Below, piece after piece: positions 1 to 64,000 of a DNA stretch of 64,000 nt. The DNA comes from Bacilli bacterium. GTDB lineage: Bacteria; Bacillota_I; Bacilli_A; RF39; UBA660. Both the position numbers and the translations under genes were made by a program. How positions within the stretch are numbered: the stretch's first letter is position 1; every line of letters begins with the position of its first letter. The notes under the pieces are model-generated. The model worked only from the letters and a program-made list of their open reading frames with translations, searched no databases and was not told the origin of the DNA. The stretch covers positions 67,138 through 131,137 of the forward strand of contig CAAGEE010000018.1 in the NCBI GenBank assembly GCA_900768815.1. The letters are read 5' to 3'.

Positions 1-179
1 ATTATGCAACAATAAATGAATTAACTGTTTTGTCTAATTTAGAGTCACATAATGCTGAACTAATTAAAAATGGTAAGAGTAAAGAGGAGAGATTTGATAT
101 ATTATGTGAAATAGCAAAATATCAACTAAATATTTTAAATAATGCAGAGCATATAAAAAAATTAAATGAAAATAGTTAA
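1..179 (+). CDS. 3' end of an upstream hypothetical gene (partial)
   Basis: Open frame runs from the window edge and ends ...KKLNENS, stop at 177-179. No recognisable domain. Confidence 0.3.
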   Translation, partial: YATINELTVLSNLESHNAELIKNGKSKEERFDILCEIAKYQLNILNNAEHIKKLNENS

Positions 180-228
180 TGCTTGTGATATGATATATTT
201 ATATTGATAATATTTGGAGGTATGTAAT

Positions 229-849
229 ATGACAACTGTATATTTAGTAAGACACTCAGAAGTAATAAGGAAACAATTAGGGATGATTGATAGTAATGAA
301 GATTTTTATACTTCTAATAAGAAGACTGTTTTAAGTGTTGATGGAGAAAGATTAGCTGAGAGAGTTAGTTTAATGGATGAGTTTAGTAATTTAGATGTAG
401 TATGGAGTAGTAGTTTTTCTAGAGCTATTAGTACGGCAAAGTATTTTGCTTATAGAAATAATTTGCTTATAAATATTACTGATGGATTTAATGAAAGACG
501 TCATGGTATTAAGAATTTAAGTGAATTGCCAAGTGATTTTGAAATTCATCAATTTAATGATTATGACTATAAGATTGGTGATGGCGAGAGTAGAAGAGAA
601 ACTTTAGAGAGAATGTATGACTCTCTTATGAGGGTAATGGATGAGTATAAAAATAAGAAAATTTTAATAGTAAGTCATTCTACTTCTATTATGTATTTAC
701 TTGGTAAATGGTGTAGTGTTTGTTATGATGGTGATTATAAGTTTAAGGATAAGACTTTTTTTGATGGTAAGTGGAAATACTGTCAAACTTTTAAATTAGT
801 ATTTGATGATGACTTTACTTTGTGTAATGTCAATATTGTTGAAATATAG
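229..849 (+). CDS. histidine phosphatase family protein (phosphoglycerate mutase-like)
   Basis: N-terminal VYLVRHSEV matches the catalytic RHG/RHSE motif of the His-phosphatase superfamily. GGAGG RBS at 216-220, 8 nt before the ATG at 229. The six-frame ORF 214..849 has a TTG in-frame upstream, but an ATGTAA mini-frame at 222 argues for the 229 start. Confidence 0.7.
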   Translation: MTTVYLVRHSEVIRKQLGMIDSNEDFYTSNKKTVLSVDGERLAERVSLMDEFSNLDVVWSSSFSRAISTAKYFAYRNNLLINITDGFNERRHGIKNLSELPSDFEIHQFNDYDYKIGDGESRRETLERMYDSLMRVMDEYKNKKILIVSHSTSIMYLLGKWCSVCYDGDYKFKDKTFFDGKWKYCQTFKLVFDDDFTLCNVNIVEI

Positions 850-890
850 AAAAGTTAATGATACTATTTTCTTATACTAGGAGGTATTAT

Positions 891-1649
891 ATGGGATTTT
901 TATTTGGTATGAAAAAAAAAGAAAAAAAAGATACTGCACGTGATGATTATAGTCAGGAAGATCTTAGTAAAAGAGTAGAAGAAATTAAAAGAGAACAAGA
1001 ACGAGAAATAGAAGAAACAAAAAGAAGAGCTATGGAAACTGATGCGATGATTAGTGATAGTATTAAAAAGATGAATGCTATTGCGAATGGTCCTAATGCA
1101 CAAAGTATTAGATCGTCTGATTTGGACTATTTAGATAAAATATTGGGAAGAACTCAAAGTAGTTCTACTGAACAAGTGTTAATAGCTAGACATAGGGGAG
1201 AAATTTCTGAGTCAGAGAAGATAGAGAAAAAAGAAACTATTAAGCATGAGTCTGAAACTGAAGAACTTCCTGTTAAAGACCAGCCTAAATATGTAGCTGA
1301 TTTTTCGGATGATAGATTACTTTTAATGACACATGCAGTTTCAATTGTTGATAGTAGTCCAGATTTTATTAACCAACTTTATGGTATTTTGAAAGAGTTT
1401 GGTCATTATGGTTATGGGACTGATTGTTATCCTTCATTTGAAACGTCACTTGATCTCGCAAATAGTTTAAAATCATTGAGAGATTCTGGTGCCAATATTG
1501 ATGCGGTATTACTTTCACAAGCGGAAAAAAACAAAAGAGCAAAAGATGTTAGAAATAGACAAGATCCAGACTATGCTAATGAACTTGGACAAATGCTTGA
1601 TGATAAAGCTACAGGTAAGGTAGAAAATAGAGATGCAAAACAACTTTAA
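891..1649 (+). CDS. hypothetical acidic, Lys/Glu-rich coiled-coil protein
   Basis: AGGAGG RBS at 879-884 then ATG at 891. No recognisable domain. Runs A9 and A8 sit in codons 7-13. Followed by an intrinsic terminator. Confidence 0.55.
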   Translation: MGFLFGMKKKEKKDTARDDYSQEDLSKRVEEIKREQEREIEETKRRAMETDAMISDSIKKMNAIANGPNAQSIRSSDLDYLDKILGRTQSSSTEQVLIARHRGEISESEKIEKKETIKHESETEELPVKDQPKYVADFSDDRLLLMTHAVSIVDSSPDFINQLYGILKEFGHYGYGTDCYPSFETSLDLANSLKSLRDSGANIDAVLLSQAEKNKRAKDVRNRQDPDYANELGQMLDDKATGKVENRDAKQL

Positions 1650-1671
1650 GTAATTAAAATTATGTATTAAA

Positions 1672-1700
1672 AAACTTCTGGGCAGGAAGTTTTTTCTTTT
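1672..1700 (+). terminator. rho-independent terminator
   Basis: Hairpin aacttctgggcaggaagtt followed by a T-run. Confidence 0.6.
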
Positions 1701-2000
1701 GTGTAAGTTGTATTTTTACTACTTGAGACTTCTTGGATGAAAGAATAGTTTTCTACTGTTGGGTAAGACTTTATTATATAGTTTATTTTAGTTTCTGGTT
1801 TGTTGGGCTTTGACTATCCTTTTTACTATCTTTATTAGTTTCTTACTCCTTCTTATCTTCTTAAGTGTAGCGCTTCTTGTTAAATTTGTCTGTTTGTAAT
1901 TTTATTATTGCATGCTATACTATTTATCAATAGTGGAGGTATGTTTTTTATGGATATTTATAATTTAATTTTTGTAGTTGAGATAATTGTGTAAATAAAT

Positions 2001-2228
2001 TTGTTGTCAAAGTTTAGAAAAACTAGAGAAGGAAAATACTTTAATATATTTAAGGGATTTGTCACAGTACAATTTATATTAATAAGATTAATGTATTTTT
2101 ATGTTTTGTTTGGTGGTGTTAGAGGTTTAAATGAAGCATTGATACAATTACTTATTATGGGTGTGTTTCTGGTTGCGAATATTTTATTGGTATTAAAAAG
2201 TAAAGCTTTAAAAAAGCAAATTGTTTGA
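2001..2228 (+). CDS. small two-TM membrane peptide (hypothetical)
   Basis: 75-aa ORF with two hydrophobic helices. TTG start and weak RBS, so low confidence. Confidence 0.3.
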   Translation: MLSKFRKTREGKYFNIFKGFVTVQFILIRLMYFYVLFGGVRGLNEALIQLLIMGVFLVANILLVLKSKALKKQIV

Positions 2229-2425
2229 ATGGAACAGTTAATTGTGTGTTAGACTTGACAATGTATTTAGCAAAGTATTTTAAAATTTCAGGGAATAATG
2301 TTTTAGAATTTTCTATTTTTGTTAATAGAAATACAGAGTATGATGTTAGATTGATGGAGAATACTTTAGAGATTATAAAAGATGGTAAAGTATATGAATG
2401 GAATATTTCTTCATTATATAATTAG
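2225..2425 (+). CDS. small hypothetical protein
   Basis: 66-aa ORF overlapping the previous stop by 4 nt, which suggests translational coupling. No domain. Confidence 0.3.
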   Translation: MNGTVNCVLDLTMYLAKYFKISGNNVLEFSIFVNRNTEYDVRLMENTLEIIKDGKVYEWNISSLYN

Positions 2426-2439
2426 TAAGTGAGGTTTTT

Positions 2440-3279
2440 ATGTTAGTATATAAAAGAACGTTTGATAATATTAAGAATGTAGATGGTAATTTTCCGATTG
2501 AAGATCAATATTTTGCTTCTAGTGATGAGGCTATTGTTGCGGATGGTATTACAAGAGATCCGATTGGTTGTAGTGATTTAGCTTCTATATCACAAGAAGA
2601 GTTTGTTAAAAAATATCCAAATCCATCAGGCGCTTATTTGGCTGCTAAAGAAATATGTAATACATTTTCTATAGCTACAGGAAGTTTATATGAAAGATTA
2701 ATAAAATGTAATGAGAGTGTTAAGTTATTAAATAATAAATATATTTTAAAATGTGATTATTTAGAAAGTGATTATTATGGAGCGGTTGCGTCTTGCATTA
2801 GAATAGAAAATAATATTTTGAATTATGCTTATATATGTGACTGTGGAGTTATTGTTTATGATAAGAAAGGAAATATTAAGTTTCAAACAGCTGATGATAA
2901 AGAACTTTATAGTGATCCATATATAAATAAGATAGGAATTCCGTGGAATTTAGCGGAAGCTAGAGTTATAGTTAGAAGAGATTATCGAAATAATATTAAT
3001 AATATAAAAGATGGTAAATGTGTTTCATATGGAGCGATTACGGGAGAAGATGCGGTTAGAGAATTTATAAGATATGGAAGTTTTAATTTAGAAAAAAATG
3101 ATATTGTATTAGTGTATAGTGATGGTTTTACAAAGTTTTTACATGATGGGGATTTTGTTGAACAGATAGTCAATTTTGATGTATTAAAGTTTGAGGATTA
3201 TGTTAATAAAAAGGCTTTAAGTGATTATTCCAAATATGGTAAGGAAAAGACTATTGTTATGTTTATAAATAAAGAGTAA
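2440..3279 (+). CDS. hypothetical protein, possibly a PP2C/SpoIIE-like phosphatase fold
   Basis: RBS-like gtgaggtt upstream. The motifs IVADGITRD and IVLVYSDGFTKF resemble the metal-binding DG and SDG motifs of PPM phosphatases. This could not be verified. Strong terminator downstream. Confidence 0.5.
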   Translation: MLVYKRTFDNIKNVDGNFPIEDQYFASSDEAIVADGITRDPIGCSDLASISQEEFVKKYPNPSGAYLAAKEICNTFSIATGSLYERLIKCNESVKLLNNKYILKCDYLESDYYGAVASCIRIENNILNYAYICDCGVIVYDKKGNIKFQTADDKELYSDPYINKIGIPWNLAEARVIVRRDYRNNINNIKDGKCVSYGAITGEDAVREFIRYGSFNLEKNDIVLVYSDGFTKFLHDGDFVEQIVNFDVLKFEDYVNKKALSDYSKYGKEKTIVMFINKE

Positions 3280-3308
3280 ATGACGTTTAGTGAACGTCAT
3301 TTTAATTT
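3280..3308 (+). terminator. rho-independent terminator
   Basis: Perfect hairpin atgacgtttagtgaacgtcat followed by a T-rich run. Confidence 0.65.
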
Positions 3309-3680
3309 GTTAAATTGATTATTTCTTTTTTCATGATATTGTAGTTCATAGCTTTATGATGGCAGTAAAATAATTTGTGAAAACAGTTTTTAACTATACC
3401 AATAATGATATGGACTTTTTCAAGTGGGGTTCTGGGAAAATATTATATTTTTTAGAGTTTTTATTATTACTGCTGTAGAATCAGATTCTTTTTCGTAAGA
3501 TATTTTGATTTTTTTTTGTAAATACATGTATGATATTTATTGAGGATGTGATTAGTGGTTGAATAGACACATGCTTTGACAGTATGTGTTTTTTCTATAT
3601 GTAGTAAGGATTATGTATAATTTTTCTTTACATAGTAAAAAATATAAATAGTAAAGTTTAAAAAAAGTTTGTTTTTAGGG

Positions 3681-3709
3681 TTGCTAAAGAGAAAAATATT
3701 TATTATAAT
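3681..3709 (+). promoter_or_regulatory. sigma-A-type promoter upstream of the TasA-like operon
   Basis: TTGCTA, 17-nt spacer, TATAAT (3681-3686 and 3704-3709), about 55 nt upstream of the 3765 gene. Confidence 0.5.
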
Positions 3710-3764
3710 TAAATAGAAATAGTAGGAAAGGTGGCCGGAGTGAGAATACAAGATATATAGGTGA

Positions 3765-4469
3765 ATGATGATGAATAATGGTGTTGAAGTAGAAGCTCAA
3801 AAAGTATATAAGCGAAAGTTATTTATAAAAGTAGTTAAAATAGCATTTCTATTACTACTTATTCTGATATCAATTATTTATTTATTTTTGTATATAGTCT
3901 ATGCTGGTGGTAGATTTACTGTTTCTCTTGATAAGAATATGTCTAATAGAAAAAACGTGTTTTTATCGGAAAATGGTAGTCTAAAAAATAAGGCTAGAGA
4001 GCTCTCGGCAGATACTATCGAATATATGGATAATATTTCCATTAAATGGTTACCAGATAATATCGATAAAGAGAAAACTGGTGCTCATAATGGGGATAAT
4101 TACATTGCCTATACTTTCTATGTAATTAATTCTGGAAAGGAAAAAGTAAACTATTGGTATGAGATTGACATAGATGATACTATTAAGAATGTTGATGAGG
4201 CCATTAGAATAATGATTTATCGTAATGGGGAAGCAACTGTTTATGCTAAAAAAAGTAAAGAAACTGCAAAAGCTGAACCAAATACGAAAAAGTTTGTTTC
4301 TTCAAAAATTGCTGTTTTGGAACAACGTAAGAATTTTAAACCTAATAGTAAAGATCGTTATACTGTAGTTGTGTGGATTGAAGGTGATGACCCTGAATGT
4401 AAGAATGATTTACTCGGTGGAGAAATTAAGTTACATATGGATTTCACTGAAGAACATGTTGACAAATGA
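3765..4469 (+). CDS. membrane-anchored TasA/camelysin-like paralog (SipW-cognate-type N-terminus)
   Basis: Basic N-region, one hydrophobic helix, then YAGGRF. The C-terminal motif WIEGDDPECKNDLLGGEIKLHMDF is shared with the next gene (YMWVEGQDVDCEDNASGGAIAYNLQF). RBS aggtga. Confidence 0.6.
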   Translation: MMMNNGVEVEAQKVYKRKLFIKVVKIAFLLLLILISIIYLFLYIVYAGGRFTVSLDKNMSNRKNVFLSENGSLKNKARELSADTIEYMDNISIKWLPDNIDKEKTGAHNGDNYIAYTFYVINSGKEKVNYWYEIDIDDTIKNVDEAIRIMIYRNGEATVYAKKSKETAKAEPNTKKFVSSKIAVLEQRKNFKPNSKDRYTVVVWIEGDDPECKNDLLGGEIKLHMDFTEEHVDK

Positions 4470-4486
4470 TTAAGGAGTGAAGAGGA

Positions 4487-5494
4487 ATGGAAAAGAAAAA
4501 TTCTAAAAGAAAAAGAAAAAGTAAAAAAATATTTATAGCAATATTAATGATTTTATTTACTGGTGTTATTTTAACTGCTAGTACTTATGCATGGTTTACT
4601 GCTAATAAGACAGTTACAGTTAGTCAAATTGATGTTAACGTTACTACTTCTGAAGGTTTGCAAATTTCAACAGATGCTGTTAATTGGAAAACTATAATTT
4701 CAAATGATGATATTACTGGTGCTAATTATCCAGGTGTTACTAACCAATTACCTAGTCAAACGGCTAGTATTAAACCAACATCTACAGTAGGTGATATTGA
4801 TACTGCTACTGGATTTATGAAAATGTTTGTTGGTAGTGTAACAACTAATGGTACTGGTGCTTATATTTTAACAACTACACAAAGTACAGAAACTAATTCA
4901 ACTACTTCTGGTGACTTCGTAGTATTTGATTTATATTTCCAAACTAACGTTGCTTCAACTATTTATTTAACAGCTAACTCAAACGTTCAAGCTTCTGGAA
5001 ATGCTACTGGTATTCAAAATGCTGCTCGTGTTGGTTTTGTAATTCAAGGTAATGCTGCTGCTGGTACTGATGCTACTACAGTTAGGGCATTAAAGAATGA
5101 TGGTACAGTAAAACCTGTTATTTGGGAACCAAATTTTGATGTTCATACAGCTGCTGCTGTTAAACATGCATCAGACGTTTACAATATAGTTACTTCTCAA
5201 GCTGGTGGTTCTAAAATTCCATATGTTGGTGTACAAGCTGATATTGCTGAGGGTGCTAATATAGCATTAAATTCAACTGATGCTACTTACTTTAAATCTA
5301 TTACCCCAGATATATATAGTGTTAATGCTGGTATACCTGCTGATAAATATGCACAAGCATTTGCTTTACAAGCTGGTATTACAAAAGTAAGAGTTTATAT
5401 GTGGGTTGAAGGACAAGACGTTGATTGTGAAGATAATGCTTCTGGTGGAGCTATTGCTTATAACTTACAATTCAGTACTTTAGATAAGGCATAA
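4487..5494 (+). CDS. secreted TasA/CalY/camelysin-family protein with SipW-cognate signal peptide; candidate major fiber subunit
   Basis: Signal peptide KRKRKSKK-IFIAILMILFTGVILTASTYAWFTANKT matches the SipW-cognate class (hydrophobic core then AYAxF). Mature part is T/A/G/V-rich and almost Cys-free. Strong RBS ggagtgaagagga. A strong terminator follows directly. Confidence 0.7.
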   Translation: MEKKNSKRKRKSKKIFIAILMILFTGVILTASTYAWFTANKTVTVSQIDVNVTTSEGLQISTDAVNWKTIISNDDITGANYPGVTNQLPSQTASIKPTSTVGDIDTATGFMKMFVGSVTTNGTGAYILTTTQSTETNSTTSGDFVVFDLYFQTNVASTIYLTANSNVQASGNATGIQNAARVGFVIQGNAAAGTDATTVRALKNDGTVKPVIWEPNFDVHTAAAVKHASDVYNIVTSQAGGSKIPYVGVQADIAEGANIALNSTDATYFKSITPDIYSVNAGIPADKYAQAFALQAGITKVRVYMWVEGQDVDCEDNASGGAIAYNLQFSTLDKA

Positions 5495-5508
5495 TTAATT
5501 ATAAATGT

Positions 5509-5536
5509 TAAGACCTTCGTATGAAGGTCTTTTATT
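5509..5536 (+). terminator. rho-independent terminator
   Basis: Hairpin aagaccttcgtatgaaggtctt followed by ttattc. Confidence 0.65.
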
Positions 5537-5555
5537 CTATAAGAGGGTGAAGAAG

Positions 5556-5687
5556 ATGGAGAAAAAGGAAGTTAAAATTGAGGAACTTAGCAATGATGAT
5601 TTAGTTAAACTATATCAAGATATACTTCAACATATTAAATTCTTAAATGATAGTATTATAAATGAAAGTGATGATAATAATGGGTAA
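5556..5687 (+). CDS. small hypothetical ORF (43 aa)
   Basis: RBS agagggtgaag then ATG at 5556. The 5505 start in the ORF track lies inside the terminator hairpin. Overlaps the start of the next gene. Confidence 0.2.
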   Translation: MEKKEVKIEELSNDDLVKLYQDILQHIKFLNDSIINESDDNNG

Positions 5688-7329
5688 TACAGTAATTGAT
5701 AAAGAAATTTCTATTAATAGTGAACATATAAATACATTTAAATTAGAACTTGAATCTGGTACTAAAAAAATGAAGGAGAAATTTCATAAAAGTGCTGTTA
5801 AAGAGAGAAATGAATATGTAGAAGAACAAATAAAGAAGTTTGATAAATATCAAGTAGAAGTATATAGATTGTTAAAATTACGAGTAAATAGTTTATTACC
5901 TAGTGATAAGAGTAATCATTATGATTCTTTAAAGAAAAATATTGAAAAAGAAAAACAAATAATAGTATTTAATAATAGTGATTATAGTATTGACTTTAAA
6001 CTTGGAATATTTAAGTTAATTAGTAGTATTGATATTAATGATGATGTTTCACTAAATACTATTAATAATACTTTTTTAAATATTATAAAAATATTTGAGG
6101 ATGCATCTATTAAACTTACTATTAGTGATTTTACTTATTCTATGTTTACTGAAAAGTATATGCATGTTTTTCTTGATAATATAGAGAAAAATAATAGATT
6201 TGAAGAAGTTATGAAGAAATGTTTTGATAGTATATACTGGGAATGTCCAGATATTATTAAACATTTAAAACTTAATTTTTGGAGTTTATTAGAGAAGTAT
6301 GAAGAAAAGTTAAAGATTTATACAGATACTGTTAGTTATCAATTGTTACAAAAAACTGGATATGATAAGAATAGTTTGATTGATAAGTATTTGGGTAATG
6401 TTAATAAGTATAATCTAGAAGTTTCTAGGGATGAGTTTTATAATTTAGATAGTTTTTTAAGTAAGAAAAAGAATGTTCTTGATTATTTAGATGATTCTGC
6501 TACTAGGGTTAAGAATCTTGATCAGTTTGTTATAGATGGTGAATTTAAAGATATAGAGGATAGTTCTAAGTTTTATGATAATATGGTTGAACTTGCACAT
6601 ACTTTAGGCGTTTTAAAACTATATTATCGATATGAATTTATTATTAAAGATATACAAGATAAATATAGTAAAAAGGATGCTAATAAAAGTGTTTTTTCTA
6701 ATAAATTAAAAGAGGTTAATACTGAAGAAGGCAAGCGTAAGAAGATATATAATGATTATTTAAAAGCTTGTGGTAAAAATTTATTTCACAAAGTTAATGA
6801 AGAGAAAATTAAAAGTAATAAGTTAGCAATTAATGAAGAAATATTAAAACTAGATACTTTATATAATGAATTACATGATTTAGAAATAGTAGAGTTAATT
6901 AATAAGAAAGTTAATAGTACTGATAGTTTATATGATTTATTTAGTTTAAGTTATGAGTCATACTATTATTTAGAGAAGATGTTTAATGAACATTTTAAAG
7001 ATAGTGATGATTATTCTTTTGAAGAAGAACTTAATAAGTATTTTGATTTTATATATAGTCCTTATAATGATTTTTTAAAGAAGATTAATGGTTTTTCTAT
7101 GGTAGATGTTTCTAGTGTTATTACTGATAAATATAGATTATTAGGTATTAATGTTACAAATGATAATATTAGTGTTGACAACTTAGATAGTTTTATGGAT
7201 TCTGTAAATTATGTTAAGTTTATTGATGATATTTTAAAGGGAGATTTATCATTTGATGATATTAATGTTATTGTTAAATTTAGGGAATTTGAGCCTATAG
7301 AATTACCAGATGATGATGAAATTATTTGA
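5662..7329 (+). CDS. hypothetical cytoplasmic Lys/Asn/Asp-rich protein (555 aa)
   Basis: Long uninterrupted ORF in an AT-rich genome. No TM helix and no recognised motif. Composition is similar to the 22242 gene. Confidence 0.6.
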   Translation: MKVMIIMGNTVIDKEISINSEHINTFKLELESGTKKMKEKFHKSAVKERNEYVEEQIKKFDKYQVEVYRLLKLRVNSLLPSDKSNHYDSLKKNIEKEKQIIVFNNSDYSIDFKLGIFKLISSIDINDDVSLNTINNTFLNIIKIFEDASIKLTISDFTYSMFTEKYMHVFLDNIEKNNRFEEVMKKCFDSIYWECPDIIKHLKLNFWSLLEKYEEKLKIYTDTVSYQLLQKTGYDKNSLIDKYLGNVNKYNLEVSRDEFYNLDSFLSKKKNVLDYLDDSATRVKNLDQFVIDGEFKDIEDSSKFYDNMVELAHTLGVLKLYYRYEFIIKDIQDKYSKKDANKSVFSNKLKEVNTEEGKRKKIYNDYLKACGKNLFHKVNEEKIKSNKLAINEEILKLDTLYNELHDLEIVELINKKVNSTDSLYDLFSLSYESYYYLEKMFNEHFKDSDDYSFEEELNKYFDFIYSPYNDFLKKINGFSMVDVSSVITDKYRLLGINVTNDNISVDNLDSFMDSVNYVKFIDDILKGDLSFDDINVIVKFREFEPIELPDDDEII

Positions 7330-7402
7330 TGTAAAGTTTTTTAGGACTTGGTAAATTTGATTTTTAATTATATAATATAGTTAAGAGTATGGAGGTGCTT
7401 TT

Positions 7403-7816
7403 ATGAGTGCTAGTAATGGTAATGATTTTAAAATTACAAAAGATAGTCAGGTTGTTAATATGGTCGATGTTAACACTATATATGGTGAAAATGGTGAATT
7501 TAGAAGTTGTGTTGATACTATTAGTAATGTTATTATTCCAGAACTTGAGAGATTAGCTGATAGTAATGTTATTCAATATGGTAATGTTGGTACTAGACCA
7601 ATGTTCAATAGATTAATAGACGATCTTAATGGTTTAGTTAAAATGCTTGATAATTTTACTGATGATAGAGTTACAGATTTTACAGAATTAAAGGCTAGGG
7701 AAGAGGCTGAATTACGAAGACTTAGGGAATATCTTGCAAGACTTAAGCGTCGAGCTAATGGTCCTACTCATACTGTAAATACTCCTATTATGGAGGTGAA
7801 AATAAATGAAAGTTAA
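7403..7816 (+). CDS. hypothetical protein (137 aa)
   Basis: RBS ggaggtg 8 nt upstream. The C-terminal Arg-rich helix (ELRRLREYLARLKRR) is not typical of the local composition. Overlaps the next gene by 11 nt. Confidence 0.55.
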   Translation: MSASNGNDFKITKDSQVVNMVDVNTIYGENGEFRSCVDTISNVIIPELERLADSNVIQYGNVGTRPMFNRLIDDLNGLVKMLDNFTDDRVTDFTELKAREEAELRRLREYLARLKRRANGPTHTVNTPIMEVKINES

Positions 7817-9245
7817 TACTTTAATGACTGATGGTGGAAATACTGCAGAAGACACTTTATATTCTACATCGTCTGATATAACTAATTTACAGCCTCTCAG
7901 TAGTCGGGTTGAAGAATCTTGGAAAAATGGTAACACTTTTAATTACCTTGATCCCACTAATGGTGGAACAAGCAATAGTACTACAACCGTTGGAGTAAAT
8001 AATAATAATAATAGTAATAATAGTAATAATAGTAATAATAGTAATAATAGTAACACTTCTACCAATCCTGCTAAAACGACTCTTTCTAGTGTTTCCTCTA
8101 ATTCATATGGAGATAGTTTATATATGGATGAGAGAGCAGTTGATGAGTCTATTGAAATTATTAATGAACTTAGTCATAAGTTTTATGAGGTTTTTTCTGA
8201 TTTATTGTTAGTTGAAGATTCTCTACGAAAAAAGGGAGAAGCTTCTGGATGGTGGTCTGCTTCTTCTAACTTTGCTCCGGATCTTTTTTATAATCATAAG
8301 TTTATTACTTTAGCTGATACAAACAATACAGAATGCCCAGCTAATAAATTACTTAGTATTTATCATGGTGATGAGGGTGTTAGTAATTTCTTTAAACAGC
8401 CTTCATTTAATGGATTAATATCTTCTTTAGAAGAAATTAAGCAAGCTATTCTTAATTATTCTAATGGGGTTGATACAGATAACGCTCTTAGTATTTTAAG
8501 GGCTTGGATTGGACCTAGTTGTAATCTTCCAGCAAAAATTTCTTTTGGTTCTGGCGGAAATACTGGAATTGTTAGTTCTAATGTTAATCCTGTAACTGCT
8601 CCTCCTATTTCTAGTACTGGAATTGGAAATAAGCCTAGTTCTAATATTATGGATAGTGCAGTTATTGATTTTGATAAGGATGATGGTGCTGATAATATTA
8701 AGGTAAAAGATAGTGCTACTGATGATATTACGAATGTTTCTTCAGATAAGCTAATTAAAGACTCGTCTTCGGTTGCTATTCCTGGTGTTGCTTCTATTAT
8801 TGGTAGCAGTACTAGAAATGGTAGTCTTGCGGGAGCTGTAGGCGTTGGAGCTGGTATTTTAGGATTAAATGGAGATGCTCCTTTAGAAATGTTAGATACT
8901 AATGCAGACGAGATAGATGGTAGTGATATGGCTGGTAGTGTTAGTGATGCAATTAGTGATTTTATTACACCAGATGTTGGAATTGCTAAGGGTAAAGTTG
9001 TAAAGTCATCTACTGGTGCTCCGGCTATTGCGGCTACACTTGCGGGAGTTGGTGCTTTGTCAGCAGGTGCTATAGGTGGTAAAATCTATATGGATAAGAA
9101 GAAAAACGAAGATGACGACGATGATGATGATATGGTTAGTTATGATGATGATGACTTTTTTGATAGAGAAGAGGAGAATGAAGAGGAACCTATTGATACT
9201 TCAATTGTAGACTTTAAAAATGAAATATTAAACGATAATTTATAA
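7806..9245 (+). CDS. Asn/Ser-repeat protein with C-terminal TM anchor and poly-Asp tail
   Basis: RBS ggaggtg. (NNS)n tract encoded by (AATAGT)n. No N-terminal signal peptide. C-terminal helix AIAATLAGVGALSAGAIGG followed by KKKNEDDDDDDD. Terminator downstream. Confidence 0.6.
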   Translation: MKVNTLMTDGGNTAEDTLYSTSSDITNLQPLSSRVEESWKNGNTFNYLDPTNGGTSNSTTTVGVNNNNNSNNSNNSNNSNNSNTSTNPAKTTLSSVSSNSYGDSLYMDERAVDESIEIINELSHKFYEVFSDLLLVEDSLRKKGEASGWWSASSNFAPDLFYNHKFITLADTNNTECPANKLLSIYHGDEGVSNFFKQPSFNGLISSLEEIKQAILNYSNGVDTDNALSILRAWIGPSCNLPAKISFGSGGNTGIVSSNVNPVTAPPISSTGIGNKPSSNIMDSAVIDFDKDDGADNIKVKDSATDDITNVSSDKLIKDSSSVAIPGVASIIGSSTRNGSLAGAVGVGAGILGLNGDAPLEMLDTNADEIDGSDMAGSVSDAISDFITPDVGIAKGKVVKSSTGAPAIAATLAGVGALSAGAIGGKIYMDKKKNEDDDDDDDMVSYDDDDFFDREEENEEEPIDTSIVDFKNEILNDNL

Positions 9246-9270
9246 GAGCTACTTAGGTAGCTTTTTTCTT
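9246..9270 (+). terminator. rho-independent terminator
   Basis: Hairpin agctacttaggtagct followed by T6. Confidence 0.6.
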
Positions 9271-9343
9271 TTTATTTTATGTTTTTTTTTTAGTGAGTGT
9301 ATGCTATAATTAATAATGAAAGAATAGATAGAGTGGTGGTACA

Positions 9344-10597
9344 ATGACTTACTTAAAGAAGATATTTAAGTCTATTGCTTGTTGTTTTCTAGCGTTGTTA
9401 GTAAGTTTATGTTTATATACATTTATAGTTACTGATATTATGAAGAAGGATTACGTTAATGTATTTGGGTATACTTATTTTGTAGTTAAGACTGGTAGTA
9501 TGTCTGGAACACTTGAAGTAGACGATGTAATTATAGTTAAAATTACTAAAGATACTAAAATTAATGATATTATTACTTATGTTAATGATAATGGGGAAAT
9601 TATTACTCATAGACTTGTTAGAAAGTCAGGTAGCAAATTGATTGCTCAAGGTGATGTTAATAATGTCGAAGATAATCCTATTACAAAGGATCAATTAATT
9701 GGAACAGTAGCTTTAGTTATTTCACCTAGTTTTGTTTTAAAGACGGTGGCTACTTTTTTAATACTTTTTATCTTTTTGGCACTAATTAATTTTGATAGTA
9801 TTTTTCAAAAATATATTATGAAAGATAAAAAAATTGTTACTAATACTAAGGGTAGTGTACCAGAGGAGATTTTTGCAACTAGTGAACATAAAAAAGAAGA
9901 AAAATCTGGTCTTACTGTTACTATTCCTTTAGATGAGATTGCTAATATACAATTAGCTCAAGAAAAAGAAGCTGATAGTGAAGAAGAAATTGAAATATTA
10001 GAAGTGGAAGATGTTATAGATATAGATAATAATAATATAGTTACAAAAGAGAGAAATACAGCAAGAGAGAAAGAAAGAGAATTATTAGAGCAGGTATCTA
10101 ATTTACTTAGAATTAAGAATAATAGTTTAACTACTACTAGAATCAATAAAAAATGGTTAGTTAAATATCAATACGTATATAAACTTGCCCTTATATTGAT
10201 GGTAGGGGATATGATTGAATTAGAAGAAGCAATTAATCATCCAACATTTAAAGAAATATATGACTATGATTTAGATAGGGCTGGGTTATATGAAAATCTT
10301 CGTAATAAGATTTATGAGATGCCTATATATGTATTTTTAAGGATACTTACTTTTGCTATTTTATATAATGATGAAGAGTTTTTTGATGGTATTTATAAGA
10401 TTATGAAATATAAGATACAGATAGATAAAAATGGTTATTTTAGGGAAGTTAAAAAGAATGATACTTATAGTAGAAAACAACTTAAATCTTTAATTTCTTT
10501 TATGCAAAAAATATCTATTAAATTTGATAATAAAAATGTATTTGAACTTGAAAGGATTGAGAAATACGTAAAATTAAAAAGCTATGTAAATAATTGA
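9344..10597 (+). CDS. sipW: SipW-type (archaeal/ER-type) signal peptidase I with about 230-aa C-terminal extension
   Basis: N-terminal TM, then VVKTGSMSGTLEVDDVIIVK (catalytic Ser in GSM) and IITHRLVRK (His box). A second TM (VATFLILFIFLAL) is followed by an acidic coiled region. Extended -10 (tgctataat) upstream. Confidence 0.75.
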   Translation: MTYLKKIFKSIACCFLALLVSLCLYTFIVTDIMKKDYVNVFGYTYFVVKTGSMSGTLEVDDVIIVKITKDTKINDIITYVNDNGEIITHRLVRKSGSKLIAQGDVNNVEDNPITKDQLIGTVALVISPSFVLKTVATFLILFIFLALINFDSIFQKYIMKDKKIVTNTKGSVPEEIFATSEHKKEEKSGLTVTIPLDEIANIQLAQEKEADSEEEIEILEVEDVIDIDNNNIVTKERNTAREKERELLEQVSNLLRIKNNSLTTTRINKKWLVKYQYVYKLALILMVGDMIELEEAINHPTFKEIYDYDLDRAGLYENLRNKIYEMPIYVFLRILTFAILYNDEEFFDGIYKIMKYKIQIDKNGYFREVKKNDTYSRKQLKSLISFMQKISIKFDNKNVFELERIEKYVKLKSYVNN

Positions 10598-13500
10598 TGG
10601 AGGGATTTACTTTGGCAGAGAGTAGAATTAATAAAAACAAGTTAATTTTAAATATCTTTTTAGCTTTAATTATTTTAATAGCTTGTTTTGGTGTAATTAA
10701 TTTATTTACTGCTAAAGATAGTTATAGTAATGAGTTAGAAGAGAAATGGGATGGAGTTAGTGTTGCTTCGTCTTTTTCTCATGGTAATGGAACTAGAGAT
10801 AATCCTTATACTATAAATAATGGAGCAGAATTTGCATACTTTAAACAGTTAATTGAAGGAGATAATTATACTTTATATAATAATAAATATTATAAACTTG
10901 GTAATAATATTAATTTAGATAATCATGAATTTATTGGTATTGGATTTCAGGATAGAATATTTAAGGGATACTTTGATGGTAATGGATATAGTATTAAGAA
11001 TGCTAAAATTACTAGTGGAGTTATATATAATGGATTTAGTTATTATGGATTATTTAATAGTTTAGAGAGTGCTAGTATAGTTAATTTGAATATTGATAAT
11101 ATTGTTGTTAGTCCAGTTAAAGAAAGTGTTTCTTATAAAGTTGGTACTTTAGCAGGAGATGTCAATGGTAATAGTAATATTAGTAATATTAGTGTTATAA
11201 ATACTAAGTTTGATTTAACTAATGTATTATCTGATAATATTACTGTTATAGGTGGTGTTGTTGGTAATATAGGTGGAGATAGTAAGTTTTATAATGTTTA
11301 TGTTAATATTACCTTTGATACTACTAATATTTTAACAGTAGGTAAAGTTGCTCATACGATTGCTTGTGATAGTAATAATATAATTACTAATATTAGTACT
11401 AATTCATTATTTATAGATAACGAATCTAATTATATTAATTCTACTGGTAAAAATACTAATCAATTTATATATAGTGATTCTAATTATGTAGATAGTTCTA
11501 CTAAGACGATGATTAGTACTAAGGATTTGTTAGGAATACTTAATAAAGGATATGACTATGAGTTTGGTTGGGAGAGTTTTGGCAATACTTTAATAATTAA
11601 GAGAGATGAGGTTGTACCTGATAATATTGGTGTTAGTGCTTTTTCTTTTTCAATTAATGAACCTATTGTTTTACATGATTCTGGAATAGTAGGAGATACA
11701 GTTTATGTTAATGACTTAACTAGTGATTATAATAATTATATGGGACTTAATTATACTGATTTTTCTAATACTGGTACTTTACCTACTGGAGAGAGTTTGG
11801 AACTTTACTCTGATAATAATCTAGTTAAAGTTTATACTATGTATGATGGTGTTGGTGTTGCTAATGAAGACTATGTTGGGTATATTGGAATTGATAATGA
11901 TGAAAGACAAAGTAAGTTAGTTTATTATAAGTATTATCCTGTTGTTGATGGATATGTTACTTTTGAACTTATAGATAATCCATTTGGTAATAGACCTAAT
12001 GATATGGCTTTTAATGGATGGGTTACTGATTATAGAGGGGCTTTTGTTTATTTAGATAGGGATACTTATGTTAGATATGTTAAGATTCCTGTTACTGATG
12101 TCAATCAAACTATATCTATTGAGTTTAGAGCTAGCTGGATTAATGCTACTACAGCAGAAGTTACTACTGATAGTTGGAATAATGCTTTTAATCAAATAAA
12201 TAGTGCTGGTATGTTAGAACTTGAAACAAAAAGACCTATTTACGAAGATAACCCTGATATGAGAGATTATTATATTACTGGTACTGTTAATAGACGTCGT
12301 TATTATCCTAATGGAGCTTATAATAGTTATGGTAATGATATATCTGGTAATTATTGTAATACTTATGGTGGATGTACTTATTATTATCATCCTACTAGTA
12401 GTGTTTATGATGAAAATCAAACATACTATGAATTAGTCAATGGTAGAATGAGTGTTTATCAAAAAAGGATAATCGGTTATGAAAATACTGATGTTCTACC
12501 AGAGGGTGCAAGTGTTGCTTCTTTATTTAGATTAGTTAATGTAGGGTATAGACAGTCTATTAATGGATATTATGATAATACTGGTAATATTGTATCTGGT
12601 ACTTGTAATACTTATGGTGGTTGTAATTATTATGAGTATATACAGTACTATGATAATAATGGTAATGAGAGTATTGTTGATGCTGATAGTACTTATTATT
12701 ACTTAGTTACTAGAGATACTAATATTGTTGTTTTAAGATATAATATTTCAGCTAGTATTAATAATAATAAACCATTTACTTTAACTAGTGTTAATAATGG
12801 GATTGATTATAGAAATAATCATAATTTTAATATTAGGAATAGTTATATTAGTGCTAAAAGTGATTTAAGAATTGAGTTTATTACTCTTACTGTTGGAAGT
12901 GCTGCTAGTAATTCTGATCCAACTAGTAATAGTAATCAATATGGTTATATTTATGGTAATTGGAATAATTTAAAGATTGGTAGAGGATTAAGAAAGAGGG
13001 GCAACTATATATCTGCTTATAGTGTTTTAGGTGGATCTAATGGTTCTACTGGTAGTTCTGGTTCTACTGTTGATTATCGTTTGATAGTTGAATCAGGTTA
13101 CTATAATACTTTAATTGTTACTAATGGTAATGTTGGTGACTATAGTTCTGGTGGCTGGTGGGGTGAATATGGTTCACGCATATATGTTGATGGTTTAGCT
13201 ATTTATGGCAGTGATTATGATAGAGTTAATAATAATAACGGTGAATTAACTGTTTATTATTGTGCTTCTGGCAGTTGGGGTGGTGCTGTTTATGGCTTAA
13301 ATGAGACTACTAGTATTGCAATACATACAAATATAAAATCTGGAGAGTTTGGTACTAGTAAGTATGATTATTCTACTGGTGTTTATATTGGCGGTAGAGG
13401 TGGTGGAACACACTATGCAGCAAGAGAAGCTACTATTGAAGGTGGCTGGATTTATAACTTGATAGGTGGACCATTAACTGCTAGTAATAGAGAAAATCGA

Positions 13501-16500
13501 AATGATACTTATGCTAATATAAAAGGCGGAAGCATTGATTTAGTTATTGGTGGAGCTGGTGCTTCGGCTACTTATGGTAATAGAATTATTAATTTAACTG
13601 GTGGTACTATTAATTATGCTGTTTTTGGAGGTTCTAATGGATATACTGGTAGTGATACTGGTAATTATCGTGGAACTTTAGAGGGTAGTACATTTGTATA
13701 TGTTGGTGGTAATGCTGTTGTTGGTGATGATTATTTAATAGCAGCTAATTCTAATAGATTTGGAGTTGAATCTGGTAGTGTATTTGGAATTGGTAATGGT
13801 AATAGTGATTCATCTCAGATTGGTACTGCTAATAACTCTAATATTTTAATTAATGGTAATGCTACTATTAAACGTAATGTTTATGGTGGTGGTAATTATG
13901 GTGCAGTTGGTATTAATGGAAATTCTACTACTAAAACTACTATTAAAGTACTAGGAGGTAATATAGTTGGTGCTTTATATGGTGGTGGTAATAATAATGG
14001 TTCTGGTAGTACTTCTGTTACTTCAACAATAGATATTACTGTTCTTGGTGGTGAGATTGGTAATGTATATGGTGGTTCTCGTAATAAAGGAACTGTATAT
14101 GGTAATACTAATGTAAAAATTATTGCTGGAGTTATAGTTAATGATGTATATGGTGGTGGAGAAGGTGGTTATACTAGTTCTAATTCTCCTGGTACATTCG
14201 TTACACAAAATGTTAATGTTGTGATAGGTGATAATTCTAGTGAAGTAGTTCCTACTATTAATGGTAATGTATATGGTGGTAGTGCTTATGGTACTGTTAA
14301 TGGAAGTAGTAATAGTACTAATGTTTCTAATTATGATACTAATGTTACTGTAAATAAAGGTACTGTTGTTAAATCTGTCTTTGGTGGTGGTAAAGGTAAT
14401 AATCAATTTACGCCATATGTACTTGGTGATGTTACTGTTAATATTAATGGTGGTAACATTGGTAATGTATTTGGTGGAAATGACGCTAAAGGTAGCCCTA
14501 ATGGAAATGATGTAGTTTATTTGAATGATGGTATTATTGGTAATGCTTTTGGTGGTGGTAATAATACTGGTCAGGCAACTACTAATATTTATTTACAGGG
14601 TTCTGTTGTTAATAATTTGTTTGGTGGTTCTAATAGTTCTGGTACTGTTGGTACTACTAATGTTTATGTAACTTCTGGTACTGTTGGTAATATATATGGT
14701 GGTAATAATATTGGTGGTGACACTGATACTAATAATGTTACAGTTACTGGTGGAAATATTACTGGTGATATATATGGTGGAGGAAGTTTAGCTAACTCTA
14801 TTACTTCAATAGTTACAGTTACAGGTGTTAAGGCAAATGATGTATATGGTGGTGGTGAAAAAGCTAGTGTTACTACTACTAGTGTTGTTGCTACTTCGGC
14901 TACTTTAAATAAAGTGTTTGGAGGATTAAACTTTTCTGGAGATGTAGATAATAGTAATGTTTTAATTAATTCTGGTGTTATTGGTGGAATATATGGTGGT
15001 AATAATCAAGGTGGTACTACTAAGATAACAGAAGTAACTATTAAAGATGGTACTATTAATAATGTCTTTGGTGGAGGAGATAATGCTTTATCAACTACTT
15101 CTAATGTTAATATAGATGGTGGAGTTATTACTAATGTATTTGGTGGTGGTAATGAAGCTGGTCTTACTGATTCTAATATTAATATTAGTAATGGCACTAT
15201 TACTAATGTCTTTGGGGGATCTAATAAATCTGGTAATTTGGATGAGTCTAATGTTAATGTTGGTAGTAGTAAAGCTCTTGATTTGGTTGATGTTAGTATT
15301 AGTTCTTCACCAGTTAATGCTACTTGGCAATCTTCTGATTATGATACGTATGTTGATATTACAGTTACTCTTAAGAATTTGACTAATACAGATATTTCTG
15401 ATTGGGAGATTGATCTTAATATGCCGAAAGATTCAGTTCTCTATTCAAACTGGTCTAGTTCTGATTTCACCATTACTAATGGTGTTGGAAAGGTTACTTC
15501 GGCTAATAGATATGATTCTAATAATCCTAATACTTTGAGGGCTAATGGTGGTACTTATTCATTTACTTATGCTATTTTAACTAATACTGTTGCGACTAAT
15601 TACAGTATGTCTAGTAAGGTAGTTAAGCCAAATGCTATTCCTGCTGTTTCTAATGTTGCAATTGGTTCTTTATATGGTGGTAATAATGAAGGTGGAATTA
15701 CTTCTGTTACTAATGTTTTGGTTAACTCTGGTACCATTAATTCTTTATATGGAGGTGGTAATCAAGCTGTAGTTGGTGAAGCCAATGTTACTTGTAAAAC
15801 TGCTAATATTGGTGTTTTGTATGGTGGTGGTAATGCTGCTGGTGTTACTAATGATACTCATGTTGATATTGATAATGCTAATATTACTCATAATATTTAT
15901 GGTGGTGGTAATGAAGGTATTGTTGATGGAAGCACACATGTATTTGTAACGGATAGTAGAGTTTTAGGTAGTATGTATGCTGGTGGTAATGGTTCTACGG
16001 CTATAGTTAGAAAAAATACTAATATTACAGTTGATGGAGCTACTGTTGTTGGAAGTGAGAGTACTGTTGCTCCGGCAGCTGGTTCTGTCTTTGGTGGTGG
16101 TAACGCCGCTGCTACTGGATATGAAAATGCAGGTAACTCTGTTGCTATTGTTAATATTGTTGGTGCAACTGTATATGGTAATGTATATGGTGGAGCTAAT
16201 ACTTCAGTTGTTTATGGTAGTACTAAAACTAATATTGGTACGGCTGCTGTTAACAATGATGGTTTAGTTGAAGGAGATATTATTATTAGGGGAACTGTCT
16301 TTGGAGGAGGAGAAGCTAATGCAGCTGGCTCTGAAGTTTATGACTGGAACTTTATCTCTGTTACTTCAGCTATTAATATAAGTATTGATGGTACAGGTTA
16401 TACAACTAATAATCATAAATTTTTAATGAATGGCTCAATATTTGGCTCTGGAAATGCTTCATCTTCATCAGGAGTTTCACAAATTACAATAAAAAATCTT

Positions 16501-19113
16501 GGTACTATTACAGCACCTAGTAAAAATATTTCTATTCAGAGAACTGATAAATTAACTATTGATAGTAGTTGTATTGAGTTATCTGGTATTAAAGATAGAA
16601 CTAATGAGTATTCTGATATTCCTTATTCATTTAACCAGATTAAAGCTTTAGTTATTAAAAATGGTACAACTTTATTATTAAAAAAGAATGCTAATATGCT
16701 TGAGTCTTTCTATTCTGGAGTGGATATTGATGGAGCTTTGGTACCGGCTGAGGTTACTATTGATGATAATGGTAATACTACTAAGAATGTTGATAATCGT
16801 CTTTATATGGCTCCTAATAATAACTTAAATATTACTACTAATCAAACAGCAACGGCTTATGGTAAAGTTACTGGTATGACTTTCTTTGGTATGTATAACT
16901 CATATGCTGCTGGTTCTATTTCCTATGGTGTTTATGATCCGTCTGTTAAAAACGGAGATAGTGCTGATGCAGGTGATGTTATTGTTGGTGGTAGTTATGT
17001 TCTTGGTTTACATAGTTTAAATCATGATATTACAAAAGATGGATTTTATTCTAATTATTTGAATGACGATTATACTTTGGTTAGTACTAAGTATATTGAT
17101 CCTACTGAAGTTGGTGAAACTGGTTATCGTTGGATTATTGGTTTGGATGCTATTAACTATACAATTAATTTGAATGCATCTAAGTACTCTTCTTTAGGTA
17201 CGGCGAACTTATCTTTAATGGATTTTGCTTCAGGCGATACAATATTTAATGTAGTTGGATTTAATAGTGAAGGTTTATCTAGTGGTGTTGAATTAATTGA
17301 TCCAAACTTAGTTCCTAAGCTTTCAACAACTGCAGAAGAAGCTAATAGAAAGTTAGGCTTGGCGGTAAAAGCTGAAACTCGTGAGTGGACTGGTCATGGT
17401 AAAACTGTTCTTTTAAGTGAATCTGGTGGTAAGTATACTGGTACTACTTCATATAAGACTGATAGTCAAGCAATTGTACCATCTTTGATGTTTTACTTGT
17501 ATCATGCTAAAAATATTACCCTAAATGAAGATTTAGGAACAGCAATTGTAAGTTTACAAGTTTTAATTCCAATAAATGCTATTGAGTATAAAGTCCAATT
17601 GGTTACAGTTACTGTTAATATTACAGCAAGTAATTATCAAGATGAAGATGCATATGATGCTAGTATTACTTATGATAAAAAGTATGAGATGCCTTCGGCT
17701 ACTTCTGTTAATATAACTAATCAGAGTCAGTTTACAACGTATTATTCATTATTTGCATATGCTGATAGTTATGAGAAGTTCTATGGTATTAATGATAATT
17801 ATTATCATGCTTTAGTTACAAATTATGCTTTACCAGTTGGTACACAAATTACAATGCTTGATTATGGTGTTTCACAGGAACAACCTGAATATTACTATTA
17901 CACTGTTACACAAGCTGAGTATGATAGGGCAGTTAGACAACTAGCTCAAGATAAAGAAATTACTTATAAACTTTCTAATTTTATAAAAATGGGTAGTGTA
18001 AGTAATGATAATAAATATAATGACTCAGTTAATAATCATAAATATTATACGGATGAATATGGTCGAATAGTTGAAGAATTTATCTTTATATTTGATTTTA
18101 AAGAAACTACTACGACTGGTACACATATTGATAATTCAATTTTATTTGAACTTAAAAATAATGAAGATAGAACTTTAATTTCTGTACTTGGTATTCGTCA
18201 AGGACTTATGGAATATAGTTTGTATGATAGTTCTAACGTTGTACTTAATCAAACCGTTGGTCCAAAGAGTGATTATATGTACTATGATATTCCATATGAA
18301 GTTTCTTATTCTACATCTGTTGCTTATGATCAGACTGCTAATCGTGAAGCGATTATTAATACTAATTATGAGTCTAGTAGTATGGGACTTAATGTTACTA
18401 TAATAGATAGTTCTGGTACACAAGTTAGTTCGAGCTTGTTATCGGGTACTAATATAGTTATTGACAATATTGCATATTTTGCGGATAGTGATGGTGTATA
18501 TAGAATAAAACTGGCAGACAAGGTATCGAACTTGAAAAAGAATATTACAATTTATAGTGATTCATTATTACCTGCTGGTACTTATACATTAAGATTTAGT
18601 TTATTTGCATCAGCTGATGGTAGACATAATTCACATGCCTTGGAGTCAGCTGAGTATGAAAAAGTAATTACCTTAGTAGGTAGTGATAATAGTATAAAAG
18701 TAAATACCAATGATAAGACAAAATTAGTATTTGGAGAAACTGGACTTAATGCAGCATCACTTAACTATAATACTTATGTGGTTTCTTATAATACAGTTTT
18801 AACTAATCCAAATGTTAGATTAAGTGTTTATAAAAGGAATATTGATAATAAAGATACGACAGTTTATACGGAAGTTGATTTTAATAGTTTATTTACAAAT
18901 GAGCTTGCTTCACCTAATGATTCACTTTACTTAAATCAATCTGTTTATGAAAAGATGTTAAAAGTATCTCCAGGTATTAATAATACAATGCATTTTGATT
19001 TAGCAGATAATTTAATTAGTGGTACATATAAGTTGGTATTTAAACTATATGATAACAATCAATTAGTAGATGAAGAATATAAATATGTAATTGTTAATAA
19101 AAAAGTTCAGTAA
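10597..19113 (+). CDS. giant (about 2839 aa) membrane-anchored parallel beta-helix repeat surface protein (Pmp-like GG-x-N repeats)
   Basis: Continuous 8.5-kb ORF. N-terminal TM (LILNIFLALIILIACFGVINLF). Dozens of tandem repeats of about 20-25 aa of the form (V/I/L)(Y/F)GG(G/S/N)N...N(V/I), for example TNVFGGGNEAGLTDSNINISNGTITNVFGGSNKSGNL. Start overlaps the sipW stop by 1 nt. Confidence 0.8.
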   Translation: MEGFTLAESRINKNKLILNIFLALIILIACFGVINLFTAKDSYSNELEEKWDGVSVASSFSHGNGTRDNPYTINNGAEFAYFKQLIEGDNYTLYNNKYYKLGNNINLDNHEFIGIGFQDRIFKGYFDGNGYSIKNAKITSGVIYNGFSYYGLFNSLESASIVNLNIDNIVVSPVKESVSYKVGTLAGDVNGNSNISNISVINTKFDLTNVLSDNITVIGGVVGNIGGDSKFYNVYVNITFDTTNILTVGKVAHTIACDSNNIITNISTNSLFIDNESNYINSTGKNTNQFIYSDSNYVDSSTKTMISTKDLLGILNKGYDYEFGWESFGNTLIIKRDEVVPDNIGVSAFSFSINEPIVLHDSGIVGDTVYVNDLTSDYNNYMGLNYTDFSNTGTLPTGESLELYSDNNLVKVYTMYDGVGVANEDYVGYIGIDNDERQSKLVYYKYYPVVDGYVTFELIDNPFGNRPNDMAFNGWVTDYRGAFVYLDRDTYVRYVKIPVTDVNQTISIEFRASWINATTAEVTTDSWNNAFNQINSAGMLELETKRPIYEDNPDMRDYYITGTVNRRRYYPNGAYNSYGNDISGNYCNTYGGCTYYYHPTSSVYDENQTYYELVNGRMSVYQKRIIGYENTDVLPEGASVASLFRLVNVGYRQSINGYYDNTGNIVSGTCNTYGGCNYYEYIQYYDNNGNESIVDADSTYYYLVTRDTNIVVLRYNISASINNNKPFTLTSVNNGIDYRNNHNFNIRNSYISAKSDLRIEFITLTVGSAASNSDPTSNSNQYGYIYGNWNNLKIGRGLRKRGNYISAYSVLGGSNGSTGSSGSTVDYRLIVESGYYNTLIVTNGNVGDYSSGGWWGEYGSRIYVDGLAIYGSDYDRVNNNNGELTVYYCASGSWGGAVYGLNETTSIAIHTNIKSGEFGTSKYDYSTGVYIGGRGGGTHYAAREATIEGGWIYNLIGGPLTASNRENRNDTYANIKGGSIDLVIGGAGASATYGNRIINLTGGTINYAVFGGSNGYTGSDTGNYRGTLEGSTFVYVGGNAVVGDDYLIAANSNRFGVESGSVFGIGNGNSDSSQIGTANNSNILINGNATIKRNVYGGGNYGAVGINGNSTTKTTIKVLGGNIVGALYGGGNNNGSGSTSVTSTIDITVLGGEIGNVYGGSRNKGTVYGNTNVKIIAGVIVNDVYGGGEGGYTSSNSPGTFVTQNVNVVIGDNSSEVVPTINGNVYGGSAYGTVNGSSNSTNVSNYDTNVTVNKGTVVKSVFGGGKGNNQFTPYVLGDVTVNINGGNIGNVFGGNDAKGSPNGNDVVYLNDGIIGNAFGGGNNTGQATTNIYLQGSVVNNLFGGSNSSGTVGTTNVYVTSGTVGNIYGGNNIGGDTDTNNVTVTGGNITGDIYGGGSLANSITSIVTVTGVKANDVYGGGEKASVTTTSVVATSATLNKVFGGLNFSGDVDNSNVLINSGVIGGIYGGNNQGGTTKITEVTIKDGTINNVFGGGDNALSTTSNVNIDGGVITNVFGGGNEAGLTDSNINISNGTITNVFGGSNKSGNLDESNVNVGSSKALDLVDVSISSSPVNATWQSSDYDTYVDITVTLKNLTNTDISDWEIDLNMPKDSVLYSNWSSSDFTITNGVGKVTSANRYDSNNPNTLRANGGTYSFTYAILTNTVATNYSMSSKVVKPNAIPAVSNVAIGSLYGGNNEGGITSVTNVLVNSGTINSLYGGGNQAVVGEANVTCKTANIGVLYGGGNAAGVTNDTHVDIDNANITHNIYGGGNEGIVDGSTHVFVTDSRVLGSMYAGGNGSTAIVRKNTNITVDGATVVGSESTVAPAAGSVFGGGNAAATGYENAGNSVAIVNIVGATVYGNVYGGANTSVVYGSTKTNIGTAAVNNDGLVEGDIIIRGTVFGGGEANAAGSEVYDWNFISVTSAINISIDGTGYTTNNHKFLMNGSIFGSGNASSSSGVSQITIKNLGTITAPSKNISIQRTDKLTIDSSCIELSGIKDRTNEYSDIPYSFNQIKALVIKNGTTLLLKKNANMLESFYSGVDIDGALVPAEVTIDDNGNTTKNVDNRLYMAPNNNLNITTNQTATAYGKVTGMTFFGMYNSYAAGSISYGVYDPSVKNGDSADAGDVIVGGSYVLGLHSLNHDITKDGFYSNYLNDDYTLVSTKYIDPTEVGETGYRWIIGLDAINYTINLNASKYSSLGTANLSLMDFASGDTIFNVVGFNSEGLSSGVELIDPNLVPKLSTTAEEANRKLGLAVKAETREWTGHGKTVLLSESGGKYTGTTSYKTDSQAIVPSLMFYLYHAKNITLNEDLGTAIVSLQVLIPINAIEYKVQLVTVTVNITASNYQDEDAYDASITYDKKYEMPSATSVNITNQSQFTTYYSLFAYADSYEKFYGINDNYYHALVTNYALPVGTQITMLDYGVSQEQPEYYYYTVTQAEYDRAVRQLAQDKEITYKLSNFIKMGSVSNDNKYNDSVNNHKYYTDEYGRIVEEFIFIFDFKETTTTGTHIDNSILFELKNNEDRTLISVLGIRQGLMEYSLYDSSNVVLNQTVGPKSDYMYYDIPYEVSYSTSVAYDQTANREAIINTNYESSSMGLNVTIIDSSGTQVSSSLLSGTNIVIDNIAYFADSDGVYRIKLADKVSNLKKNITIYSDSLLPAGTYTLRFSLFASADGRHNSHALESAEYEKVITLVGSDNSIKVNTNDKTKLVFGETGLNAASLNYNTYVVSYNTVLTNPNVRLSVYKRNIDNKDTTVYTEVDFNSLFTNELASPNDSLYLNQSVYEKMLKVSPGINNTMHFDLADNLISGTYKLVFKLYDNNQLVDEEYKYVIVNKKVQ

Positions 19114-19164
19114 GTTAACTTGAAATTAGACTTTGTATGTGATAAAATTTAAGAAGGTGGTTGT

Positions 19165-19923
19165 ATGTTAAAAAAGATACTAAAATGGTTATGGGAATTT
19201 TTAGAGATTCTAATTATAATTTATGTAATTTTTATTACTTCTTGTATTTTATGTCGTAATAAATTTGGTTATACTCAGTTTGGGGATATGACTTTTGTTA
19301 CTGTTAGTGAGAATAATGAGAAGTTCTTTATGAATAATAAGGCTGGAGATTTATTAATTATTAAGAATCAACAGATGAATTTAGATGTTAATGATTTAAT
19401 ATATTATTATGTTACTGTTGATGAGAAATATATTGTTAGAACTGGGGTAATTGATTCTAAGTCTCAAGATGATTATGCTGCTTTATATGTTTTAAGGGAT
19501 GATGAAGGTAGTAGTATTGCTAGTAACAGAGTAATTGGTAAGTATGTTAAGACTTATCATGGAAAAGGAGCGATACTTGATATACTTGAGAGTAGAGTTG
19601 GGTTCTTATTCTTAGTTTTATTACCTATATTAATAGTATTCATTTATCAAATTTATCAATTAGTTATTGTTGCTAAATACGAAGTTGTTGAAGATGATGA
19701 TGAAGAAGAGGAAGAAAAACCTCGTACTAAGAAAATAACTAAGAAGAGAGAAACAGTTAAAGCAGTGGAGAAAAAAGAAGAAATTATTAAAAAAGAACTT
19801 CCTAAAGAGGAAAAACATGAAGTAAAAGTAGAGGAAGTTATAGAGAAGAAGAGTCCTGTTAAAGAAGAAAAGCAGGAGAATAAGGAATCTATTAAGTCAG
19901 CTGATGATATAGAATTGTTATAG
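19165..19923 (+). CDS. SipW-like pseudo-peptidase (catalytic Ser and His lost) with acidic/Lys-rich tail
   Basis: Same architecture as the other SipW paralogs (N-terminal TM, beta-sandwich region, second TM, charged tail). It reads FGDMTFVTV where they have TGSM(S/E) and YIVRTGVI where they have ITHR(L/I). RBS gaaggtgg. Confidence 0.6.
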   Translation: MLKKILKWLWEFLEILIIIYVIFITSCILCRNKFGYTQFGDMTFVTVSENNEKFFMNNKAGDLLIIKNQQMNLDVNDLIYYYVTVDEKYIVRTGVIDSKSQDDYAALYVLRDDEGSSIASNRVIGKYVKTYHGKGAILDILESRVGFLFLVLLPILIVFIYQIYQLVIVAKYEVVEDDDEEEEEKPRTKKITKKRETVKAVEKKEEIIKKELPKEEKHEVKVEEVIEKKSPVKEEKQENKESIKSADDIELL

Positions 19924-19948
19924 ACGGAGTTATGACTCCGTTTTTTGT
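19924..19948 (+). terminator. rho-independent terminator
   Basis: Hairpin acggagttatgactccgt followed by T6. Confidence 0.65.
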
Positions 19949-19995
19949 TTACTTAATTTATTAATTTTGGTATAATTCATACTAGGAGAATAGTT

Positions 19996-29435: not shown

Positions 29436-30302
29436 TTGGGTGTGAATATATTTATATGGTTATTTTATTTAATATTTGGATTTTTATTATTCTTACTTAT
29501 AGGGTATTTTAATAAAAAGTATAAGTTTACTAGAATACAAAGTTTAGTGTTTTCAATTTTCTTTGTATTAGTACTTGCTGGTATTTCTGGTAGATGTGGA
29601 TTCGATAAATTTAATGAAAATATATTTTTAGTATTAGTATTTAAATTTATTATAGAAATTTTTTATAATATATATTTTTTAGATGGGGATTATTTTAATA
29701 GAGAAGATAATAATGTTAAATGGGCAATTATAGAAATATTTATAATGTTTTATTTAGATCAAGAACTTATTATTAAAGTTAATGATATTTTCTTAGTTGG
29801 AGAAGATTTAAAAATAATAGTTTGGATATTTATGCTCTTTTATATTTATAACTTTTATAAGAATTGTACGGTTAATAAGAGAGTGTTTGTTACTGAAGAG
29901 AGGAAGATTTCCAAGGAAAATATTGTTGTTAGTTTTGCTAGATGTAAGATTATGTATGGAGAAGACGTAAAAGTAAAGAATGATAAAAATAAACTTATTG
30001 TTTATTCTATTATGATTCTTAATAATTATGAAAGACCTAGTGTATTAAGAAAAGTTGATAATACTATGTTTAAGATTAATGGATTACCTAGAAAGCTTGG
30101 AATTATGCAAGTTTTATCTAAGAAGTTTATTACTGATAGCGAAAGTATAGAGATAGTTTGTAAAAAAATAGATAAGTTATGTGAAAAGAATAAGAGTAGT
30201 AAAAAAGACAATTATAAAGATATATTTGTTAGTTACGATAAAAAGAGTAGTGACAAGTTAATTTATATATATGAAGAACTTAAGAAGTTTAGTGTTTTAT
30301 AA
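29436..30302 (+). CDS. hypothetical integral membrane protein
   Basis: TTG or GTG start after RBS agaggtga. At least four N-terminal TM helices then a soluble C-terminal region. Confidence 0.5.
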   Translation: MGVNIFIWLFYLIFGFLLFLLIGYFNKKYKFTRIQSLVFSIFFVLVLAGISGRCGFDKFNENIFLVLVFKFIIEIFYNIYFLDGDYFNREDNNVKWAIIEIFIMFYLDQELIIKVNDIFLVGEDLKIIVWIFMLFYIYNFYKNCTVNKRVFVTEERKISKENIVVSFARCKIMYGEDVKVKNDKNKLIVYSIMILNNYERPSVLRKVDNTMFKINGLPRKLGIMQVLSKKFITDSESIEIVCKKIDKLCEKNKSSKKDNYKDIFVSYDKKSSDKLIYIYEELKKFSVL

Positions 30303-30356
30303 TTCTTTTCAAAAACTATAAATTGTGGTATATTCTTACTATAAGGTAGGGATATT

Positions 30357-31190
30357 ATGAAGAAGAAAACTGTGTTGATTGTAAGTTTTTTAATATTTTC
30401 TTTTTTTTGTACGGGATGTATGGGAAATGTTACTAGGGGTATTAGACATGCTGGTTTTAATTTGTCTGGGAGTGAATTTACTTGTAATTTACTATTATCG
30501 GGAAAGAAGAATGAAAAGGCATATACTAAGTTAAAGTATGTTAGTTCTACTAAGGCTATTACTGCGGATGGGAAGGTTTATGAACTTTCGTTGGGACAAA
30601 AATTTTCTAATGAACAGAATTGTATGAAAACTGATAAGTTTAGTAAAAAAGTAGTTGCAATAATGGATGATAGTGTTATTAAAGCTGATGATGGTAATTT
30701 GTACTATTTAAATACTAATGGTAATACTATGGCTTATTCACAGGTTACTGTTAATGATAATGCCTATGGTGTTTATAGTGTTTTATTTAGTGATGACGAT
30801 GTAGTTAAGATAGTTACTGTAGATGGTAATTCTGGTATATATTTTGTATTAAAAAACGATGGTAATATTTATAAAATGATAGTTACTAGGGTTAGTTCAC
30901 AAATGCCTTATGTTTTGACAAGTAGTGAGATTATTTATAGTAAGGGTAGATATGGTAAAATAATTGATTTTAATTATGTAGGAGTAAATACTGGTACTTA
31001 TATTTGGTCTGAGAATTCAATCTATAGAATGAAAAAGGCTAATAGTGAAGAGTGTGGTAAATATGCTGATGTTAAGTGTGAATATGTAATGGAAGAAGAT
31101 GTTGATTTGATTAAGTATATTGACTATGTATTTGGTTTTAATGGACAGTTATTAATTAGTTCTTATGGTAAGGTATTTAATGTTGTATAG
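30357..31190 (+). CDS. lipoprotein (hypothetical)
   Basis: Signal peptide MKKKTVLIVSFLIFSFFCTGC with lipobox F-C-T-G-C. RBS aaggtaggg. Confidence 0.6.
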   Translation: MKKKTVLIVSFLIFSFFCTGCMGNVTRGIRHAGFNLSGSEFTCNLLLSGKKNEKAYTKLKYVSSTKAITADGKVYELSLGQKFSNEQNCMKTDKFSKKVVAIMDDSVIKADDGNLYYLNTNGNTMAYSQVTVNDNAYGVYSVLFSDDDVVKIVTVDGNSGIYFVLKNDGNIYKMIVTRVSSQMPYVLTSSEIIYSKGRYGKIIDFNYVGVNTGTYIWSENSIYRMKKANSEECGKYADVKCEYVMEEDVDLIKYIDYVFGFNGQLLISSYGKVFNVV

Positions 31191-31202
31191 AGGGATGATG
31201 TT

Positions 31203-32075
31203 ATGTTGTTGGCAGATAGATGGAAAGATTATGAATTAATAGATGCTTCTCGTGGAGAAAAGCTAGAAAGATGGGGCAATGTTTATTTGCTTAGACCGGA
31301 TCCACAGATTGTCTGGGATAATGGTGATTTACTTGAGAAGTATCATAATGATATTTGGGCAGTTTATTATAGAAGTAATAAAGGTGGAGGTCATTGGGAT
31401 AATTTAAAAAACACTCCAAGTAGTTGGAAGATTAAGTATGATGACTTATCTTTTAATATAAAACAGATGGGTTTTAAACATACTGGTTTATTTCCTGAAC
31501 AGGCAGTTAATTGGGATTTTATGATGAATAAAATTAAGAATTCTGGTAGGAAAATAAGGGTACTTAATTTGTTTGCTTATACAGGTGGAGCAACGGTTGC
31601 TTGTCTTGCTGCTGGAGCTAGCGTTACACATGTTGATTCTTCTAGAGGTATGGTAGATTGGTGTAAAGAAAATGTCAAGGCGTCAGGATTTGAAAATGCT
31701 GAGATTAGATATATTGTAGATGATGTTGTAAAGTTTGTGCAAAGAGAAATTAGAAGAGGAAACCGTTATGACGCTATTATAATGGATCCACCTAGTTATG
31801 GTCGTGGTGCAAATGGAGAAGTTTGGGATATTGAGAAAAACTTAAATTATTTAGTTAAGATATGTAGTGAAGTTCTTAGTGATGAACCATTATTCTTTTT
31901 GATTAATTCATATACAACTGGACTTTCTTCTATGGTTCTTTCTAATATTTTAAACTTGAATGTTAATAACAAGTATATTGGCAAGGTTAGTTGTGGTGAA
32001 GTTGGGTTACCTATTAAAAATAGCCAATTAGTTTTACCTTGTGGTATTTATGGAAGATGGGAAAACAATGACTAA
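31203..32075 (+). CDS. class I SAM-dependent methyltransferase (RlmI/YwbD C-terminal-domain-like)
   Basis: NLFAYTGGATVACLAAGA (motif I), IIMDPPSYGRG (DPPxY motif IV), and an N-terminal PUA-less region typical of short RlmI-like methyltransferases. Confidence 0.7.
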   Translation: MLLADRWKDYELIDASRGEKLERWGNVYLLRPDPQIVWDNGDLLEKYHNDIWAVYYRSNKGGGHWDNLKNTPSSWKIKYDDLSFNIKQMGFKHTGLFPEQAVNWDFMMNKIKNSGRKIRVLNLFAYTGGATVACLAAGASVTHVDSSRGMVDWCKENVKASGFENAEIRYIVDDVVKFVQREIRRGNRYDAIIMDPPSYGRGANGEVWDIEKNLNYLVKICSEVLSDEPLFFLINSYTTGLSSMVLSNILNLNVNNKYIGKVSCGEVGLPIKNSQLVLPCGIYGRWENND

Positions 32076-32727
32076 ACTTAATATTTTATATGAGGATAAT
32101 CATGTTATTGTAGTGGAAAAACCTGCTAATGTACTTAGTCAGGGTGATGCGACTGGAGATAAGGACTTACTTACGATGGTTAAAGAATATGTAAAAGTTA
32201 AATATAATAAACCGGGAAATGTTTATATTGGACTTGTTCATAGACTTGATAGACCTGTTGGTGGAGTTATGGTTTTTGCAAGAAGTTCTAAAGCTGCTAG
32301 TAGACTTAATAAAGAACAGTTAGAACATGGCTTTTGTAAAAAGTATATGGCCGTTGTTAATGGATGTTTTGATAGAAAAAGAGGTAGATTTATTGATAAA
32401 CTTAAGAAATTAAGTGATGGGAATACAATAGTGTCAAGTGATGGTAAAGAAGCAATTTTGGATTATGAAGTTGTCAGTGAAAATAAAAGTACTAATCATA
32501 GTTTAGTTAAAATTCAATTGGTTACGGGAAGACATCATCAAATACGAGTACAGTTTGCTAGCAGGGGACATGCTTTATGTGGGGATCAACGTTATGGTAA
32601 ATTAGATAAGACACAATTGGCTTTATTTGCTTATGAACTAACTTTTACACATCCGATAAGTAAAGAAAAAATGACGTTTACACTTGAATTGCCTAAAAAA
32701 TCTTACTGGACAGAATTTACAATGTAA
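32041..32727 (+). CDS. RluA-family pseudouridine synthase
   Basis: VVEKPANVLSQG, GLVHRLDRPVGGVMVFARS (catalytic HRLD), and a C-terminal GxHxxRVQFASRGHALxGD. The true start is probably ATG 32068 (MTKLNIL). Confidence 0.75.
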   Translation: MVFMEDGKTMTKLNILYEDNHVIVVEKPANVLSQGDATGDKDLLTMVKEYVKVKYNKPGNVYIGLVHRLDRPVGGVMVFARSSKAASRLNKEQLEHGFCKKYMAVVNGCFDRKRGRFIDKLKKLSDGNTIVSSDGKEAILDYEVVSENKSTNHSLVKIQLVTGRHHQIRVQFASRGHALCGDQRYGKLDKTQLALFAYELTFTHPISKEKMTFTLELPKKSYWTEFTM

Positions 32728-32745
32728 AGATAGTGTATAGATGAT

Positions 32746-32773
32746 AAAAAGTTTGCATTTGCAAATTTTTTTT
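32746..32773 (+). terminator. rho-independent terminator
   Basis: Hairpin agtttgcatttgcaaatt followed by T8. Confidence 0.65.
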
Positions 32774-32815
32774 GTTATTATATTTATAGATTAGAATAAA
32801 GGGAGTTAGATACTT

Positions 32816-33787
32816 ATGAATAATTTTGATTTAAATTGGTTTACATCAGTTCCTGGGATGTTGATTTCCTGTGGAGTGTTACTTTTAATTGTTGCTTTAA
32901 TAGTGTTTATTGTTTCTTCGGCAAAGGGAAAGAAAGAAAAAAATCCGTTGAAAGAAGAAAATGTAGCTGCTGCTGCACCAGCACCTGCTGTTCCTCCAGC
33001 TACACCTGATGTTTCTGCTACTGCTCCTGTTGTGGGAGATGTTAGTAATGCTGCACCAGTAGTTGAGCCTGTTGCTCCAGTAGTTGAACCTGCTGCTCCA
33101 GTAGTTGAACCTGTTGCTCCAGTAGTTGAACCTGTTGCTCCAGTAGTTGAACCTGCTACACCAGTAGTTGAGCCTGTTGCTCCAGTAGTTGAGCCTGTTG
33201 CTCCAGTAGTTGAACCTGTTGCACCAGTAGTTGAACCTGCTGCTCCAGTAGTTGAACCTGTTGCACCAGTAGTTGAACCTGCTGCTCCAGTAGTTGAACC
33301 TGCTGCACCAGTAGTTGAACCTGTTGCTCCAGTAGTTGAGCCTGTTGCTCCAGTAGTTGAGCCTGTTGCTCCAGTAGTTGAGCCTGTTGCTCCAGTAGTT
33401 GAACCTGTTGCTCCAGTAGTTGAACCAGCCATGCCAGTAGTTGAGCCTGCTACACCAGTAGTTGAACCTGCTATGCCAGTAGTTGAACCAGCTATGCCAG
33501 TAGTTGAACAAGCAACTCCTGTAGTCGAGACAGCACCAGTAGTTGAACAATTAGTTACTCCTACAGTTCAAGCCGCACCACAACCAGTAATCTATGGTGG
33601 AGCTAGTCCTGTTGTTCAAGATTTAAATTTTCAACAGAATTCAACTCATCAAATATATGGAGGCGCTAATCCATTGGAAAATACTCAATCTATTCCAATA
33701 ATGGAAACTCAAGCATCTCAACCAGTTGTTACTGCTCCTCAACAAGATGTTCCAGTTATGCAACCAGTAACACAACAAATACAATAA
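32816..33787 (+). CDS. membrane-anchored Pro/Val/Glu-rich repeat protein ((PVVEPxA)n)
   Basis: RBS agggag. N-terminal TM ([19 protein letters not shown]). About 22 tandem 7-aa repeats. Q-rich C-terminus. Third-codon-position variation among repeat copies is consistent with selection on the + frame. Confidence 0.7.
33055..33552 (+). repeat. 21-bp tandem repeat array (ccagtagttgaacctgttgct), about 22 copies
   Basis: Direct reading of the sequence. Repeat units differ at synonymous or conservative positions (gaa/gag, gct/gca, gtt/gct/atg). Confidence 0.9.
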
Positions 33788-33804
33788 TAAATTAAAAGTA
33801 TTTA

Positions 33805-33838
33805 AGCACATCGATAAATATTGCTTCGATGTGTTTTC
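33805..33838 (+). terminator. rho-independent terminator
   Basis: Stem cacatcga...tcgatgtg followed by tttt. Confidence 0.6.
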
Positions 33839-33891
33839 TTATACAATTTTGTTTGTTATAATGTATATAGTAATAGTGTTGGGTGATTATA

Positions 33892-34521
33892 ATGAATGAT
33901 GAGAAAAAAATAGAACAACAAAAAAAGGATACTCTTTTGGAAATTAATAGACTTAATAGAATTATTAGAAGTAAGAGATTAGAAAAAGTTCTTCTTGTTG
34001 TTATTATTTTAATTGCTGTGAAACTAATTTTTGGTACTATCAATATTTATAATATATTTGGTTATCCTAGCAATAAAGCAAGGTTTTATAAAGTTACAAT
34101 TAATGATACTTTGGTTACTGTTTCTTATTCTTCAAATCACCAAATTCCAATAGTTCCTTTTTTTATCAATTTTAATAGTTCCTATATTGGTAGTAGTTCT
34201 ATTGAGGGTGATAATGATCCTATTGTAAGTGATGATGGTTCTCTTAAATATATAATTAATATAGCTTCGTATAGTTGCTATTTAGGAGAACGTCAAGTTG
34301 AATGTAAAAATGATACACAAGATATGAAAATTAATGATGATACTAAGTATTCTAATTTGAAAATTAGTCGTTTGACTAAACCATTTATTACTTCTTATGA
34401 TGGTAAATTTATAAATGATATTACCCCATACTTAAAAGATAAAGGTAGATATTATGTTGAGATAACAGCTAAACATGGTTTAGTTACATCAAAGATATAT
34501 TTTGACTTTGATAAAAAATGA
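33892..34521 (+). CDS. hypothetical membrane-anchored protein
   Basis: Basic N-terminus, a single TM (VLLVVIILIAVKLIF), then an extracytoplasmic domain. RBS ggtgattataatg. Confidence 0.5.
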   Translation: MNDEKKIEQQKKDTLLEINRLNRIIRSKRLEKVLLVVIILIAVKLIFGTINIYNIFGYPSNKARFYKVTINDTLVTVSYSSNHQIPIVPFFINFNSSYIGSSSIEGDNDPIVSDDGSLKYIINIASYSCYLGERQVECKNDTQDMKINDDTKYSNLKISRLTKPFITSYDGKFINDITPYLKDKGRYYVEITAKHGLVTSKIYFDFDKK

Positions 34522-34676
34522 TTTATGTATTTGGTTGTTAAAACTTATTAGTAATAATATAATTGTAATTAGTACAAGAGGCTAGTACAGATTTTGTATG
34601 TATTGTTTAAGTCTGTGAGGTGATAAAGTAGGGTATATATGTGTTTTGATGTAAAAAATAATTTTAAAGGAGAAAT

Positions 34677-35573
34677 ATGAAGAAAGTTTTTATGATACTT
34701 TTGCCGGTAATATTTTTATTACCCACAGGGGTTTGTGCACAAGAAATACCATATTATACTAATAGTTATGGAGTTAATTTAACTCAAGAACAGTACAATA
34801 AATTGTTAAGTGTATTTAGCGAAGAATCTATTTATACAATGACACCTGAAACTTTGGAAATTGTTAAAAATGCTGAATATTTTACAAAAACAGAATCTGA
34901 AAAATATATTAGAGTAGATAGTTATTATGATGTTTATGGCAATATTGTTAAACAGACAGAAACTGAAATAACAAAATCTGAGGCATTAGATAATAATGAT
35001 GGAAAAATTACACCTTATAGCTGGAATATTACACATCAAACTAATATGAAAAAATTATATATGCAAGTAATTTCACCCGCTTATATGTCTCATAAAGTTG
35101 TAACCTTAACAAATACGTGGCTATCAATTCCTGTTACCAAATCTTTTGATGTTATTGCTGTAAGACCGGAAACTCATTCTTTGGTAGTAACTATATTACC
35201 TGCAACAATTAGTGGTTATCAAAAATGGGATGGCAATATCATTAATTATAATGTTAATAGCAATAATACTAAACGTTCTGCCTCTTTTACTGGAAATGGT
35301 GGAGTAGGAATATCAATGAATATTGTTGATGACGTTAAAAGCACTTTAGAAAATTCATTGACGGTTACATTTGTTTCCGAGGCTGATCCATTTAAAATAT
35401 GGGGAACGTATCAACATGCTCAATCTGATGTTACATTAGCACAATCTCAAAATTACTCTTTTGGTTCTTCTGGCTTAGGAAATGTGTTGAATTTTAATAG
35501 TTCTATTAAGTCTAAATATGATGGTATGCAGGGTGTATATTTAGATTACTATTTTGGAGAGCATCTTGGTTAA
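34677..35573 (+). CDS. secreted hypothetical protein
   Basis: Classical signal peptide MKKVFMILLPVIFLLPTGVCAQE. RBS aaggagaaat. Confidence 0.55.
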   Translation: MKKVFMILLPVIFLLPTGVCAQEIPYYTNSYGVNLTQEQYNKLLSVFSEESIYTMTPETLEIVKNAEYFTKTESEKYIRVDSYYDVYGNIVKQTETEITKSEALDNNDGKITPYSWNITHQTNMKKLYMQVISPAYMSHKVVTLTNTWLSIPVTKSFDVIAVRPETHSLVVTILPATISGYQKWDGNIINYNVNSNNTKRSASFTGNGGVGISMNIVDDVKSTLENSLTVTFVSEADPFKIWGTYQHAQSDVTLAQSQNYSFGSSGLGNVLNFNSSIKSKYDGMQGVYLDYYFGEHLG

Positions 35574-35713
35574 ATTTAATTTGTTTTATAGTTTTTAATA
35601 TGGTTTTTATTATTAAACATAGGTTATTCTATGTTTTTTTCTTTTGTTATTTTTTTCTATACATTAATTTACTTGGTAATAATATACGTGATATAATGGT
35701 TTTAGGTGGTTAT

Positions 35714-36850
35714 ATGAAGAAAATTTCAATATTAGCTTTACATCTTGGATATGGTGGAATTGAAAAGTCAATTGCTGCTTTAGCAAACTTGTTATGTGAT
35801 AAATATAAAGTTGAAATTGCTTGTACTTATAAACTATATGATAAGCCAGTCTTTGATCTTGATGAACGTGTTAAAGTTATTTATTTAATGGAAGAAGATA
35901 AGCCTAATAAAGCTGAATTTAAGAGTGCTTTGAAAAAGAAAAAGTTTATTACAGCTTTTAAAGAGGGGATTAGGAGTATTGAAATACTTAGAATGAGAAG
36001 AAAGACGATGATTAATTATATTAAAAATAGCAAATCTAAGGTTATTATTTCAACTCGTGATATATTTAATACTTGGTTAGGTGATTATGCAAATAGTGGA
36101 GTTTTAAAAATTGGTTGGGAACACAATCATTATCATGATGATTATCGTTATGCTAGAAATGTTATTAGGTCAGCTTATTATTTAGATTATTTTGTTTTGG
36201 TTTCTGAACCTTTAAGAAGGTTTTACAGTGAACGTTTAAGTAATTCTAATTGTAAATGTGTATTCATTCCTAATATTATTGATAAAATACCTAGACATGT
36301 TTCGACACTTGAAGAAAAAAGAATTATTTCTGTAGGTAGACTTTCTCCTGAAAAGGGTTATATTGATTTATTAAAAGTTTTTTCTGTTATAGCAAATAAA
36401 TATAGTAAATGGCATTTAGATATTATTGGTGATGGTATTGAAAAGGAAAGATTAGAAAAGTTTATTAGTAATCATAATTTGGAAGATAGAGTTACTTTAC
36501 ATGGTTTTCAAAAGAAAGATTATATTGATAATATGTTACATGAGTCTTCTATTTATGTAATGACCTCTTTTACAGAATCTTTTGGTATAGTTCTTTTGGA
36601 GGCTATGTCTCATGGACTTCCTTGTATTGCATTTGATTCTGCAGAGGGACCAAGAGATCTTATTAATAGTGGAATGAATGGTTACTTAATTAAAAATAGA
36701 AGTTATGCAGCAATGATTAAGAAGATTGAAGATTTAATGAATGATAAAGATGTAAGAAAAAAAATTGGGATGGCTGGTAGAAAGAGTATAAAGAAATATA
36801 CTAGTGAAATTGTTGGTGAACAATGGTATAATTTAATTGAAAAGAAGTGA
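35714..36850 (+). CDS. glycosyltransferase family 4
   Basis: ILALHLGYGGIEKS N-terminal motif. C-terminal EAMSHGLPCIAFDSAEGPRDLINSGMNGYLI is the GT4 E-x7-E region. RBS ggtggt before ATG 35714. The 35600 start in the ORF track is unlikely. Confidence 0.8.
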   Translation: MKKISILALHLGYGGIEKSIAALANLLCDKYKVEIACTYKLYDKPVFDLDERVKVIYLMEEDKPNKAEFKSALKKKKFITAFKEGIRSIEILRMRRKTMINYIKNSKSKVIISTRDIFNTWLGDYANSGVLKIGWEHNHYHDDYRYARNVIRSAYYLDYFVLVSEPLRRFYSERLSNSNCKCVFIPNIIDKIPRHVSTLEEKRIISVGRLSPEKGYIDLLKVFSVIANKYSKWHLDIIGDGIEKERLEKFISNHNLEDRVTLHGFQKKDYIDNMLHESSIYVMTSFTESFGIVLLEAMSHGLPCIAFDSAEGPRDLINSGMNGYLIKNRSYAAMIKKIEDLMNDKDVRKKIGMAGRKSIKKYTSEIVGEQWYNLIEKK

Positions 36851-36856
36851 TAGTAT

Positions 36857-37330
36857 ATGAAAAAAAATGTTATGTTTATATCTTCTACTGGTGGTCATCT
36901 TAATGAAATGATGCAGTTAAAAGAATTATTTAGGAAGTATGATTATTATATAGTTACAGAGAAGACTAAGTCTAATTTGCATTTAAAAAATAAATATAAA
37001 AATAAAGTAAGTTTTTTAATTTTCGGTACTAAAGATCATCCGTTTACATATCCTTTTAAGTTACTTGCTAATTGTTTTAAGAGTTTATATATTTATTTAA
37101 AAGTACATCCAGATTATATAATTACAACTGGTGCTCATACGGCAGGACCAATGTGTTGTATAGGCAAAATTTTTGGTAGTAAAATAATTTATATAGAAAG
37201 TTTTGCTAATATTAGTACAAAGACAATTACTGGGAAATTACTTTATCCAATAGCCGATAAATTTATAGTACAATGGGATAGTATGAAAAAGCTTTATCCA
37301 GATAGTGTTGTTGGGGGGTGGATTTTCTAA
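36857..37330 (+). CDS. Alg14-like oligosaccharide biosynthesis protein (glycosyltransferase membrane/accessory subunit)
   Basis: MFISSTGGHLNEMMQL matches the Alg14/EpsE-like GGH motif. It is paired with the Alg13-like gene immediately downstream, as in cps/eps loci. Confidence 0.65.
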   Translation: MKKNVMFISSTGGHLNEMMQLKELFRKYDYYIVTEKTKSNLHLKNKYKNKVSFLIFGTKDHPFTYPFKLLANCFKSLYIYLKVHPDYIITTGAHTAGPMCCIGKIFGSKIIYIESFANISTKTITGKLLYPIADKFIVQWDSMKKLYPDSVVGGWIF

Positions 37331-38214
37331 TGATATTAGTTACATTAGGAACTCAAGATAAAGGTTTTCCAAGATTACTTAAACAAATAGATGAAGAGAT
37401 TAAAAAAGGTAATATAAAAGAAAAAGTTGTTGTTCAAGCAGGATGTACTAACTATGAATCAGATAATATGGAAATATTTGATTTAATACCTAGTGATGAG
37501 TTTGATGATTTAGTGGCACGAGCAGGTTTAATAATTACACATGGTGGTGCTGGTTCAATATTAACTGCTATAAAGAAAAATAAAAAAGTAATAGCAGCAG
37601 CTAGATTAAAAAAATATAAGGAACATACTAACGATCATCAAATACAGATAGTAAAAGAGTTTGCTAAAGATGGATATATTTTGGAACTTAGAGACTTTAG
37701 TAAACTTGGTAAATTAATTGCTAAAAGTAAGACATTTAAACCTAAGAAATTTGTTAGTAATACTCCTAATATGGTAAAGTTAATTGAAGATTATATAGAA
37801 GAGAGTAATCATGTATCTTGGTATAATAGGACAAAAGAAATTTTGTGGTATGGTTTCTTTGGTGTTTTAACAACATTAGTTAATATAATTAGTTTTAGTT
37901 TATTAGATAAAGTGGGAGTTGAAGTTTATTTAGCTAACTTTATAGCTTGGGTTTTATCTGTACTATTTGCCTTTATTACTAACAAATTATTTGTGTTTGA
38001 CTCTAAGAGTTTTAGTCCAAAAGTTTTGTTTAAAGAAATGTTTTCCTTTTTCTTTGCTAGGGTAGTTTCTTTAGGAATAGATATGGGTGGTATGTATTTA
38101 CTACTTGATGTTCTCAGAGTCCAAAAGTTGTTGTCTAAAATAATTGTTAATGTTATTGTAATTGTTGCTAATTATGTATTTAGTAAATTGTTTGTATTTA
38201 AAAAAGAAAAGTAG
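37318..38214 (+). CDS. Alg13-like glycosyltransferase domain fused to a GtrA-family membrane domain
   Basis: N-terminal LVTLGTQDKGF and IITHGGAGSIL (Alg13/MurG C-terminal-domain-like). The C-terminal half has four TM helices with GtrA-like sequence (WYGFFGVLTTLVNIISFSLL...FIAWVLSVLFAFITNKLFVF). Confidence 0.65.
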   Translation: MDFLMILVTLGTQDKGFPRLLKQIDEEIKKGNIKEKVVVQAGCTNYESDNMEIFDLIPSDEFDDLVARAGLIITHGGAGSILTAIKKNKKVIAAARLKKYKEHTNDHQIQIVKEFAKDGYILELRDFSKLGKLIAKSKTFKPKKFVSNTPNMVKLIEDYIEESNHVSWYNRTKEILWYGFFGVLTTLVNIISFSLLDKVGVEVYLANFIAWVLSVLFAFITNKLFVFDSKSFSPKVLFKEMFSFFFARVVSLGIDMGGMYLLLDVLRVQKLLSKIIVNVIVIVANYVFSKLFVFKKEK

Positions 38215-38225
38215 GAGATTTGGTT

Positions 38226-39173
38226 ATGTCAAAAGAAAAAATTTCAATTATTGTACCTTGCTATAATGAGGAAGAGTCGTTACCAATATTTTATAAAGAG
38301 ATAGATAAAATATCTAGTCAGATGAAAAGTGTTGACTTTGAGTTTCTATTTATAAATGATGGTAGTCGTGATAAAACTCTTAGTATTTTAAGAAATATGG
38401 CTAAGAAAGATAAGAGAGTTAGATATATTTCTTTTTCAAGAAATTTTGGTAAAGAAGCTGGTATGTGGGCAGGACTTGAAAATGCTAATGGAGACTATGT
38501 AGCAATAATGGATGCTGATATGCAAGATCCTCCTAGTAAAGTAAAAGAAATGTATGATATTTTAAGTAAAGATAAAGAGTATGATTGTGTTGGTTTATAT
38601 ACAGTAGATCATAAAGATTATTCATTTTTTAGAAGAATTTGTACAAATATTTGGTATAAGTTAATTTCTAAAATATCTGATAATAGACAGGTTCCTGGAG
38701 TTAGAGATTTTAGATTGATGCGTAGACAGATGGTTGATGCAATACTTGAAATGAAAGAATATAACAGATATACTAAGGGTATATTTAGTTTCGTTGGTTT
38801 TAATACTAAATGGTTAGAGTTTAAAACTGGTGATAGAGTTGCTGGAAATAGTAAATTTAACTTTTGGAAGTTATTTAAGTATGCATTAGAAGGAATTGTA
38901 TCATTTTCAACTGCTCCTTTGGTAATATCAGCAATAATTGGAGTTATATTTTGTTTTATAGCATTTATTGCAATACTAGTAATTATAATTAAAACACTTG
39001 CATTTGGAGATCCAGTATCTGGATGGCCTTCACTTGCGTGTATAGTTATTTTTGTATCAGGTGTACAATTGTTTTTCTTAGGTGTTATAGGAATGTATTT
39101 ATCTAAGACATATTTGGAAGTTAAGAATAGACCTATATATATAGTAAAAGAAACAGAGAAAGATGTACTGTAA
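38226..39173 (+). CDS. GT2 glycosyltransferase, GtrB/DPM1-like (polyprenyl-phosphate sugar transferase)
   Basis: ISIIVPCYNEEESL, FINDGSRD and AIMDADMQDPP (DxD). Two C-terminal TM helices. RBS aggagatttgg. Confidence 0.8.
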   Translation: MSKEKISIIVPCYNEEESLPIFYKEIDKISSQMKSVDFEFLFINDGSRDKTLSILRNMAKKDKRVRYISFSRNFGKEAGMWAGLENANGDYVAIMDADMQDPPSKVKEMYDILSKDKEYDCVGLYTVDHKDYSFFRRICTNIWYKLISKISDNRQVPGVRDFRLMRRQMVDAILEMKEYNRYTKGIFSFVGFNTKWLEFKTGDRVAGNSKFNFWKLFKYALEGIVSFSTAPLVISAIIGVIFCFIAFIAILVIIIKTLAFGDPVSGWPSLACIVIFVSGVQLFFLGVIGMYLSKTYLEVKNRPIYIVKETEKDVL

Positions 39174-39247
39174 AGTAGAAATATCATTTGAATTAAATAT
39201 ATACAATTTATAAAAAATTTGTTATATTTTATAAGTAGGTGATTTTT

Positions 39248-39814
39248 GTGAAGAAGAAAACATTAAAAATTGTAGCAATTGTTGTAGGTGTTTTATTATT
39301 ATTTATTGCAGGGATTGCTTTATTTATTTTAAGTATAAAGAAAGATCAGAAAGCTACAGTTGAAAGAGTTCAAGATGTTATTAATGTATATAGTGAATTC
39401 AGTGATTCGGTAGATAAATTTAATGATATTAGAAATGAGTTATATTCTAATACATTGGATAATGTTTATATAACTAATATTGGGGAAATGGATTCTGCAA
39501 TACAAGTATCATTTAAAAAATATGAAGATATAGTTGATGAAGTTAATAAAGTTACTGATAAATTAAGCAAATTATGTGGTAATATATATTTTACAGATTC
39601 AAGAGCTCGTACTAAGTGTGAGAGTTATGCTAGTGTTTATGAACAAATAGTTAATGCATTTGTATCAGATGTTAAATCTTATAATAAAAATATTGATGAA
39701 TATAATGTGTATCAAAAGGGATTAAATACTAATGTTAGTTTAAAGCATTATGAAACAACTAAGAAGTTTATTGATTATAATAATGATAAAAAATATGAAG
39801 GTAAGGAAGAGTAG
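39248..39814 (+). CDS. hypothetical membrane-anchored protein
   Basis: GTG start 6 nt after aggtga. A single N-terminal TM. Confidence 0.45.
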   Translation: MKKKTLKIVAIVVGVLLLFIAGIALFILSIKKDQKATVERVQDVINVYSEFSDSVDKFNDIRNELYSNTLDNVYITNIGEMDSAIQVSFKKYEDIVDEVNKVTDKLSKLCGNIYFTDSRARTKCESYASVYEQIVNAFVSDVKSYNKNIDEYNVYQKGLNTNVSLKHYETTKKFIDYNNDKKYEGKEE

Positions 39815-39816
39815 TT

Positions 39817-40842
39817 ATGAAAAAGAAATGGTCTTTAAAGAAAAAACTTATTGTTATTTTTTCTAGTCTTTTTGTGGCTGGTGTTTCTGTACTTTTATTT
39901 TTGTTTTATGGTCCTTGGGATGGATTTAGAAACTTTTGGATAACATCGGCTATGACTACTATGAATCATCAATATTTAGCAACTTGGTTATATAGTGATG
40001 AGACTATTCAAAAAGTACTTGCTAATAACCAAATTGTTGAAATTGATGAGGTTAGTGATTCTAATTCTATTAAGATAAGAAAGTATTCTGCTAAAACTAT
40101 TTATAAAAATGAATATGAAAAGGCAGTTTTAACTAGGGATTCTGGAAATGATTTATATAAAGTTATTCCAGTATCAGGAACTTCTTATCAAGGCTTTTTA
40201 GTTGCTGTATATGATCCTTCTAGAATATCTGTTGCAACTACTAAATATTTGGGAAAATATGGAGAGTCTATTACGACAGTTGCAAAAAGAGAAAATGCTA
40301 TTATAGCTATGAATGCTGGAGGATTCTATGATCCGGATTGGAATTCTAATGGGGCTTTGCCACATGGCACTGTTATCTCTAATGGAAAAGTGGTTAGTGA
40401 TTATGAGGATGCTAGAGTTGGTGGAGGATTTATTTGCTTTACAAAAGAAAATAAGTTAATATTAGGAAAAATGACTAAAGAGGAAGCTTTAGCTAAAGGA
40501 TGTCGTGATGCTGTTGAGTTTGGACCTTATTTAATAGTAAATGGAAAGAGTTCATTTATAAAAGGAAATGGTGGTTGGGGTATTGCTCCTAGAACTGCTA
40601 TTGGACAAAGAAAAGATGGTATAGTTTTAATGCTTGTTATTAATGGAAGAATTCCATCAAGTATAGGTGCTGATTTAGTTGATCTTACTGAAATAATGGA
40701 AAATTATGGAGCATATAATGCGGCTAATTTGGATGGTGGTTCTTCTTCAGAACTTGTTATAAACCAAAAAATAGTTAATACTCCAGTTGCTGGTGGTGTA
40801 AATGGATTAAGAGATATGCCAACTTTCTGGATTGTTAAATAA
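39817..40842 (+). CDS. phosphodiester glycosidase family protein (NAGPA/DUF2233-like), membrane-anchored
   Basis: N-terminal TM. C-terminal IAMNAGGFYDP, GGGFICFTKENKL, FGPYLIVNGK, AIGQRKDGIVLMLVINGR and NLDGGSSSELV are characteristic of the phosphodiester glycosidase domain. Confidence 0.7.
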   Translation: MKKKWSLKKKLIVIFSSLFVAGVSVLLFLFYGPWDGFRNFWITSAMTTMNHQYLATWLYSDETIQKVLANNQIVEIDEVSDSNSIKIRKYSAKTIYKNEYEKAVLTRDSGNDLYKVIPVSGTSYQGFLVAVYDPSRISVATTKYLGKYGESITTVAKRENAIIAMNAGGFYDPDWNSNGALPHGTVISNGKVVSDYEDARVGGGFICFTKENKLILGKMTKEEALAKGCRDAVEFGPYLIVNGKSSFIKGNGGWGIAPRTAIGQRKDGIVLMLVINGRIPSSIGADLVDLTEIMENYGAYNAANLDGGSSSELVINQKIVNTPVAGGVNGLRDMPTFWIVK

Positions 40843-40862
40843 ATAATGATGGGTGTGGTTTT

Positions 40863-41249
40863 ATGTTAATTTTAGACTTGACTGCTGTATGTGGCAGTTA
40901 TGCAGTCGCAACATTACTTAGTGTATTTAAAAGAGCACTAAACTTAATACAAATGATTGGACCGATTGTTGGTATAATTGCGTTAATTATTAACTTTACA
41001 AAACTGATGATTACACCAGATGAGAAGAAATTAAAGAATGTAATTAGAAACTGGGCTATTGCTATTATAATGCTGTTTCTTATACCAACGTGTGTAAATT
41101 TAGTGATGCGGTTATTTGATGATACATTTACAGTTAGTAAGTGTTGGAATCAGGTGGATGAATTATTTGATAATGGAGTTATTTATAATACTTTAGAAAA
41201 TAGTATTGATTTGGGTAATGGTGAATATAGTTTAATTATGGAAAAATAA
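40863..41249 (+). CDS. small membrane protein (hypothetical)
   Basis: 128-aa ORF with three predicted TM helices. Confidence 0.4.
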   Translation: MLILDLTAVCGSYAVATLLSVFKRALNLIQMIGPIVGIIALIINFTKLMITPDEKKLKNVIRNWAIAIIMLFLIPTCVNLVMRLFDDTFTVSKCWNQVDELFDNGVIYNTLENSIDLGNGEYSLIMEK

Positions 41250-41260
41250 TGAGGTGTCTC

Positions 41261-42520
41261 ATGAATAATAAACGTAAATTAATAAATATAATCATAGTTG
41301 TACTTGTTTTGATTATGGCTTTTTCTATAATTGGAACAGGTATTTTTTTGCATAATAAAAATATAGAAGATAGAAAAAAACAAAATAAGGAAAATGAGAA
41401 AGTATTAGTAAAGAAGATTACTGATAGTTATAGTAAGTATGTGAAGGTTAAAGAGGGAAGCTTTTTATATAAGAGTGGTAATGGGAAGTATGAAAAGATA
41501 ATTAAACTTGATAAGGATAAGGAGTTTACTTTAGAAGATATTAAGATAGATAAAAATACTAAGTATTTTCTTATTAAGGAATTAGGTTATTACGTTAAGT
41601 ATCAAGATGTTATAAAGATTGATGCTTTGAGTAGTAAAGATATGCGTTATAAGAGTTATTTACCATTTAACTTTAATGTTGTTACTAAAGATAAGAGTAC
41701 TTTATATCAAAATGGGGAAGCTATTTATGAAGTATTTTATAGTTTGGATTTAGCGGTTATTGAAAAAGATGATAATGGATATGTTGTTGAGTTTAATGAT
41801 GAGGAGTTTTTGATTAAGAATGAGGATATTCTTAGTACGCATGATGTTGTTAATACTACGATGAGTGAAGCCAATAGTGTTCCGGTTACTGTCTATCATT
41901 TCATTTATTTAGATGGGGATTCTAGTTGTGGTGAGTCTATTTGTCATAGTGAGGGACAAATTAGAGAGCAGTTTAATTTTTTGAAGGATAATAATTATTT
42001 TACTTTAACTACTACGGAGTTAGGTAAGTTTATTGATGGTAAAATTAGATTACCGGAGAAATCTATTTTAATTACTATTGATGACGGAGCTAGGGCTTGG
42101 AATTTTGTACCTATACTTAATGAGTATAAAATTAACGCTACATTATTTTTGATTTCTAGTTGGTATGATTTGGAACAGTTTGAATCTCCTTATTTAGAGA
42201 TTGCTAGTCATACTCATGATTTACATTGGCCTGGACGTTGTCCTGGTGGGCAAGGTAGTCCGTTGAAGTGTTCAGATAAGAATGTTTTGTTAGAGGATTT
42301 AAGAAAAAGTAGAGAGAAGCTTAGCGGTACTAAGGCATTTTGTTTTCCATTTTATGAATATAATGATTATGCAATATCGGTTTTAAAAGAAGCTGGTTTT
42401 GAGATGGCGTTTATTGGTGGTGGTAGAAGAGTTACTAGAGGAATTGATAAATTTAGAATACCTAGAATAACAATAAATAGTTGGACTGATTTAAATACGT
42501 ATGTTAGGTATGTATCTTAA
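41261..42520 (+). CDS. polysaccharide deacetylase (NodB-homology) domain protein, membrane-anchored
   Basis: N-terminal TM. C-terminal ITIDDGARAWNFVPILNEYKINATLFLI and EIASHTHDLH match the NodB motifs TFDDG and H-x-x-H. Start at 41249 or 41261. Confidence 0.7.
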   Translation: MNNKRKLINIIIVVLVLIMAFSIIGTGIFLHNKNIEDRKKQNKENEKVLVKKITDSYSKYVKVKEGSFLYKSGNGKYEKIIKLDKDKEFTLEDIKIDKNTKYFLIKELGYYVKYQDVIKIDALSSKDMRYKSYLPFNFNVVTKDKSTLYQNGEAIYEVFYSLDLAVIEKDDNGYVVEFNDEEFLIKNEDILSTHDVVNTTMSEANSVPVTVYHFIYLDGDSSCGESICHSEGQIREQFNFLKDNNYFTLTTTELGKFIDGKIRLPEKSILITIDDGARAWNFVPILNEYKINATLFLISSWYDLEQFESPYLEIASHTHDLHWPGRCPGGQGSPLKCSDKNVLLEDLRKSREKLSGTKAFCFPFYEYNDYAISVLKEAGFEMAFIGGGRRVTRGIDKFRIPRITINSWTDLNTYVRYVS

Positions 42521-42645
42521 AAGTACTTTTTTAAAATAGTTTTGCTTTGAGTAAGAATGTTGTTTTATCTCTTAAAGTTTGCCTGGAGGTAGACTTTTTT
42601 TCTTTGTTTGTTATATAATATATTTTAGTAGGAGGATCTGATAAT

Positions 42646-45600
42646 ATGAAGAAAATTATGGATGGTAATGAGGCTTGTAGTTATGTTTCTTATAACTTTA
42701 CAGAGGTAGCTGGAATATATCCAATTACACCGGCTTCTCCAATGGCTGAGATTACTGATAAATGGAGTAGTGAAGGTAAACTTAATTATTTTGGTACACC
42801 AGTAAAAGTAGTAGAAATGGAGTCTGAAGCAGGTGCAGCGGGAATGGTTCATGGTTCTTTGGAAGCAGGTTGTTTAACGACTACTTATACAGCTAGTCAA
42901 GGATTATTATTAATGATTCCTAATATGTATAAAATTGCTGGAGAAATGTTACCTTGTGTTATAAATGTAGCAGCTAGATCTCTTGCAACTCATGCTTTAT
43001 CAATATTTGGAGATCATCAAGATATTTATGCAACTAGAGCAACTGGTTTTGCAATGCTTGCTTCGTCTTCTGTACAACAAGTTATGGATTTAACTGGTGT
43101 TGCTCATTTAGCAGCTATAAAGGGAAGAGTACCTTTTTTGAATTTTTTCGATGGATTTAGAACTAGTCATGAGTTACAAAAGATTGATGTAATAGATACA
43201 GATAAATTAAAAAGATTGATTGATGAGAAAGCTCTTAATGAGTTTAGAGATAGGGCTTTAAATCCTGATAAACCATTTATAAAAGGTACGGCACAAAACG
43301 AAGATATTTATTTTCAGGCTACAGAAGTTAGAAATGAATACTATAATAAAATTCCAGATATAGTATGTAAATATATGGAAGAGGTTAATAAGATCACTGG
43401 AGGAAATTATCAGCCATTTAATTATTATGGTAGTAAGACTGCTACTAAGGTTATAGTTGCGATGGGCTCTGTTTGTGAGACTATAAAAGAAACTGTTGAT
43501 TATTTAATAGAAGAGAAGAACGAAAATGTTGGATTATTAGAGGTACATTTATATAGACCTTTTAGTACTAAGTATTTTTTGAGGGCTTTACCAAAATCGG
43601 TTAAGAAGATTGCTGTACTTGATAGAACTAAGGAACCTGGTTCTACTGGGGAACCTTTATACTTGGATGTTGTTAAAACAATAAAAGAAATAGATGCTAA
43701 AGTATTGGTTGTTGGTGGTAGATATGGTTTATCTAGTAAGAATACTACACCGGCTATGATTAAGGGTTTATATGACTTTTTAGATACGAGAGAGGTTCAT
43801 AATAATTTTACATTGGGTATTAATGATGATGTTACTAAGTTATCAGTTAAGTATGATAAGAATTTTAGAATACCAAGTAATAATATTGAATTTTTGATAT
43901 ATGGTTTTGGTAGTGATGGTATGGTTAGTGCTTCTAAGGATATTATGAAGATTACCGGTACTTATACTAATGCTTATGTACAAGGTTATTTCCAATATGA
44001 TTCTAAGAAGTCTGGTGGAGTAACTATATCTAACTTAAGATTTGGTAAGAAACCAATTAAGTCTACTTATTATGTTGAAAAAGCATCGTTAATTGTTTGT
44101 ACTAAGGATTCTTATTTAAAACGTATGAAGATGCTTGAGAAGATTAAGAATAAAGGTGTATTTGTTTTAAATACGACTAAGAGTCCAGATGAAGTTTTAG
44201 CTTCTATGAGTGCACATGATAAGAAGATTTTACGTGATAGAAATGTTAAAATGTTTATTATTAATGCGACTAAGATGACAGAAGATGCTGGTATTGCTGG
44301 TAAGATTAGTGCAATTATGGAGGCATTAATATTTAAATTAGGTAAGATTGTTGATTTTAATTTTGCATTGGGTAAGATTAAAGAAAGTTTAGCGGTTAAA
44401 TTTTCTAATAAAGGTGGTGACTTAGTTACTAAGAATATCGCAGCAATTGATGCTAGTTTAGATGGACTTGTTCCTGTTAAAATACCAAATGTTGACTATG
44501 TAGAAGAGTTTGCTAAAAAGAAGAGTTTCTTTGAAATGATTGATAGTATGGAAGGAGATAATCTTCCTGTTAGTAGTTTTATAAAGATACCTGATGGTAC
44601 TTTTGAAGCTGGTACTTCTAAGTATGATAAGAGGGATTCTTCAGATATGGCACCTTGTTATAATGCGGAGAATTGTATTTCTTGTAACTTGTGTTCTTTG
44701 GTTTGTCCACATGCTGTTATTAGGCCATTCTTATTAAATGAAAAAGAACAAATAGATGCACCTGAGTCTGTTAGTCGTAATTTGATACCGGCTAATATTA
44801 AAGATAAAGATTATATGTTTACAGTTGGAGTTAGTTTACCTGATTGTACTGGTTGTTCTTTATGTAGTGAAATTTGTCCTGGTAAGAAGGGTGCTAAGGC
44901 TATTGTTATGAAGATGAAGGATGCTTTACTTGCTGATAAGAAGGATGAAGAGTATAAATATTTATTTAACGAGGTTAGTGAGAAAAAAGATGTTATGCCA
45001 ACTAATACAGTTAAGGGTAGTCAATTTAAGAAACCTAGGTTAGAGTTTCCTGGAGCATGTGCTGGTTGTGGTGAGACTCCATATTTGAAGTTGTTGACAC
45101 AATTATTTGGGGAGAAGTTGGTTATTGCGAATGCGACAGGATGTTCTTCTATATATGGTGCTTCAACTCCATCTATGCCTTATTCAATACCTTGGGCTAA
45201 TTCATTATTTGAAGATAATGCGGAATTTGGTTTTGGTATGAAGGTTGCTGATTCTGCTATTAAGAATAGAATTGTTAGTTTGATTAAGAATAATATTAAA
45301 GATGTTAAGAAGAGTGAAATTGATATTTATAAGGGATATGCTGCTGATATTAATGATGATACAGCTAAGGCTTTATTAGAAGTTATTGATGAGACTAAGA
45401 TTGAAGGCTTGGCTAAGTTAAAGAGCTTTGTTTCTCCTAAGTCTATTTGGTTAGTTGGTGGAGATGGATGGGCATATGATATTGGTTATAATGGAATAGA
45501 TCATGTTTTAGCTAATAAAGAGAATGTTAATATTTTAGTTCTTGATACTGAGGTTTATTCTAATACGGGAGGTCAGTCTTCTAAGTCTACTAGAACTGGA

Positions 45601-46074
45601 GCAGTTGCTAAGTTTGCTGCTGCTGGTAAACAGACGGCTAAGAAAGATTTAACAAAGATTGCTCTTACTTATGAACATGTATATGTTGGTACTATTTCAT
45701 TGGGAGCAAATCCAAATCAAGCTATTAAGGTATTAAAAGAGGCTGAAGCATATAATGGTCCTTCTATTATTGTTGCTTATGCACCTTGTATTGCACAAGG
45801 AATAATTAAGGGAATGAAGAATAGTATTAATGAGGAAAAGATTGCAACAGAGGTTGGATACTTCCCATTATTCCATTACAATCCAGCTAGTTTAGAGTTT
45901 AGGCTGGATAGTAAAGCTGATTTTTCTAAGTATGAAGAATTTATACTTGGTGAGGATAGATATCGTTCTTTAAAGAAACTAAATAAAAACGCTAAAGAAT
46001 TACTAGATAAAAATAAAGAGAATGCTATTAAGAGATATAAATATTATGAGAGTTTAGCAAATAGAGAAGAGTAG
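42646..46074 (+). CDS. nifJ: pyruvate:ferredoxin (flavodoxin) oxidoreductase
   Basis: About 1142 aa. Two ferredoxin-type CxxCxxCxxxCP clusters (CISCNLCSLVCP, CTGCSLCSEICP). TPP-binding region GGDGWAYDIGYNG. Strong RBS ggaggatctgataatatg. Terminator downstream. Confidence 0.9.
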   Translation: MKKIMDGNEACSYVSYNFTEVAGIYPITPASPMAEITDKWSSEGKLNYFGTPVKVVEMESEAGAAGMVHGSLEAGCLTTTYTASQGLLLMIPNMYKIAGEMLPCVINVAARSLATHALSIFGDHQDIYATRATGFAMLASSSVQQVMDLTGVAHLAAIKGRVPFLNFFDGFRTSHELQKIDVIDTDKLKRLIDEKALNEFRDRALNPDKPFIKGTAQNEDIYFQATEVRNEYYNKIPDIVCKYMEEVNKITGGNYQPFNYYGSKTATKVIVAMGSVCETIKETVDYLIEEKNENVGLLEVHLYRPFSTKYFLRALPKSVKKIAVLDRTKEPGSTGEPLYLDVVKTIKEIDAKVLVVGGRYGLSSKNTTPAMIKGLYDFLDTREVHNNFTLGINDDVTKLSVKYDKNFRIPSNNIEFLIYGFGSDGMVSASKDIMKITGTYTNAYVQGYFQYDSKKSGGVTISNLRFGKKPIKSTYYVEKASLIVCTKDSYLKRMKMLEKIKNKGVFVLNTTKSPDEVLASMSAHDKKILRDRNVKMFIINATKMTEDAGIAGKISAIMEALIFKLGKIVDFNFALGKIKESLAVKFSNKGGDLVTKNIAAIDASLDGLVPVKIPNVDYVEEFAKKKSFFEMIDSMEGDNLPVSSFIKIPDGTFEAGTSKYDKRDSSDMAPCYNAENCISCNLCSLVCPHAVIRPFLLNEKEQIDAPESVSRNLIPANIKDKDYMFTVGVSLPDCTGCSLCSEICPGKKGAKAIVMKMKDALLADKKDEEYKYLFNEVSEKKDVMPTNTVKGSQFKKPRLEFPGACAGCGETPYLKLLTQLFGEKLVIANATGCSSIYGASTPSMPYSIPWANSLFEDNAEFGFGMKVADSAIKNRIVSLIKNNIKDVKKSEIDIYKGYAADINDDTAKALLEVIDETKIEGLAKLKSFVSPKSIWLVGGDGWAYDIGYNGIDHVLANKENVNILVLDTEVYSNTGGQSSKSTRTGAVAKFAAAGKQTAKKDLTKIALTYEHVYVGTISLGANPNQAIKVLKEAEAYNGPSIIVAYAPCIAQGIIKGMKNSINEEKIATEVGYFPLFHYNPASLEFRLDSKADFSKYEEFILGEDRYRSLKKLNKNAKELLDKNKENAIKRYKYYESLANREE

Positions 46075-46094
46075 TAATTTGAATTATCTAAAAA

Positions 46095-46134
46095 AAGAGA
46101 ACTATATGAGAGAGATTCATATAGCTCTTTTTTG
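46095..46134 (+). terminator. rho-independent terminator of nifJ
   Basis: Stem agagaactatatga...tcatatagctct followed by T6. Confidence 0.6.
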
Positions 46135-46149
46135 TTGGTAGTAGATATA

Positions 46150-46330
46150 TAATAAAAAAAGATGTCGGCAAACATCTTTTTTAATTTCTATATAAGAAGC
46201 TGCACCCCCTGAGGGCAGCTTCCAAAAAGAATAAAAAGGGGTTGGCTAGTGTGATACTAGCGACCAATTCGCCTAATTCCGAATTGGTAGTTCTTATACT
46301 AATCGAAAGTTTGATATTTGTCAACAAAAA
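46150..46330 (-). ncRNA. candidate small structured RNA (orientation uncertain)
   Basis: Minus-strand TTGACA, 17-nt spacer, TAGTAT at + positions 46319-46324 and 46296-46301. This leads into about 140 nt with three hairpins (ccaattcg/cgaattgg, ctagt/actag, gaagctgc..gcagcttc with a CCCCC loop) and ends at the bidirectional terminator. No ORF. Confidence 0.25.
46156..46182. terminator. second, bidirectional-type terminator hairpin
   Basis: Stem aagatgtcggcaaacatctt flanked by A7 upstream and T6 downstream. Confidence 0.55.
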
Positions 46331-46580
46331 AGGTAAAAAAAATTAAAAAAGTTTTGCAATTTTAACTTTAATAATAATATTTATAATTTAACACAAGAAA
46401 ACTTTATAAATTATATAATGTGAAAATTATTTTGTTAATGATTTTTCTGTTGGTTGGAGGAAAATTTTTTGTATATTTATTTTTATGTTATATGCAAGTA
46501 AAAGAGTGTAAACTTTACTTTTATTTCTTTAAAAAAAGATCTTGTTATGTTATAATATGCCAAGAAGGAAGTGATACTAG

Positions 46581-48575
46581 ATGCAATTAAAAGATGTAAA
46601 AGGTATTGGACCTAAATCTCTTTCTTTATTAAATAAAATTAATATTAATAGTGTAGAAGATTTGGTAACACATTATCCTTTCCGTTATGAAATACTTGAA
46701 AGATGTAATTTGGCAGAAATAGAAGATGGAGGGAAAATTATAATAGATGGAAAAATTGAAAGTGTTCCTATATTAATGCATTTTAAAGCAGGACTTAATA
46801 AAATGAATTTTAGATTAGTAACAGCTTCTGGTGTAGTAGGAGTTTCAATTTTTAATAGAGCCTTTTTAAAGTCACAACTTACAGTTGGAACTGGGGTTAC
46901 AGTTATTGGAAAACTTGATAAGACTAAGAATGTTATAACAGCTTCTGATATAAAGTTAGAAACTTTAATGAATAAAGTAAAAATAGAGCCAGTATATCAT
47001 TGTACTGCGGGTCTTACAAATAAGAATATGTCAACATATATAAATATGGCTTTGTTGATGTTTGGAAAAGAAATATTTGATTATATACCTAGTGTTTATT
47101 TAGAAAGATATAACTTTTTAAATAAGAAGACATCATTAAATATTATTCATAATCCATCAACAATAGAAAAGTTAAAAGAGGTAAAGATTAGGCTTAAATA
47201 TGAAGAGTTATTTGCTTTTATGTTTAAGATTAATTATTTGAAATTACAAAATAAGAAAAAAAATAATGGTCTTTCTAGAAGTATTGATCGAGAGAAGATT
47301 GATAAGTTTATTGATGGGTTACCATTTAAGTTAACTGATGATCAGTTGAAAGCTGTTGATGAGATCCTTGGGGATTTAGAATCTAGTAGTCGAATGAATA
47401 GATTGTTACAGGGTGATGTTGGTTCTGGAAAGACGATTGTTTCTTTTATTGCAATGCTTGCGAATGATTTATCAGGATATCAAAGTGCTTTAATGGCACC
47501 TACAGAAATTTTAGCAACACAACATTATAATAACTTAAAGAACTTTTTAGGAGATAGTAATATTAATGTAGAGTTACTTACTGGCTCTACTCCTAAGAAG
47601 GATAAAGTTAGAATATATGAAGGATTAAAAGATGGAAGTATTTCAATGGTTGTTGGTACTCATGCTTTAATACAAGATGAGGTTGAGTATAATAATTTAG
47701 GTTTAGTAATTACAGATGAACAGCATCGTTTTGGAGTACATCAAAGAGCTAATTTACAAAATAAAGGGATTAAACCAGATGTTTTATATATGAGTGCTAC
47801 TCCTATACCTAGAACTTATGCTTTAACAATATTTGGAGATATGGATGTTTCTACGATAAAGACAAGACCTAAAGGGAGACAGAAAATAGATACTTATGTA
47901 AAGAAAAATAATGAGATTAAAGATGTACTTGGAATGATGTATAAAGAGTTAAAAGAAGGACATCAAGTATATGTTATTGCTCCGTTGATAGAAGATACAG
48001 ATAATTCTAGTGATCTTGCTACTGTATGTAATTTAAAAGATCAGATGAAGTTGGCTTTTGGAGATAAATATAAAATAGATATAGTACATGGTAAGATGGC
48101 AGCTTTAGCAAAAGAAGCAATAATGGAACAATTTAAAGAAAATAAAATACAAATACTTATATCAACAACAGTTATAGAAGTTGGGGTAGATGTTTCTAAT
48201 GCTACGACAATGGTTATTTTTGATGCAGATCGATTTGGACTTTCAACGTTACATCAATTAAGAGGTAGAGTTGGTAGAGGTACTTCTAAGTCTCAGTGTA
48301 TATTAATTAGTGATAGTGATACTGAAAGATTAAAAATAATGGAAACTGTTGATGATGGGTTTGTTATTAGTGAGGAAGACTTTAAATTAAGAGGACATGG
48401 GGATTTATTTGGTACTAAACAGTCAGGAGATATGACTTTTAAGATTGCTAATATAAGAGAAGATTATAAGATATTATTACAGGCTAAGAAAGATTCTAAA
48501 GAGTACTTACTTGATAAGAATAGTGATGAAGATGTATTAAAGAAAAAATTAATTAGTGATATAACAGAAGGATAG
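46581..48575 (+). CDS. recG: ATP-dependent DNA helicase RecG
   Basis: N-terminal wedge region. GDVGSGKT (Walker A), DEQHRFGV (Walker B/DEQH), and LRGRVGRG near the C-terminus. RBS aggaag then ATG. Confidence 0.9.
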   Translation: MQLKDVKGIGPKSLSLLNKININSVEDLVTHYPFRYEILERCNLAEIEDGGKIIIDGKIESVPILMHFKAGLNKMNFRLVTASGVVGVSIFNRAFLKSQLTVGTGVTVIGKLDKTKNVITASDIKLETLMNKVKIEPVYHCTAGLTNKNMSTYINMALLMFGKEIFDYIPSVYLERYNFLNKKTSLNIIHNPSTIEKLKEVKIRLKYEELFAFMFKINYLKLQNKKKNNGLSRSIDREKIDKFIDGLPFKLTDDQLKAVDEILGDLESSSRMNRLLQGDVGSGKTIVSFIAMLANDLSGYQSALMAPTEILATQHYNNLKNFLGDSNINVELLTGSTPKKDKVRIYEGLKDGSISMVVGTHALIQDEVEYNNLGLVITDEQHRFGVHQRANLQNKGIKPDVLYMSATPIPRTYALTIFGDMDVSTIKTRPKGRQKIDTYVKKNNEIKDVLGMMYKELKEGHQVYVIAPLIEDTDNSSDLATVCNLKDQMKLAFGDKYKIDIVHGKMAALAKEAIMEQFKENKIQILISTTVIEVGVDVSNATTMVIFDADRFGLSTLHQLRGRVGRGTSKSQCILISDSDTERLKIMETVDDGFVISEEDFKLRGHGDLFGTKQSGDMTFKIANIREDYKILLQAKKDSKEYLLDKNSDEDVLKKKLISDITEG

Positions 48576-48674
48576 AAGTATAATTGAAGTTTAAGAATAA
48601 TATTAAATATTTTTAAGTTCAATTAATATTTCTATTCTTTTTATGTTATACTTTGGTTAAAGGGAGTGTTATTT

Positions 48675-50228
48675 TTGAAAGCTTTGTTTCCAGACTATGA
48701 AAAGAGTTTAAATAATTTTGCGAGTTCTATTTTAAAGTGTTTTGGAGTAGAGTGTAGTTGTTCTAGTTTAAATAGAATTGATAAAATATTAAGAGAAGAG
48801 AGTTATAGTAATATTATTGTTTTATCTTATAATGGATTAAGTACTAGTTTTATAGAGAAGAAGATGGATAGTAAGGGTATTTTGTTAAGTAATAAGGCAT
48901 TTAATATTATTTCTACATTTCCAGCTAGTGATATTACTTCTACTATGTCTTTTTTAAGTGAAAAAACTCCGTATGAGCATGGTTTTATTGATAGTAAGGT
49001 TGATTTTAATTGTATAGAAGAAAAGGCTAATATGGGTGGTTTTATGATGCCTTTTGATATGAAGTATGAAAGTATTTTTGATAAGATAAATAATTCTTGT
49101 AATGGTAAAGCATATGCATTATTTCCTTTTGGTAAGGGTAAATATAAAAATAGGGAAGAAGCTTATAAGACAATAATTAATTTGAGTAATAATTCTGGTA
49201 AAAAGTTAATTTATGCTTACTTTGATAATTTAGATAAAGTTATGATGAAGAATGGAGTTGATTCTTCGGAAACAATAGAAGAGGTTTTAAATATAGAAAA
49301 AGAGTTAAGTAGTTTATGTGAGAAGTTGACTGATGCTATTGTTTTTGTTATTTCTGGGTATGGAAATATAGATTGTTCTAAGATTAGTTTGGATAAAGAG
49401 AAGAGTTTAGTTTGTTTAGTTAATGAGATGTTTGAGATAGAGCCTAGATGTCTAGGTGTTAAGACTTTGGAAGGAAAACAAGATGAGTTTAGGGATGTGT
49501 TTAATGAAAAATTTTCAGATAAGTTTTTACTTATAAGTTATGATGAAGTTATGTCTAGGGGATTATTTGGAAAAGATTCTGGTAGTTGTTTTAGGGATAG
49601 AATTGGTGATTTTGTTATTGTTGCGACTGATAAGTATTATTTGAGTTGTAGTAAGTGTAAGGCTAATAATAGAATGACTAAATTTGTTTCTTGTCATGGT
49701 GGATTTACTGAAAAGGAAATGTTTGTACCAATTATTGCAATTAAGAAGGGTCTATTTAAAGACGGAGTTAGGGCAGTTTGCAAGGGAGACTATGAAGAAA
49801 TTAGAAAGATGAGTTCTGGTATACAAAAGTGTAGAGCTAGTATTAGAAAGGATTTGTTTAGTAATGTTGGTCCTATTACACATTCTGATTTTGTTAAGTA
49901 TTTTGGTAGAAATGCTACGGAGACGTGTTTTGTTTATACAATAGAGGATAAGGTTGTTGGCTTTATTAAGGTAAAGCTTAAGACTCTTGGTGGGTATAGA
50001 CTTTATAATGACTTTGCTTATATTGAGATTGAAAATGTATATGTTAAGGATGATTATCGAAGAAGAGGTGTTGGAACTGAGCTTGTTAGATATGTTATTG
50101 AGTATGCTAGAAAGAGACATGTAAAGAAGATTGAGTTTAGAGCTTGGAATTTTGAGGAGGAGATGTTTAAATTTATTGAAAAATTTAAGTCTAATACGTT
50201 GTTTACAGTATTTGAAATAGATTTATAG
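48675..50228 (+). CDS. fusion protein with an alkaline-phosphatase-superfamily phosphodiesterase-like domain and a GNAT acetyltransferase domain
   Basis: TTG start 8 nt after agggag. The N-terminal about 370 aa end with SCHGGFTEKEMFVPIIAIK (HGG...E..VP of nucleotide pyrophosphatase/phosphodiesterases). The C-terminal about 130 aa have YVKDDYRRRGVGTELVRYVIEYARKRHVKKIEF (GNAT motif A). Confidence 0.6.
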   Translation: MKALFPDYEKSLNNFASSILKCFGVECSCSSLNRIDKILREESYSNIIVLSYNGLSTSFIEKKMDSKGILLSNKAFNIISTFPASDITSTMSFLSEKTPYEHGFIDSKVDFNCIEEKANMGGFMMPFDMKYESIFDKINNSCNGKAYALFPFGKGKYKNREEAYKTIINLSNNSGKKLIYAYFDNLDKVMMKNGVDSSETIEEVLNIEKELSSLCEKLTDAIVFVISGYGNIDCSKISLDKEKSLVCLVNEMFEIEPRCLGVKTLEGKQDEFRDVFNEKFSDKFLLISYDEVMSRGLFGKDSGSCFRDRIGDFVIVATDKYYLSCSKCKANNRMTKFVSCHGGFTEKEMFVPIIAIKKGLFKDGVRAVCKGDYEEIRKMSSGIQKCRASIRKDLFSNVGPITHSDFVKYFGRNATETCFVYTIEDKVVGFIKVKLKTLGGYRLYNDFAYIEIENVYVKDDYRRRGVGTELVRYVIEYARKRHVKKIEFRAWNFEEEMFKFIEKFKSNTLFTVFEIDL

Positions 50229-50261
50229 ATGTGTAAAGTAAAATTATTTTGCTGGTATAGA

Positions 50262-50395
50262 TTGACAATTTAGTAAAATTCATTTATGATTAAGATGCGT
50301 GATGCATGTCACGCCGATATCTCTTACGTTTGTATGTAAGAGTATATTCAACCGAACCCCCTGAAGAGAGCATTTAACCGTGCTCTCATTTTTTG
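50262..50395 (+). ncRNA. candidate small RNA (promoter to intrinsic terminator, no ORF)
   Basis: TTGACA, 17-nt spacer, TATGAT at 50262-50290. The roughly 100-nt transcript has hairpins gcgtga..tcacgc and cttac..gtaag, an exposed C-rich stretch aaccccctgaag, and a terminator hairpin agagagca..tgctctc followed by T6 at 50365-50395. Confidence 0.4.
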
Positions 50396-50615
50396 TGCCC
50401 ATTTTATAATGGTTTGCGAGGCATCAGTTTTGCTAAAATAAATTTAGGTACAATTTAGGTACAAAAAAATTGACTTTTAAAATAGTTCATTGAGAAAAAG
50501 TGCCGAAAGTGGCAAAAATTCTCAATGGATTTTTAATTTTAACAATGATACGGATAAAATATAAATGGTCAGTATGAATGAAAAAAATATTATTCCACAA
50601 GCGGTATAAAAAATA

Positions 50616-50644
50616 TTGACATATTGTTCCGGAAACGGTATAAT
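50616..50644 (+). promoter_or_regulatory. consensus sigma-A promoter
   Basis: TTGACA, 17-nt spacer, TATAAT (50616-50621 and 50639-50644), 20 nt upstream of ATG 50665. Confidence 0.65.
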
Positions 50645-50664
50645 CTATATGTGAGGTGATAACT

Positions 50665-50988
50665 ATGCATATTAAAGATGTAAAAGATATTAGTGATGTT
50701 ACTAAAGATATTAAAGATCTAACAGAGCAAAAGAAAAATCCAACAAGAGAGGGCATGGAAAAAGTAATAAAAAGTGTTAGAGAACATTTAATATTAGAAA
50801 CAGAAGTATATGAGGATACTTTGTGTGTAGTTAATAATAGTACTAAAGTAAATATAGAGAATATTGATAGTAAAGTGTTATATAATCGATTAGATGCTTA
50901 TAAAACTATATGCTTAGGCTATTTATTAAATAAGTATGGTAAAGAAGCATTTGATAAAATTATTAAAGAATACAATTTGGAGGTGTAG
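50665..50988 (+). CDS. small hypothetical protein upstream of fic (candidate antitoxin-like partner)
   Basis: RBS gaggtga 6 nt before the ATG. 107 aa. Ends 1 nt before the fic start. Confidence 0.5.
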   Translation: MHIKDVKDISDVTKDIKDLTEQKKNPTREGMEKVIKSVREHLILETEVYEDTLCVVNNSTKVNIENIDSKVLYNRLDAYKTICLGYLLNKYGKEAFDKIIKEYNLEV

Positions 50989-50989
50989 A

Positions 50990-51910
50990 ATGAAATTTAT
51001 GACAATAAAAGAAGTAAGTGAAAAATGGAATATTAGTGAAAGAAGGATAAGACAACTTATTCAAAATGGTAGAATATTGGGTGCAGAAAAAATTGGTACT
51101 GCATGGTATATTCCAAATGATGTTGGGAAGCCAGTTGATAAAAGAGTGAAAGATGAAATTGAATTTAAAATTGATCTACCAGAAGATTATTTTAAAGAAG
51201 TTGATGAAAAACTTGCTAAGCTAAATAGTAAGAGGCCATTATCAAAAGAAGCCACTGAGTCATTACAAAATGCAATTAATCTAGAATGGACATATAACAG
51301 TAATGGTATTGAAGGTAATACTTTAACATTAAAAGAAACTAAAGTTGTGTTGGAAGGAATTACTATTGGTGGTAAGTCTATAAAAGAACACTTAGAAGCT
51401 ATTAATCATGAAAATGCTATTGAGTATTTAGAAGGATTAGCGAAAGATAAAAGTGAAATATCTGAATGGAACATTAAAGGATTACATCAGTTAATTTTAA
51501 AAGGTATAGATGATGATAATGCTGGAAGATATAGAAATCATAATGTTATTATAAGTGGGGCAAAGCACAGGCCACCAGAATATATAAAAGTTCCAGAATT
51601 AATGGAAAAGTTAATGATAAACTATGATGATTGGGATAAATATCATCCAATAGTAAGAGCATCTTTGTTACATGGAGAGTTAGTTAAAATCCATCCATTT
51701 ATTGATGGAAATGGTAGAACATCTAGATTAATAATGAACATGGATTTAATGAGAAGTGGATATGTACCAGTTATTATAAAAAAAGATAATAGATTAAAGT
51801 ATTATGAAGCACTTGATAAAGCACATACAACAGGTGATTATACGGAGTTTGTTAAATTAGTAACAGAAGCAGAAAATGAAATGCTTGATAGATATTTGTC
51901 CGTTGTATAA
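50990..51910 (+). CDS. Fic family protein with N-terminal HTH domain
   Basis: RBS ggaggtg. HPFIDGNGRTSRL matches the Fic motif HPFx(D/E)GNGR. The N-terminal MTIKEVSEKWNISERRIRQLIQNGRILGAEKIG is an HTH. Confidence 0.8.
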   Translation: MKFMTIKEVSEKWNISERRIRQLIQNGRILGAEKIGTAWYIPNDVGKPVDKRVKDEIEFKIDLPEDYFKEVDEKLAKLNSKRPLSKEATESLQNAINLEWTYNSNGIEGNTLTLKETKVVLEGITIGGKSIKEHLEAINHENAIEYLEGLAKDKSEISEWNIKGLHQLILKGIDDDNAGRYRNHNVIISGAKHRPPEYIKVPELMEKLMINYDDWDKYHPIVRASLLHGELVKIHPFIDGNGRTSRLIMNMDLMRSGYVPVIIKKDNRLKYYEALDKAHTTGDYTEFVKLVTEAENEMLDRYLSVV

Positions 51911-51940
51911 TAGATACTATTAATTAGGGAGGTTTGCGGT

Positions 51941-53434
51941 ATGGAAAAAATATTATTAGACACTAATATGTTTATATATTTGGAAGACTATGCAGTGACA
52001 GAGGATAAAGTTGCAACTTTAACCAAAAGACTATTTGATTCTGATCAGTATAAAATTGTGATACATCCAAAAACAAAAGAAGAAATATTAAAAATATCTG
52101 ATAGTGAAAAAAGAGCTATTTTTTCTTCAAAAATATCTGTGTATAGAGAAATAAAATCAGCTCCTAAAGCTACCAAGGAATTTAATGATACGGTTGGTTG
52201 CAACAACAGTCATGATGCAATTGATAATGAGTTACTATTTTCAATATATAGAAATTGTGCGCAGTATTTAATTACTAATGATAAAGATTTAATTAAAAAA
52301 TCACAAAAAATTGGACTTAGTGATCGAGTTTTATCTATTGATCAAGCACTTGAAAAATTCCAAGAAAAGGCACCAGAAGATGTCAGAAAGCCAGTTTTTA
52401 TAAACTACAAATATTTACATGAATTAGATATAAATGACACTTTCTTTGATTCGTTAAAAGTAGATTATGCAGGATTTGAAAAATGGTTTAAAAAGAAACA
52501 ATTAAAAGAAGCTCAGGCATATGTTACTGAATTTGATGGAAAATTAACCTCATTTTTAATGCTAAAAGTTGAAAATGAAGATGAAGACTATAAAGATTTT
52601 TTAAAACCATTTAGGCCTGCAAGAAGATTGAAAATATCAACTTTAAAAGTTGCTGATACGGGTAAAAGAATTGGGGAAACATTTATTAAAATTATTGTGG
52701 AAAAGGCAATAAAAGAAGATATTGATGAAATATATGTTACAGTATTTGATAAGCAAGAATTTTTAATCGATATGCTTGAAAGCTACGGCTTTAAAAAATA
52801 TACTAAGAAAAAAACTCTAAGATCAGATAGTGGTATTGAATTAGAAAATGTTCTCGTCAAAAGCATGAAAAATAAAGAAAACTATTATCCTTTTTTTGAA
52901 ATTGATGATAATAGAATATTCCTTGTTCCTATTCGTGATAAATATCATCGTTTGCTATTTCAAGAATCAGAAAAGCAATTTCAATTAAGTTTGGAAGATT
53001 TTCAAGGAAAAAATGTTGCTTCTAATTCGTTAAAAAAAGCCTATTTATGTGATTCGAAAATAAAGCAAATACAAAAAGGATCTATACTGTTGTTTTATTC
53101 ATCGGGAACAAAAAAGTCTATAACATCATTAGGTATTGTTGATGCAGTATTTAATAAGTTTGACAATTTTGATGAAATGTTTAATTTGGTGAAAAAAAGA
53201 ACTGCATATGATGAACATGAGCTTAGAGAAAACTTTAAAAATGATAAGTTAGTAATACTATTTAAACTATATTATTCTTTTGATAATTATGTTGACTTTG
53301 AATTTCTTAAAAGTAATAAAATAGTTAATGGAGCAATTCAAACTATACAACATATCAACAAAGAACAGTTACTACAAATACTTGAAAAGTGTAAAATGAA
53401 GAAAGAAATTTATTTAATAGATAAAAATACATAA
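51941..53434 (+). CDS. multi-domain protein: PIN-like nuclease, GNAT-like acetyltransferase, PUA-like (EVE/ASCH-like) domain
   Basis: N-terminal ILLDTNMFIY...ITNDKDL (PIN acidic residues). Middle LKISTLKVADTGKRIGETFIKIIVEKA...EIYVTV (GNAT motif A-like). C-terminal beta-barrel-like region GSILLFYSSGTKKSITSLGIVDAV. RBS gggaggt. Confidence 0.55.
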   Translation: MEKILLDTNMFIYLEDYAVTEDKVATLTKRLFDSDQYKIVIHPKTKEEILKISDSEKRAIFSSKISVYREIKSAPKATKEFNDTVGCNNSHDAIDNELLFSIYRNCAQYLITNDKDLIKKSQKIGLSDRVLSIDQALEKFQEKAPEDVRKPVFINYKYLHELDINDTFFDSLKVDYAGFEKWFKKKQLKEAQAYVTEFDGKLTSFLMLKVENEDEDYKDFLKPFRPARRLKISTLKVADTGKRIGETFIKIIVEKAIKEDIDEIYVTVFDKQEFLIDMLESYGFKKYTKKKTLRSDSGIELENVLVKSMKNKENYYPFFEIDDNRIFLVPIRDKYHRLLFQESEKQFQLSLEDFQGKNVASNSLKKAYLCDSKIKQIQKGSILLFYSSGTKKSITSLGIVDAVFNKFDNFDEMFNLVKKRTAYDEHELRENFKNDKLVILFKLYYSFDNYVDFEFLKSNKIVNGAIQTIQHINKEQLLQILEKCKMKKEIYLIDKNT

Positions 53435-53475
53435 TAATTATGATATTATATTATATATAATAGGAGGTAGGTAAA

Positions 53476-53850
53476 ATGTGTAAGATTTTAATGCCAATAA
53501 ATCCTGAATATGTAGATGAAATTCTTTCTGGAAACAAAAAATATGAATATAGAAAAATAAAAGCTAAAAGAAAAAACATAGATAAAATGGTTATCTATTC
53601 TACATCACCAATTATGAGAGTAGTCGCTGAAGTAGATGTTGAAGGAATAATTGAAGCTTCTCCTGAAAAGTTATGGGAGCAAACAAAAGAATATTCTGGT
53701 ATTACAAAAGATTTTTATTCTAAATACTATAAGAATAAAGAAAATGCGATAGCCTATAAATTAGGAAATATTAAAGTATATGATAAGCCAAAAAAACTTT
53801 GTGATATTGGGATAAATTATGTTCCACAATCATTTATTTATTTAGATTAA
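53476..53850 (+). CDS. ASCH domain protein
   Basis: MPINPEYVDEILSGNKKYEYRK matches the ASCH N-terminal motif I-x-P-x-Y-x-x-x-I-x-x-G-x-K-x-x-E-x-R. RBS ggaggtaggtaaaatg. Confidence 0.7.
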   Translation: MCKILMPINPEYVDEILSGNKKYEYRKIKAKRKNIDKMVIYSTSPIMRVVAEVDVEGIIEASPEKLWEQTKEYSGITKDFYSKYYKNKENAIAYKLGNIKVYDKPKKLCDIGINYVPQSFIYLD

Positions 53851-53851
53851 A

Positions 53852-53883
53852 AAGCCGATGTGAATTAATCATCGGTTTTATCA
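53852..53883. terminator. hairpin terminator, potentially bidirectional
   Basis: Stem aagccgatg...catcggttt followed by ttatc. It sits between the ASCH gene and the integrase remnant. Confidence 0.5.
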
Positions 53884-53885
53884 TC

Positions 53886-54190
53886 TTCTAAACTATCTAT
53901 AACAGAAACAACAGAGTCGAGGGCAGTACTAAACATATGTGAATATGTATTTAGTGTTTCCTCGATTTTTGTATGTCCTAAATATTTGGCAACTAATGTA
54001 ACATTGGCGACATTATTAATAAATAGTGATGCACATGAATGTCTAAAGTCATGGATTCTAATAACTTTTAAACCGGCAAGATTAGCTAATTTAGTTCTTC
54101 CAAGCTATGTATTAGAATCAGCTATAGGTTTGGCGTCAGAAACCACAAAGAAATCAGCATTGAATCCATAATAGTCTTTTTTATAAGTTG
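53886..54190 (-). pseudogene. tyrosine recombinase/integrase C-terminal remnant (internal stop, 5' part missing)
   Basis: Minus-strand translation reads ...AKPIADSNT*LGRTKLANLAGLKVIRIHDFRHSCASLFINNVANVTLVAKYLGHTKIEETLNTYSHMF... with the integrase box II pattern (H-D-x-R-H, LGH..I..T..Y.H). There is an in-frame stop and no upstream catalytic domain. Confidence 0.55.
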
Positions 54191-54363
54191 AGTAAGAGTA
54201 TTATTAATTTCATAAACTTCTTCTGGAGTTAAATTAATGACTTTTCTAGCATAGTAAGTATATTTTTCTTTTCTTCAACCACTTCTAGATTTACAATCAT
54301 TACAAGCATAAGGTGATTTTACAAGTCTTGAGCATGAAATATCTCTATCATAGTTATTATTTT

Positions 54364-54543
54364 TATATGTTACATTTTAGGTTCAAAATAACTTTTTTTC
54401 TATCTATTTCTCTTAAAATAGATGAGTGAGATCTATCAGTTTCTTTAGTCTCTTTTGCAATTTGATTAATGGATTTATTTTCGTTTAATCCATCTTTTAT
54501 ATTTTTTCTTTCCTCATAAGATAGATGACAATAATTTGCCATT
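54364..54543 (-). pseudogene. IS30-family transposase N-terminal HTH fragment (59-aa ORF with strong RBS)
   Basis: Minus strand has aaaggaggt 7 nt upstream, then MANYCHLSYEERKNIKDGLNENKSINQIAKETKETDRSHSSILREIDRKK then stop. It matches the IS30 HTH_38 pattern (HLTxEERxxI...S.r.IAk.L.R..STIsREikR). No DDE domain follows. Confidence 0.4.
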
Positions 54544-54725
54544 TCTAATACCTCCTTTAATTACAAATAAATTGCTTGGAAGGTATTATACCAATTATAA
54601 ATCTTATTGCACAACTTCTGTGCACTTCTTTTTTTAAAATACAACTAAATTAATAATCTTCATCTTTTATTGCTAAAGCACTAAAAAATGAAAAAATATG
54701 ATATAATCATTATGAGGTGTATAGA

Positions 54726-56549
54726 ATGATTAAACATACTGATCCGTATAAAGTTTCTCAGATATTCTCAAATGAGAAAACTATTATATATAAGATTCCA
54801 AAGTATCAAAGAGAATATACATGGGGACAAAAAGAATGGGGATTATTATTTAATGATATTATTGAAAATGATTATGGTTATTTTTTAGGTTCAATAATTT
54901 GTGTAGATAAAAGTGTAAGTGCTATGGGTGATGTTGAACTAGAAGTAATTGATGGTCAACAAAGAATTACATCATTATCTTTATTGCTTGTATCTTTGTA
55001 TGAAAAGTTAAATATCTTTAAAAATAAATTAGATGAGGATCAAATAACAGACTTAAATAATATTAAAAGGGAACTTGTTATAAGGTCTAATGGTGAAAAT
55101 ATAGCACGTTTGACTCCACAAATACAAAATGATAATAGAAATGATTACTTTAGTTTGTTATGTGAAAAAGGTTTACTTGCTGATAAGGAAAGAAAGAACT
55201 ATGCTGGTTTAAGAAGAGTATATAAAGCTTATGCATATTTTTCAAATGCTGTAGATAAATATATTGAAGAATTAAATCCTCAAAACGATAATGACAAGAT
55301 TAATGCATTGTTTGAATTGGTTAGAAGGTTTAATTCAGCAGTGTTAGTTTCGATAGAGGTAGAAACTAATAAAGATGCTTATATGTTATTTGAATCACTT
55401 AATAACAGAGGAGTTCCTTTATCAGCAATTGATTTAATTAAGAATCTGCTTATTAGTATTTCAGATAGAGATGGAAAAGCAGAAGAGTGTTATACTATTT
55501 GGAAAAAGATTATTTTTTATTTAAGTGATGATTATGGAGTGCAAGAAAGATTCTTTAGACAGTTTTATAATGCATACAGGGATGAATTAAATAAACCATA
55601 TAAAACAGAAGGAAAAACAAAATATGCATTAGGATATTTAGCAACGAGAACTACATTGTTAGATATTTATGAAAAATTATTAAAAGATGATTATATGACA
55701 TTTTTAAATAGATTAGAAGCTGAAGCCAAAAACTATGCTATCTTAATAAATAATACAACAGAAGATAATTATAATGAAGCATTGGCCGAATCGTTATTAG
55801 ATTTAGATAGAATTCAAGGCGCCCCTTCTTACATATTACTATTATACTTATTATCTAACAAAAGTATATTAAATATAAATGATGATATTATTAAAGATAT
55901 CATTGAGTATTTAACAAAGTTCTTTGTACGCAGAAATATTACAGACTATCCAAATACAAGAAACTTAACAAAAATATTTATGGATATAGTTGCTTTGATA
56001 GAAGGTAAAACAGGAAGAGAAATATATGATATTACTGTTAATTACTTAAAAGAAAATTCATCATCTGATGAAGAATTTGAAAAGAAGCTTAATGGACCAA
56101 TATATTTAGATAATCCTGATGCCACTAGATTCTTATTATGTTATTATGAAAATAAGTTTAAAACGAATGAGATTTATACTGACTTGTGGGAAAGAAATAA
56201 TAATAAATATGTATGGACTATTGAACATATTTTCCCAGAGGGTAATAATGTACCACAAGACTGGGTTGATATGATTGCTAATGGTGATAGAGATTTAGCT
56301 AATGAATATCTAATCAAATATACACATACTTTAGGTAATTTAACTATTACAGGTTATAATCAAACATTAAGTAATCTATCTTATGAAAAAAAGAATAATC
56401 GTACAAATAAAGATGGAAATTATGTTGGATATAAGAATGGTTTGAAATTAAATGAAGATGTTGTTGACTTACCAGCATGGACAAAAGACAACATTGAAAA
56501 TAGAACCAAAAAGTTAGTTACATTTTTTAAAAATGAATTTAAATTATAA
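54726..56549 (+). CDS. GmrSD-family type IV restriction endonuclease-like protein (DUF262 plus DUF1524)
   Basis: N-terminal IPKYQREYTW and EVIDGQQRITSL (DUF262/ParB-like NTPase). C-terminal WTIEHIFPEGNNVPQDW and LGNLTIT (DUF1524 His-Me finger). RBS tgaggtg 6 nt before ATG 54726. An in-frame GTG at 54717 is also possible. Confidence 0.75.
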   Translation: MIKHTDPYKVSQIFSNEKTIIYKIPKYQREYTWGQKEWGLLFNDIIENDYGYFLGSIICVDKSVSAMGDVELEVIDGQQRITSLSLLLVSLYEKLNIFKNKLDEDQITDLNNIKRELVIRSNGENIARLTPQIQNDNRNDYFSLLCEKGLLADKERKNYAGLRRVYKAYAYFSNAVDKYIEELNPQNDNDKINALFELVRRFNSAVLVSIEVETNKDAYMLFESLNNRGVPLSAIDLIKNLLISISDRDGKAEECYTIWKKIIFYLSDDYGVQERFFRQFYNAYRDELNKPYKTEGKTKYALGYLATRTTLLDIYEKLLKDDYMTFLNRLEAEAKNYAILINNTTEDNYNEALAESLLDLDRIQGAPSYILLLYLLSNKSILNINDDIIKDIIEYLTKFFVRRNITDYPNTRNLTKIFMDIVALIEGKTGREIYDITVNYLKENSSSDEEFEKKLNGPIYLDNPDATRFLLCYYENKFKTNEIYTDLWERNNNKYVWTIEHIFPEGNNVPQDWVDMIANGDRDLANEYLIKYTHTLGNLTITGYNQTLSNLSYEKKNNRTNKDGNYVGYKNGLKLNEDVVDLPAWTKDNIENRTKKLVTFFKNEFKL

Positions 56550-56550
56550 A

Positions 56551-56578
56551 AGTCGTTCAAAAGAACGATTTTTTTATG
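56551..56578 (+). terminator. rho-independent terminator
   Basis: Hairpin tcgttcaaaagaacga followed by T7. Confidence 0.65.
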
Positions 56579-56753
56579 TTTATAATCAGTAATTTCAAGT
56601 TAATTATATATGTTTAAATATAATTAAACGAAATCATTTGTTAATGTTTTTTTCTAAATAGATAACAATTTATTATAAAAAAGTATTATTTTAGCATGAA
56701 ATATATAAACAAAATTAAAACAAAGCTTTCTTTTATAGGGGGGTATTTTAAAT

Positions 56754-57199
56754 ATGAACTACAATAACAGTAATTATGGTTATGAAAGATGCTTAACTAA
56801 TGAGTCTAGACAGGATGTAGAATATCAGATTAAGAAATTAGTAGAAAAGGGTGTTAAGAGAGAAAATAGATATTTTTAATATGAATTTGGCGCTAAAGAA
56901 GATATATTAAATAAACTTGGGAACAACGTAAGACTTCAGAATTAGATTTATTTTCAAAAGAAAATAGCTATTTAAATGTGGGCCTAGTTAATGCTGGACT
57001 TCAATTGTTTTGTATGGTATTCTTTAGACCAAACATCAGTCTATAATTAGCACTGTTGATACTTTTGTCGCTCCTAAAAATGGGCCTGTTTATCGCCAAG
57101 GAAACTATGTTATAGTTTCTGCATCTGGGAGACTTCCGAGGATATTGTTAGAGCATTAGCTGTTGAAAAATCAGGGGTTTTGTTTGGAGGGTTCTAAAT
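56754..57199 (+). pseudogene. degraded coding remnant of foreign (GC-richer) origin
   Basis: GC content is locally much higher than the surroundings. A 41-codon ORF (MNYNNSNYGYERCLTNESRQDVEYQIKKLVEKGVKRENRYF) is followed by several short ORF pieces in shifting frames (...ISTVDTFVAPKNGPVYRQGNYVIVSASGRLPRI..., ...VEKSGVLFGGF). Confidence 0.3.
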
Positions 57200-57280
57200 G
57201 TTTTTATCCTGTTTAATTTTATATCAAAAACCAATTTACTAATAGATTTGATTCATGCTATAATTTGGTTAGGTGAAATT

Positions 57281-58009
57281 ATGAAATTTGTAGAGTTAAA
57301 ATGTAAAAACTGTGGGGCTAAATTAGAGGTTGAAGAAGGAACTACTCAAGTTACTTGTAAGTTCTGTGATACGACTTTTTCTATTGATGATGCTTATACT
57401 CAAGGGTATAAATATACTAAGGGTGTATTGAAAGCACAAGATGAGCAATATGAAAAGAATCTTGAACGAGCTAAGGATTTTATGAAAAATAATCCTATTT
57501 CTAAATCTTCAAAGATTATGAGTATTATATTTGTGATAATTTTCTTTTTAGTCTTTTGCTTTATTGGGTATAATATCTATAATGATTTTTATGCTGATCA
57601 TTCTACTGATAATCATTCTACTGATAATCGCTTTGAGATTAAGTCTTTTAATATGCCATATGAGAATAATTCTGGCAGAAGATCTGGTTTCTTTTTGATT
57701 GGTAGTCTTGATGATATTGTTACTAATAATAAGACAAATAAAGAACATGCAATTATAGTTGTTTATAAAGATGTTACAACTGTTGAGGAAACTGAGATTA
57801 AAAAGATTAGAGATAGTTTAAGTTCTAGAAAGGATTATGATGTATCGCTTGATTATGATAGTAAAGGTTATGTGAATAAATTTATTATTGCAGATATTGA
57901 TACTGATAATAGTGTTGCTTCTTCAGAGACAGATATAGATGATTATAATCAAATGAAAGAGGAAGTAGAAAACCAGATTAATGAGATTAGAGATAAAATT
58001 GGTAATTAA
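57281..58009 (+). CDS. zinc-ribbon membrane protein (hypothetical)
   Basis: RBS ttaggtgaaatt. N-terminal CKNCGAKL...CKFCDT zinc ribbon. One TM helix. A tandem 15-nt repeat (HSTDN twice) lies inside. Confidence 0.55.
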   Translation: MKFVELKCKNCGAKLEVEEGTTQVTCKFCDTTFSIDDAYTQGYKYTKGVLKAQDEQYEKNLERAKDFMKNNPISKSSKIMSIIFVIIFFLVFCFIGYNIYNDFYADHSTDNHSTDNRFEIKSFNMPYENNSGRRSGFFLIGSLDDIVTNNKTNKEHAIIVVYKDVTTVEETEIKKIRDSLSSRKDYDVSLDYDSKGYVNKFIIADIDTDNSVASSETDIDDYNQMKEEVENQINEIRDKIGN

Positions 58010-58062
58010 AATTGAGAATCTAAATTAGATTCTTTTTTGATATAATTATAGTGGAGGTATGT

Positions 58063-58509
58063 ATGAGGGTTTCTAGTAGATGTGTGTTAATTGAAAATGA
58101 CAAAGTATTATTAATTTATAGAGAGAAGAATGATAGGATTTATTATGTTTTTCCGGGTGGTGGAGTTGAAGATGGTGAGACTAATGAAGAATGTTTAATT
58201 AGAGAATGTAGAGAAGAGTTAGGAATAAAAATTAATATTATTAAGCAATTATATGAAGTTAAAGGAAAAGACTTTTTGCAACATTTCTTTTTAATAGAAA
58301 GAATATCTGGAAAGATTGGTAGTGGGGATGCTAATGAGTATGATATCAATAGAGTTGGTGGTTTACAAAAACCGATGTTTATTGATATTAATAAATTAGT
58401 TGATTTAGATGTTGTGTCTAGACCAATAGTTGAACAATTATTAAATGATTATAAAAAATATGGTTCTGGTTTAGGAAAAGAAATTATAACAATTGATGAA
58501 GATAAATAA
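58063..58509 (+). CDS. NUDIX hydrolase
   Basis: RBS ggaggtatgt. GGGVEDGETNEECLIRECREELGI is the Nudix box Gx5Ex7REUxEExGU. Confidence 0.75.
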   Translation: MRVSSRCVLIENDKVLLIYREKNDRIYYVFPGGGVEDGETNEECLIRECREELGIKINIIKQLYEVKGKDFLQHFFLIERISGKIGSGDANEYDINRVGGLQKPMFIDINKLVDLDVVSRPIVEQLLNDYKKYGSGLGKEIITIDEDK

Positions 58510-58530
58510 TTTACTTGAGGAGGAAATAAG

Positions 58531-59829
58531 ATGAATGAAATAAAATGTCCAAAGTGTGGTACTGTTTTTCAGATAGATGAGGCAGATTATGATTCAATAG
58601 TAAAACAAGTTAGAGATAAAGAATTTGATAAGGAAATAAGTTCTAGAGAAGAACAGCATAAAGTAGATAGAGAAAATGCTGTTAAGTTGGCAGAAGCACA
58701 TATTAAAGAAGAGTTAGGGCAAGAACTTAATAGAAAAGATTTAGAAATTAGTGAGTTAAAATTATCATTAAAAGTAAATGAAGAGAAAACTATAAATAAA
58801 GTTGAAAAAGAGTATCAAGAACAGATAAATAAATTACAGTTACAAATAACAGAGTTAAAGAGTAAGATGCAGTTACAAGAGTCTAAGAGTGAGTTAGATA
58901 TACAAAAGGCTGTATCTGAAAAGAATCAGAAAATATCGGATTTAAGTAGTGAACTTGCTCTTAAGAGTAAAGAATTCGAGTTGAAAGAAACTACGATAAA
59001 AGAATCATATGAAAATAAGTTAAAAGATAAGGATGATCAAATTGCATATTATAAAGATTTTAAAGCTAAACAGTCTACAAAGATGATTGGGGAATCTTTA
59101 GAACAACATTGTAATGTAGAGTTTAATAGATTAAGACCATTATTTAAGAATGCTTATTTTGAAAAAGATAATGATGCTAGAACTGGATCTAAGGGAGATT
59201 TTATATTTAGAGATTACGATGATGATGGTAATGAGATTGTTTCTATTATGTTTGAGATGAAGAATGAAGCGGATATGACAGCGACTAAACATAAGAATGA
59301 AGATTTCTTTAAGGAGCTTGATAAAGATAGAAAAGAGAAGAAGTGTGAGTATGCAGTACTTGTTTCATTATTAGAGGCAGATAATGATTACTATAATGAT
59401 GGTATTGTAGATGTATCACATTTATATGATAAGATGTATGTTATTAGACCGCAGTTTTTTATACCTTTAATAACATTAATTAGAAATCTTGCGAATAAGT
59501 CATTAGAATATAGAAAAGAACTAGAAACTATTAAGAATCAAAATATAGATATTACACATTTTGAAGAGAATATTAATACATTTAAAGAAGGTTTTGGTAG
59601 AAACTATAGACTAGCGGCAGAAAGATTTCAAAAAGCAATAGAGGAAATTGATAAGACAATTGATCATTTACAAAAGACAAAAGAACATTTATTAAAGACT
59701 AATGATAATTTAAGACTGGCTAATAATAAAGCAGAAGATTTAACTATAAAAAAATTGACACATAATAATCCAACAATGAGTAAGATGTTTGAAGAATTAG
59801 AAAATAAAGAAAAAACATTAGAAGAGTAA
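58531..59829 (+). CDS. DUF2130-like protein (N-terminal zinc ribbon plus long coiled coil)
   Basis: RBS gaggagg. MNEIKCPKCGTVFQIDEADYDSIVKQVRDKEF. Extensive coiled coil. C-terminal FIFRDYDDDGNEIVSIMFEMKNE restriction-endonuclease-like beta strand. Confidence 0.6.
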   Translation: MNEIKCPKCGTVFQIDEADYDSIVKQVRDKEFDKEISSREEQHKVDRENAVKLAEAHIKEELGQELNRKDLEISELKLSLKVNEEKTINKVEKEYQEQINKLQLQITELKSKMQLQESKSELDIQKAVSEKNQKISDLSSELALKSKEFELKETTIKESYENKLKDKDDQIAYYKDFKAKQSTKMIGESLEQHCNVEFNRLRPLFKNAYFEKDNDARTGSKGDFIFRDYDDDGNEIVSIMFEMKNEADMTATKHKNEDFFKELDKDRKEKKCEYAVLVSLLEADNDYYNDGIVDVSHLYDKMYVIRPQFFIPLITLIRNLANKSLEYRKELETIKNQNIDITHFEENINTFKEGFGRNYRLAAERFQKAIEEIDKTIDHLQKTKEHLLKTNDNLRLANNKAEDLTIKKLTHNNPTMSKMFEELENKEKTLEE

Positions 59830-59925
59830 TTGGAAAGTGGAGAACGATTAGATAGAGAAGAATATTTTGAGAGATATTCTTTTTTTCTCACTAAAACATG
59901 ATATTATATAGTTAGGTGTAGTGAT

Positions 59926-61383
59926 ATGTATCAATTAAAGTATGATAATTTATTTACAAATATAATAGAAGATAAAAGTCATTTACTATGGAAAAATATA
60001 GATGATGTTTCAGCTGACGTGATGGATTTTATTAATAGTAAATCAGATAGTAGAGTTATTTATGTAGAGAGTGAAGATAAATATTATTGTAGTAAATGCT
60101 TGATGGAACTTAGTGATTCTAAATGTCCTAATTGTAGAAAGGAGATTGATAAAGATAATGTCCTTAAGATTTCTAATTTATCGGTACTTGATGAGGAGAA
60201 TTTTTTCTATAGTTATTACGTTTTTGATATTGTAGATAGAGAAGTTATTGTTTATAAAATAAAAGAAAATGTTAAGTATAGAGACGCTATTTTACCGATA
60301 AGATATAGGTATAGGGAATATAAGATTAGTGAAGTGTATGCTATTAATAAGAATAAGATAGTAGATATAAATGAGAATAAAGAATGTTTTTATAAAGACT
60401 TTTATACATATGATGATAATGATACTTTCTTAGACTTTATAGATAATGGATATTATTCGTATTTGTATGTTGGTAATTTAGAACAGTTAAAGTATGTTGA
60501 TATTTATAAGTATTCATTTATTTGGTTGGGTAAGGAATTCTTAGAGAAACGAAATGATATAAGTTTATTGGATATTACTTATAGTGCTCTTTATTATAGA
60601 CAGTTTGAATATTTGATAAAGTTAGGTTTTTATAATTTGGCATTTAGTTGTAATTGTTCTTGGATAGAAGATGAGTCTAAAGATATACTTGGAGTACCTA
60701 GAGGATATTATGAGTTTATGAGGAGTATAGATATTACTGTTTCACAATTAGAAGTTTTAAAGATTGTTAGGAGTTGTGATATTGATATTATTAATTTTTA
60801 TGAAGATTATCTTTATTTACTTTATGAACATGAAGATTATAAATATTTTGATATATTAAAAAAATATTTTGAGGAGAATGGTTATAAGAATGAGAGGTTA
60901 GTTGAGTACTTTGATTATCTTTCTTTAGTAGAAAAATGTGGACTTGATATGAAAGAAAAAAAAGTTTTATTTCCAAGTGATTTAGAAAAAGTACATGATA
61001 AGTTATCAGAAGAGTATATTTTGATGGAAAATCCAGAAATTGATAAGAAAATAAAATCTGTTAGTAATATTCTTAGTTTAAACAGATATGAAGATGATAA
61101 GTATATTATTTTTCCAGTACAATCAATTAATGGTTTGGTTGATGAGTCAAGTCAGATGCATAATTGTGTTAGAAGCTATTATGAAAGGGTTGCTGATGTT
61201 AAGAGTGAAGTTTATTTTATGAGAGAAAAAAATAGTATAGAAAAATCATTTGTTACTGTAGAGGTACGTAGGGGAAAAATAGTACAGGCTAGAAGTAAGT
61301 ATAATGGTGATGTTAGTGATGCTGTGTGGAAAGTATTAAGGAAATGGGAAAAGAGTTTGGTTTTGATAGATGAGGAAGAATAG
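59926..61383 (+). CDS. PcfJ-like protein
   Basis: N-terminal CSKC...CPNC zinc ribbon. The C-terminal NGLVDESSQMHNCVRSYYERV...VTVEVRRGKIVQARSKYN resembles the conserved PcfJ domain core (MxHCV...Y...TiEv..g.ivQ). Confidence 0.55.
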   Translation: MYQLKYDNLFTNIIEDKSHLLWKNIDDVSADVMDFINSKSDSRVIYVESEDKYYCSKCLMELSDSKCPNCRKEIDKDNVLKISNLSVLDEENFFYSYYVFDIVDREVIVYKIKENVKYRDAILPIRYRYREYKISEVYAINKNKIVDINENKECFYKDFYTYDDNDTFLDFIDNGYYSYLYVGNLEQLKYVDIYKYSFIWLGKEFLEKRNDISLLDITYSALYYRQFEYLIKLGFYNLAFSCNCSWIEDESKDILGVPRGYYEFMRSIDITVSQLEVLKIVRSCDIDIINFYEDYLYLLYEHEDYKYFDILKKYFEENGYKNERLVEYFDYLSLVEKCGLDMKEKKVLFPSDLEKVHDKLSEEYILMENPEIDKKIKSVSNILSLNRYEDDKYIIFPVQSINGLVDESSQMHNCVRSYYERVADVKSEVYFMREKNSIEKSFVTVEVRRGKIVQARSKYNGDVSDAVWKVLRKWEKSLVLIDEEE

Positions 61384-61487
61384 ATAATTAAGTGTTGTAG
61401 TTATTTAGAAATGGAAAAGTTCTAAGATAAGATATTATATTAGATTTTTTTGTTAAGATGGATTTAAAAACTTCCTGATAAAAAAAT

Positions 61488-61516
61488 TTGACAAGTACTA
61501 ATTTTGGTGTTATTAT
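61488..61516 (+). promoter_or_regulatory. sigma-A promoter of the pheST leader
   Basis: TTGACA, 17-nt spacer, TATTAT. Confidence 0.55.
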
Positions 61517-61519
61517 TTA

Positions 61520-61755
61520 AGTAATTTCGTTGATGAAGAAATTATCTAAGTAGTTATTTAGAATTCTATACAGGGAATAATGGTTAGCAACTGAGAGCCA
61601 TTTTAGAGAGTCTAAGTAATGAATTTCAATAATGGAGTCAAATCGTGATGAGCGTTATTCTATAGAGTGCTAAGTAATTAGAACAAAGGTGGTACCGCGG
61701 ATTTAATAGTGATTCGTCCTTTTTATGGATGATCACTATTTTTTATTTATAAGAG
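61520..61755 (+). promoter_or_regulatory. T-box riboswitch leader (Phe-tRNA sensing) upstream of pheS
   Basis: Conserved T-box sequence aacaaaggtggtaccgcg at 61682-61699. It is followed by a terminator hairpin (tagtgattcgtcc...ggatgatcacta then T6) overlapping the spurious 61725 start. Confidence 0.75.
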
Positions 61756-61766
61756 AGGGATGCAAT

Positions 61767-62804
61767 ATGAAAGAAAAATTAGAAGAAATCAGAAGTAAGG
61801 GATTAAAAAAAATTGAAGAAGTAGAAAAATTAGAAGATTTACAAGAAGTTACTAGAGAGATTACTGGTAAGAAAAGTGAATTGACTGAAGCTTTAAAGTC
61901 TCTTAGTGAATTATCAGTAGAGATGAAGAAGACTATTGGTATGCAAGCTACAGAGATTAAGAAGTTGTTTGCTGATAAGTTAAAAGAAAAAGAAGATGAA
62001 TTAATTAATGCTAAGAGCGTTGTTGATAAACCTTTAGATTTAACTTTACCAGGTATTGAAGTTGAAGGTGGTGCACTTCATCCAATTACACAAATGTGTT
62101 ATGACTTAAATGATGCCTTCTTATCACTTGGATTTGAGGTTTATAGTGAAGATGATATTAGTAGTGAGAAGTATGCTTTTGATAATTTGAATTTCCCTGC
62201 TGATCATCCTGCTCGTCAATCTATGGATACATTCTGGTTGGATGGAACTGAAGATAAAGCTGGAAATGAACGTTTATGTTTAAGACCACATTTAACAGGT
62301 GGGTCTGTTAGATACTTATTAGAGCATGGAGCTCCTGCTAGATTCGTATATCCTGGTAGAGTTTATAGAAATGAAACTACTGATGCTAGACATGAGAGAG
62401 CTTTCTTCCAATATGAAGCTTTAATAGTTGACAAAGATATTTCATTCTCATCTGGTATGGTTATGATTCAAACTATTTTAGAGAAAGTATTTGGTAGAAA
62501 AATCAATGTTCGTATGAGAGAGGGATTTTTCCCATTTACTGAGCCTGGATATGAAATAGATATGGAATGTTTAGTATGTGGTGGTAAAGGTTGTAAAGTA
62601 TGTAATCATAATGGTTGGATAGAAGTTATGCCAGGTGGAGTAATTCATCCAAATGTATTAAAGTCTGCTAATTTAGATCCGGAAGAATGGACTGGATTCT
62701 ATATTAATATAGGATTAGATAGATTGGTTATGATGCGTTATGGAGTAGATGATGTTAGATTATTCCATAGTGGAGATTTAAGATTTTTGGAGCAATTTAA
62801 GTAG
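61767..62804 (+). CDS. pheS: phenylalanine--tRNA ligase alpha subunit
   Basis: RBS agagaggg. Class II aaRS motifs: FPADHPARQSMDTFW, LRPHLTG (motif 2 region), GLDRLVMMRYGVDDVRLF (motif 3). Confidence 0.9.
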   Translation: MKEKLEEIRSKGLKKIEEVEKLEDLQEVTREITGKKSELTEALKSLSELSVEMKKTIGMQATEIKKLFADKLKEKEDELINAKSVVDKPLDLTLPGIEVEGGALHPITQMCYDLNDAFLSLGFEVYSEDDISSEKYAFDNLNFPADHPARQSMDTFWLDGTEDKAGNERLCLRPHLTGGSVRYLLEHGAPARFVYPGRVYRNETTDARHERAFFQYEALIVDKDISFSSGMVMIQTILEKVFGRKINVRMREGFFPFTEPGYEIDMECLVCGGKGCKVCNHNGWIEVMPGGVIHPNVLKSANLDPEEWTGFYINIGLDRLVMMRYGVDDVRLFHSGDLRFLEQFK

Positions 62805-62818
62805 GAGGTTTTAGAAGA

Positions 62819-64000
62819 TGAAAGTATCATTAAATTGGGTAAAGAAATATGTTGATTTACCAAAAGATGTAACAGAAAAACAAATAGCTTATGATTTAAC
62901 TTTAAGAACTGTTGAAGTTGAGTCTGTTGAAAATACAAAAGAAAAATTTCATGATATTGTTGTTGGTAAAATATTAGAAGTTAATGAACATCCTAATGCA
63001 GATAAATTAAAAGTATGTATAGTTGATATTGGTGAAGAAAAGTCAGTACAAATCGTATGCGGTGGATGTAATTTATATGTTGGTGAATATGTAGTTATAT
63101 CAAAACCTGGGGCTGAAGTTTATTGGCATGGTGAAGCTGGACTTGTTAAGATTAAAGAATCTAATATGAGAGGTGTTTCATCATATGGTATGATTTGTGG
63201 AGCAACTGAAGTTTATCTAGAACAATTATTTCCACCTAAGAGTGAAGATGAGATAGTTGATTTAAAAGGATATGAGTGCAAAGTTGGACAAAATATTGCT
63301 GATGTTATTTGTATGGACGATGTTGTTTTAGAAATAGATAATAAGTCTTTAACAAATAGACCTGATTTATGGGGTCATTATGGTATAGCAAGAGAATTAT
63401 CTGCAATATATAATGTACCATTAAAAGAGTTACCAGTTGCTAAGATTGATCCAAAACTTCCTAAATATAAAGTTGAAATAAAAGAACCTGAAAAATGTAA
63501 TAGATATGCAGCAGTTGAGATTGAAAATGTATATGATAAAGAATCACCTATGTGGATGAAGGCTGCTTTAATTAATGGTGGTATGAGACCAATCAATGCG
63601 ATTGTTGATATTACTAATTATGTAATGATGGCTGTAGGACAACCTTTACATGCTTTTGATAGAACTCATGTAGTCGGAGAAAAGATTGTTGTTAGAAATG
63701 CTAAGAAAGATGAAGAGTTATTATTACTTGATAATAATGCAATTAGTTTAACAGAAGATGATTTAGTAATTTGTGATACAGAAGATGCTATGGCTTTAGC
63801 TGGTATTCGTGGTGGTAAGAAAGACTCTATTTTGCCAGAGACAACTGGAATTGTGTTAGAAGTTGCTAACTTTACAGCCACTACTATTAGAAAAACAGGT
63901 AAGAGATTTGATGAGAAGACTGATGCTTCTATTAGATATGAGAAGAATATTGATACTGAAAGAGTAGAGCAAGGTTTAGCATTAGCATTAGAATTATTCA
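62819..64000 (+). CDS. pheT: phenylalanine--tRNA ligase beta subunit (5' partial, runs off window)
   Basis: RBS ggaggtt. MKVSLNWVKKYVDLPKD then a tRNA-binding (EMAP/Myf) domain (VGKILEVNEHPNADKLKVC). Continues to the window end. Confidence 0.9.

Follow-up and report, generated by a model that had tools for sequence, protein, structure and literature searches.

To our knowledge, the only dead paralogs of signal peptidases described so far belong to the P-type branch, namely streptococcal SipA and staphylococcal SpsA. The latter, from Staphylococcus aureus, belongs to the P-type lineage and is an inactive type I signal peptidase homologue found beside the active SpsB; we know of no fibre cluster context for it. 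[quoted passage not shown] The ER-type peptidase SipW of B. subtilis uses the triad Ser47/His87/Asp106 (PMC8767453) and, according to the passage of that paper that cites Terra et al. 2012, has a peptidase-independent function in its 20 cytoplasmic C-terminal residues. Active SipWs are encoded with small exported subunits in tapA-sipW-tasA of B. subtilis and in sipW-bsaA-bsaB-bsaC of C. perfringens, BsaC being a VWA-domain protein (PMC11580942); accessory roles in these described operons fall to unrelated proteins (TapA, CapP).

The ORF considered here occupies positions 19165..19923 of the window, i.e. of the whole 64,000-nt stretch of DNA analysed (+ strand, as are all features located below), and its 252-aa product is referred to as pseudo-SipW. 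Its homology to the SipW/SEC11 peptidases (MEROPS S26B, TIGR02228, NF046067) spans the whole core, with the same fold, and its layout of TM1, ectodomain, TM2 and cytoplasmic tail is that of B. subtilis SipW. Also like SipW, it is encoded beside exported proteins, here with candidate TasA-type signal motifs. In contrast to SipW, the Ser, His and Asp are all replaced. Both S. pyogenes SipA and pseudo-SipW are signal-peptidase homologues that lack catalytic residues, but SipA is of the P-type (S26A, Ser-Lys), has one TM and serves sortase-built pili, whereas pseudo-SipW is of the ER type (S26B, Ser-His-Asp), has a second TM and, on its cytoplasmic tail, a conserved motif, and is encoded among active SipWs, a giant protein and candidate TasA-like genes. 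The locus shares with the described sipW-tasA operons the combination of active SipW and small exported proteins, here candidate subunits, as well as the aromatic-rich end of their signal peptides; however, those operons contain no dead SipW, no protein of ~2800 aa and no McrB-like AAA+/DUF2357 pair.

Descent of pseudo-SipW and its catalytic positions

Pseudo-SipW is a true homologue of SipW/SEC11, far beyond chance. Profile-profile comparison (hhalign) with an alignment of active SipW/SEC11, composed of syntenic-locus sequences, three distant hits and stretches of SEC11A/C, gave a probability of 99.8 % and an E-value of 4.4e-29 over 184 columns, and a profile of 99 pseudo-SipW relatives scored 64 bits against the active paralog (E 1e-19). 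The NCBIfam SipW model matches residues 7-185 (E 4.6e-5), the score for NF046067 being 23.1 bits, far under the curated cut-off of 190. In family model scans neither TIGR02228 nor Pfam S24/S26 matched pseudo-SipW, and a weak Peptidase_S24 match occurred in only 3 of the 99 relatives. A search of PDB sequences with the family profile returned nothing relevant (best match aIF1A, E 0.6), and the SEC11 homology is visible only via the active paralog, via hhalign and via the structure model. The AF2 model, with pLDDT above 93 across residues 1-170, has human SEC11A (7p2p_A) as its top PDB match (Foldseek, probability 1.0, E 3e-3; TM 0.34/0.51, the latter on the target). LexA was also among the structural matches, and S. 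pyogenes SipA (4n31_A) was a weaker one (E 1.8e-2, 86 columns). Pseudo-SipW is thus modelled as a signal-peptidase/LexA-like beta-fold with flanking TM helices, and its nearest kin are the ER-type SipW/SEC11 peptidases, not the P-type (S26A, Ser-Lys) enzymes.

The gene starts with ATG, 4 nt behind a Shine-Dalgarno-like element, AAGAAGGTGG, read from the sequence (19151..19160). In the AF2 model, TM helix 1 comprises residues 2-29 (19168..19251) and precedes the family signature LCRNKFGYTQFG, the N32 of which is 98 % conserved in the family columns. TM helix 2, GFLFLVLLPILIVFIYQIYQ, comprises residues 144-172 (19594..19680; AF2 model and column conservation) and is followed by a disordered, Glu/Lys-rich cytoplasmic tail (19681..19920) with the C-terminal motif DDIELL (19903-19920). 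The retention of a second TM and of an acidic/Lys tail, proposed in the earlier note, agrees with this model and with the profile-profile alignment.

Two active paralogs lie in the window, and Ser, His and Asp are present in both. The long SipW (417 aa, 9344..10597) has at its N-terminus a SipW domain that contains TGSMS, ITHR and GDVNNVED, and its roughly 250 additional C-terminal residues gave no family match. The short SipW (281 aa, 25984..26829) carries TGSME and VTHR, with S55, H98 and D124, and ends in EEEEVI; it scores 74 bits against TIGR02228 (cut-off 51.85), and its alignment to human SEC11A/C matches GSMEP and HR. Its relatives are all at least 88 % identical among the best 120 listed matches.

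In profile-sequence and hhalign alignments, S55, H98 and D124 of the active paralog correspond to N51 (codon 19315..19317), G94 (19444..19446) and G115 (19507..19509, placed by hhalign) of pseudo-SipW. In the hhalign comparison, the GDNN box that holds the triad Asp in active SipW (GDNNxxxD) is deleted here. Where active SipW has the Ser strand, pseudo-SipW has an additional beta-hairpin (GYTQFG..T) and an acidic loop that varies. Among the 99 relatives, the Ser column reads N26 D18 E9 gap9 T8 S6, the His column G49 D21 A17 S8 N2 E1 H1, and the triad-Asp column is mixed (G19 N19 D18 K16). The triad is likewise lost across 48 distinct pseudo-SipW copies derived from related loci, and the Ser loop is deleted altogether in four family members (P0176, P0187, P0208 and L049). 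The columns conserved above 90 % are N32, L63, Y82, G125, G135, G146, F147 and P154, with no nucleophile or base among them; no conserved alternative nucleophile or base was found across the 99 relatives, nor any conserved His, Lys or Cys in their ectodomain columns.

The earlier note had described a SipW paralog devoid of its catalytic Ser and His, and profile-sequence, profile-profile and structure-based evidence bears this out. The loss is in fact wider than claimed, extending to the third triad residue and to a whole protein family. Of the two replaced stretches that had been named, YIVRTGVI does stand in the place of ITHR, the His equivalent being G94 in the profile alignments and T93 in a plain MAFFT alignment. 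FGDMTFVTV as the counterpart of TGSM proved off register: the Ser equivalent is not in GDM (D41) but is N51, about 10 residues further on, since the profile alignments set TGSM against E49-N50-N51-E52, directly behind the FGDMTFVTV string. A three-sequence MAFFT alignment did place GDM opposite GSM; this was discarded in view of both profile alignments and of the model's strand pattern, and the resemblance of GDM to GSM is a coincidence. A search for Ser and His in the catalytic positions of pseudo-SipW found neither in any alignment, so that the register error leaves the conclusion of catalytic loss intact.

Breadth and constraint of the pseudo-SipW family

Relatives of pseudo-SipW make up 454 representative clusters (50 % identity) at E<=1e-3. 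Within the best 150 listed relatives (to E about 6e-11), the catalytic motifs are absent except in the three lowest-ranked full-length matches. Values of dN/dS are 0.08-0.20, versus 0.06-0.15 for the active paralogs. Pseudo-SipW is therefore a member of a large family under purifying selection and no one-off degenerate copy, which means that the ER-type (SipW/SEC11) branch has a large pseudo-peptidase family of its own. A literature search for inactive or pseudo SipW found no description. Pfam and NCBIfam models do not capture the family, and its members, if annotated at all, are called 'signal peptidase I'; recognizing them corrects what would otherwise be an over-count of active signal peptidases in these reduced genomes of gut Bacilli.

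Constraint is strongest in both TM helices, in the segment next to the membrane and in a motif at the cytoplasmic C-terminus, [DE][DN][IV]E[ILVF]L-COOH, which sits behind a disordered linker of variable length. TM helix 2 is the family's most conserved block and is common to active SipWs, being almost identical to that of two of them (P0255 and P0260). Within the ectodomain, the conserved core positions are GDL, YYY, Y108, G125 and G135. Ends similar to the tail motif occur on short SipWs (EEEVI, DDIEIV, DDEII), and the product of ORF 5662..7329 ends in the resembling DDDEII. The motif is missing from several complete family members, e.g. one (L011) that ends in ...IEDEDE.

The conserved gene cluster

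The pseudo-SipW gene has a fixed place in a cluster of roughly 12 genes that is conserved in some 35 informative loci, with the order long SipW, giant protein, pseudo-SipW, T203, T205, T332, 355-aa protein, AAA+ protein, DUF2357 protein, short SipW and T261. This order holds down to about 40 % identity, and in more distant loci the pseudo still lies at most one or two genes from an active SipW. Among uncultured Bacilli of human and herbivore guts the cluster is widespread. The family marks an uncharacterised cluster of two active SipWs, a surface protein of ~2800 aa, candidate TasA-like subunits and the AAA+/DUF2357 pair, and offers a handle for locating such clusters.

The giant protein (2839 aa, 10594..19113) has an N-terminal signal-anchor and Gly/Asn-rich repeats, with no Pfam match. 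Its stop at 19113 places pseudo-SipW directly after it, as had been noted before, and the same gene lies immediately 5' of pseudo-SipW in most loci. It is missing upstream in a few of them (L043, L046, L049/50), and the giant protein can therefore not be the only partner. The long SipW precedes the giant gene in the loci that reach far enough upstream. In this window pseudo-SipW closes a three-gene unit with terminator-like sites at either side. The upstream boundary is a 9-bp stem-loop with a T run at 9244..9265, just behind ORF 7806..9245; the downstream one, a like structure at 19922..19943 that overlaps the pseudo-SipW stop codon, corresponds to the terminator announced in the earlier note. 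Such sites are not enriched (4 observed versus 3.4 expected from shuffled sequence), and the operon boundaries consequently rest on position. A promoter-like site, TTTACT-17-TATAAT with an upstream TG, lies at 19948..19976 ahead of the next gene, as a consensus match.

In the main cluster type, pseudo-SipW always has behind it three small exported proteins of 203, 205 and about 311-332 aa (19996..22181), each with an N-terminal signal-anchor and then a TYAxY-type motif. They are followed by a 355-aa unknown, a membrane-anchored, McrB-like AAA+ protein of 511 aa and a DUF2357 protein of 374 aa (22242..25982), and, behind the short SipW, by the exported T261 (261 aa, 26795..27580), a conserved member with the signal motif GVNAYAWF. 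By eye, TYAWF, TYTAY and AYAWF motifs that follow the h-region can be made out, and they are conserved. The top Foldseek match of the T203 model was the TasA fibre (8aur_A), at E 5e-4 but TM 0.23, the others being generic beta-sandwiches; the model reaches a pLDDT of only 67 from a shallow alignment, so that the TasA-like assignment stays weak. ORF 4487..5494 scores 15.3 bits against TIGR04088, under the cut-off of 19. Profile and sequence searches of PDB with T203 and with this ORF returned nothing, and Pfam Peptidase_M73 did not match the cluster proteins. Neither a transcription factor in the conserved cluster nor a sortase among the cluster proteins emerged from family scans. Some related loci (L003) include a VWA-domain protein that recalls BsaC of C. 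perfringens.

Candidate roles of pseudo-SipW

The triad is lost, yet the gene is under purifying selection and holds a fixed place in the cluster, which suggests that pseudo-SipW most likely binds partner proteins at the membrane and does not cut them. The reading we prefer, to which we give about an even chance, is by analogy with SipA: an ER-type-derived adaptor that would engage giant-protein or TasA-like-subunit precursors without cleaving them. Pseudo-SipW would have given up cutting and kept its membrane parts (both TM helices and the membrane-proximal strands), and would act as a receptor or holdase that takes hold of cluster precursors by their signal-anchor and N-terminal region, the first client being the giant protein, with which it is presumably co-transcribed. 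Such precursors might be held assembly-competent at the membrane or guarded against premature cleavage by the active SipWs, and the conserved C-terminal motif could link pseudo-SipW to a cytoplasmic partner that it has in common with the short active SipW. The overall mode would resemble that of streptococcal SipA, derived from the other branch (ER-type, S26B). The roles suggested in the earlier note, in which pseudo-SipW would chaperone or scaffold the giant protein or regulate the active SipWs, may be entertained, being compatible with the conserved gene order and the SipA precedent (PMC4049620). As the loop at the Ser region is acidic and variable in length, an S1/S3 pocket of the signal-peptidase kind may not survive. 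The family also provides a natural separation-of-function variant with which to study roles of signal peptidases beyond cleavage, such as signal-peptide recognition, membrane thinning and tail signalling.

A possible, though clearly less probable, alternative is that pseudo-SipW is the non-catalytic subunit of a heteromeric signal-peptidase complex, joined through its TMs to either active SipW, long or short, and tuning the substrate choice, timing or stability of the enzyme. It would then be a bacterial equivalent of the accessory subunits found in the eukaryotic signal peptidase complex and would not itself bind precursors. Every cluster with a pseudo also has an active SipW, and where the giant gene is absent the two are direct neighbours (SipW419-pseudo178 in L049/50; pseudo330-SipW232 in L055). 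Also, TM2 and the juxtamembrane helix, which are typical interaction surfaces, are conserved most, and pseudo-SipW and the short SipW carry similar C-terminal tail motifs. However, bacterial SipW is known to act alone on TasA/TapA (PMC4551309, PMC8767453), and the TM2 motif also occurs in the active SipWs P0255 and P0260, whose loci are not shown to have a pseudo partner, which implies that TM2 need not be a heterodimer interface.

More speculative, and in our estimate unlikely, is a reading in which pseudo-SipW forms the membrane base of an undescribed surface-fibre or giant-adhesin machine in gut Bacilli that are uncultured and related to Mollicutes. It would keep a permanent grip on a signal-anchor that stays uncleaved, be it that of the giant protein or of a basal TasA-like subunit, so that the structure would be tethered to the membrane with no need of sortase or of cell-wall anchoring. 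Through their acidic-hydrophobic C-terminal peptides, pseudo-SipW, the short SipW and the product of ORF 5662..7329 would all dock on a common cytoplasmic partner, e.g. the cluster's membrane-anchored McrB-like AAA+ protein. Were this so, the signal-peptidase fold would serve as a structural anchor, and peptidase paralogs would be tied to NTPase-driven assembly.

That pseudo-SipW is mainly a signalling or regulatory protein, with the cytoplasmic tail and its C-terminal motif as the active part and the ectodomain as a sensor or relic, seems less probable again. The conserved motif behind its length-variable disordered linker would fit such a role, and the 20-residue C-terminus of B. subtilis SipW, in the same cited passage of PMC8767453, offers a precedent. 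Against this, purifying selection also acts on the ectodomain, the core of which is well conserved (GDL, YYY, Y108, G125, G135), the tail motif is absent from several complete members such as L011, and the conserved cluster has no evident transcription factor.

A peptidase with other catalytic residues is very improbable. Several candidates are fairly conserved, namely T37 (81 %), T43 (85 % T+S) and D62 and D77 (about 76 %); however, D62 and D77 belong to structural GD motifs that active SipW conserves as well, neither His nor Lys nor Cys is conserved in the ectodomain, the GDNN box is gone, and the Ser-position loop is of variable length and missing from some members. A cryptic active site was dropped on the strength of column conservation and of the copies in related loci. 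Finally, a decaying, functionless gene copy, as the loss of all three catalytic residues might have indicated, has practically no likelihood and is refuted by the selection and conservation data: the frame is intact in every complete copy seen, dN/dS is 0.08-0.20, diverged full-length relatives number in the hundreds, and the gene retains a strong Shine-Dalgarno-like site and an invariant position in the cluster.

Descent of the pseudo-SipW

The ORF at 19165..19923 (+ strand; ATG start, 252 aa) had been read in the earlier note as a SipW paralog deprived of its catalytic Ser and His. The case for a SipW homologue is firm once relatives are included. By itself it is scarcely recognised by curated models: the NCBIfam SipW model covers it end to end at just 23 bits (E 4.6e-5), and Pfam S24/S26 gave no match. 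Relatives of its 172-residue core comprise 520 proteins in a 90 % clustered database (E<=1e-3) and, at 50 % identity, 454 representative clusters (E<=1e-3), 155 of them at E<=1e-10. A profile of 99 diverse members scored 60-76 bits (E 1e-19 to 1e-23) on the short active SipW of the window and its orthologues, and hhalign aligned it to 11 active SipW/SEC11 sequences over 184 columns, from TM1 to TM2 (probability 99.8 %, E 4.4e-29). The AlphaFold2 model from the same 99 sequences (pLDDT above 93, residues 1-170) consists of a helix (2-29), a beta-domain (37-131), helices 134-142 and 144-172 and a disordered tail. Its top PDB match is SEC11A of the human signal peptidase complex (7p2p_A; probability 1.0, E 3e-3, TM 0.51 on the target), which together with the hhalign result bears out the proposed paralogy; the top five also contain LexA and SipA, the pseudo-peptidase of S. 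pyogenes. By descent, the lineage is S26B/SipW-SEC11.

Both active paralogs in the window are on the + strand and retain complete catalytic boxes: TGSMS, ITHR and GDVNNVED in the long SipW (9344..10597), TGSME, VTHR and NNKYED in the short one (25984..26829). The short SipW passes TIGR02228 (74 bits, cut-off 51.85) and aligns with human SEC11A/C at GSMEP, HR and the Asp box. The long SipW carries ~250 additional C-terminal residues, which match no family and close with a conserved ELDKIERxVKIKSY. Since the pseudo-SipW family profile gives 64 bits on the short and 1.7 bits on the long SipW, the family probably originated in the short-SipW lineage.

Loss of the catalytic residues

Columns invariant among the active sequences (S55, M56, D64, H98, G117, D124 and G134, short-paralog numbering) contain the SipW Ser-His-Asp triad, Ser47/His87/Asp106 (PMC8767453). 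Profile-sequence and profile-profile alignments agree in placing S55 on N51, H98 on G94 and D124 on G115 of the target, which supports the pseudo-peptidase reading and extends the loss from the two residues originally proposed to the Asp and to the whole family. The earlier pairing of YIVRTGVI with ITHR was correct, since H98 falls on G94 in both alignments. The earlier pairing of GDM with GSM, repeated by a three-sequence MAFFT alignment, was overruled by them, being a chance resemblance ~10 residues upstream of the real equivalent, N51. Also, the GxNN box is deleted relative to active SipWs, and GYTQFG, a hairpin of six residues, has been added ahead of the strand leading to the former Ser position.

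Among the 99 relatives, the Ser column includes N (26), D (18), E (9), a gap (9), T (8) and S (6), the His column G (49), D (21), A (17), S (8) and H (1), and the Asp column chiefly G (19), N (19), D (18) and K (16). These columns are equally lost in 48 distinct copies from genomic loci, and the Ser-position loop is absent altogether in relatives P0176, P0187 and P0208 and in locus L049. The sole columns above 90 % in the family are N32, L63, Y82, G125, G135, G146, F147 and P154.

The pseudo-SipW core evolves at a dN/dS of 0.08-0.20 (Nei-Gojobori, four orthologues with unsaturated dS), a range shared with the two active paralogs (0.05-0.15) and below that of the neighbouring small exported proteins; a decaying gene copy is thereby ruled out. 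Among the relatives listed, SDSM...THR is kept only by the lowest-scoring full-length matches (P0245, P0255 and P0260), which are true peptidases, so the pseudo-SipW is an old, diverse family rather than a recent accident. Judged by its sequence, it falls short of every catalytic criterion and of the curated score cut-offs of S26B/SipW-SEC11; the label 'signal peptidase I', given to one member in a JGI record, should be avoided. The family is covered by no Pfam model, and full-text literature searches turned up no account of an inactive SipW. It represents a clean, widespread, unannotated pseudo-enzyme family, yet not a categorically new one.

Hosts and gene cluster

At 98 % identity, 'Mycoplasma sp. 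CAG:877' is the nearest genome record; the remaining ones with relatives are MAGs of uncultured human-gut Bacilli. The metagenome loci derive from human gut and, as far as record names tell (e.g. woodrat caecum co-assembly), from gut samples of other animals. Gene order was rebuilt in 55 loci through profile and iterative searches. The main architecture, which persists to ~40 % pseudo-SipW identity, runs from a long SipW (360-505 aa) through a giant protein (2600-2850 aa), the pseudo-SipW, small exported proteins (~203, 205 and 311 aa), a 355-aa protein, a 511-aa membrane-anchored AAA+ protein, a DUF2357 protein and a short SipW to a 261-aa exported protein and a reverse-strand 210-aa exported protein. 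In a variant (L003 6496..9918; L004, L005), the giant and pseudo-SipW genes are separated by one for a VWA-domain protein of 1140-1164 aa, which recalls BsaC, the VWA protein of the C. perfringens sipW-bsaA-bsaB-bsaC operon. Distant relatives (L011, L054) show a second order, in which the giant gene is followed by that of a 508/515-aa protein and then by the pseudo-SipW, after which come a small exported protein, a 191-aa active SipW and further small exported proteins.

In the window, the start codon region of the giant gene (10594..19113) overlaps the long SipW stop, 52 nt separate the giant stop from the pseudo-SipW, a Shine-Dalgarno-like AAGAAGGTGG lies 4 nt 5' of its ATG, and a terminator-like stem-loop with a T run (19922-19943) marks its 3' end, a position as first described. 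Because this site and another at 9244-9265, just 5' of the long SipW gene, flank them, the three genes look like a single transcription unit; the region has no excess of terminator-like sites (4 observed, 3.4 in shuffles).

The giant protein has no Pfam match at E<=0.1 and combines an N-terminal signal-anchor lacking a TYAxF motif, Gly/Asn-rich repeats of the (V/I)(F/Y)GGxN type and a conserved C-terminus, ...YVIVKKK. At least seven small exported paralogs (3765..5494, 19996..22181, 26795..27580 and 28328..28960, the last on the - strand) have conserved TYAWF, TYTAY, AYAWF, TYAKY or AYASY motifs behind a signal-anchor, and many finish in a C-terminal strand ending ...xQ; the 210-aa reverse-strand member reaches 25.3 bits on the FxLYD domain model (cut-off 23). 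These motifs resemble the TasA-type SipW signal peptide. Since the curated SipW signal-peptide domain model stays just below threshold (15.3 bits against 19), and the TasA fibre, top structural match of a moderate-quality model of the 203-aa protein, overlaps poorly, 'SipW/TasA-like fibre cluster' seems a plausible label only. The 511-aa protein and the DUF2357 protein that follows it are encoded at 23312..25982. The former has N-terminal TM segments and a McrB-like AAA+ domain (McrB in the PDB at E 2.7e-5; the candidate defence model PDC-M26A of PADLOC at E 1.3e-37), and the latter matches DUF2357 at E 7e-13. All full-length related loci have this McrBC-like pair inside the cluster of SipW and giant-protein genes, which suggests that it belongs to the cluster and did not arrive as a defence island. 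A 479-aa protein (7806..9245) is of low complexity in an Asn/Ser-rich region and, towards the C-terminus, bears a hydrophobic segment and a poly-Asp tail; it scores 18.2 bits on the sortase-B QVPTGV sorting-signal model (cut-off 21.35).

Retained equipment and possible function

Constraint in the pseudo-SipW is concentrated in the TM1 end and membrane-proximal segment (T25, L29, N32, G35, T37), the beta-core (GDL, YYY, Y108, G125, G135), the juxtamembrane helix, TM2 (LESxxGFLxxVLLPIxxxFIYQxY) and the C-terminal hexapeptide [DE][DN][IV]E[ILVF]L-COOH, which is preceded by a disordered, length-variable Glu/Lys linker. TM2 (GFLFLVLLPILIVFIYQIYQ in the target) is nearly identical to that of active SipWs from elsewhere, such as P0255 (GFLIVIVIPMLIFFIYQVYN), and is therefore inherited peptidase equipment. 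Acidic-plus-hydrophobic C-termini are shared by the pseudo-SipW (DDIELL, 19903..19920), the short SipW (EEEEVI, 26815..26826) and a 555-aa protein (ORF 5662..7329; DDDEII, 7309..7326). The motif is kept across orthologues (DVEFL, NIEIL, DDIEIV, EDIEII), short active SipWs of the cluster ending in EEEVI, DDIEIV or DDEII, and may be a common docking peptide. The pseudo-SipW thus appears to have kept all the equipment that places a signal peptidase in the membrane beside a signal peptide, as well as a putative cytoplasmic docking peptide, and to have lost the chemistry.

From this context, its most likely role is that of a non-cleaving receptor or holdase for cluster precursors. It would bind their signal-anchor and N-terminal region, above all that of the apparently co-transcribed giant protein, without cleavage; precursors would thereby be kept at the membrane, assembly-competent or protected, and the tail would connect to a shared cytoplasmic partner. 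Three known systems make this plausible: pilus polymerisation requires S. pyogenes SipA, which has Asp/Gly in place of Ser/Lys and keeps the peptide-binding cleft (PMC4049620); the last 20 residues of B. subtilis SipW, on the cytoplasmic side, serve a role independent of its peptidase activity (PMC8767453); and in the C. perfringens BsaA model subunits dock before SipW cleaves (PMC11580942), a scheme that would leave room for a paralog holding without cutting. SipA-type pseudo-signal-peptidases are the closest by inferred function, but their lineage is P-type, with a single TM and sortase pili, and the pseudo-SipW lies outside it.

In loci without a giant gene (L049/50, L055) the pseudo-SipW still adjoins an active SipW, and the main rival explanation casts it as an accessory subunit of such an enzyme. 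Pure signalling through the tail is less likely. A cryptic alternative active site is very unlikely, because the ectodomain has no conserved His, Lys, Cys or Ser among the 99 relatives. The family flags an uncharacterised putative surface-structure cluster in uncultured gut bacteria. In P0262-P0264 and in locus L012 (9805..11874) the pseudo-SipW core is fused to a long C-terminal extension (~690-740 aa in all), and in L012 a McrB-like AAA+ gene lies directly 3' of the fused gene.

Follow-up and report, generated by a model that had tools for sequence, protein, structure and literature searches.

In an uncultured low-GC gut Bacilli species, positions 50357–57220 of the 64,000-nucleotide stretch of DNA analyzed here (the window) very probably represent one of the alternative states of a hypervariable integration hotspot, which is occupied here by a three-module composite with predicted anti-phage functions. 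Comparisons among metagenome assemblies, our data throughout, show that elements with a tyrosine integrase enter a conserved sRNA gene at a 10-bp core in its 3' end, accumulate there in tandem and then decay. The island is of an ordinary defense-island type; its landing site, the 3' end of an unannotated sRNA gene, is the new part. An earlier note made from the letters alone had proposed a defense island derived from decayed integrative elements, and every feature it listed (a promoter, a small ORF, an HTH-Fic gene, a PIN-GNAT-PUA protein, an ASCH protein, a hairpin, integrase and IS30 remnants, and GmrSD with its terminator) was found where it had been placed or nearby. The proposed origin is likewise supported, as contigs with identical RecG or PheS carry completely different genes between the flanks.

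All same-species contigs are collinear as far as 50365–50371 and diverge beyond. Among those with identical RecG or PheS, content differs throughout from 50371 to ~57220 and at least nine different contents occupy the locus. This marks the region as a hypervariable hotspot and not as core genome; nor is it "fixed", as the note had it: the window holds one state of a strain-polymorphic site. Since the features lie in a mapped insertion hotspot, their clustering is not due to chance. An ordinary core-genome operon between recG and pheST would agree with the retention of NUDIX, DUF2130, usually PcfJ, and the pair of recG and a 517-aa gene in all same-species contigs, but it is refuted by the variable contents of 50371 to ~57220, and we reject this reading, to which we assign practically no probability.

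The borders first suggested, about 50.24 kb and 61.4 kb, are replaced by the att core at 50357–50366 and by ~57220. NUDIX and DUF2130, previously counted with PcfJ as a continuation of the mobile region, are conserved flank outside the island, and PcfJ is a separate indel, missing from L027 and L028 (L numbers designate the contigs and loci compared). On the right, homology to the window resumes at 57218–57222 in L023 and L027, and the hotspot border is at ~57221. Just inside it, a remnant richer in G+C (32–42%; 56949–57220), common to L018, L022, L024 and L025 and missing from L023 and L027, has broken reading frames only, no RNA structure (z = −0.03) and no Rfam match. Such a mosaic could also arise if the assembly of this metagenome-derived genome were chimeric, as the Fic/M11 cassette described below is repeated in several gut-sample genomes and may confuse assemblers. 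However, independently made assemblies show the same junctions: L012 does not differ from L021 except in M11A, L179 spans the sRNA, arm, small ORF and Fic, and L022 and L025 span the GmrSD side. We therefore regard a chimera as extremely improbable.

The landing site is a predicted, unannotated sRNA of ~100 nt on the plus strand (50297–50395), consisting of two hairpins, a single-stranded tail UAUAUUCAACCGAACCCCCUGAAG and a terminator, and serving as attB. It is preceded by a plus-strand promoter (TTGACA-17-TATGAT, 50262–50290; 11/12 consensus matches) whose TATGAT/TATAAT box is conserved in metagenome variants. The RNA folds at −34.1 kcal/mol (z = −5.85), and across 49 variants 12 of its 15 base pairs show compensatory changes, with pairing in 98.1% of cells versus at most 52% in slid controls. 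The tail was found in at least 120 metagenome contigs, and the usual position of the sRNA is downstream of recG. Rfam returned no match at the gathering score, nor any at E ≤ 10 for the window sRNA or the L186 copy, and ARAGORN detected no tRNA or tmRNA at the sRNA.

The core itself, CCCCCTGAAG, is common to all the different elements, and the terminators then differ. The note had suggested a search for att-like repeats at the borders; we found the core at the left border, in the 3' end of the sRNA gene that the note had missed, and none at the right, the copy at 50357 being the only one in the window, which also contains no attR or right-end motif. Complete relatives carry two copies, and in tandem arrays (L156, L163, L186, L189, L228, L141 and L218) an exact second copy lies 6–12 kb downstream, adjoining integrase-bearing elements. 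Of 65 metagenome loci, 21 have a minus-strand integrase homologue no more than 2.5 kb downstream of the core, mostly ~110–200 nt away from it. No empty attB was found in the metagenome assemblies.

Immediately after the core, at 50366–50394 on the plus strand, a terminator scan located a replacement terminator supplied by the element (GAGAGCA-TTTAACCG-TGCTCTC plus a T run). A hairpin with a T run follows the core in 106 of 109 copies, and the hairpin at this position differs with element type, in at least 40 variants; each element thus brings its own terminator, and the sRNA stays terminated. Further into the element, two plus-strand direct repeats of AATTTAGGTAC (50441–50462) are probably arm-type integrase-binding sites, judging by unrelated elements that carry TAGGTAC(C) N4-5 TAGGTAC(C) repeats at an equal distance from the core. 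These arrangements recall the islands and satellites at tRNA or tmRNA 3' ends (P4-like satellites, streptococcal IMEs), which share the tyrosine integrase with an Arm-binding domain, the short core within the 3' end of a small RNA gene, restoration of that end by the element, tandem accretion, and a variable defense slot beside int. Unlike in those systems, the target here is an unannotated sRNA, the terminator alone is replaced with its sequence free to vary, and in L018 the chassis amounts to no more than ~4.9 kb of cargo plus int.

On balance, and with some reserve, we favor a broader interpretation, in which the ~100-nt RNA downstream of recG represents a family of regulatory sRNAs that is new and is widely conserved among Bacilli of the gut and rumen. 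The C-rich single-stranded tail, which is invariant, would be the universal attB at which a large family of mini-islands with integrases lands. Each of these would need a replacement terminator and would have, flanked by the att arm and int, a swappable defense-cargo slot in which PDC-M11, AbiL, AbiE and Fic/kinase are alternatives.

Structurally, the island is made up of three modules: an integrase chassis, of which the att arm spans 50357 to ~50600 and the integrase 3' end 53881–54184, and whose cargo slot holds a single operon of small ORF, HTH-Fic, PDC-M11A and PDC-M11B; an IS30 insertion, truncated like the adjoining integrase; and a GmrSD type IV restriction module. The integrase, on the minus strand, is reduced to a C-terminal pseudogene of ~100 codons by translation. 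It retains IRIHDFRHSCASL and then LGHTKIEETLNTYSH, with one nonsense codon in frame where relatives have the Tyr, and its N-terminal two thirds are gone. A hairpin read by eye (~53853–53882) separates it from the convergent ASCH gene. The remnant is 89.8–96.9% identical in nucleotides to the integrases of L018, L129 and L142, and the same arm and integrase end (90–97% identity) enclose other cargo elsewhere: AbiLi/AbiLii in L129, AbiEi/AbiEii in L142, and Fic plus a PD-T4-6-like kinase in L018. Intact members of the integrase family occur in L014, L019 and L129, the last being 369 aa long with Arm-DNA-bind_4 and Phage_integrase domains.

These intact relatives, together with the core and arm-like repeats at the left end, are what a single integrative element or prophage, still mobile, would predict. 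Set against this are the integrase, cut down to its C-terminal codons with a stop; the missing second core copy or right-end motif; the lack of replication, excision or transfer genes; and the different distributions of the GmrSD part and the Fic cassette among strains. We consider current mobility very improbable. With the integrase truncated and attR gone, the island can no longer be self-mobile.

Beside the integrase lies the IS30-family fragment (~54190–54643, minus strand, identified by translation), of which the HTH_38 N-terminus only is present, in an ORF at 54363–54542 with frameshifts beyond; the corresponding 59-aa ORF in L012 matches PF13936. No DDE domain was found in these ~450 bp, which do not make up a complete IS (HTH plus DDE between inverted repeats). 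Homology with L022 and L025 starts at 54644, marking the end of the IS, and the junction positions suggest that IS30 caused the deletion.

The cargo operon is headed by a plus-strand sigma-70 promoter with a perfect consensus (TTGACA-17-TATAAT, 50616–50644; 12/12 matches). Its first gene (50665–50988, plus strand, 107 aa from ATG) matched nothing in Pfam, PADLOC, NCBIfam or PHROG, and is a dispensable accessory, precisely missing from L018 and L001-type copies that retain Fic. The 306-aa HTH_17-Fic protein follows at 50990–51910 on the plus strand (Pfam Fic 1.2e-21, HTH_17 1.1e-06). PADLOC, which the note had suggested running, returned matches for this protein as well as for PDC-M11A, PDC-M11B and GmrSD. 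Fic resembles the class II AMP-transferases SoFic and PDC-S04 in its PADLOC scores (1e-36 to 5e-34: PDC-S04 1.6e-36; SoFic 5e-34, a partial match over 29–266 of 361), its HPFxDGNGR core (HxFx(D/E)GNGRxxR, read as HPFIDGNGR within HPFIDGNGRTSR) and its N-terminal inhibitory SxxxEG (SNGIEGN), and differs from them in its N-terminal excisionase-type HTH_17. It scores 31.9 bits against the 550-bit cut-off of the SoFic equivalog (NCBIfam NF046030) and is thus not a SoFic orthologue. We infer a self-inhibited class II AMP-transferase of SoFic/PDC-S04 type, which could also have a role other than defense.

The two remaining genes of the operon match a candidate system near full length. The (PIN)-GNAT-EVE/ASCH operon reportedly appears in Iyer et al. 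2013, and the models that PADLOC labels "PDC" are candidate systems only. PDC-M11A (51941–53434, plus strand, 497 aa; PADLOC 2.6e-141) aligns over residues 3–490 to 2–498 of the 501-position profile. Single-sequence Pfam searches found nothing; weak Pfam matches fall in the expected order, PIN_3 (3–116), Acetyltransf_1 (179–284) and EVE (372–481), with EVE matched in 37 of 48 homologues. The acidic active-site residues of a PIN domain (D7, D92, D95 and D114) are invariant, and all three domains are accounted for. With an AF2 model (pLDDT 84), Foldseek recovered GNATs (TMt 0.6–0.7) and ZmASCH or ASCH/PUA-like folds (TM 0.75–0.82), the latter in the C-terminal domain; it did not recover the PIN fold, the PIN assignment being sequence-based. 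PDC-M11B, the ASCH partner (53476–53850; PADLOC 5.1e-44, Pfam ASCH 3e-07), lies directly downstream on the same strand after a 41-nt gap. Its closest solved homologue is the Zymomonas mobilis ASCH domain ZmASCH (PDB 5GUQ; E 2e-06), reportedly an ssRNA-specific ribonuclease, with which it shares GxKxxExR and a conserved Tyr. ZmASCH differs in coming from an HTH-ASCH fusion.

The PIN-GNAT-PUA and ASCH proteins of the note are thus present, and they correspond to an already described candidate (PADLOC PDC-M11; Bell, Wolf and Koonin 2020, PMC7641849), of which Fic and the small ORF are neighbors and not parts. The family comprises 861 clusters at E ≤ 1e-30. ASCH immediately follows M11A in 77 of 80 genomes (species-level loci from Bacteria and Archaea), and the PDC-M11 core is A plus B. 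A single four-gene system, with Fic for example as sensor or regulator of PDC-M11, might account for the common promoter, the short gaps (1 nt from small ORF to Fic, 30 nt from Fic to M11A) and the recurrence of the arrangement in copies with retrieved upstream flank (L001–L010, L012, L015; genome loci L029, L033). Yet Fic lies directly upstream of M11A in just 2 of the 80 species-level loci, L018 has Fic with another downstream set, L129 and L142 have no Fic, and the small ORF is dispensable, all of which makes such a system unlikely. Fic and integrase accompany PDC-M11 in close relatives only. We favor adjacent independent modules, the island probably combining three with predicted anti-phage function: GmrSD, PDC-M11 and Fic. 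The cassette also occurs at 95% nucleotide identity in another context, L001–L008, with IS110 nearby and no sRNA match within the stretch retrieved, so that site-specific integration is not its only route.

Compared with described PDC-M11 loci, the window agrees in the profile matches of both genes, the PIN-GNAT-EVE order and the ASCH gene immediately downstream; it differs in the predicted co-transcription with HTH-Fic and the small ORF within an integrase chassis, and in having neither type I RM nor an AAA_17 ATPase. Relatives in L009 and L129 do adjoin type I RM. The EVE domain and ASCH partner might recognize a modified base, either in phage DNA or in RNA; this would then direct the acetyltransferase (GNAT) and the RNase effector (PIN), leading to abortive infection or to a toxin-like arrest of growth.

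PIN and GNAT are typical toxins of toxin-antitoxin (TA) systems, and PDC-M11 could accordingly be an addiction module that stabilizes the island, with PIN and GNAT as toxin and ASCH as antidote, rather than an anti-phage system. A costly gene would fit the finding that all seven SNPs between the window and a near-identical public contig, including one nonsense codon, fall in M11A. Bell et al. group the operon with TA systems (PMC7641849); by prediction, operons of (PIN)-GNAT-EVE and ASCH serve in defense or as TA systems, and type I RM is often their neighbor (PMC7641849). On the other hand, PDC-M11 stands consistently in defense islands beside RM systems, PADLOC chose it by defense-island enrichment, and TA and abortive-infection roles can coexist. 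In the literature we found no experimental report of phage protection or toxin-antitoxin action for PDC-M11. We hold a purely addictive role to be possible but the less probable reading, and keep to a predicted anti-phage function.

The third module is an intact GmrSD-family type IV restriction gene (DUF262 plus DUF1524; 54717/54726–56549, plus strand; Pfam 1.6e-37 and 2.1e-14). Both domains exceed their cut-offs (GmrSD_N 130 bits vs 33.2; GmrSD_C 54 vs 23), PADLOC matches it to Orf5, HEC-06 and mREase_IV, and its translation contains VIDGQQR and IEHIFP, the DGQQR and His-Me finger motifs of GmrSD/BrxU/SspE-type enzymes. Like these it forms a single-gene module with its own terminator (56548–56573, plus strand, terminator scan), and unlike them it has no BREX, Ssp or Dnd partner genes nearby. 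It would be expected from its family to cut DNA with modified bases. The module is present in L022, L024, L025 and L026 and absent from L018, L023 and L027; the GmrSD beside type I RM in L009 is only 68% identical in nucleotides. A 41-aa ORF (56754–56879, plus strand) travels with it, standing beside GmrSD in L012, L022, L024 and L025, and has no family match.

The window thus offers a natural, intact, promoter-equipped copy of a candidate PIN-GNAT-EVE/ASCH system, whose position beside GmrSD suggests that modified phage nucleic acids are sensed in layers. It also reveals an integration hotspot at an unannotated, strongly covarying sRNA gene. As whatever lies between att arm and integrase qualifies as a candidate, this hotspot could be mined for new defense cargo in uncultured gut Bacilli. 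More generally, it adds a case in which selection keeps an sRNA terminated while mobile elements repeatedly swap the sequence of its terminator.

Among contigs encoding exactly the same RecG or PheS as the window, which itself comes from an uncultured Bacilli MAG lineage, the left flank (recG and a 517-aa phosphodiesterase/GNAT gene) is common up to 50365-50371, and the right flank is common from 57218-57222 onwards, with a 242-aa Zn-ribbon protein, NUDIX, DUF2130, usually PcfJ, and then pheS and pheT. Gene content between these points varies by strain. The retrieved comparison contigs (L-numbers) carry a phage-like element (L011), Mob_Pre IMEs with zeta toxin and FtsK (L013, L019), an integrase and AAA_25 element (L014), an Eco57I-type MTase element and then the Fic cassette (L015, L020), a Fic and kinase module (L018), a 1508-aa protein with GmrSD (L022, L025), EcoRI-MTase with two GmrSD proteins (L024, L026), or MqsA/SocA with an MTase and HNH (L027). 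An earlier note on this DNA had described a decayed, mobile-element-borne defence island fixed between recG and pheST. Conserved core gene order, which the note had named as what would refute it, is absent among the same-RecG/PheS contigs, and the island reading therefore stands; the island is polymorphic rather than fixed, as its content differs between contigs with identical RecG or PheS. The note had also taken PcfJ, DUF2130 and NUDIX as a continuation of the mobile region: NUDIX and DUF2130 instead belong to the conserved flank, and PcfJ is a separate indel. L027 and L028 lack the PcfJ gene (59831-61398) but keep the rest of the NUDIX-DUF2130-pheS flank. With its borders corrected, the earlier interpretation is supported: this is a defence island, made of known or candidate systems, that occupies an integration hotspot at a small RNA gene.

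The gene content itself was confirmed, with every element listed by the note recovered in the ORF map and family scans. A perfect sigma-70 promoter (50616-50644) precedes a small ORF of 107 aa that matched no known family in family scans. An HTH_17-Fic gene (50990-51910; Fic E=1.2e-21) encodes HPFIDGNGR, the catalytic motif, as well as SxxxEG, the inhibitory motif of class II; orthology with SoFic fails at the NCBIfam threshold. It is followed by a three-domain protein of 497 aa (M11A, 51941-53434) and directly thereafter by an ASCH protein of 124 aa (M11B, 53476-53850). A hairpin separates the ASCH gene from a minus-strand tyrosine recombinase remnant comprising the last ~100 codons (...IRIHDFRHSCASL...LGHTKIEETLNTYSH), in which one nonsense codon replaces a Tyr. 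Beyond it lies an IS30-type HTH_38 N-terminus whose reading frame is lost further on; the fragment had no plasmid match and no intact copy within the window. GmrSD (54717-56549), with both Pfam domains well above threshold, ends at its own terminator (56548-56573). A 41-aa ORF (56754-56879) with a G-rich ribosome-binding site accompanies the GmrSD module in several strains and matched no family. Some strains also share ~270 bp (56949-57220) of higher G+C (32-42%) in which the reading frames are all broken; a structured RNA was considered for this remnant (56940-57225) and rejected (z = -0.03).

PADLOC, which the note had proposed running on the translated ORFs, identified the M11A/M11B pair as the candidate system PDC-M11 (PDC-M11A, 2.6e-141; PDC-M11B, 5.1e-44). 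A single-sequence Pfam search of M11A found no domain; an alignment of 48 homologues gave weak matches in the expected order PIN_3, Acetyltransf_1 and EVE, with EVE matched in 37 of the 48 members. The invariant acidic residues in this alignment (D7, D92, D95 and D114) are compatible with a PIN active site, and Foldseek related the AlphaFold model (pLDDT 84) to GNAT acetyltransferases (PaiA, Naa50, Naa60) and to a Zymomonas ASCH domain. M11B shows homology to ZmASCH (PDB 5GUQ; E 2e-06), and its GxKxxExR motif is conserved. The pair is thus the (PIN)-GNAT-EVE plus ASCH operon already described computationally by Bell, Wolf & Koonin 2020 (PMC7641849), who cite a computational prediction of it by Iyer et al. 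2013. Such operons often lie beside type I RM, and none of these modules had been characterised experimentally at the time of that paper (PMC7641849); our literature searches, including later work, found no paper validating PDC-M11 or GNAT-EVE experimentally. The M11A family is large (861 50%-identity clusters at E<=1e-30), and of 80 species-level loci in genomes of Bacteria and many Archaea, 77 have ASCH directly downstream, the other three being contig ends. Only 2 of these 80 loci have Fic directly upstream, and 3 have an integrase directly downstream. Relatives in viral contigs are nearly all of the PIN-less GNAT-EVE form, full-length ones occurring in only 2 of 80 retrieved viral loci (L229-L308), the same split as described in Bell et al. 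2020 (PMC7641849).

The window is 99.97% identical to the public ENA contig k119_254153 (L012/L021), with just seven differing positions in ~34 kb, all of them in M11A (52079-52950); at one of these (52079 G>T), M11A codon 47 is a stop in the public contig. This confinement to a single gene could reflect a fitness cost of M11A, a recombination patch or population heterogeneity (a strain mixture) in the assemblies.

At the left border, right after the 517-aa gene, we found an unannotated gene for a predicted small RNA of ~100 nt (50262-50395 including its own promoter, TTGACA-17-TATGAT, at 50262-50290). Two hairpins come after the promoter, then a single-stranded, C-rich tail of invariant sequence (UAUAUUCAACCGAACCCCCUGAAG) and a terminator; the fold energy is -34.1 kcal/mol (z = -5.85). 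A metagenome scan with the 24-nt tail returned at least 120 contigs. The matches listed include at least 79 different versions of the RNA with at least 40 different terminators, and a hairpin and T run are present in 106 of 109 copies. Among these matches the usual position downstream of recG recurs in species with RecG identities of only 72-86%, and many gut and rumen Bacilli species have the RNA there. In 49 variants among these matches, pairing within the two helices holds for 98.1% of cells, and compensatory changes occur at 12 of 15 base pairs; none of 500 shuffles equalled the real alignment in pairing or in covariation score, and pairing in slid controls was 52% at most. The predicted RNA matched no Rfam family, tRNA or tmRNA, nor was any of these present at either island border, and a search for complementary targets within the window gave none that was convincing. 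The neighbouring left-flank gene (48666-50228) unusually joins a region resembling type I phosphodiesterase/nucleotide pyrophosphatase to a C-terminal GNAT domain; a homologue lies just upstream of the RNA in only 10 of the 75 listed RNA-bearing metagenome loci that reach far enough upstream.

All strains are identical up to the 10-bp core CCCCCTGAAG (50357-50366), beyond which each element type supplies a different terminator hairpin; about 60-90 nt further on lie TAGGTAC(C)-type direct repeats, which are probably arm sites. Of the 65 listed loci that extend far enough downstream, 21 carry an integrase homologue on the minus strand no more than 2.5 kb from the core and, in most cases, ~110-200 nt past it. 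Several loci are tandem arrays, in which the core is repeated without change 6-12 kb away and once more followed by a terminator and arm repeats. Such a pattern is the mark of site-specific integration at the 3' end of a gene for a small RNA, with the element restoring the terminator. In one locus (L158), two complete copies of the RNA lie 3.6 kb apart (oriented coordinates 2759 and 6357), and some elements therefore duplicate the whole RNA and not only the core. The right ends of five loci (L186, L141, L122, L218, L156) share a motif, TTACGRACTGRT...ATTT, abutting the second core on its left, probably an attR-side integrase-binding arm. The note had proposed a search for att-like direct repeats at the borders: across the window there is no attR copy of the core (<=2 mismatches), and the right-end motif (TTACGGACTGGTT; TTACGRACTGRT...ATTT) is absent. 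The attL sequence of the L011 type was not found in viral contigs.

Window 50357-54184 recurs at 92.6% nucleotide identity in L009 (a NERD-helicase island with 8.4 kb of upstream sequence covered) and L010, beginning exactly at the core, and a 95.5% match to 50998-54070 is present in L001-L008, where the surroundings are unrelated and include IS110 nearby. At 90-97% identity, the window's att arm (50357 to ~50527-50606) and integrase 3' end (53881-54184) also enclose other cargo: AbiLi/AbiLii in L129, with an intact integrase (369 aa, Arm-DNA-bind_4 and Phage_integrase) followed by HsdM and HsdS; AbiEi/AbiEii and two unknown genes in L142; and Fic, a PD-T4-6-like Ser/Thr kinase and two unknown genes in L018. 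The Fic/PDC-M11 operon is therefore the occupant of a cargo slot that lies between att arm and integrase. The small ORF is cleanly missing from L018 and L001-type copies, and so is not an essential Fic antitoxin. Integrases adjoining the Fic cassette are N-terminally degraded in every copy examined. Homology with L022 and L025 begins at 54644, 73 bp upstream of GmrSD, placing the outer end of the IS30 copy there; since the IS30 interior adjoins the truncated integrase at ~54185-54190, the layout suggests an IS-associated deletion, which may have taken the integrase N-terminus and whatever separated the integrase from GmrSD. The counterpart of this interval in L009 holds MazE and HsdMSR. We rejected a reading of split integrases under genetic code 4 (TGA=Trp): host genes are intact under code 11, and the only such change is a lone TGG>TGA at a conserved Trp, which interrupts the integrase of the phage-like element in L011 (13928-15040).

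The comparisons thus show the architecture, the hotspot with its att core and covarying RNA, cargo swapping and decay; family knowledge suggests what the cargo may do. GmrSD would restrict DNA with modified bases, and EVE and ASCH, the two PUA-like readers of PDC-M11, would sense a modified base and steer its GNAT and PIN activities in an abortive-infection or toxin-like response, while Fic would be a self-inhibited AMP-transferase. The main new by-product is an unannotated, predicted small RNA that appears to serve as attB, together with an integrase chassis bearing a swappable defence slot.

Follow-up and report, generated by a model that had tools for sequence, protein, structure and literature searches.

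Operons that encode (PIN)-GNAT-EVE fusions together with ASCH proteins have been described as putative toxin-antitoxin systems by Bell, Wolf and Koonin (2020, BMC Biol 18:159, PMC7641849). According to these authors, the operons of such fusions almost always encode an ASCH protein, and they credit an earlier description to Iyer et al. (2013, NAR 41:7635). The same combination is listed in PADLOC as PDC-M11, the PDC systems of that database being phage-defence candidates. A related pair is found in Escherichia phage PhiR47_2 (GenBank PV340567.1), a lambdoid coliphage in which the products are named GevT toxin and GevA antitoxin and the two genes sit in the immunity region, between cI and kil. 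Our literature search found no experimental work on PIN-GNAT-EVE proteins, nor any publication that deals with GevTA or reports GNAT-EVE experiments.

We analysed a stretch of 64,000 nucleotides from the genome of a Bacilli bacterium (contig CAAGEE010000018.1), hereafter called the window, which contains a pair of genes, A and B, of this type (table 1). As in the PDC-M11 and Bell et al. operons, a gene for a three-domain protein is followed by an ASCH gene, and both products match the corresponding PADLOC profiles over their full length: residues 3-490 of A align with positions 2-498 of the 501 of PDC-M11A (PDLC04422; E 2.6e-141), and residues 3-124 of B with PDC-M11B (PDLC04425; E 5.1e-44). 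The Shine-Dalgarno sequences of both genes are strong, and the coordinates of the pair agree exactly with those given in the original prediction, a reading made before any database search. The defence-island, plasmid and prophage contexts of the published operons are the same as those found here, and we also recovered their variants, ASCH fused to an HTH and a neighbouring AAA ATPase. The copy in the window lacks the AAA_17 ATPase and has no HTH on B, and it adjoins an HTH-Fic gene and a GmrSD enzyme instead of a type I restriction-modification system; nothing essential differs.

The phage pair is also homologous to the pair in the window. GevT aligns with residues 154-486 of A (30% identity, E 7e-32), and GevA with the whole of B (40% identity, E 2e-35). 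The two genes come in the same order in phage and window, with the GevT and GevA reading frames overlapping, but GevT (357 aa) has no PIN domain, whereas A carries an additional N-terminal one of about 145 aa. The window pair appears to be the PIN-bearing cellular counterpart of GevT/GevA. As a member of a known family it is typical, and the architecture, operon and likely conflict role of that family have already been published. The original prediction knew of no described system with this exact combination; its novelty is contradicted by Bell et al. (2020), by the earlier description that they credit to Iyer et al. (2013) and by the PDC-M11 entry.

Table 1. Features of the A-B locus (positions in the window)
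Feature	Position	Strand	Basis
Candidate promoter TTGACA-17-TATAAT, 12/12 consensus	50616..50644	+	consensus scan
Shine-Dalgarno AGGGAGG, 8 nt 5' of A start codon	51926..51932	+	direct sequence reading
Gene A, PIN-GNAT-EVE fusion, 497 aa (PADLOC PDC-M11A; PIN-bearing relative of GevT)	51941..53434	+	ORF
A residues 1-140, PIN nuclease domain; acidic D7, E48, D92/D95, D114	51941..52360	+	family Pfam matches, invariant residues, Foldseek of domain model
A residues 153-310, GNAT acyltransferase domain; acetyl-CoA loop T240-G241-K-R-I-G245	52397..52870	+	Foldseek, profile alignment
A residues 311-497, EVE/ASCH-type PUA-like barrel	52871..53431	+	Foldseek, EVE matches in homologues, hhalign to B
Shine-Dalgarno AGGAGG, 8 nt 5' of B start codon	53462..53467	+	direct sequence reading
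Gene B, standalone ASCH protein, 124 aa (PADLOC PDC-M11B; GevA homologue)	53476..53850	+	ORF
GmrSD enzyme, separate gene downstream of A-B	54717-56549		

Searched alone against Pfam, A gave only sub-threshold matches (PIN_3, E 0.028; Acetyltransf_1, E 0.21; EVE, E 0.06). Its family is large (1,715 representatives of 50%-identity clusters at E <= 1e-3) and occurs in bacteria, archaea, plasmids and phages; with hundreds of homologues and the PADLOC E-values given above the domain calls for A and B are far beyond chance. When 27 diverse members of the family were compared with Pfam, PIN_3 was matched by 18 (best 5e-6), PIN by 13, PIN_12 by seven and PIN_4 by six. Across the family D7, D95 and D114 are invariant, D92 is nearly so, and position 48 is acidic (E/D) nearly everywhere. 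A model of residues 1-145 (pLDDT 87.6), compared with the PDB by Foldseek, matched SSO1118, VapC15, VapC11, FitB, HARP RNase P, Utp24 and SMG6, and its structural neighbours are RNA-directed nucleases. Sequence searches of the N-terminal domain against the PDB (phmmer and a domain profile) returned marginal matches only, and it was the family-wide Pfam counts and the domain model that settled the PIN call. The fold is that of VapC toxins, but VapBC systems consist of a standalone PIN toxin and VapB, whereas the PIN of A is one domain of a fusion and a VapB-like gene is absent.

The full-length AF2 model of A (pLDDT 85.8) matched Naa60, PaiA and Naa50 in Foldseek, and its acetyl-CoA loop aligns with the RGIGIG motif of Naa50 in a profile alignment. 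G241 and G245 of this loop are invariant, and both, together with E246, are kept in at least 95% of 48 sequences; the loop is apparently competent. For the GNAT toxins TacT and AtaT the acetylated substrate is aminoacyl-tRNA. No toxin of the TacT, AtaT or KacT type was among the best 50 Foldseek matches to A, and the architectures differ as well, these toxins being single-domain GNATs with an upstream DUF1778/RHH antitoxin and A a three-domain fusion with a downstream ASCH partner.

The barrel of the A model found its best Foldseek match in ZmASCH (structure 5gus, E 6.7e-7), and it aligns end to end with B in hhalign (118 columns, E 6.5e-4). EVE (PF01878) is a precomputed match in many homologues of A, and a weak profile match to the EVE-like structure 2ar1 was obtained. 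The barrel is missing the GKER catalytic octapeptide and is presumed to be a nucleic-acid reader. B itself matches Pfam ASCH above the gathering threshold (E 3e-7). The original prediction had assigned to A a PIN domain, a GNAT fold in the middle region and a C-terminal PUA-like barrel of the EVE/ASCH type, and had called B an ASCH domain protein; the Pfam and PF01878 matches, the conserved acidic residues and loop, the structural matches and the hhalign alignment agree with it throughout.

The octapeptide of B, G19-N-K21-K-Y-E24-Y-R26, follows the pattern G-x-K-x-x-E-x-R of the GKER type. All 26 sequences compared have K21, E24 and R26 unchanged, and Y41 and S119 are invariant as well. The closest characterised relative of B is ZmASCH of Zymomonas mobilis (PDB 5GUQ/5GUS; Kim et al. 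2017, PMC5615036), which was recovered over the full length by a search of the B profile against the PDB (E 1e-19) and itself matches the PDC-M11B HMM (3e-29). The GKER octapeptide is common to the two proteins, Tyr47, Gln127 and Ser128 of ZmASCH correspond to Y41, Q118 and S119 of B, and the invariant residues of B map to the cleft and octapeptide of ZmASCH. ZmASCH cleaves single-stranded RNA in vitro (Kim et al. 2017). A recent preprint (10.64898/2026.02.27.708502), which defines a GKER-type ASCH group including ZmASCH, TthASCH and EOLA1, reports that ZmASCH removes ac4C from tRNA in vitro, with the Lys and Glu of the octapeptide as catalytic residues. The evidence for a deacetylase is mixed, since in the same preprint the protein was inactive on the free ac4C nucleoside, and its overexpression in E. 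coli was without significant effect in vivo.

B should not be confused with the N4-acetylcytidine amidohydrolases of the YqfB type. These have the ASCH fold and the octapeptide Lys and Arg in common with it, but carry a catalytic Thr (GK[T/S]R) where B has Glu24 (GKER), and YqfB was not matched by the B profile in the PDB at E <= 10; we rule out that B is an enzyme of this type. The suggestion that B is eraser-like stands in part: its nearest relative is reported to remove an acetyl mark from tRNA in vitro, but B is not YqfB-type. ZmASCH, unlike B, stands alone. The gene upstream of it encodes an unrelated protein of 375 aa, whose N-terminus is hydrophobic and resembles a signal peptide and which shows no similarity to A in BLASTP, PADLOC or hhalign comparisons; this rules out ZmASCH as an operonic orthologue.

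The linkage of A and B is obligate. Of 55 A loci, drawn from Bacillota, Dehalococcoidia, Alphaproteobacteria and many archaea, 53 have B as the next gene downstream on the same strand, and the remaining two end at contig edges, leaving 53 out of 53 informative loci with the pair. In the reverse direction, a GNAT-EVE gene was found directly upstream of 73 of 76 viral B-type ASCH genes. The co-occurrence that had been proposed as a check on the pair is thus found across taxa. The two genes are also translationally coupled, their reading frames overlapping in the archaeal and Dehalococcoidia loci. B-type ASCH genes do sometimes occur without A, for instance in Z. mobilis and at three viral loci, which implies that B has a function independent of A. 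We found no conserved third gene across the loci of the family.

In the window the pair sits in a variable island between recG and pheS, in the company of the HTH-Fic gene (SoFic/PDC-S04), GmrSD, a NUDIX protein (PDC-S07) and an IS30-type fragment. Further upstream, at 50366-50387, there is a terminator-like site, no terminators were predicted between Fic, A and B, and a single transcript of orf110, Fic, A and B may start from the candidate promoter. The HTH-Fic gene lies 31 bp upstream of A. Fic was nevertheless ruled out as a core third component of the module, since it adjoins A-B in only four of 36 non-redundant loci. The Fic genes of those four loci belong to two lineages that are about 28% identical, and loci L002 to L004 are devoid of Fic although their A proteins are 84-97% identical to that of the window. 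Across loci the surroundings vary, with integrases, TnpV, restriction-modification genes and Fic among the neighbours; the apparent enrichment of defence genes among them is modest.

We favour, with a probability of roughly 0.45, the reading of A-B as a toxin-antitoxin or abortive-infection module of defence islands in which A would be an RNA-directed toxin and B would counteract it. A would then be the toxic effector of a two-gene conflict module. Its barrel, without the GKER motif, would dock A on RNA that is single-stranded or modified, tRNA being the likeliest target; the GNAT domain would use acyl-CoA to acylate an amine of the substrate, at N4 of a cytidine or at the amino group carried by an aminoacyl-tRNA; and the PIN domain would cleave RNA. 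Once infection triggered the system, these combined activities would arrest translation. In uninfected cells B, translated together with A, would keep A harmless. It would most likely use its own cleft for nucleic acids, which is conserved, and its amidohydrolase dyad of Lys and Glu, either to strip off the acyl mark or to occupy the substrate of A itself, in the manner of DarG with DarT. That the pair is a module of the toxin-antitoxin or anti-phage kind had in general terms already been suggested by the original prediction, and this fits the proposal of Bell et al. (PMC7641849), the PDC-M11 entry, the annotation of GevT/GevA and the setting in defence islands.

A writer-eraser mechanism for the pair is plausible. 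DarTG combines a nucleic-acid-modifying toxin with an enzymatic eraser as antitoxin, a likeness to A-B that is functional only, there being no homology to DarT or DarG. The full RNA-acting version of such a mechanism, in which the barrel would guide the GNAT domain to acylate tRNA, PIN would cut the marked RNA and B would continuously deacylate it, seems unlikely to us in all its parts. The mark could be, for example, N4-acetylated cytidines at illegitimate positions or N-acylated charged tRNA.

The strongest competitor of the toxin-antitoxin reading just given, doubtful but to be taken seriously, is a classical type II system in which B neutralises A solely by binding the protein, with ASCH as a binding or DNA-operator module devoid of catalysis. 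The tight translational coupling of A and B is in line with it, and Bell et al. (PMC7641849) suggested ASCH as a DNA-binding regulator of expression. On a rhizobial plasmid, where the locus has an AAA ATPase neighbour, ASCH forms a fusion with an N-terminal region, the protein being annotated as HTH-containing, and its gene precedes A, which is the classic antitoxin layout; in Clostridia a separate XRE-type HTH gene lies between A and B. Both arrangements resemble autoregulating antitoxins, and they speak for the favoured toxin-antitoxin reading too. The B of the window, however, has no HTH, and the invariant residues of B are those of the catalytic octapeptide and of the ZmASCH cleft rather than of a variable protein interface. 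Moreover, B is at least as conserved as A. Such high conservation is unusual among the protein-binding antitoxins of type II systems.

A DNA-directed system, in which the GNAT would acetylate a DNA base and EVE and ASCH would read modified DNA, discriminating phage DNA in a restriction-modification-like or type IV-like manner, was proposed by Iyer et al. (2013) according to Bell et al. (PMC7641849). We consider it improbable. A few type I or II methylases do neighbour A-B loci. EVE domains are also known to read 5mC/5hmC DNA in other restriction enzymes. Nevertheless, EVE-guided type IV enzymes join EVE to a DNA endonuclease (HNH, PD-(D/E)xK or similar), whereas the sole nuclease of A is a PIN domain whose structural relatives act on RNA. 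The nearest characterised ASCH protein likewise acts on single-stranded RNA and tRNA, and the module has no conserved nuclease, methylase or helicase of the DNA type.

An idea put forward in PMC7641849 is that A is a protective counter-measure and not a toxin: a phage GNAT-EVE protein would poison the host by acetylation of its aminoacyl-tRNAs, and the PIN-GNAT-EVE protein of the host would recognise and degrade the damaged tRNAs. The distribution of the PIN domain shows a clear partition in favour of this idea, the domain being present in only three of 73 viral GNAT-EVE genes and in almost all of the best cellular homologues listed, which are full-length. The homologues of A are carried by plasmids as well as by the archaeal prophage psiM100, however, and the psiM100 form bears the PIN domain too. 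Besides, A retains an apparently competent GNAT loop that a pure degrader would not need, and the annotation of the phage form is that of a complete toxin-antitoxin system with an ASCH antitoxin of its own, which together make a protective role for A very improbable. Least credible is a housekeeping RNA-modification pair without a role in conflict, A being a tRNA or rRNA acetyl writer and B its eraser: ASCH proteins as a class remove tRNA ac4C in vitro (preprint 10.64898/2026.02.27.708502) and a GNAT with a barrel could in principle write such a mark, but the patchy, seemingly horizontally transferred distribution of A-B, its carriage on plasmids and phages, its variable surroundings, including the island between recG and pheS, and a conserved PIN nuclease of no obvious use to a writer all argue against it.

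The pair in the window adds no new kind of system, the conflict role being already present in the literature and in a defence-system database. What it does provide, from the genome of a gut member of the Bacilli, is a clean and intact PIN-bearing representative of a family of about 1,700 clusters (50% identity) with no published mechanism. The link between B and ZmASCH, combined with the tRNA-deacetylase data on ASCH proteins, leads to a concrete hypothesis in which a writer of acyl marks coupled to a nuclease is set against an eraser. If true, this RNA-acting reading would make A-B a counterpart of DarTG based on nucleic-acid acetylation, and the tRNA-deacetylase activity recently reported for ASCH proteins would have a biological role.

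The gene pair formed by A, which encodes a PIN-GNAT-EVE fusion protein, and B, the ASCH gene downstream of it, belongs to a family that has already been described and catalogued, and is typical of it. In PADLOC-DB, A matches PDC-M11A (E 2.6e-141) and B matches PDC-M11B (E 5.1e-44), and PDC-M11 is a routine entry in genome surveys. Bell, Wolf and Koonin (2020; PMC7641849), who interpreted these operons as toxin-antitoxin systems, found that forms with a PIN domain lie near defence systems and forms without it in prophages, and also noted HTH-ASCH fusions and AAA_17 ATPases in the operons; they credit Iyer et al. (2013) with describing the operons earlier and with suggesting that DNA bases are acetylated. 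The original prediction that no such system had been described was therefore wrong; its observation stands, its interpretation does so in part, and the novelty does not.

Two variants noted by Bell et al. were found again here. On a Rhizobium plasmid, A is preceded by a gene for a 301-aa protein whose annotation names an HTH and whose residues 160-288 match a B-type ASCH (E 1.7e-22), and is followed by a gene for an AAA ATPase. In the Methanothermobacter prophage psiM100 (locus L060, 2498-4343), ORFD, the A homologue, overlaps ORF5, the B homologue (E 7e-38). ORFD lies mostly inside an annotated "inserted fragment IFa" absent from phage psiM2, while ORF5 is annotated as common to psiM2, which suggests gain or loss of the toxin gene beside an ASCH gene already resident there. 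Escherichia phage PhiR47_2 (PV340567.1) carries, between cI and kil, a PIN-less A homologue and its ASCH partner annotated "GevT toxin" and "GevA antitoxin", with 30% identity between GevT and residues 154-486 of A (E 7e-32) and 40% between GevA and B (E 2e-35). Literature searches found no publication behind these names, which stand as annotation, and no biochemistry of the A-B family.

Both genes are open reading frames exactly as first called, 41 bp apart on the plus strand, which carries nearly all genes of the AT-rich window (GC about 26-30%). As a single sequence, A gave only sub-threshold matches in Pfam, in the predicted order: PIN_3 (residues 3-116, E 0.028), Acetyltransf_1 (179-284, E 0.21) and EVE (372-481, E 0.06). 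Each domain was then checked independently. PIN_3 was matched by 18 of 27 N-terminal domains forming a diverse set from bacteria and archaea (Pfam; best E 5e-6), PIN by 13, PIN_12 by seven and PIN_4 by six. D7, D95 and D114 are invariant in the family and D92 almost so, and nearly all members have E or D at position 48; this is the PIN acidic set. Compared with the PDB, a model of residues 1-145 (pLDDT 87.6) retrieved the PINs of SSO1118, VapC15, VapC11, FitB, protein-only RNase P (HARP), Utp24/Fcf1 and SMG6, all of which act on RNA.

The full-length model (pLDDT 85.8) gave GNAT matches to Naa60, PaiA, Naa50 and Ard1 in Foldseek, and a profile search lined up T240-G-K-R-I-G245 with the acetyl-CoA loop R-G-I-G-I-G of Naa50; G241 and G245 are conserved in 48 family members. 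Many A homologues have a precomputed EVE match, and the best Foldseek match of the whole protein was the Zymomonas ASCH structure 5gus (E 6.7e-7). In a profile-profile comparison the C-terminal barrel aligned with B from the N-terminal "P-I-x-P-x-Y" strand to the C-terminal "PQS" motif (E 6.5e-4). It lacks the G-K-E-R octapeptide of B and therefore probably serves in binding and not in hydrolysis. Some A homologues (proteins P0332, P0347, P0378 and P0383; about 612-621 aa) are longer at the N-terminus, with about 120 additional aa ahead of the PIN domain.

When relatives of A were sought in one genome of each species, 55 loci emerged, in Bacilli, Clostridia, Erysipelotrichaceae, Mycoplasmataceae, Dehalococcoidia, Alphaproteobacteria and Kosmotogaceae and in many archaea, among them Methanomicrobia, Methanosarcinales, Thermoplasmata and Thermococci. 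Of these loci, 53 have a B homologue directly 3' of A and on its strand; in the remaining two the contig stops at or just past A. The two reading frames overlap in archaeal and Dehalococcoidia loci, suggesting translational coupling. The reverse test, on the 76 viral contigs with a B-type ASCH gene and sufficient upstream sequence, placed a GNAT-EVE gene directly 5' of it in 73, with a PIN domain in only three of these. Thus the domains assigned to both proteins were borne out by profiles, models and Foldseek, and the two genes do co-occur in other genomes. At the 50%-identity level, 1,715 cluster representatives match A (E <= 1e-3), the best being almost all of about 500 aa and aligned over the full length.

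No third gene is conserved family-wide among the two nearest flanking genes per side in 36 non-redundant loci; these flanks vary in content and include some genes for Fic, type I and II methylases, integrases, TnpV and Imm5-like proteins. One sub-lineage of Clostridia carries four genes, in the order DUF3850-type ASCH gene (about 115 aa), A, HTH gene of XRE type (about 127 aa) and B, found in L008 (5645-8329) and likewise in L007, L009-L015, L018, L019, L021, L026, L028, L030 and L032; in L016 the HTH gene is present and the upstream ASCH was not detected. In six loci (L029, L030, L031, L032, L036 and L054) A was matched partly or in pieces, as reading frames of about 300-350 aa or with no usable start, beside an intact B; pseudogenised toxins or assembly frameshifts are possible. 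In a Mycoplasmataceae MAG (L053, 7603-7968) the B homologue has two in-frame stops under table 11, presumably TGA read as Trp (genetic code 4).

In Pfam, the match of B to ASCH (E 3e-7) passes the gathering threshold. Against the PDB, a profile of 26 B sequences matched the ASCH protein of Zymomonas mobilis, ZmASCH (5GUQ/5GUS), over the whole domain (E 1e-19) and gave no YqfB-like match; ZmASCH in turn matches the PDC-M11B HMM (E 3e-29). ZmASCH binds single-stranded nucleic acids and shows Mg-dependent ssRNA cleavage, to which Tyr47, Lys53 and Ser128 contribute (Kim et al. 2017; PMC5615036). Its Tyr47, Ser128 and Gln127 align with Y41, S119 and Q118 of B, the first two invariant and the last nearly so. 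K21, E24 and R26 are also invariant in the octapeptide G19-x-K21-x-x-E24-x-R26. A 2026 preprint (10.64898/2026.02.27.708502) places ZmASCH in a "GKER" octapeptide group and reports that the Lys and Glu of the octapeptide are catalytic and that all 19 ASCH proteins tested removed ac4C34 from E. coli tRNA in vitro; ZmASCH was inactive on free ac4C and had no significant effect when overexpressed in cells. An "eraser-like" B, as first proposed, thus finds no support through YqfB and is kept alive by the GKER-group data. The ZmASCH gene stands alone in Z. mobilis: the gene upstream encodes an unrelated protein of 375 aa whose N-terminus is hydrophobic and resembles a signal peptide (L058, 3825-5447). 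Viral loci L084, L092 and L140 likewise have a B-type ASCH gene with no GNAT-EVE partner; the ASCH of L140 forms the C-terminal portion of a protein of 212 aa.

The interval between recG and pheS is a variable, defence-rich island, marked as such by GmrSD, a type IV restriction enzyme that acts as a modified-DNA-dependent nuclease. The PglZ-like/GNAT protein had no PADLOC match. The IS30-type reading frame looks like an N-terminal transposase fragment and may be a mobile-element scar between B and GmrSD. The PcfJ family is known from conjugative plasmids. The HTH-Fic gene ends 31 bp before A and no terminator was predicted between Fic, A and B, so that the three may be co-transcribed in the window. 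Fic accompanies A-B in only four of the 36 non-redundant loci and was rejected as a component, being a neighbour: a Fic gene of 86-88% identity immediately precedes A-B in L001 and L050, and L008 and L010 have one of a different lineage (about 28% identical) shortly before their ASCH-A-HTH-B cluster.

Features of the A-B region in the window
Feature	Coordinates	Strand	Remarks
PFOR	42646-46074		housekeeping, upstream of A-B
recG	46581-48575		housekeeping, upstream of A-B
PglZ-like/GNAT protein	48666-50228	+	directly after recG, edge of variable island; 520 aa; PglZ/type I phosphodiesterase-like residues ~172-329; C-terminal GNAT E 3e-14
Terminator-like site	50366-50387		predicted
Promoter-like site	50616-50644	+	perfect sigma-70 consensus TTGACA-17-TATAAT, after terminator-like site
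orf110	50656-50988	+
HTH-Fic	50936-51910	+	Pfam Fic E 1e-21; matches PADLOC SoFic and PDC-S04
A ribosome-binding site	51926-51932	+	AGGGAGG, strong, 8 nt before ATG
A	51941-53434	+	497 aa
B ribosome-binding site	53462-53467	+	AGGAGG, strong, 8 nt before ATG
B	53476-53850	+	124 aa
IS30-type HTH_38 fragment	54363-54542	-	59-aa ORF, HTH_38 E 1e-10
GmrSD	54717-56549	+	GmrSD_N E 1.6e-37, GmrSD_C E 2e-14; ~870 bp downstream of B
Zinc-ribbon protein	57248-58009
NUDIX protein	58051-58509	+	PADLOC candidate PDC-S07, E 2e-15
DUF2130 protein	58531-59829	+
PcfJ-like protein	59926-61383	+
pheS	61725-62804		housekeeping, downstream of A-B

We tentatively read A-B, with a probability of about 0.45, as a toxin-antitoxin or abortive-infection module: A would be an RNA-directed effector and B would counteract it. 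The analysis establishes the folds, the conserved catalytic residues in all three enzymatic modules, the obligate linkage and apparent translational coupling of A and B, their carriage on mobile elements and the homology to GevTA and ZmASCH; the toxicity of A, its substrate and chemistry, how B would neutralise it and what would trigger the system are inferred. The main alternative, that A is neutralised solely by the binding of protein B, the ASCH or HTH being used in autoregulation, is rather unlikely; the HTH gene between A and B in the Clostridia order speaks for it, and the invariant K21, E24 and R26 of B speak against it. Acetylation of DNA bases is improbable, the PIN relatives acting on RNA, and the counter-measure model of Bell et al. 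slightly more so. A housekeeping writer-eraser pair is very improbable for genes found in defence islands and on phages. In the preferred toxin-antitoxin or abortive-infection module, the barrel would dock A on its substrate, which the GNAT domain would acylate and the PIN domain cleave, and B would most likely act by means of its nucleic-acid cleft and its Lys/Glu dyad.
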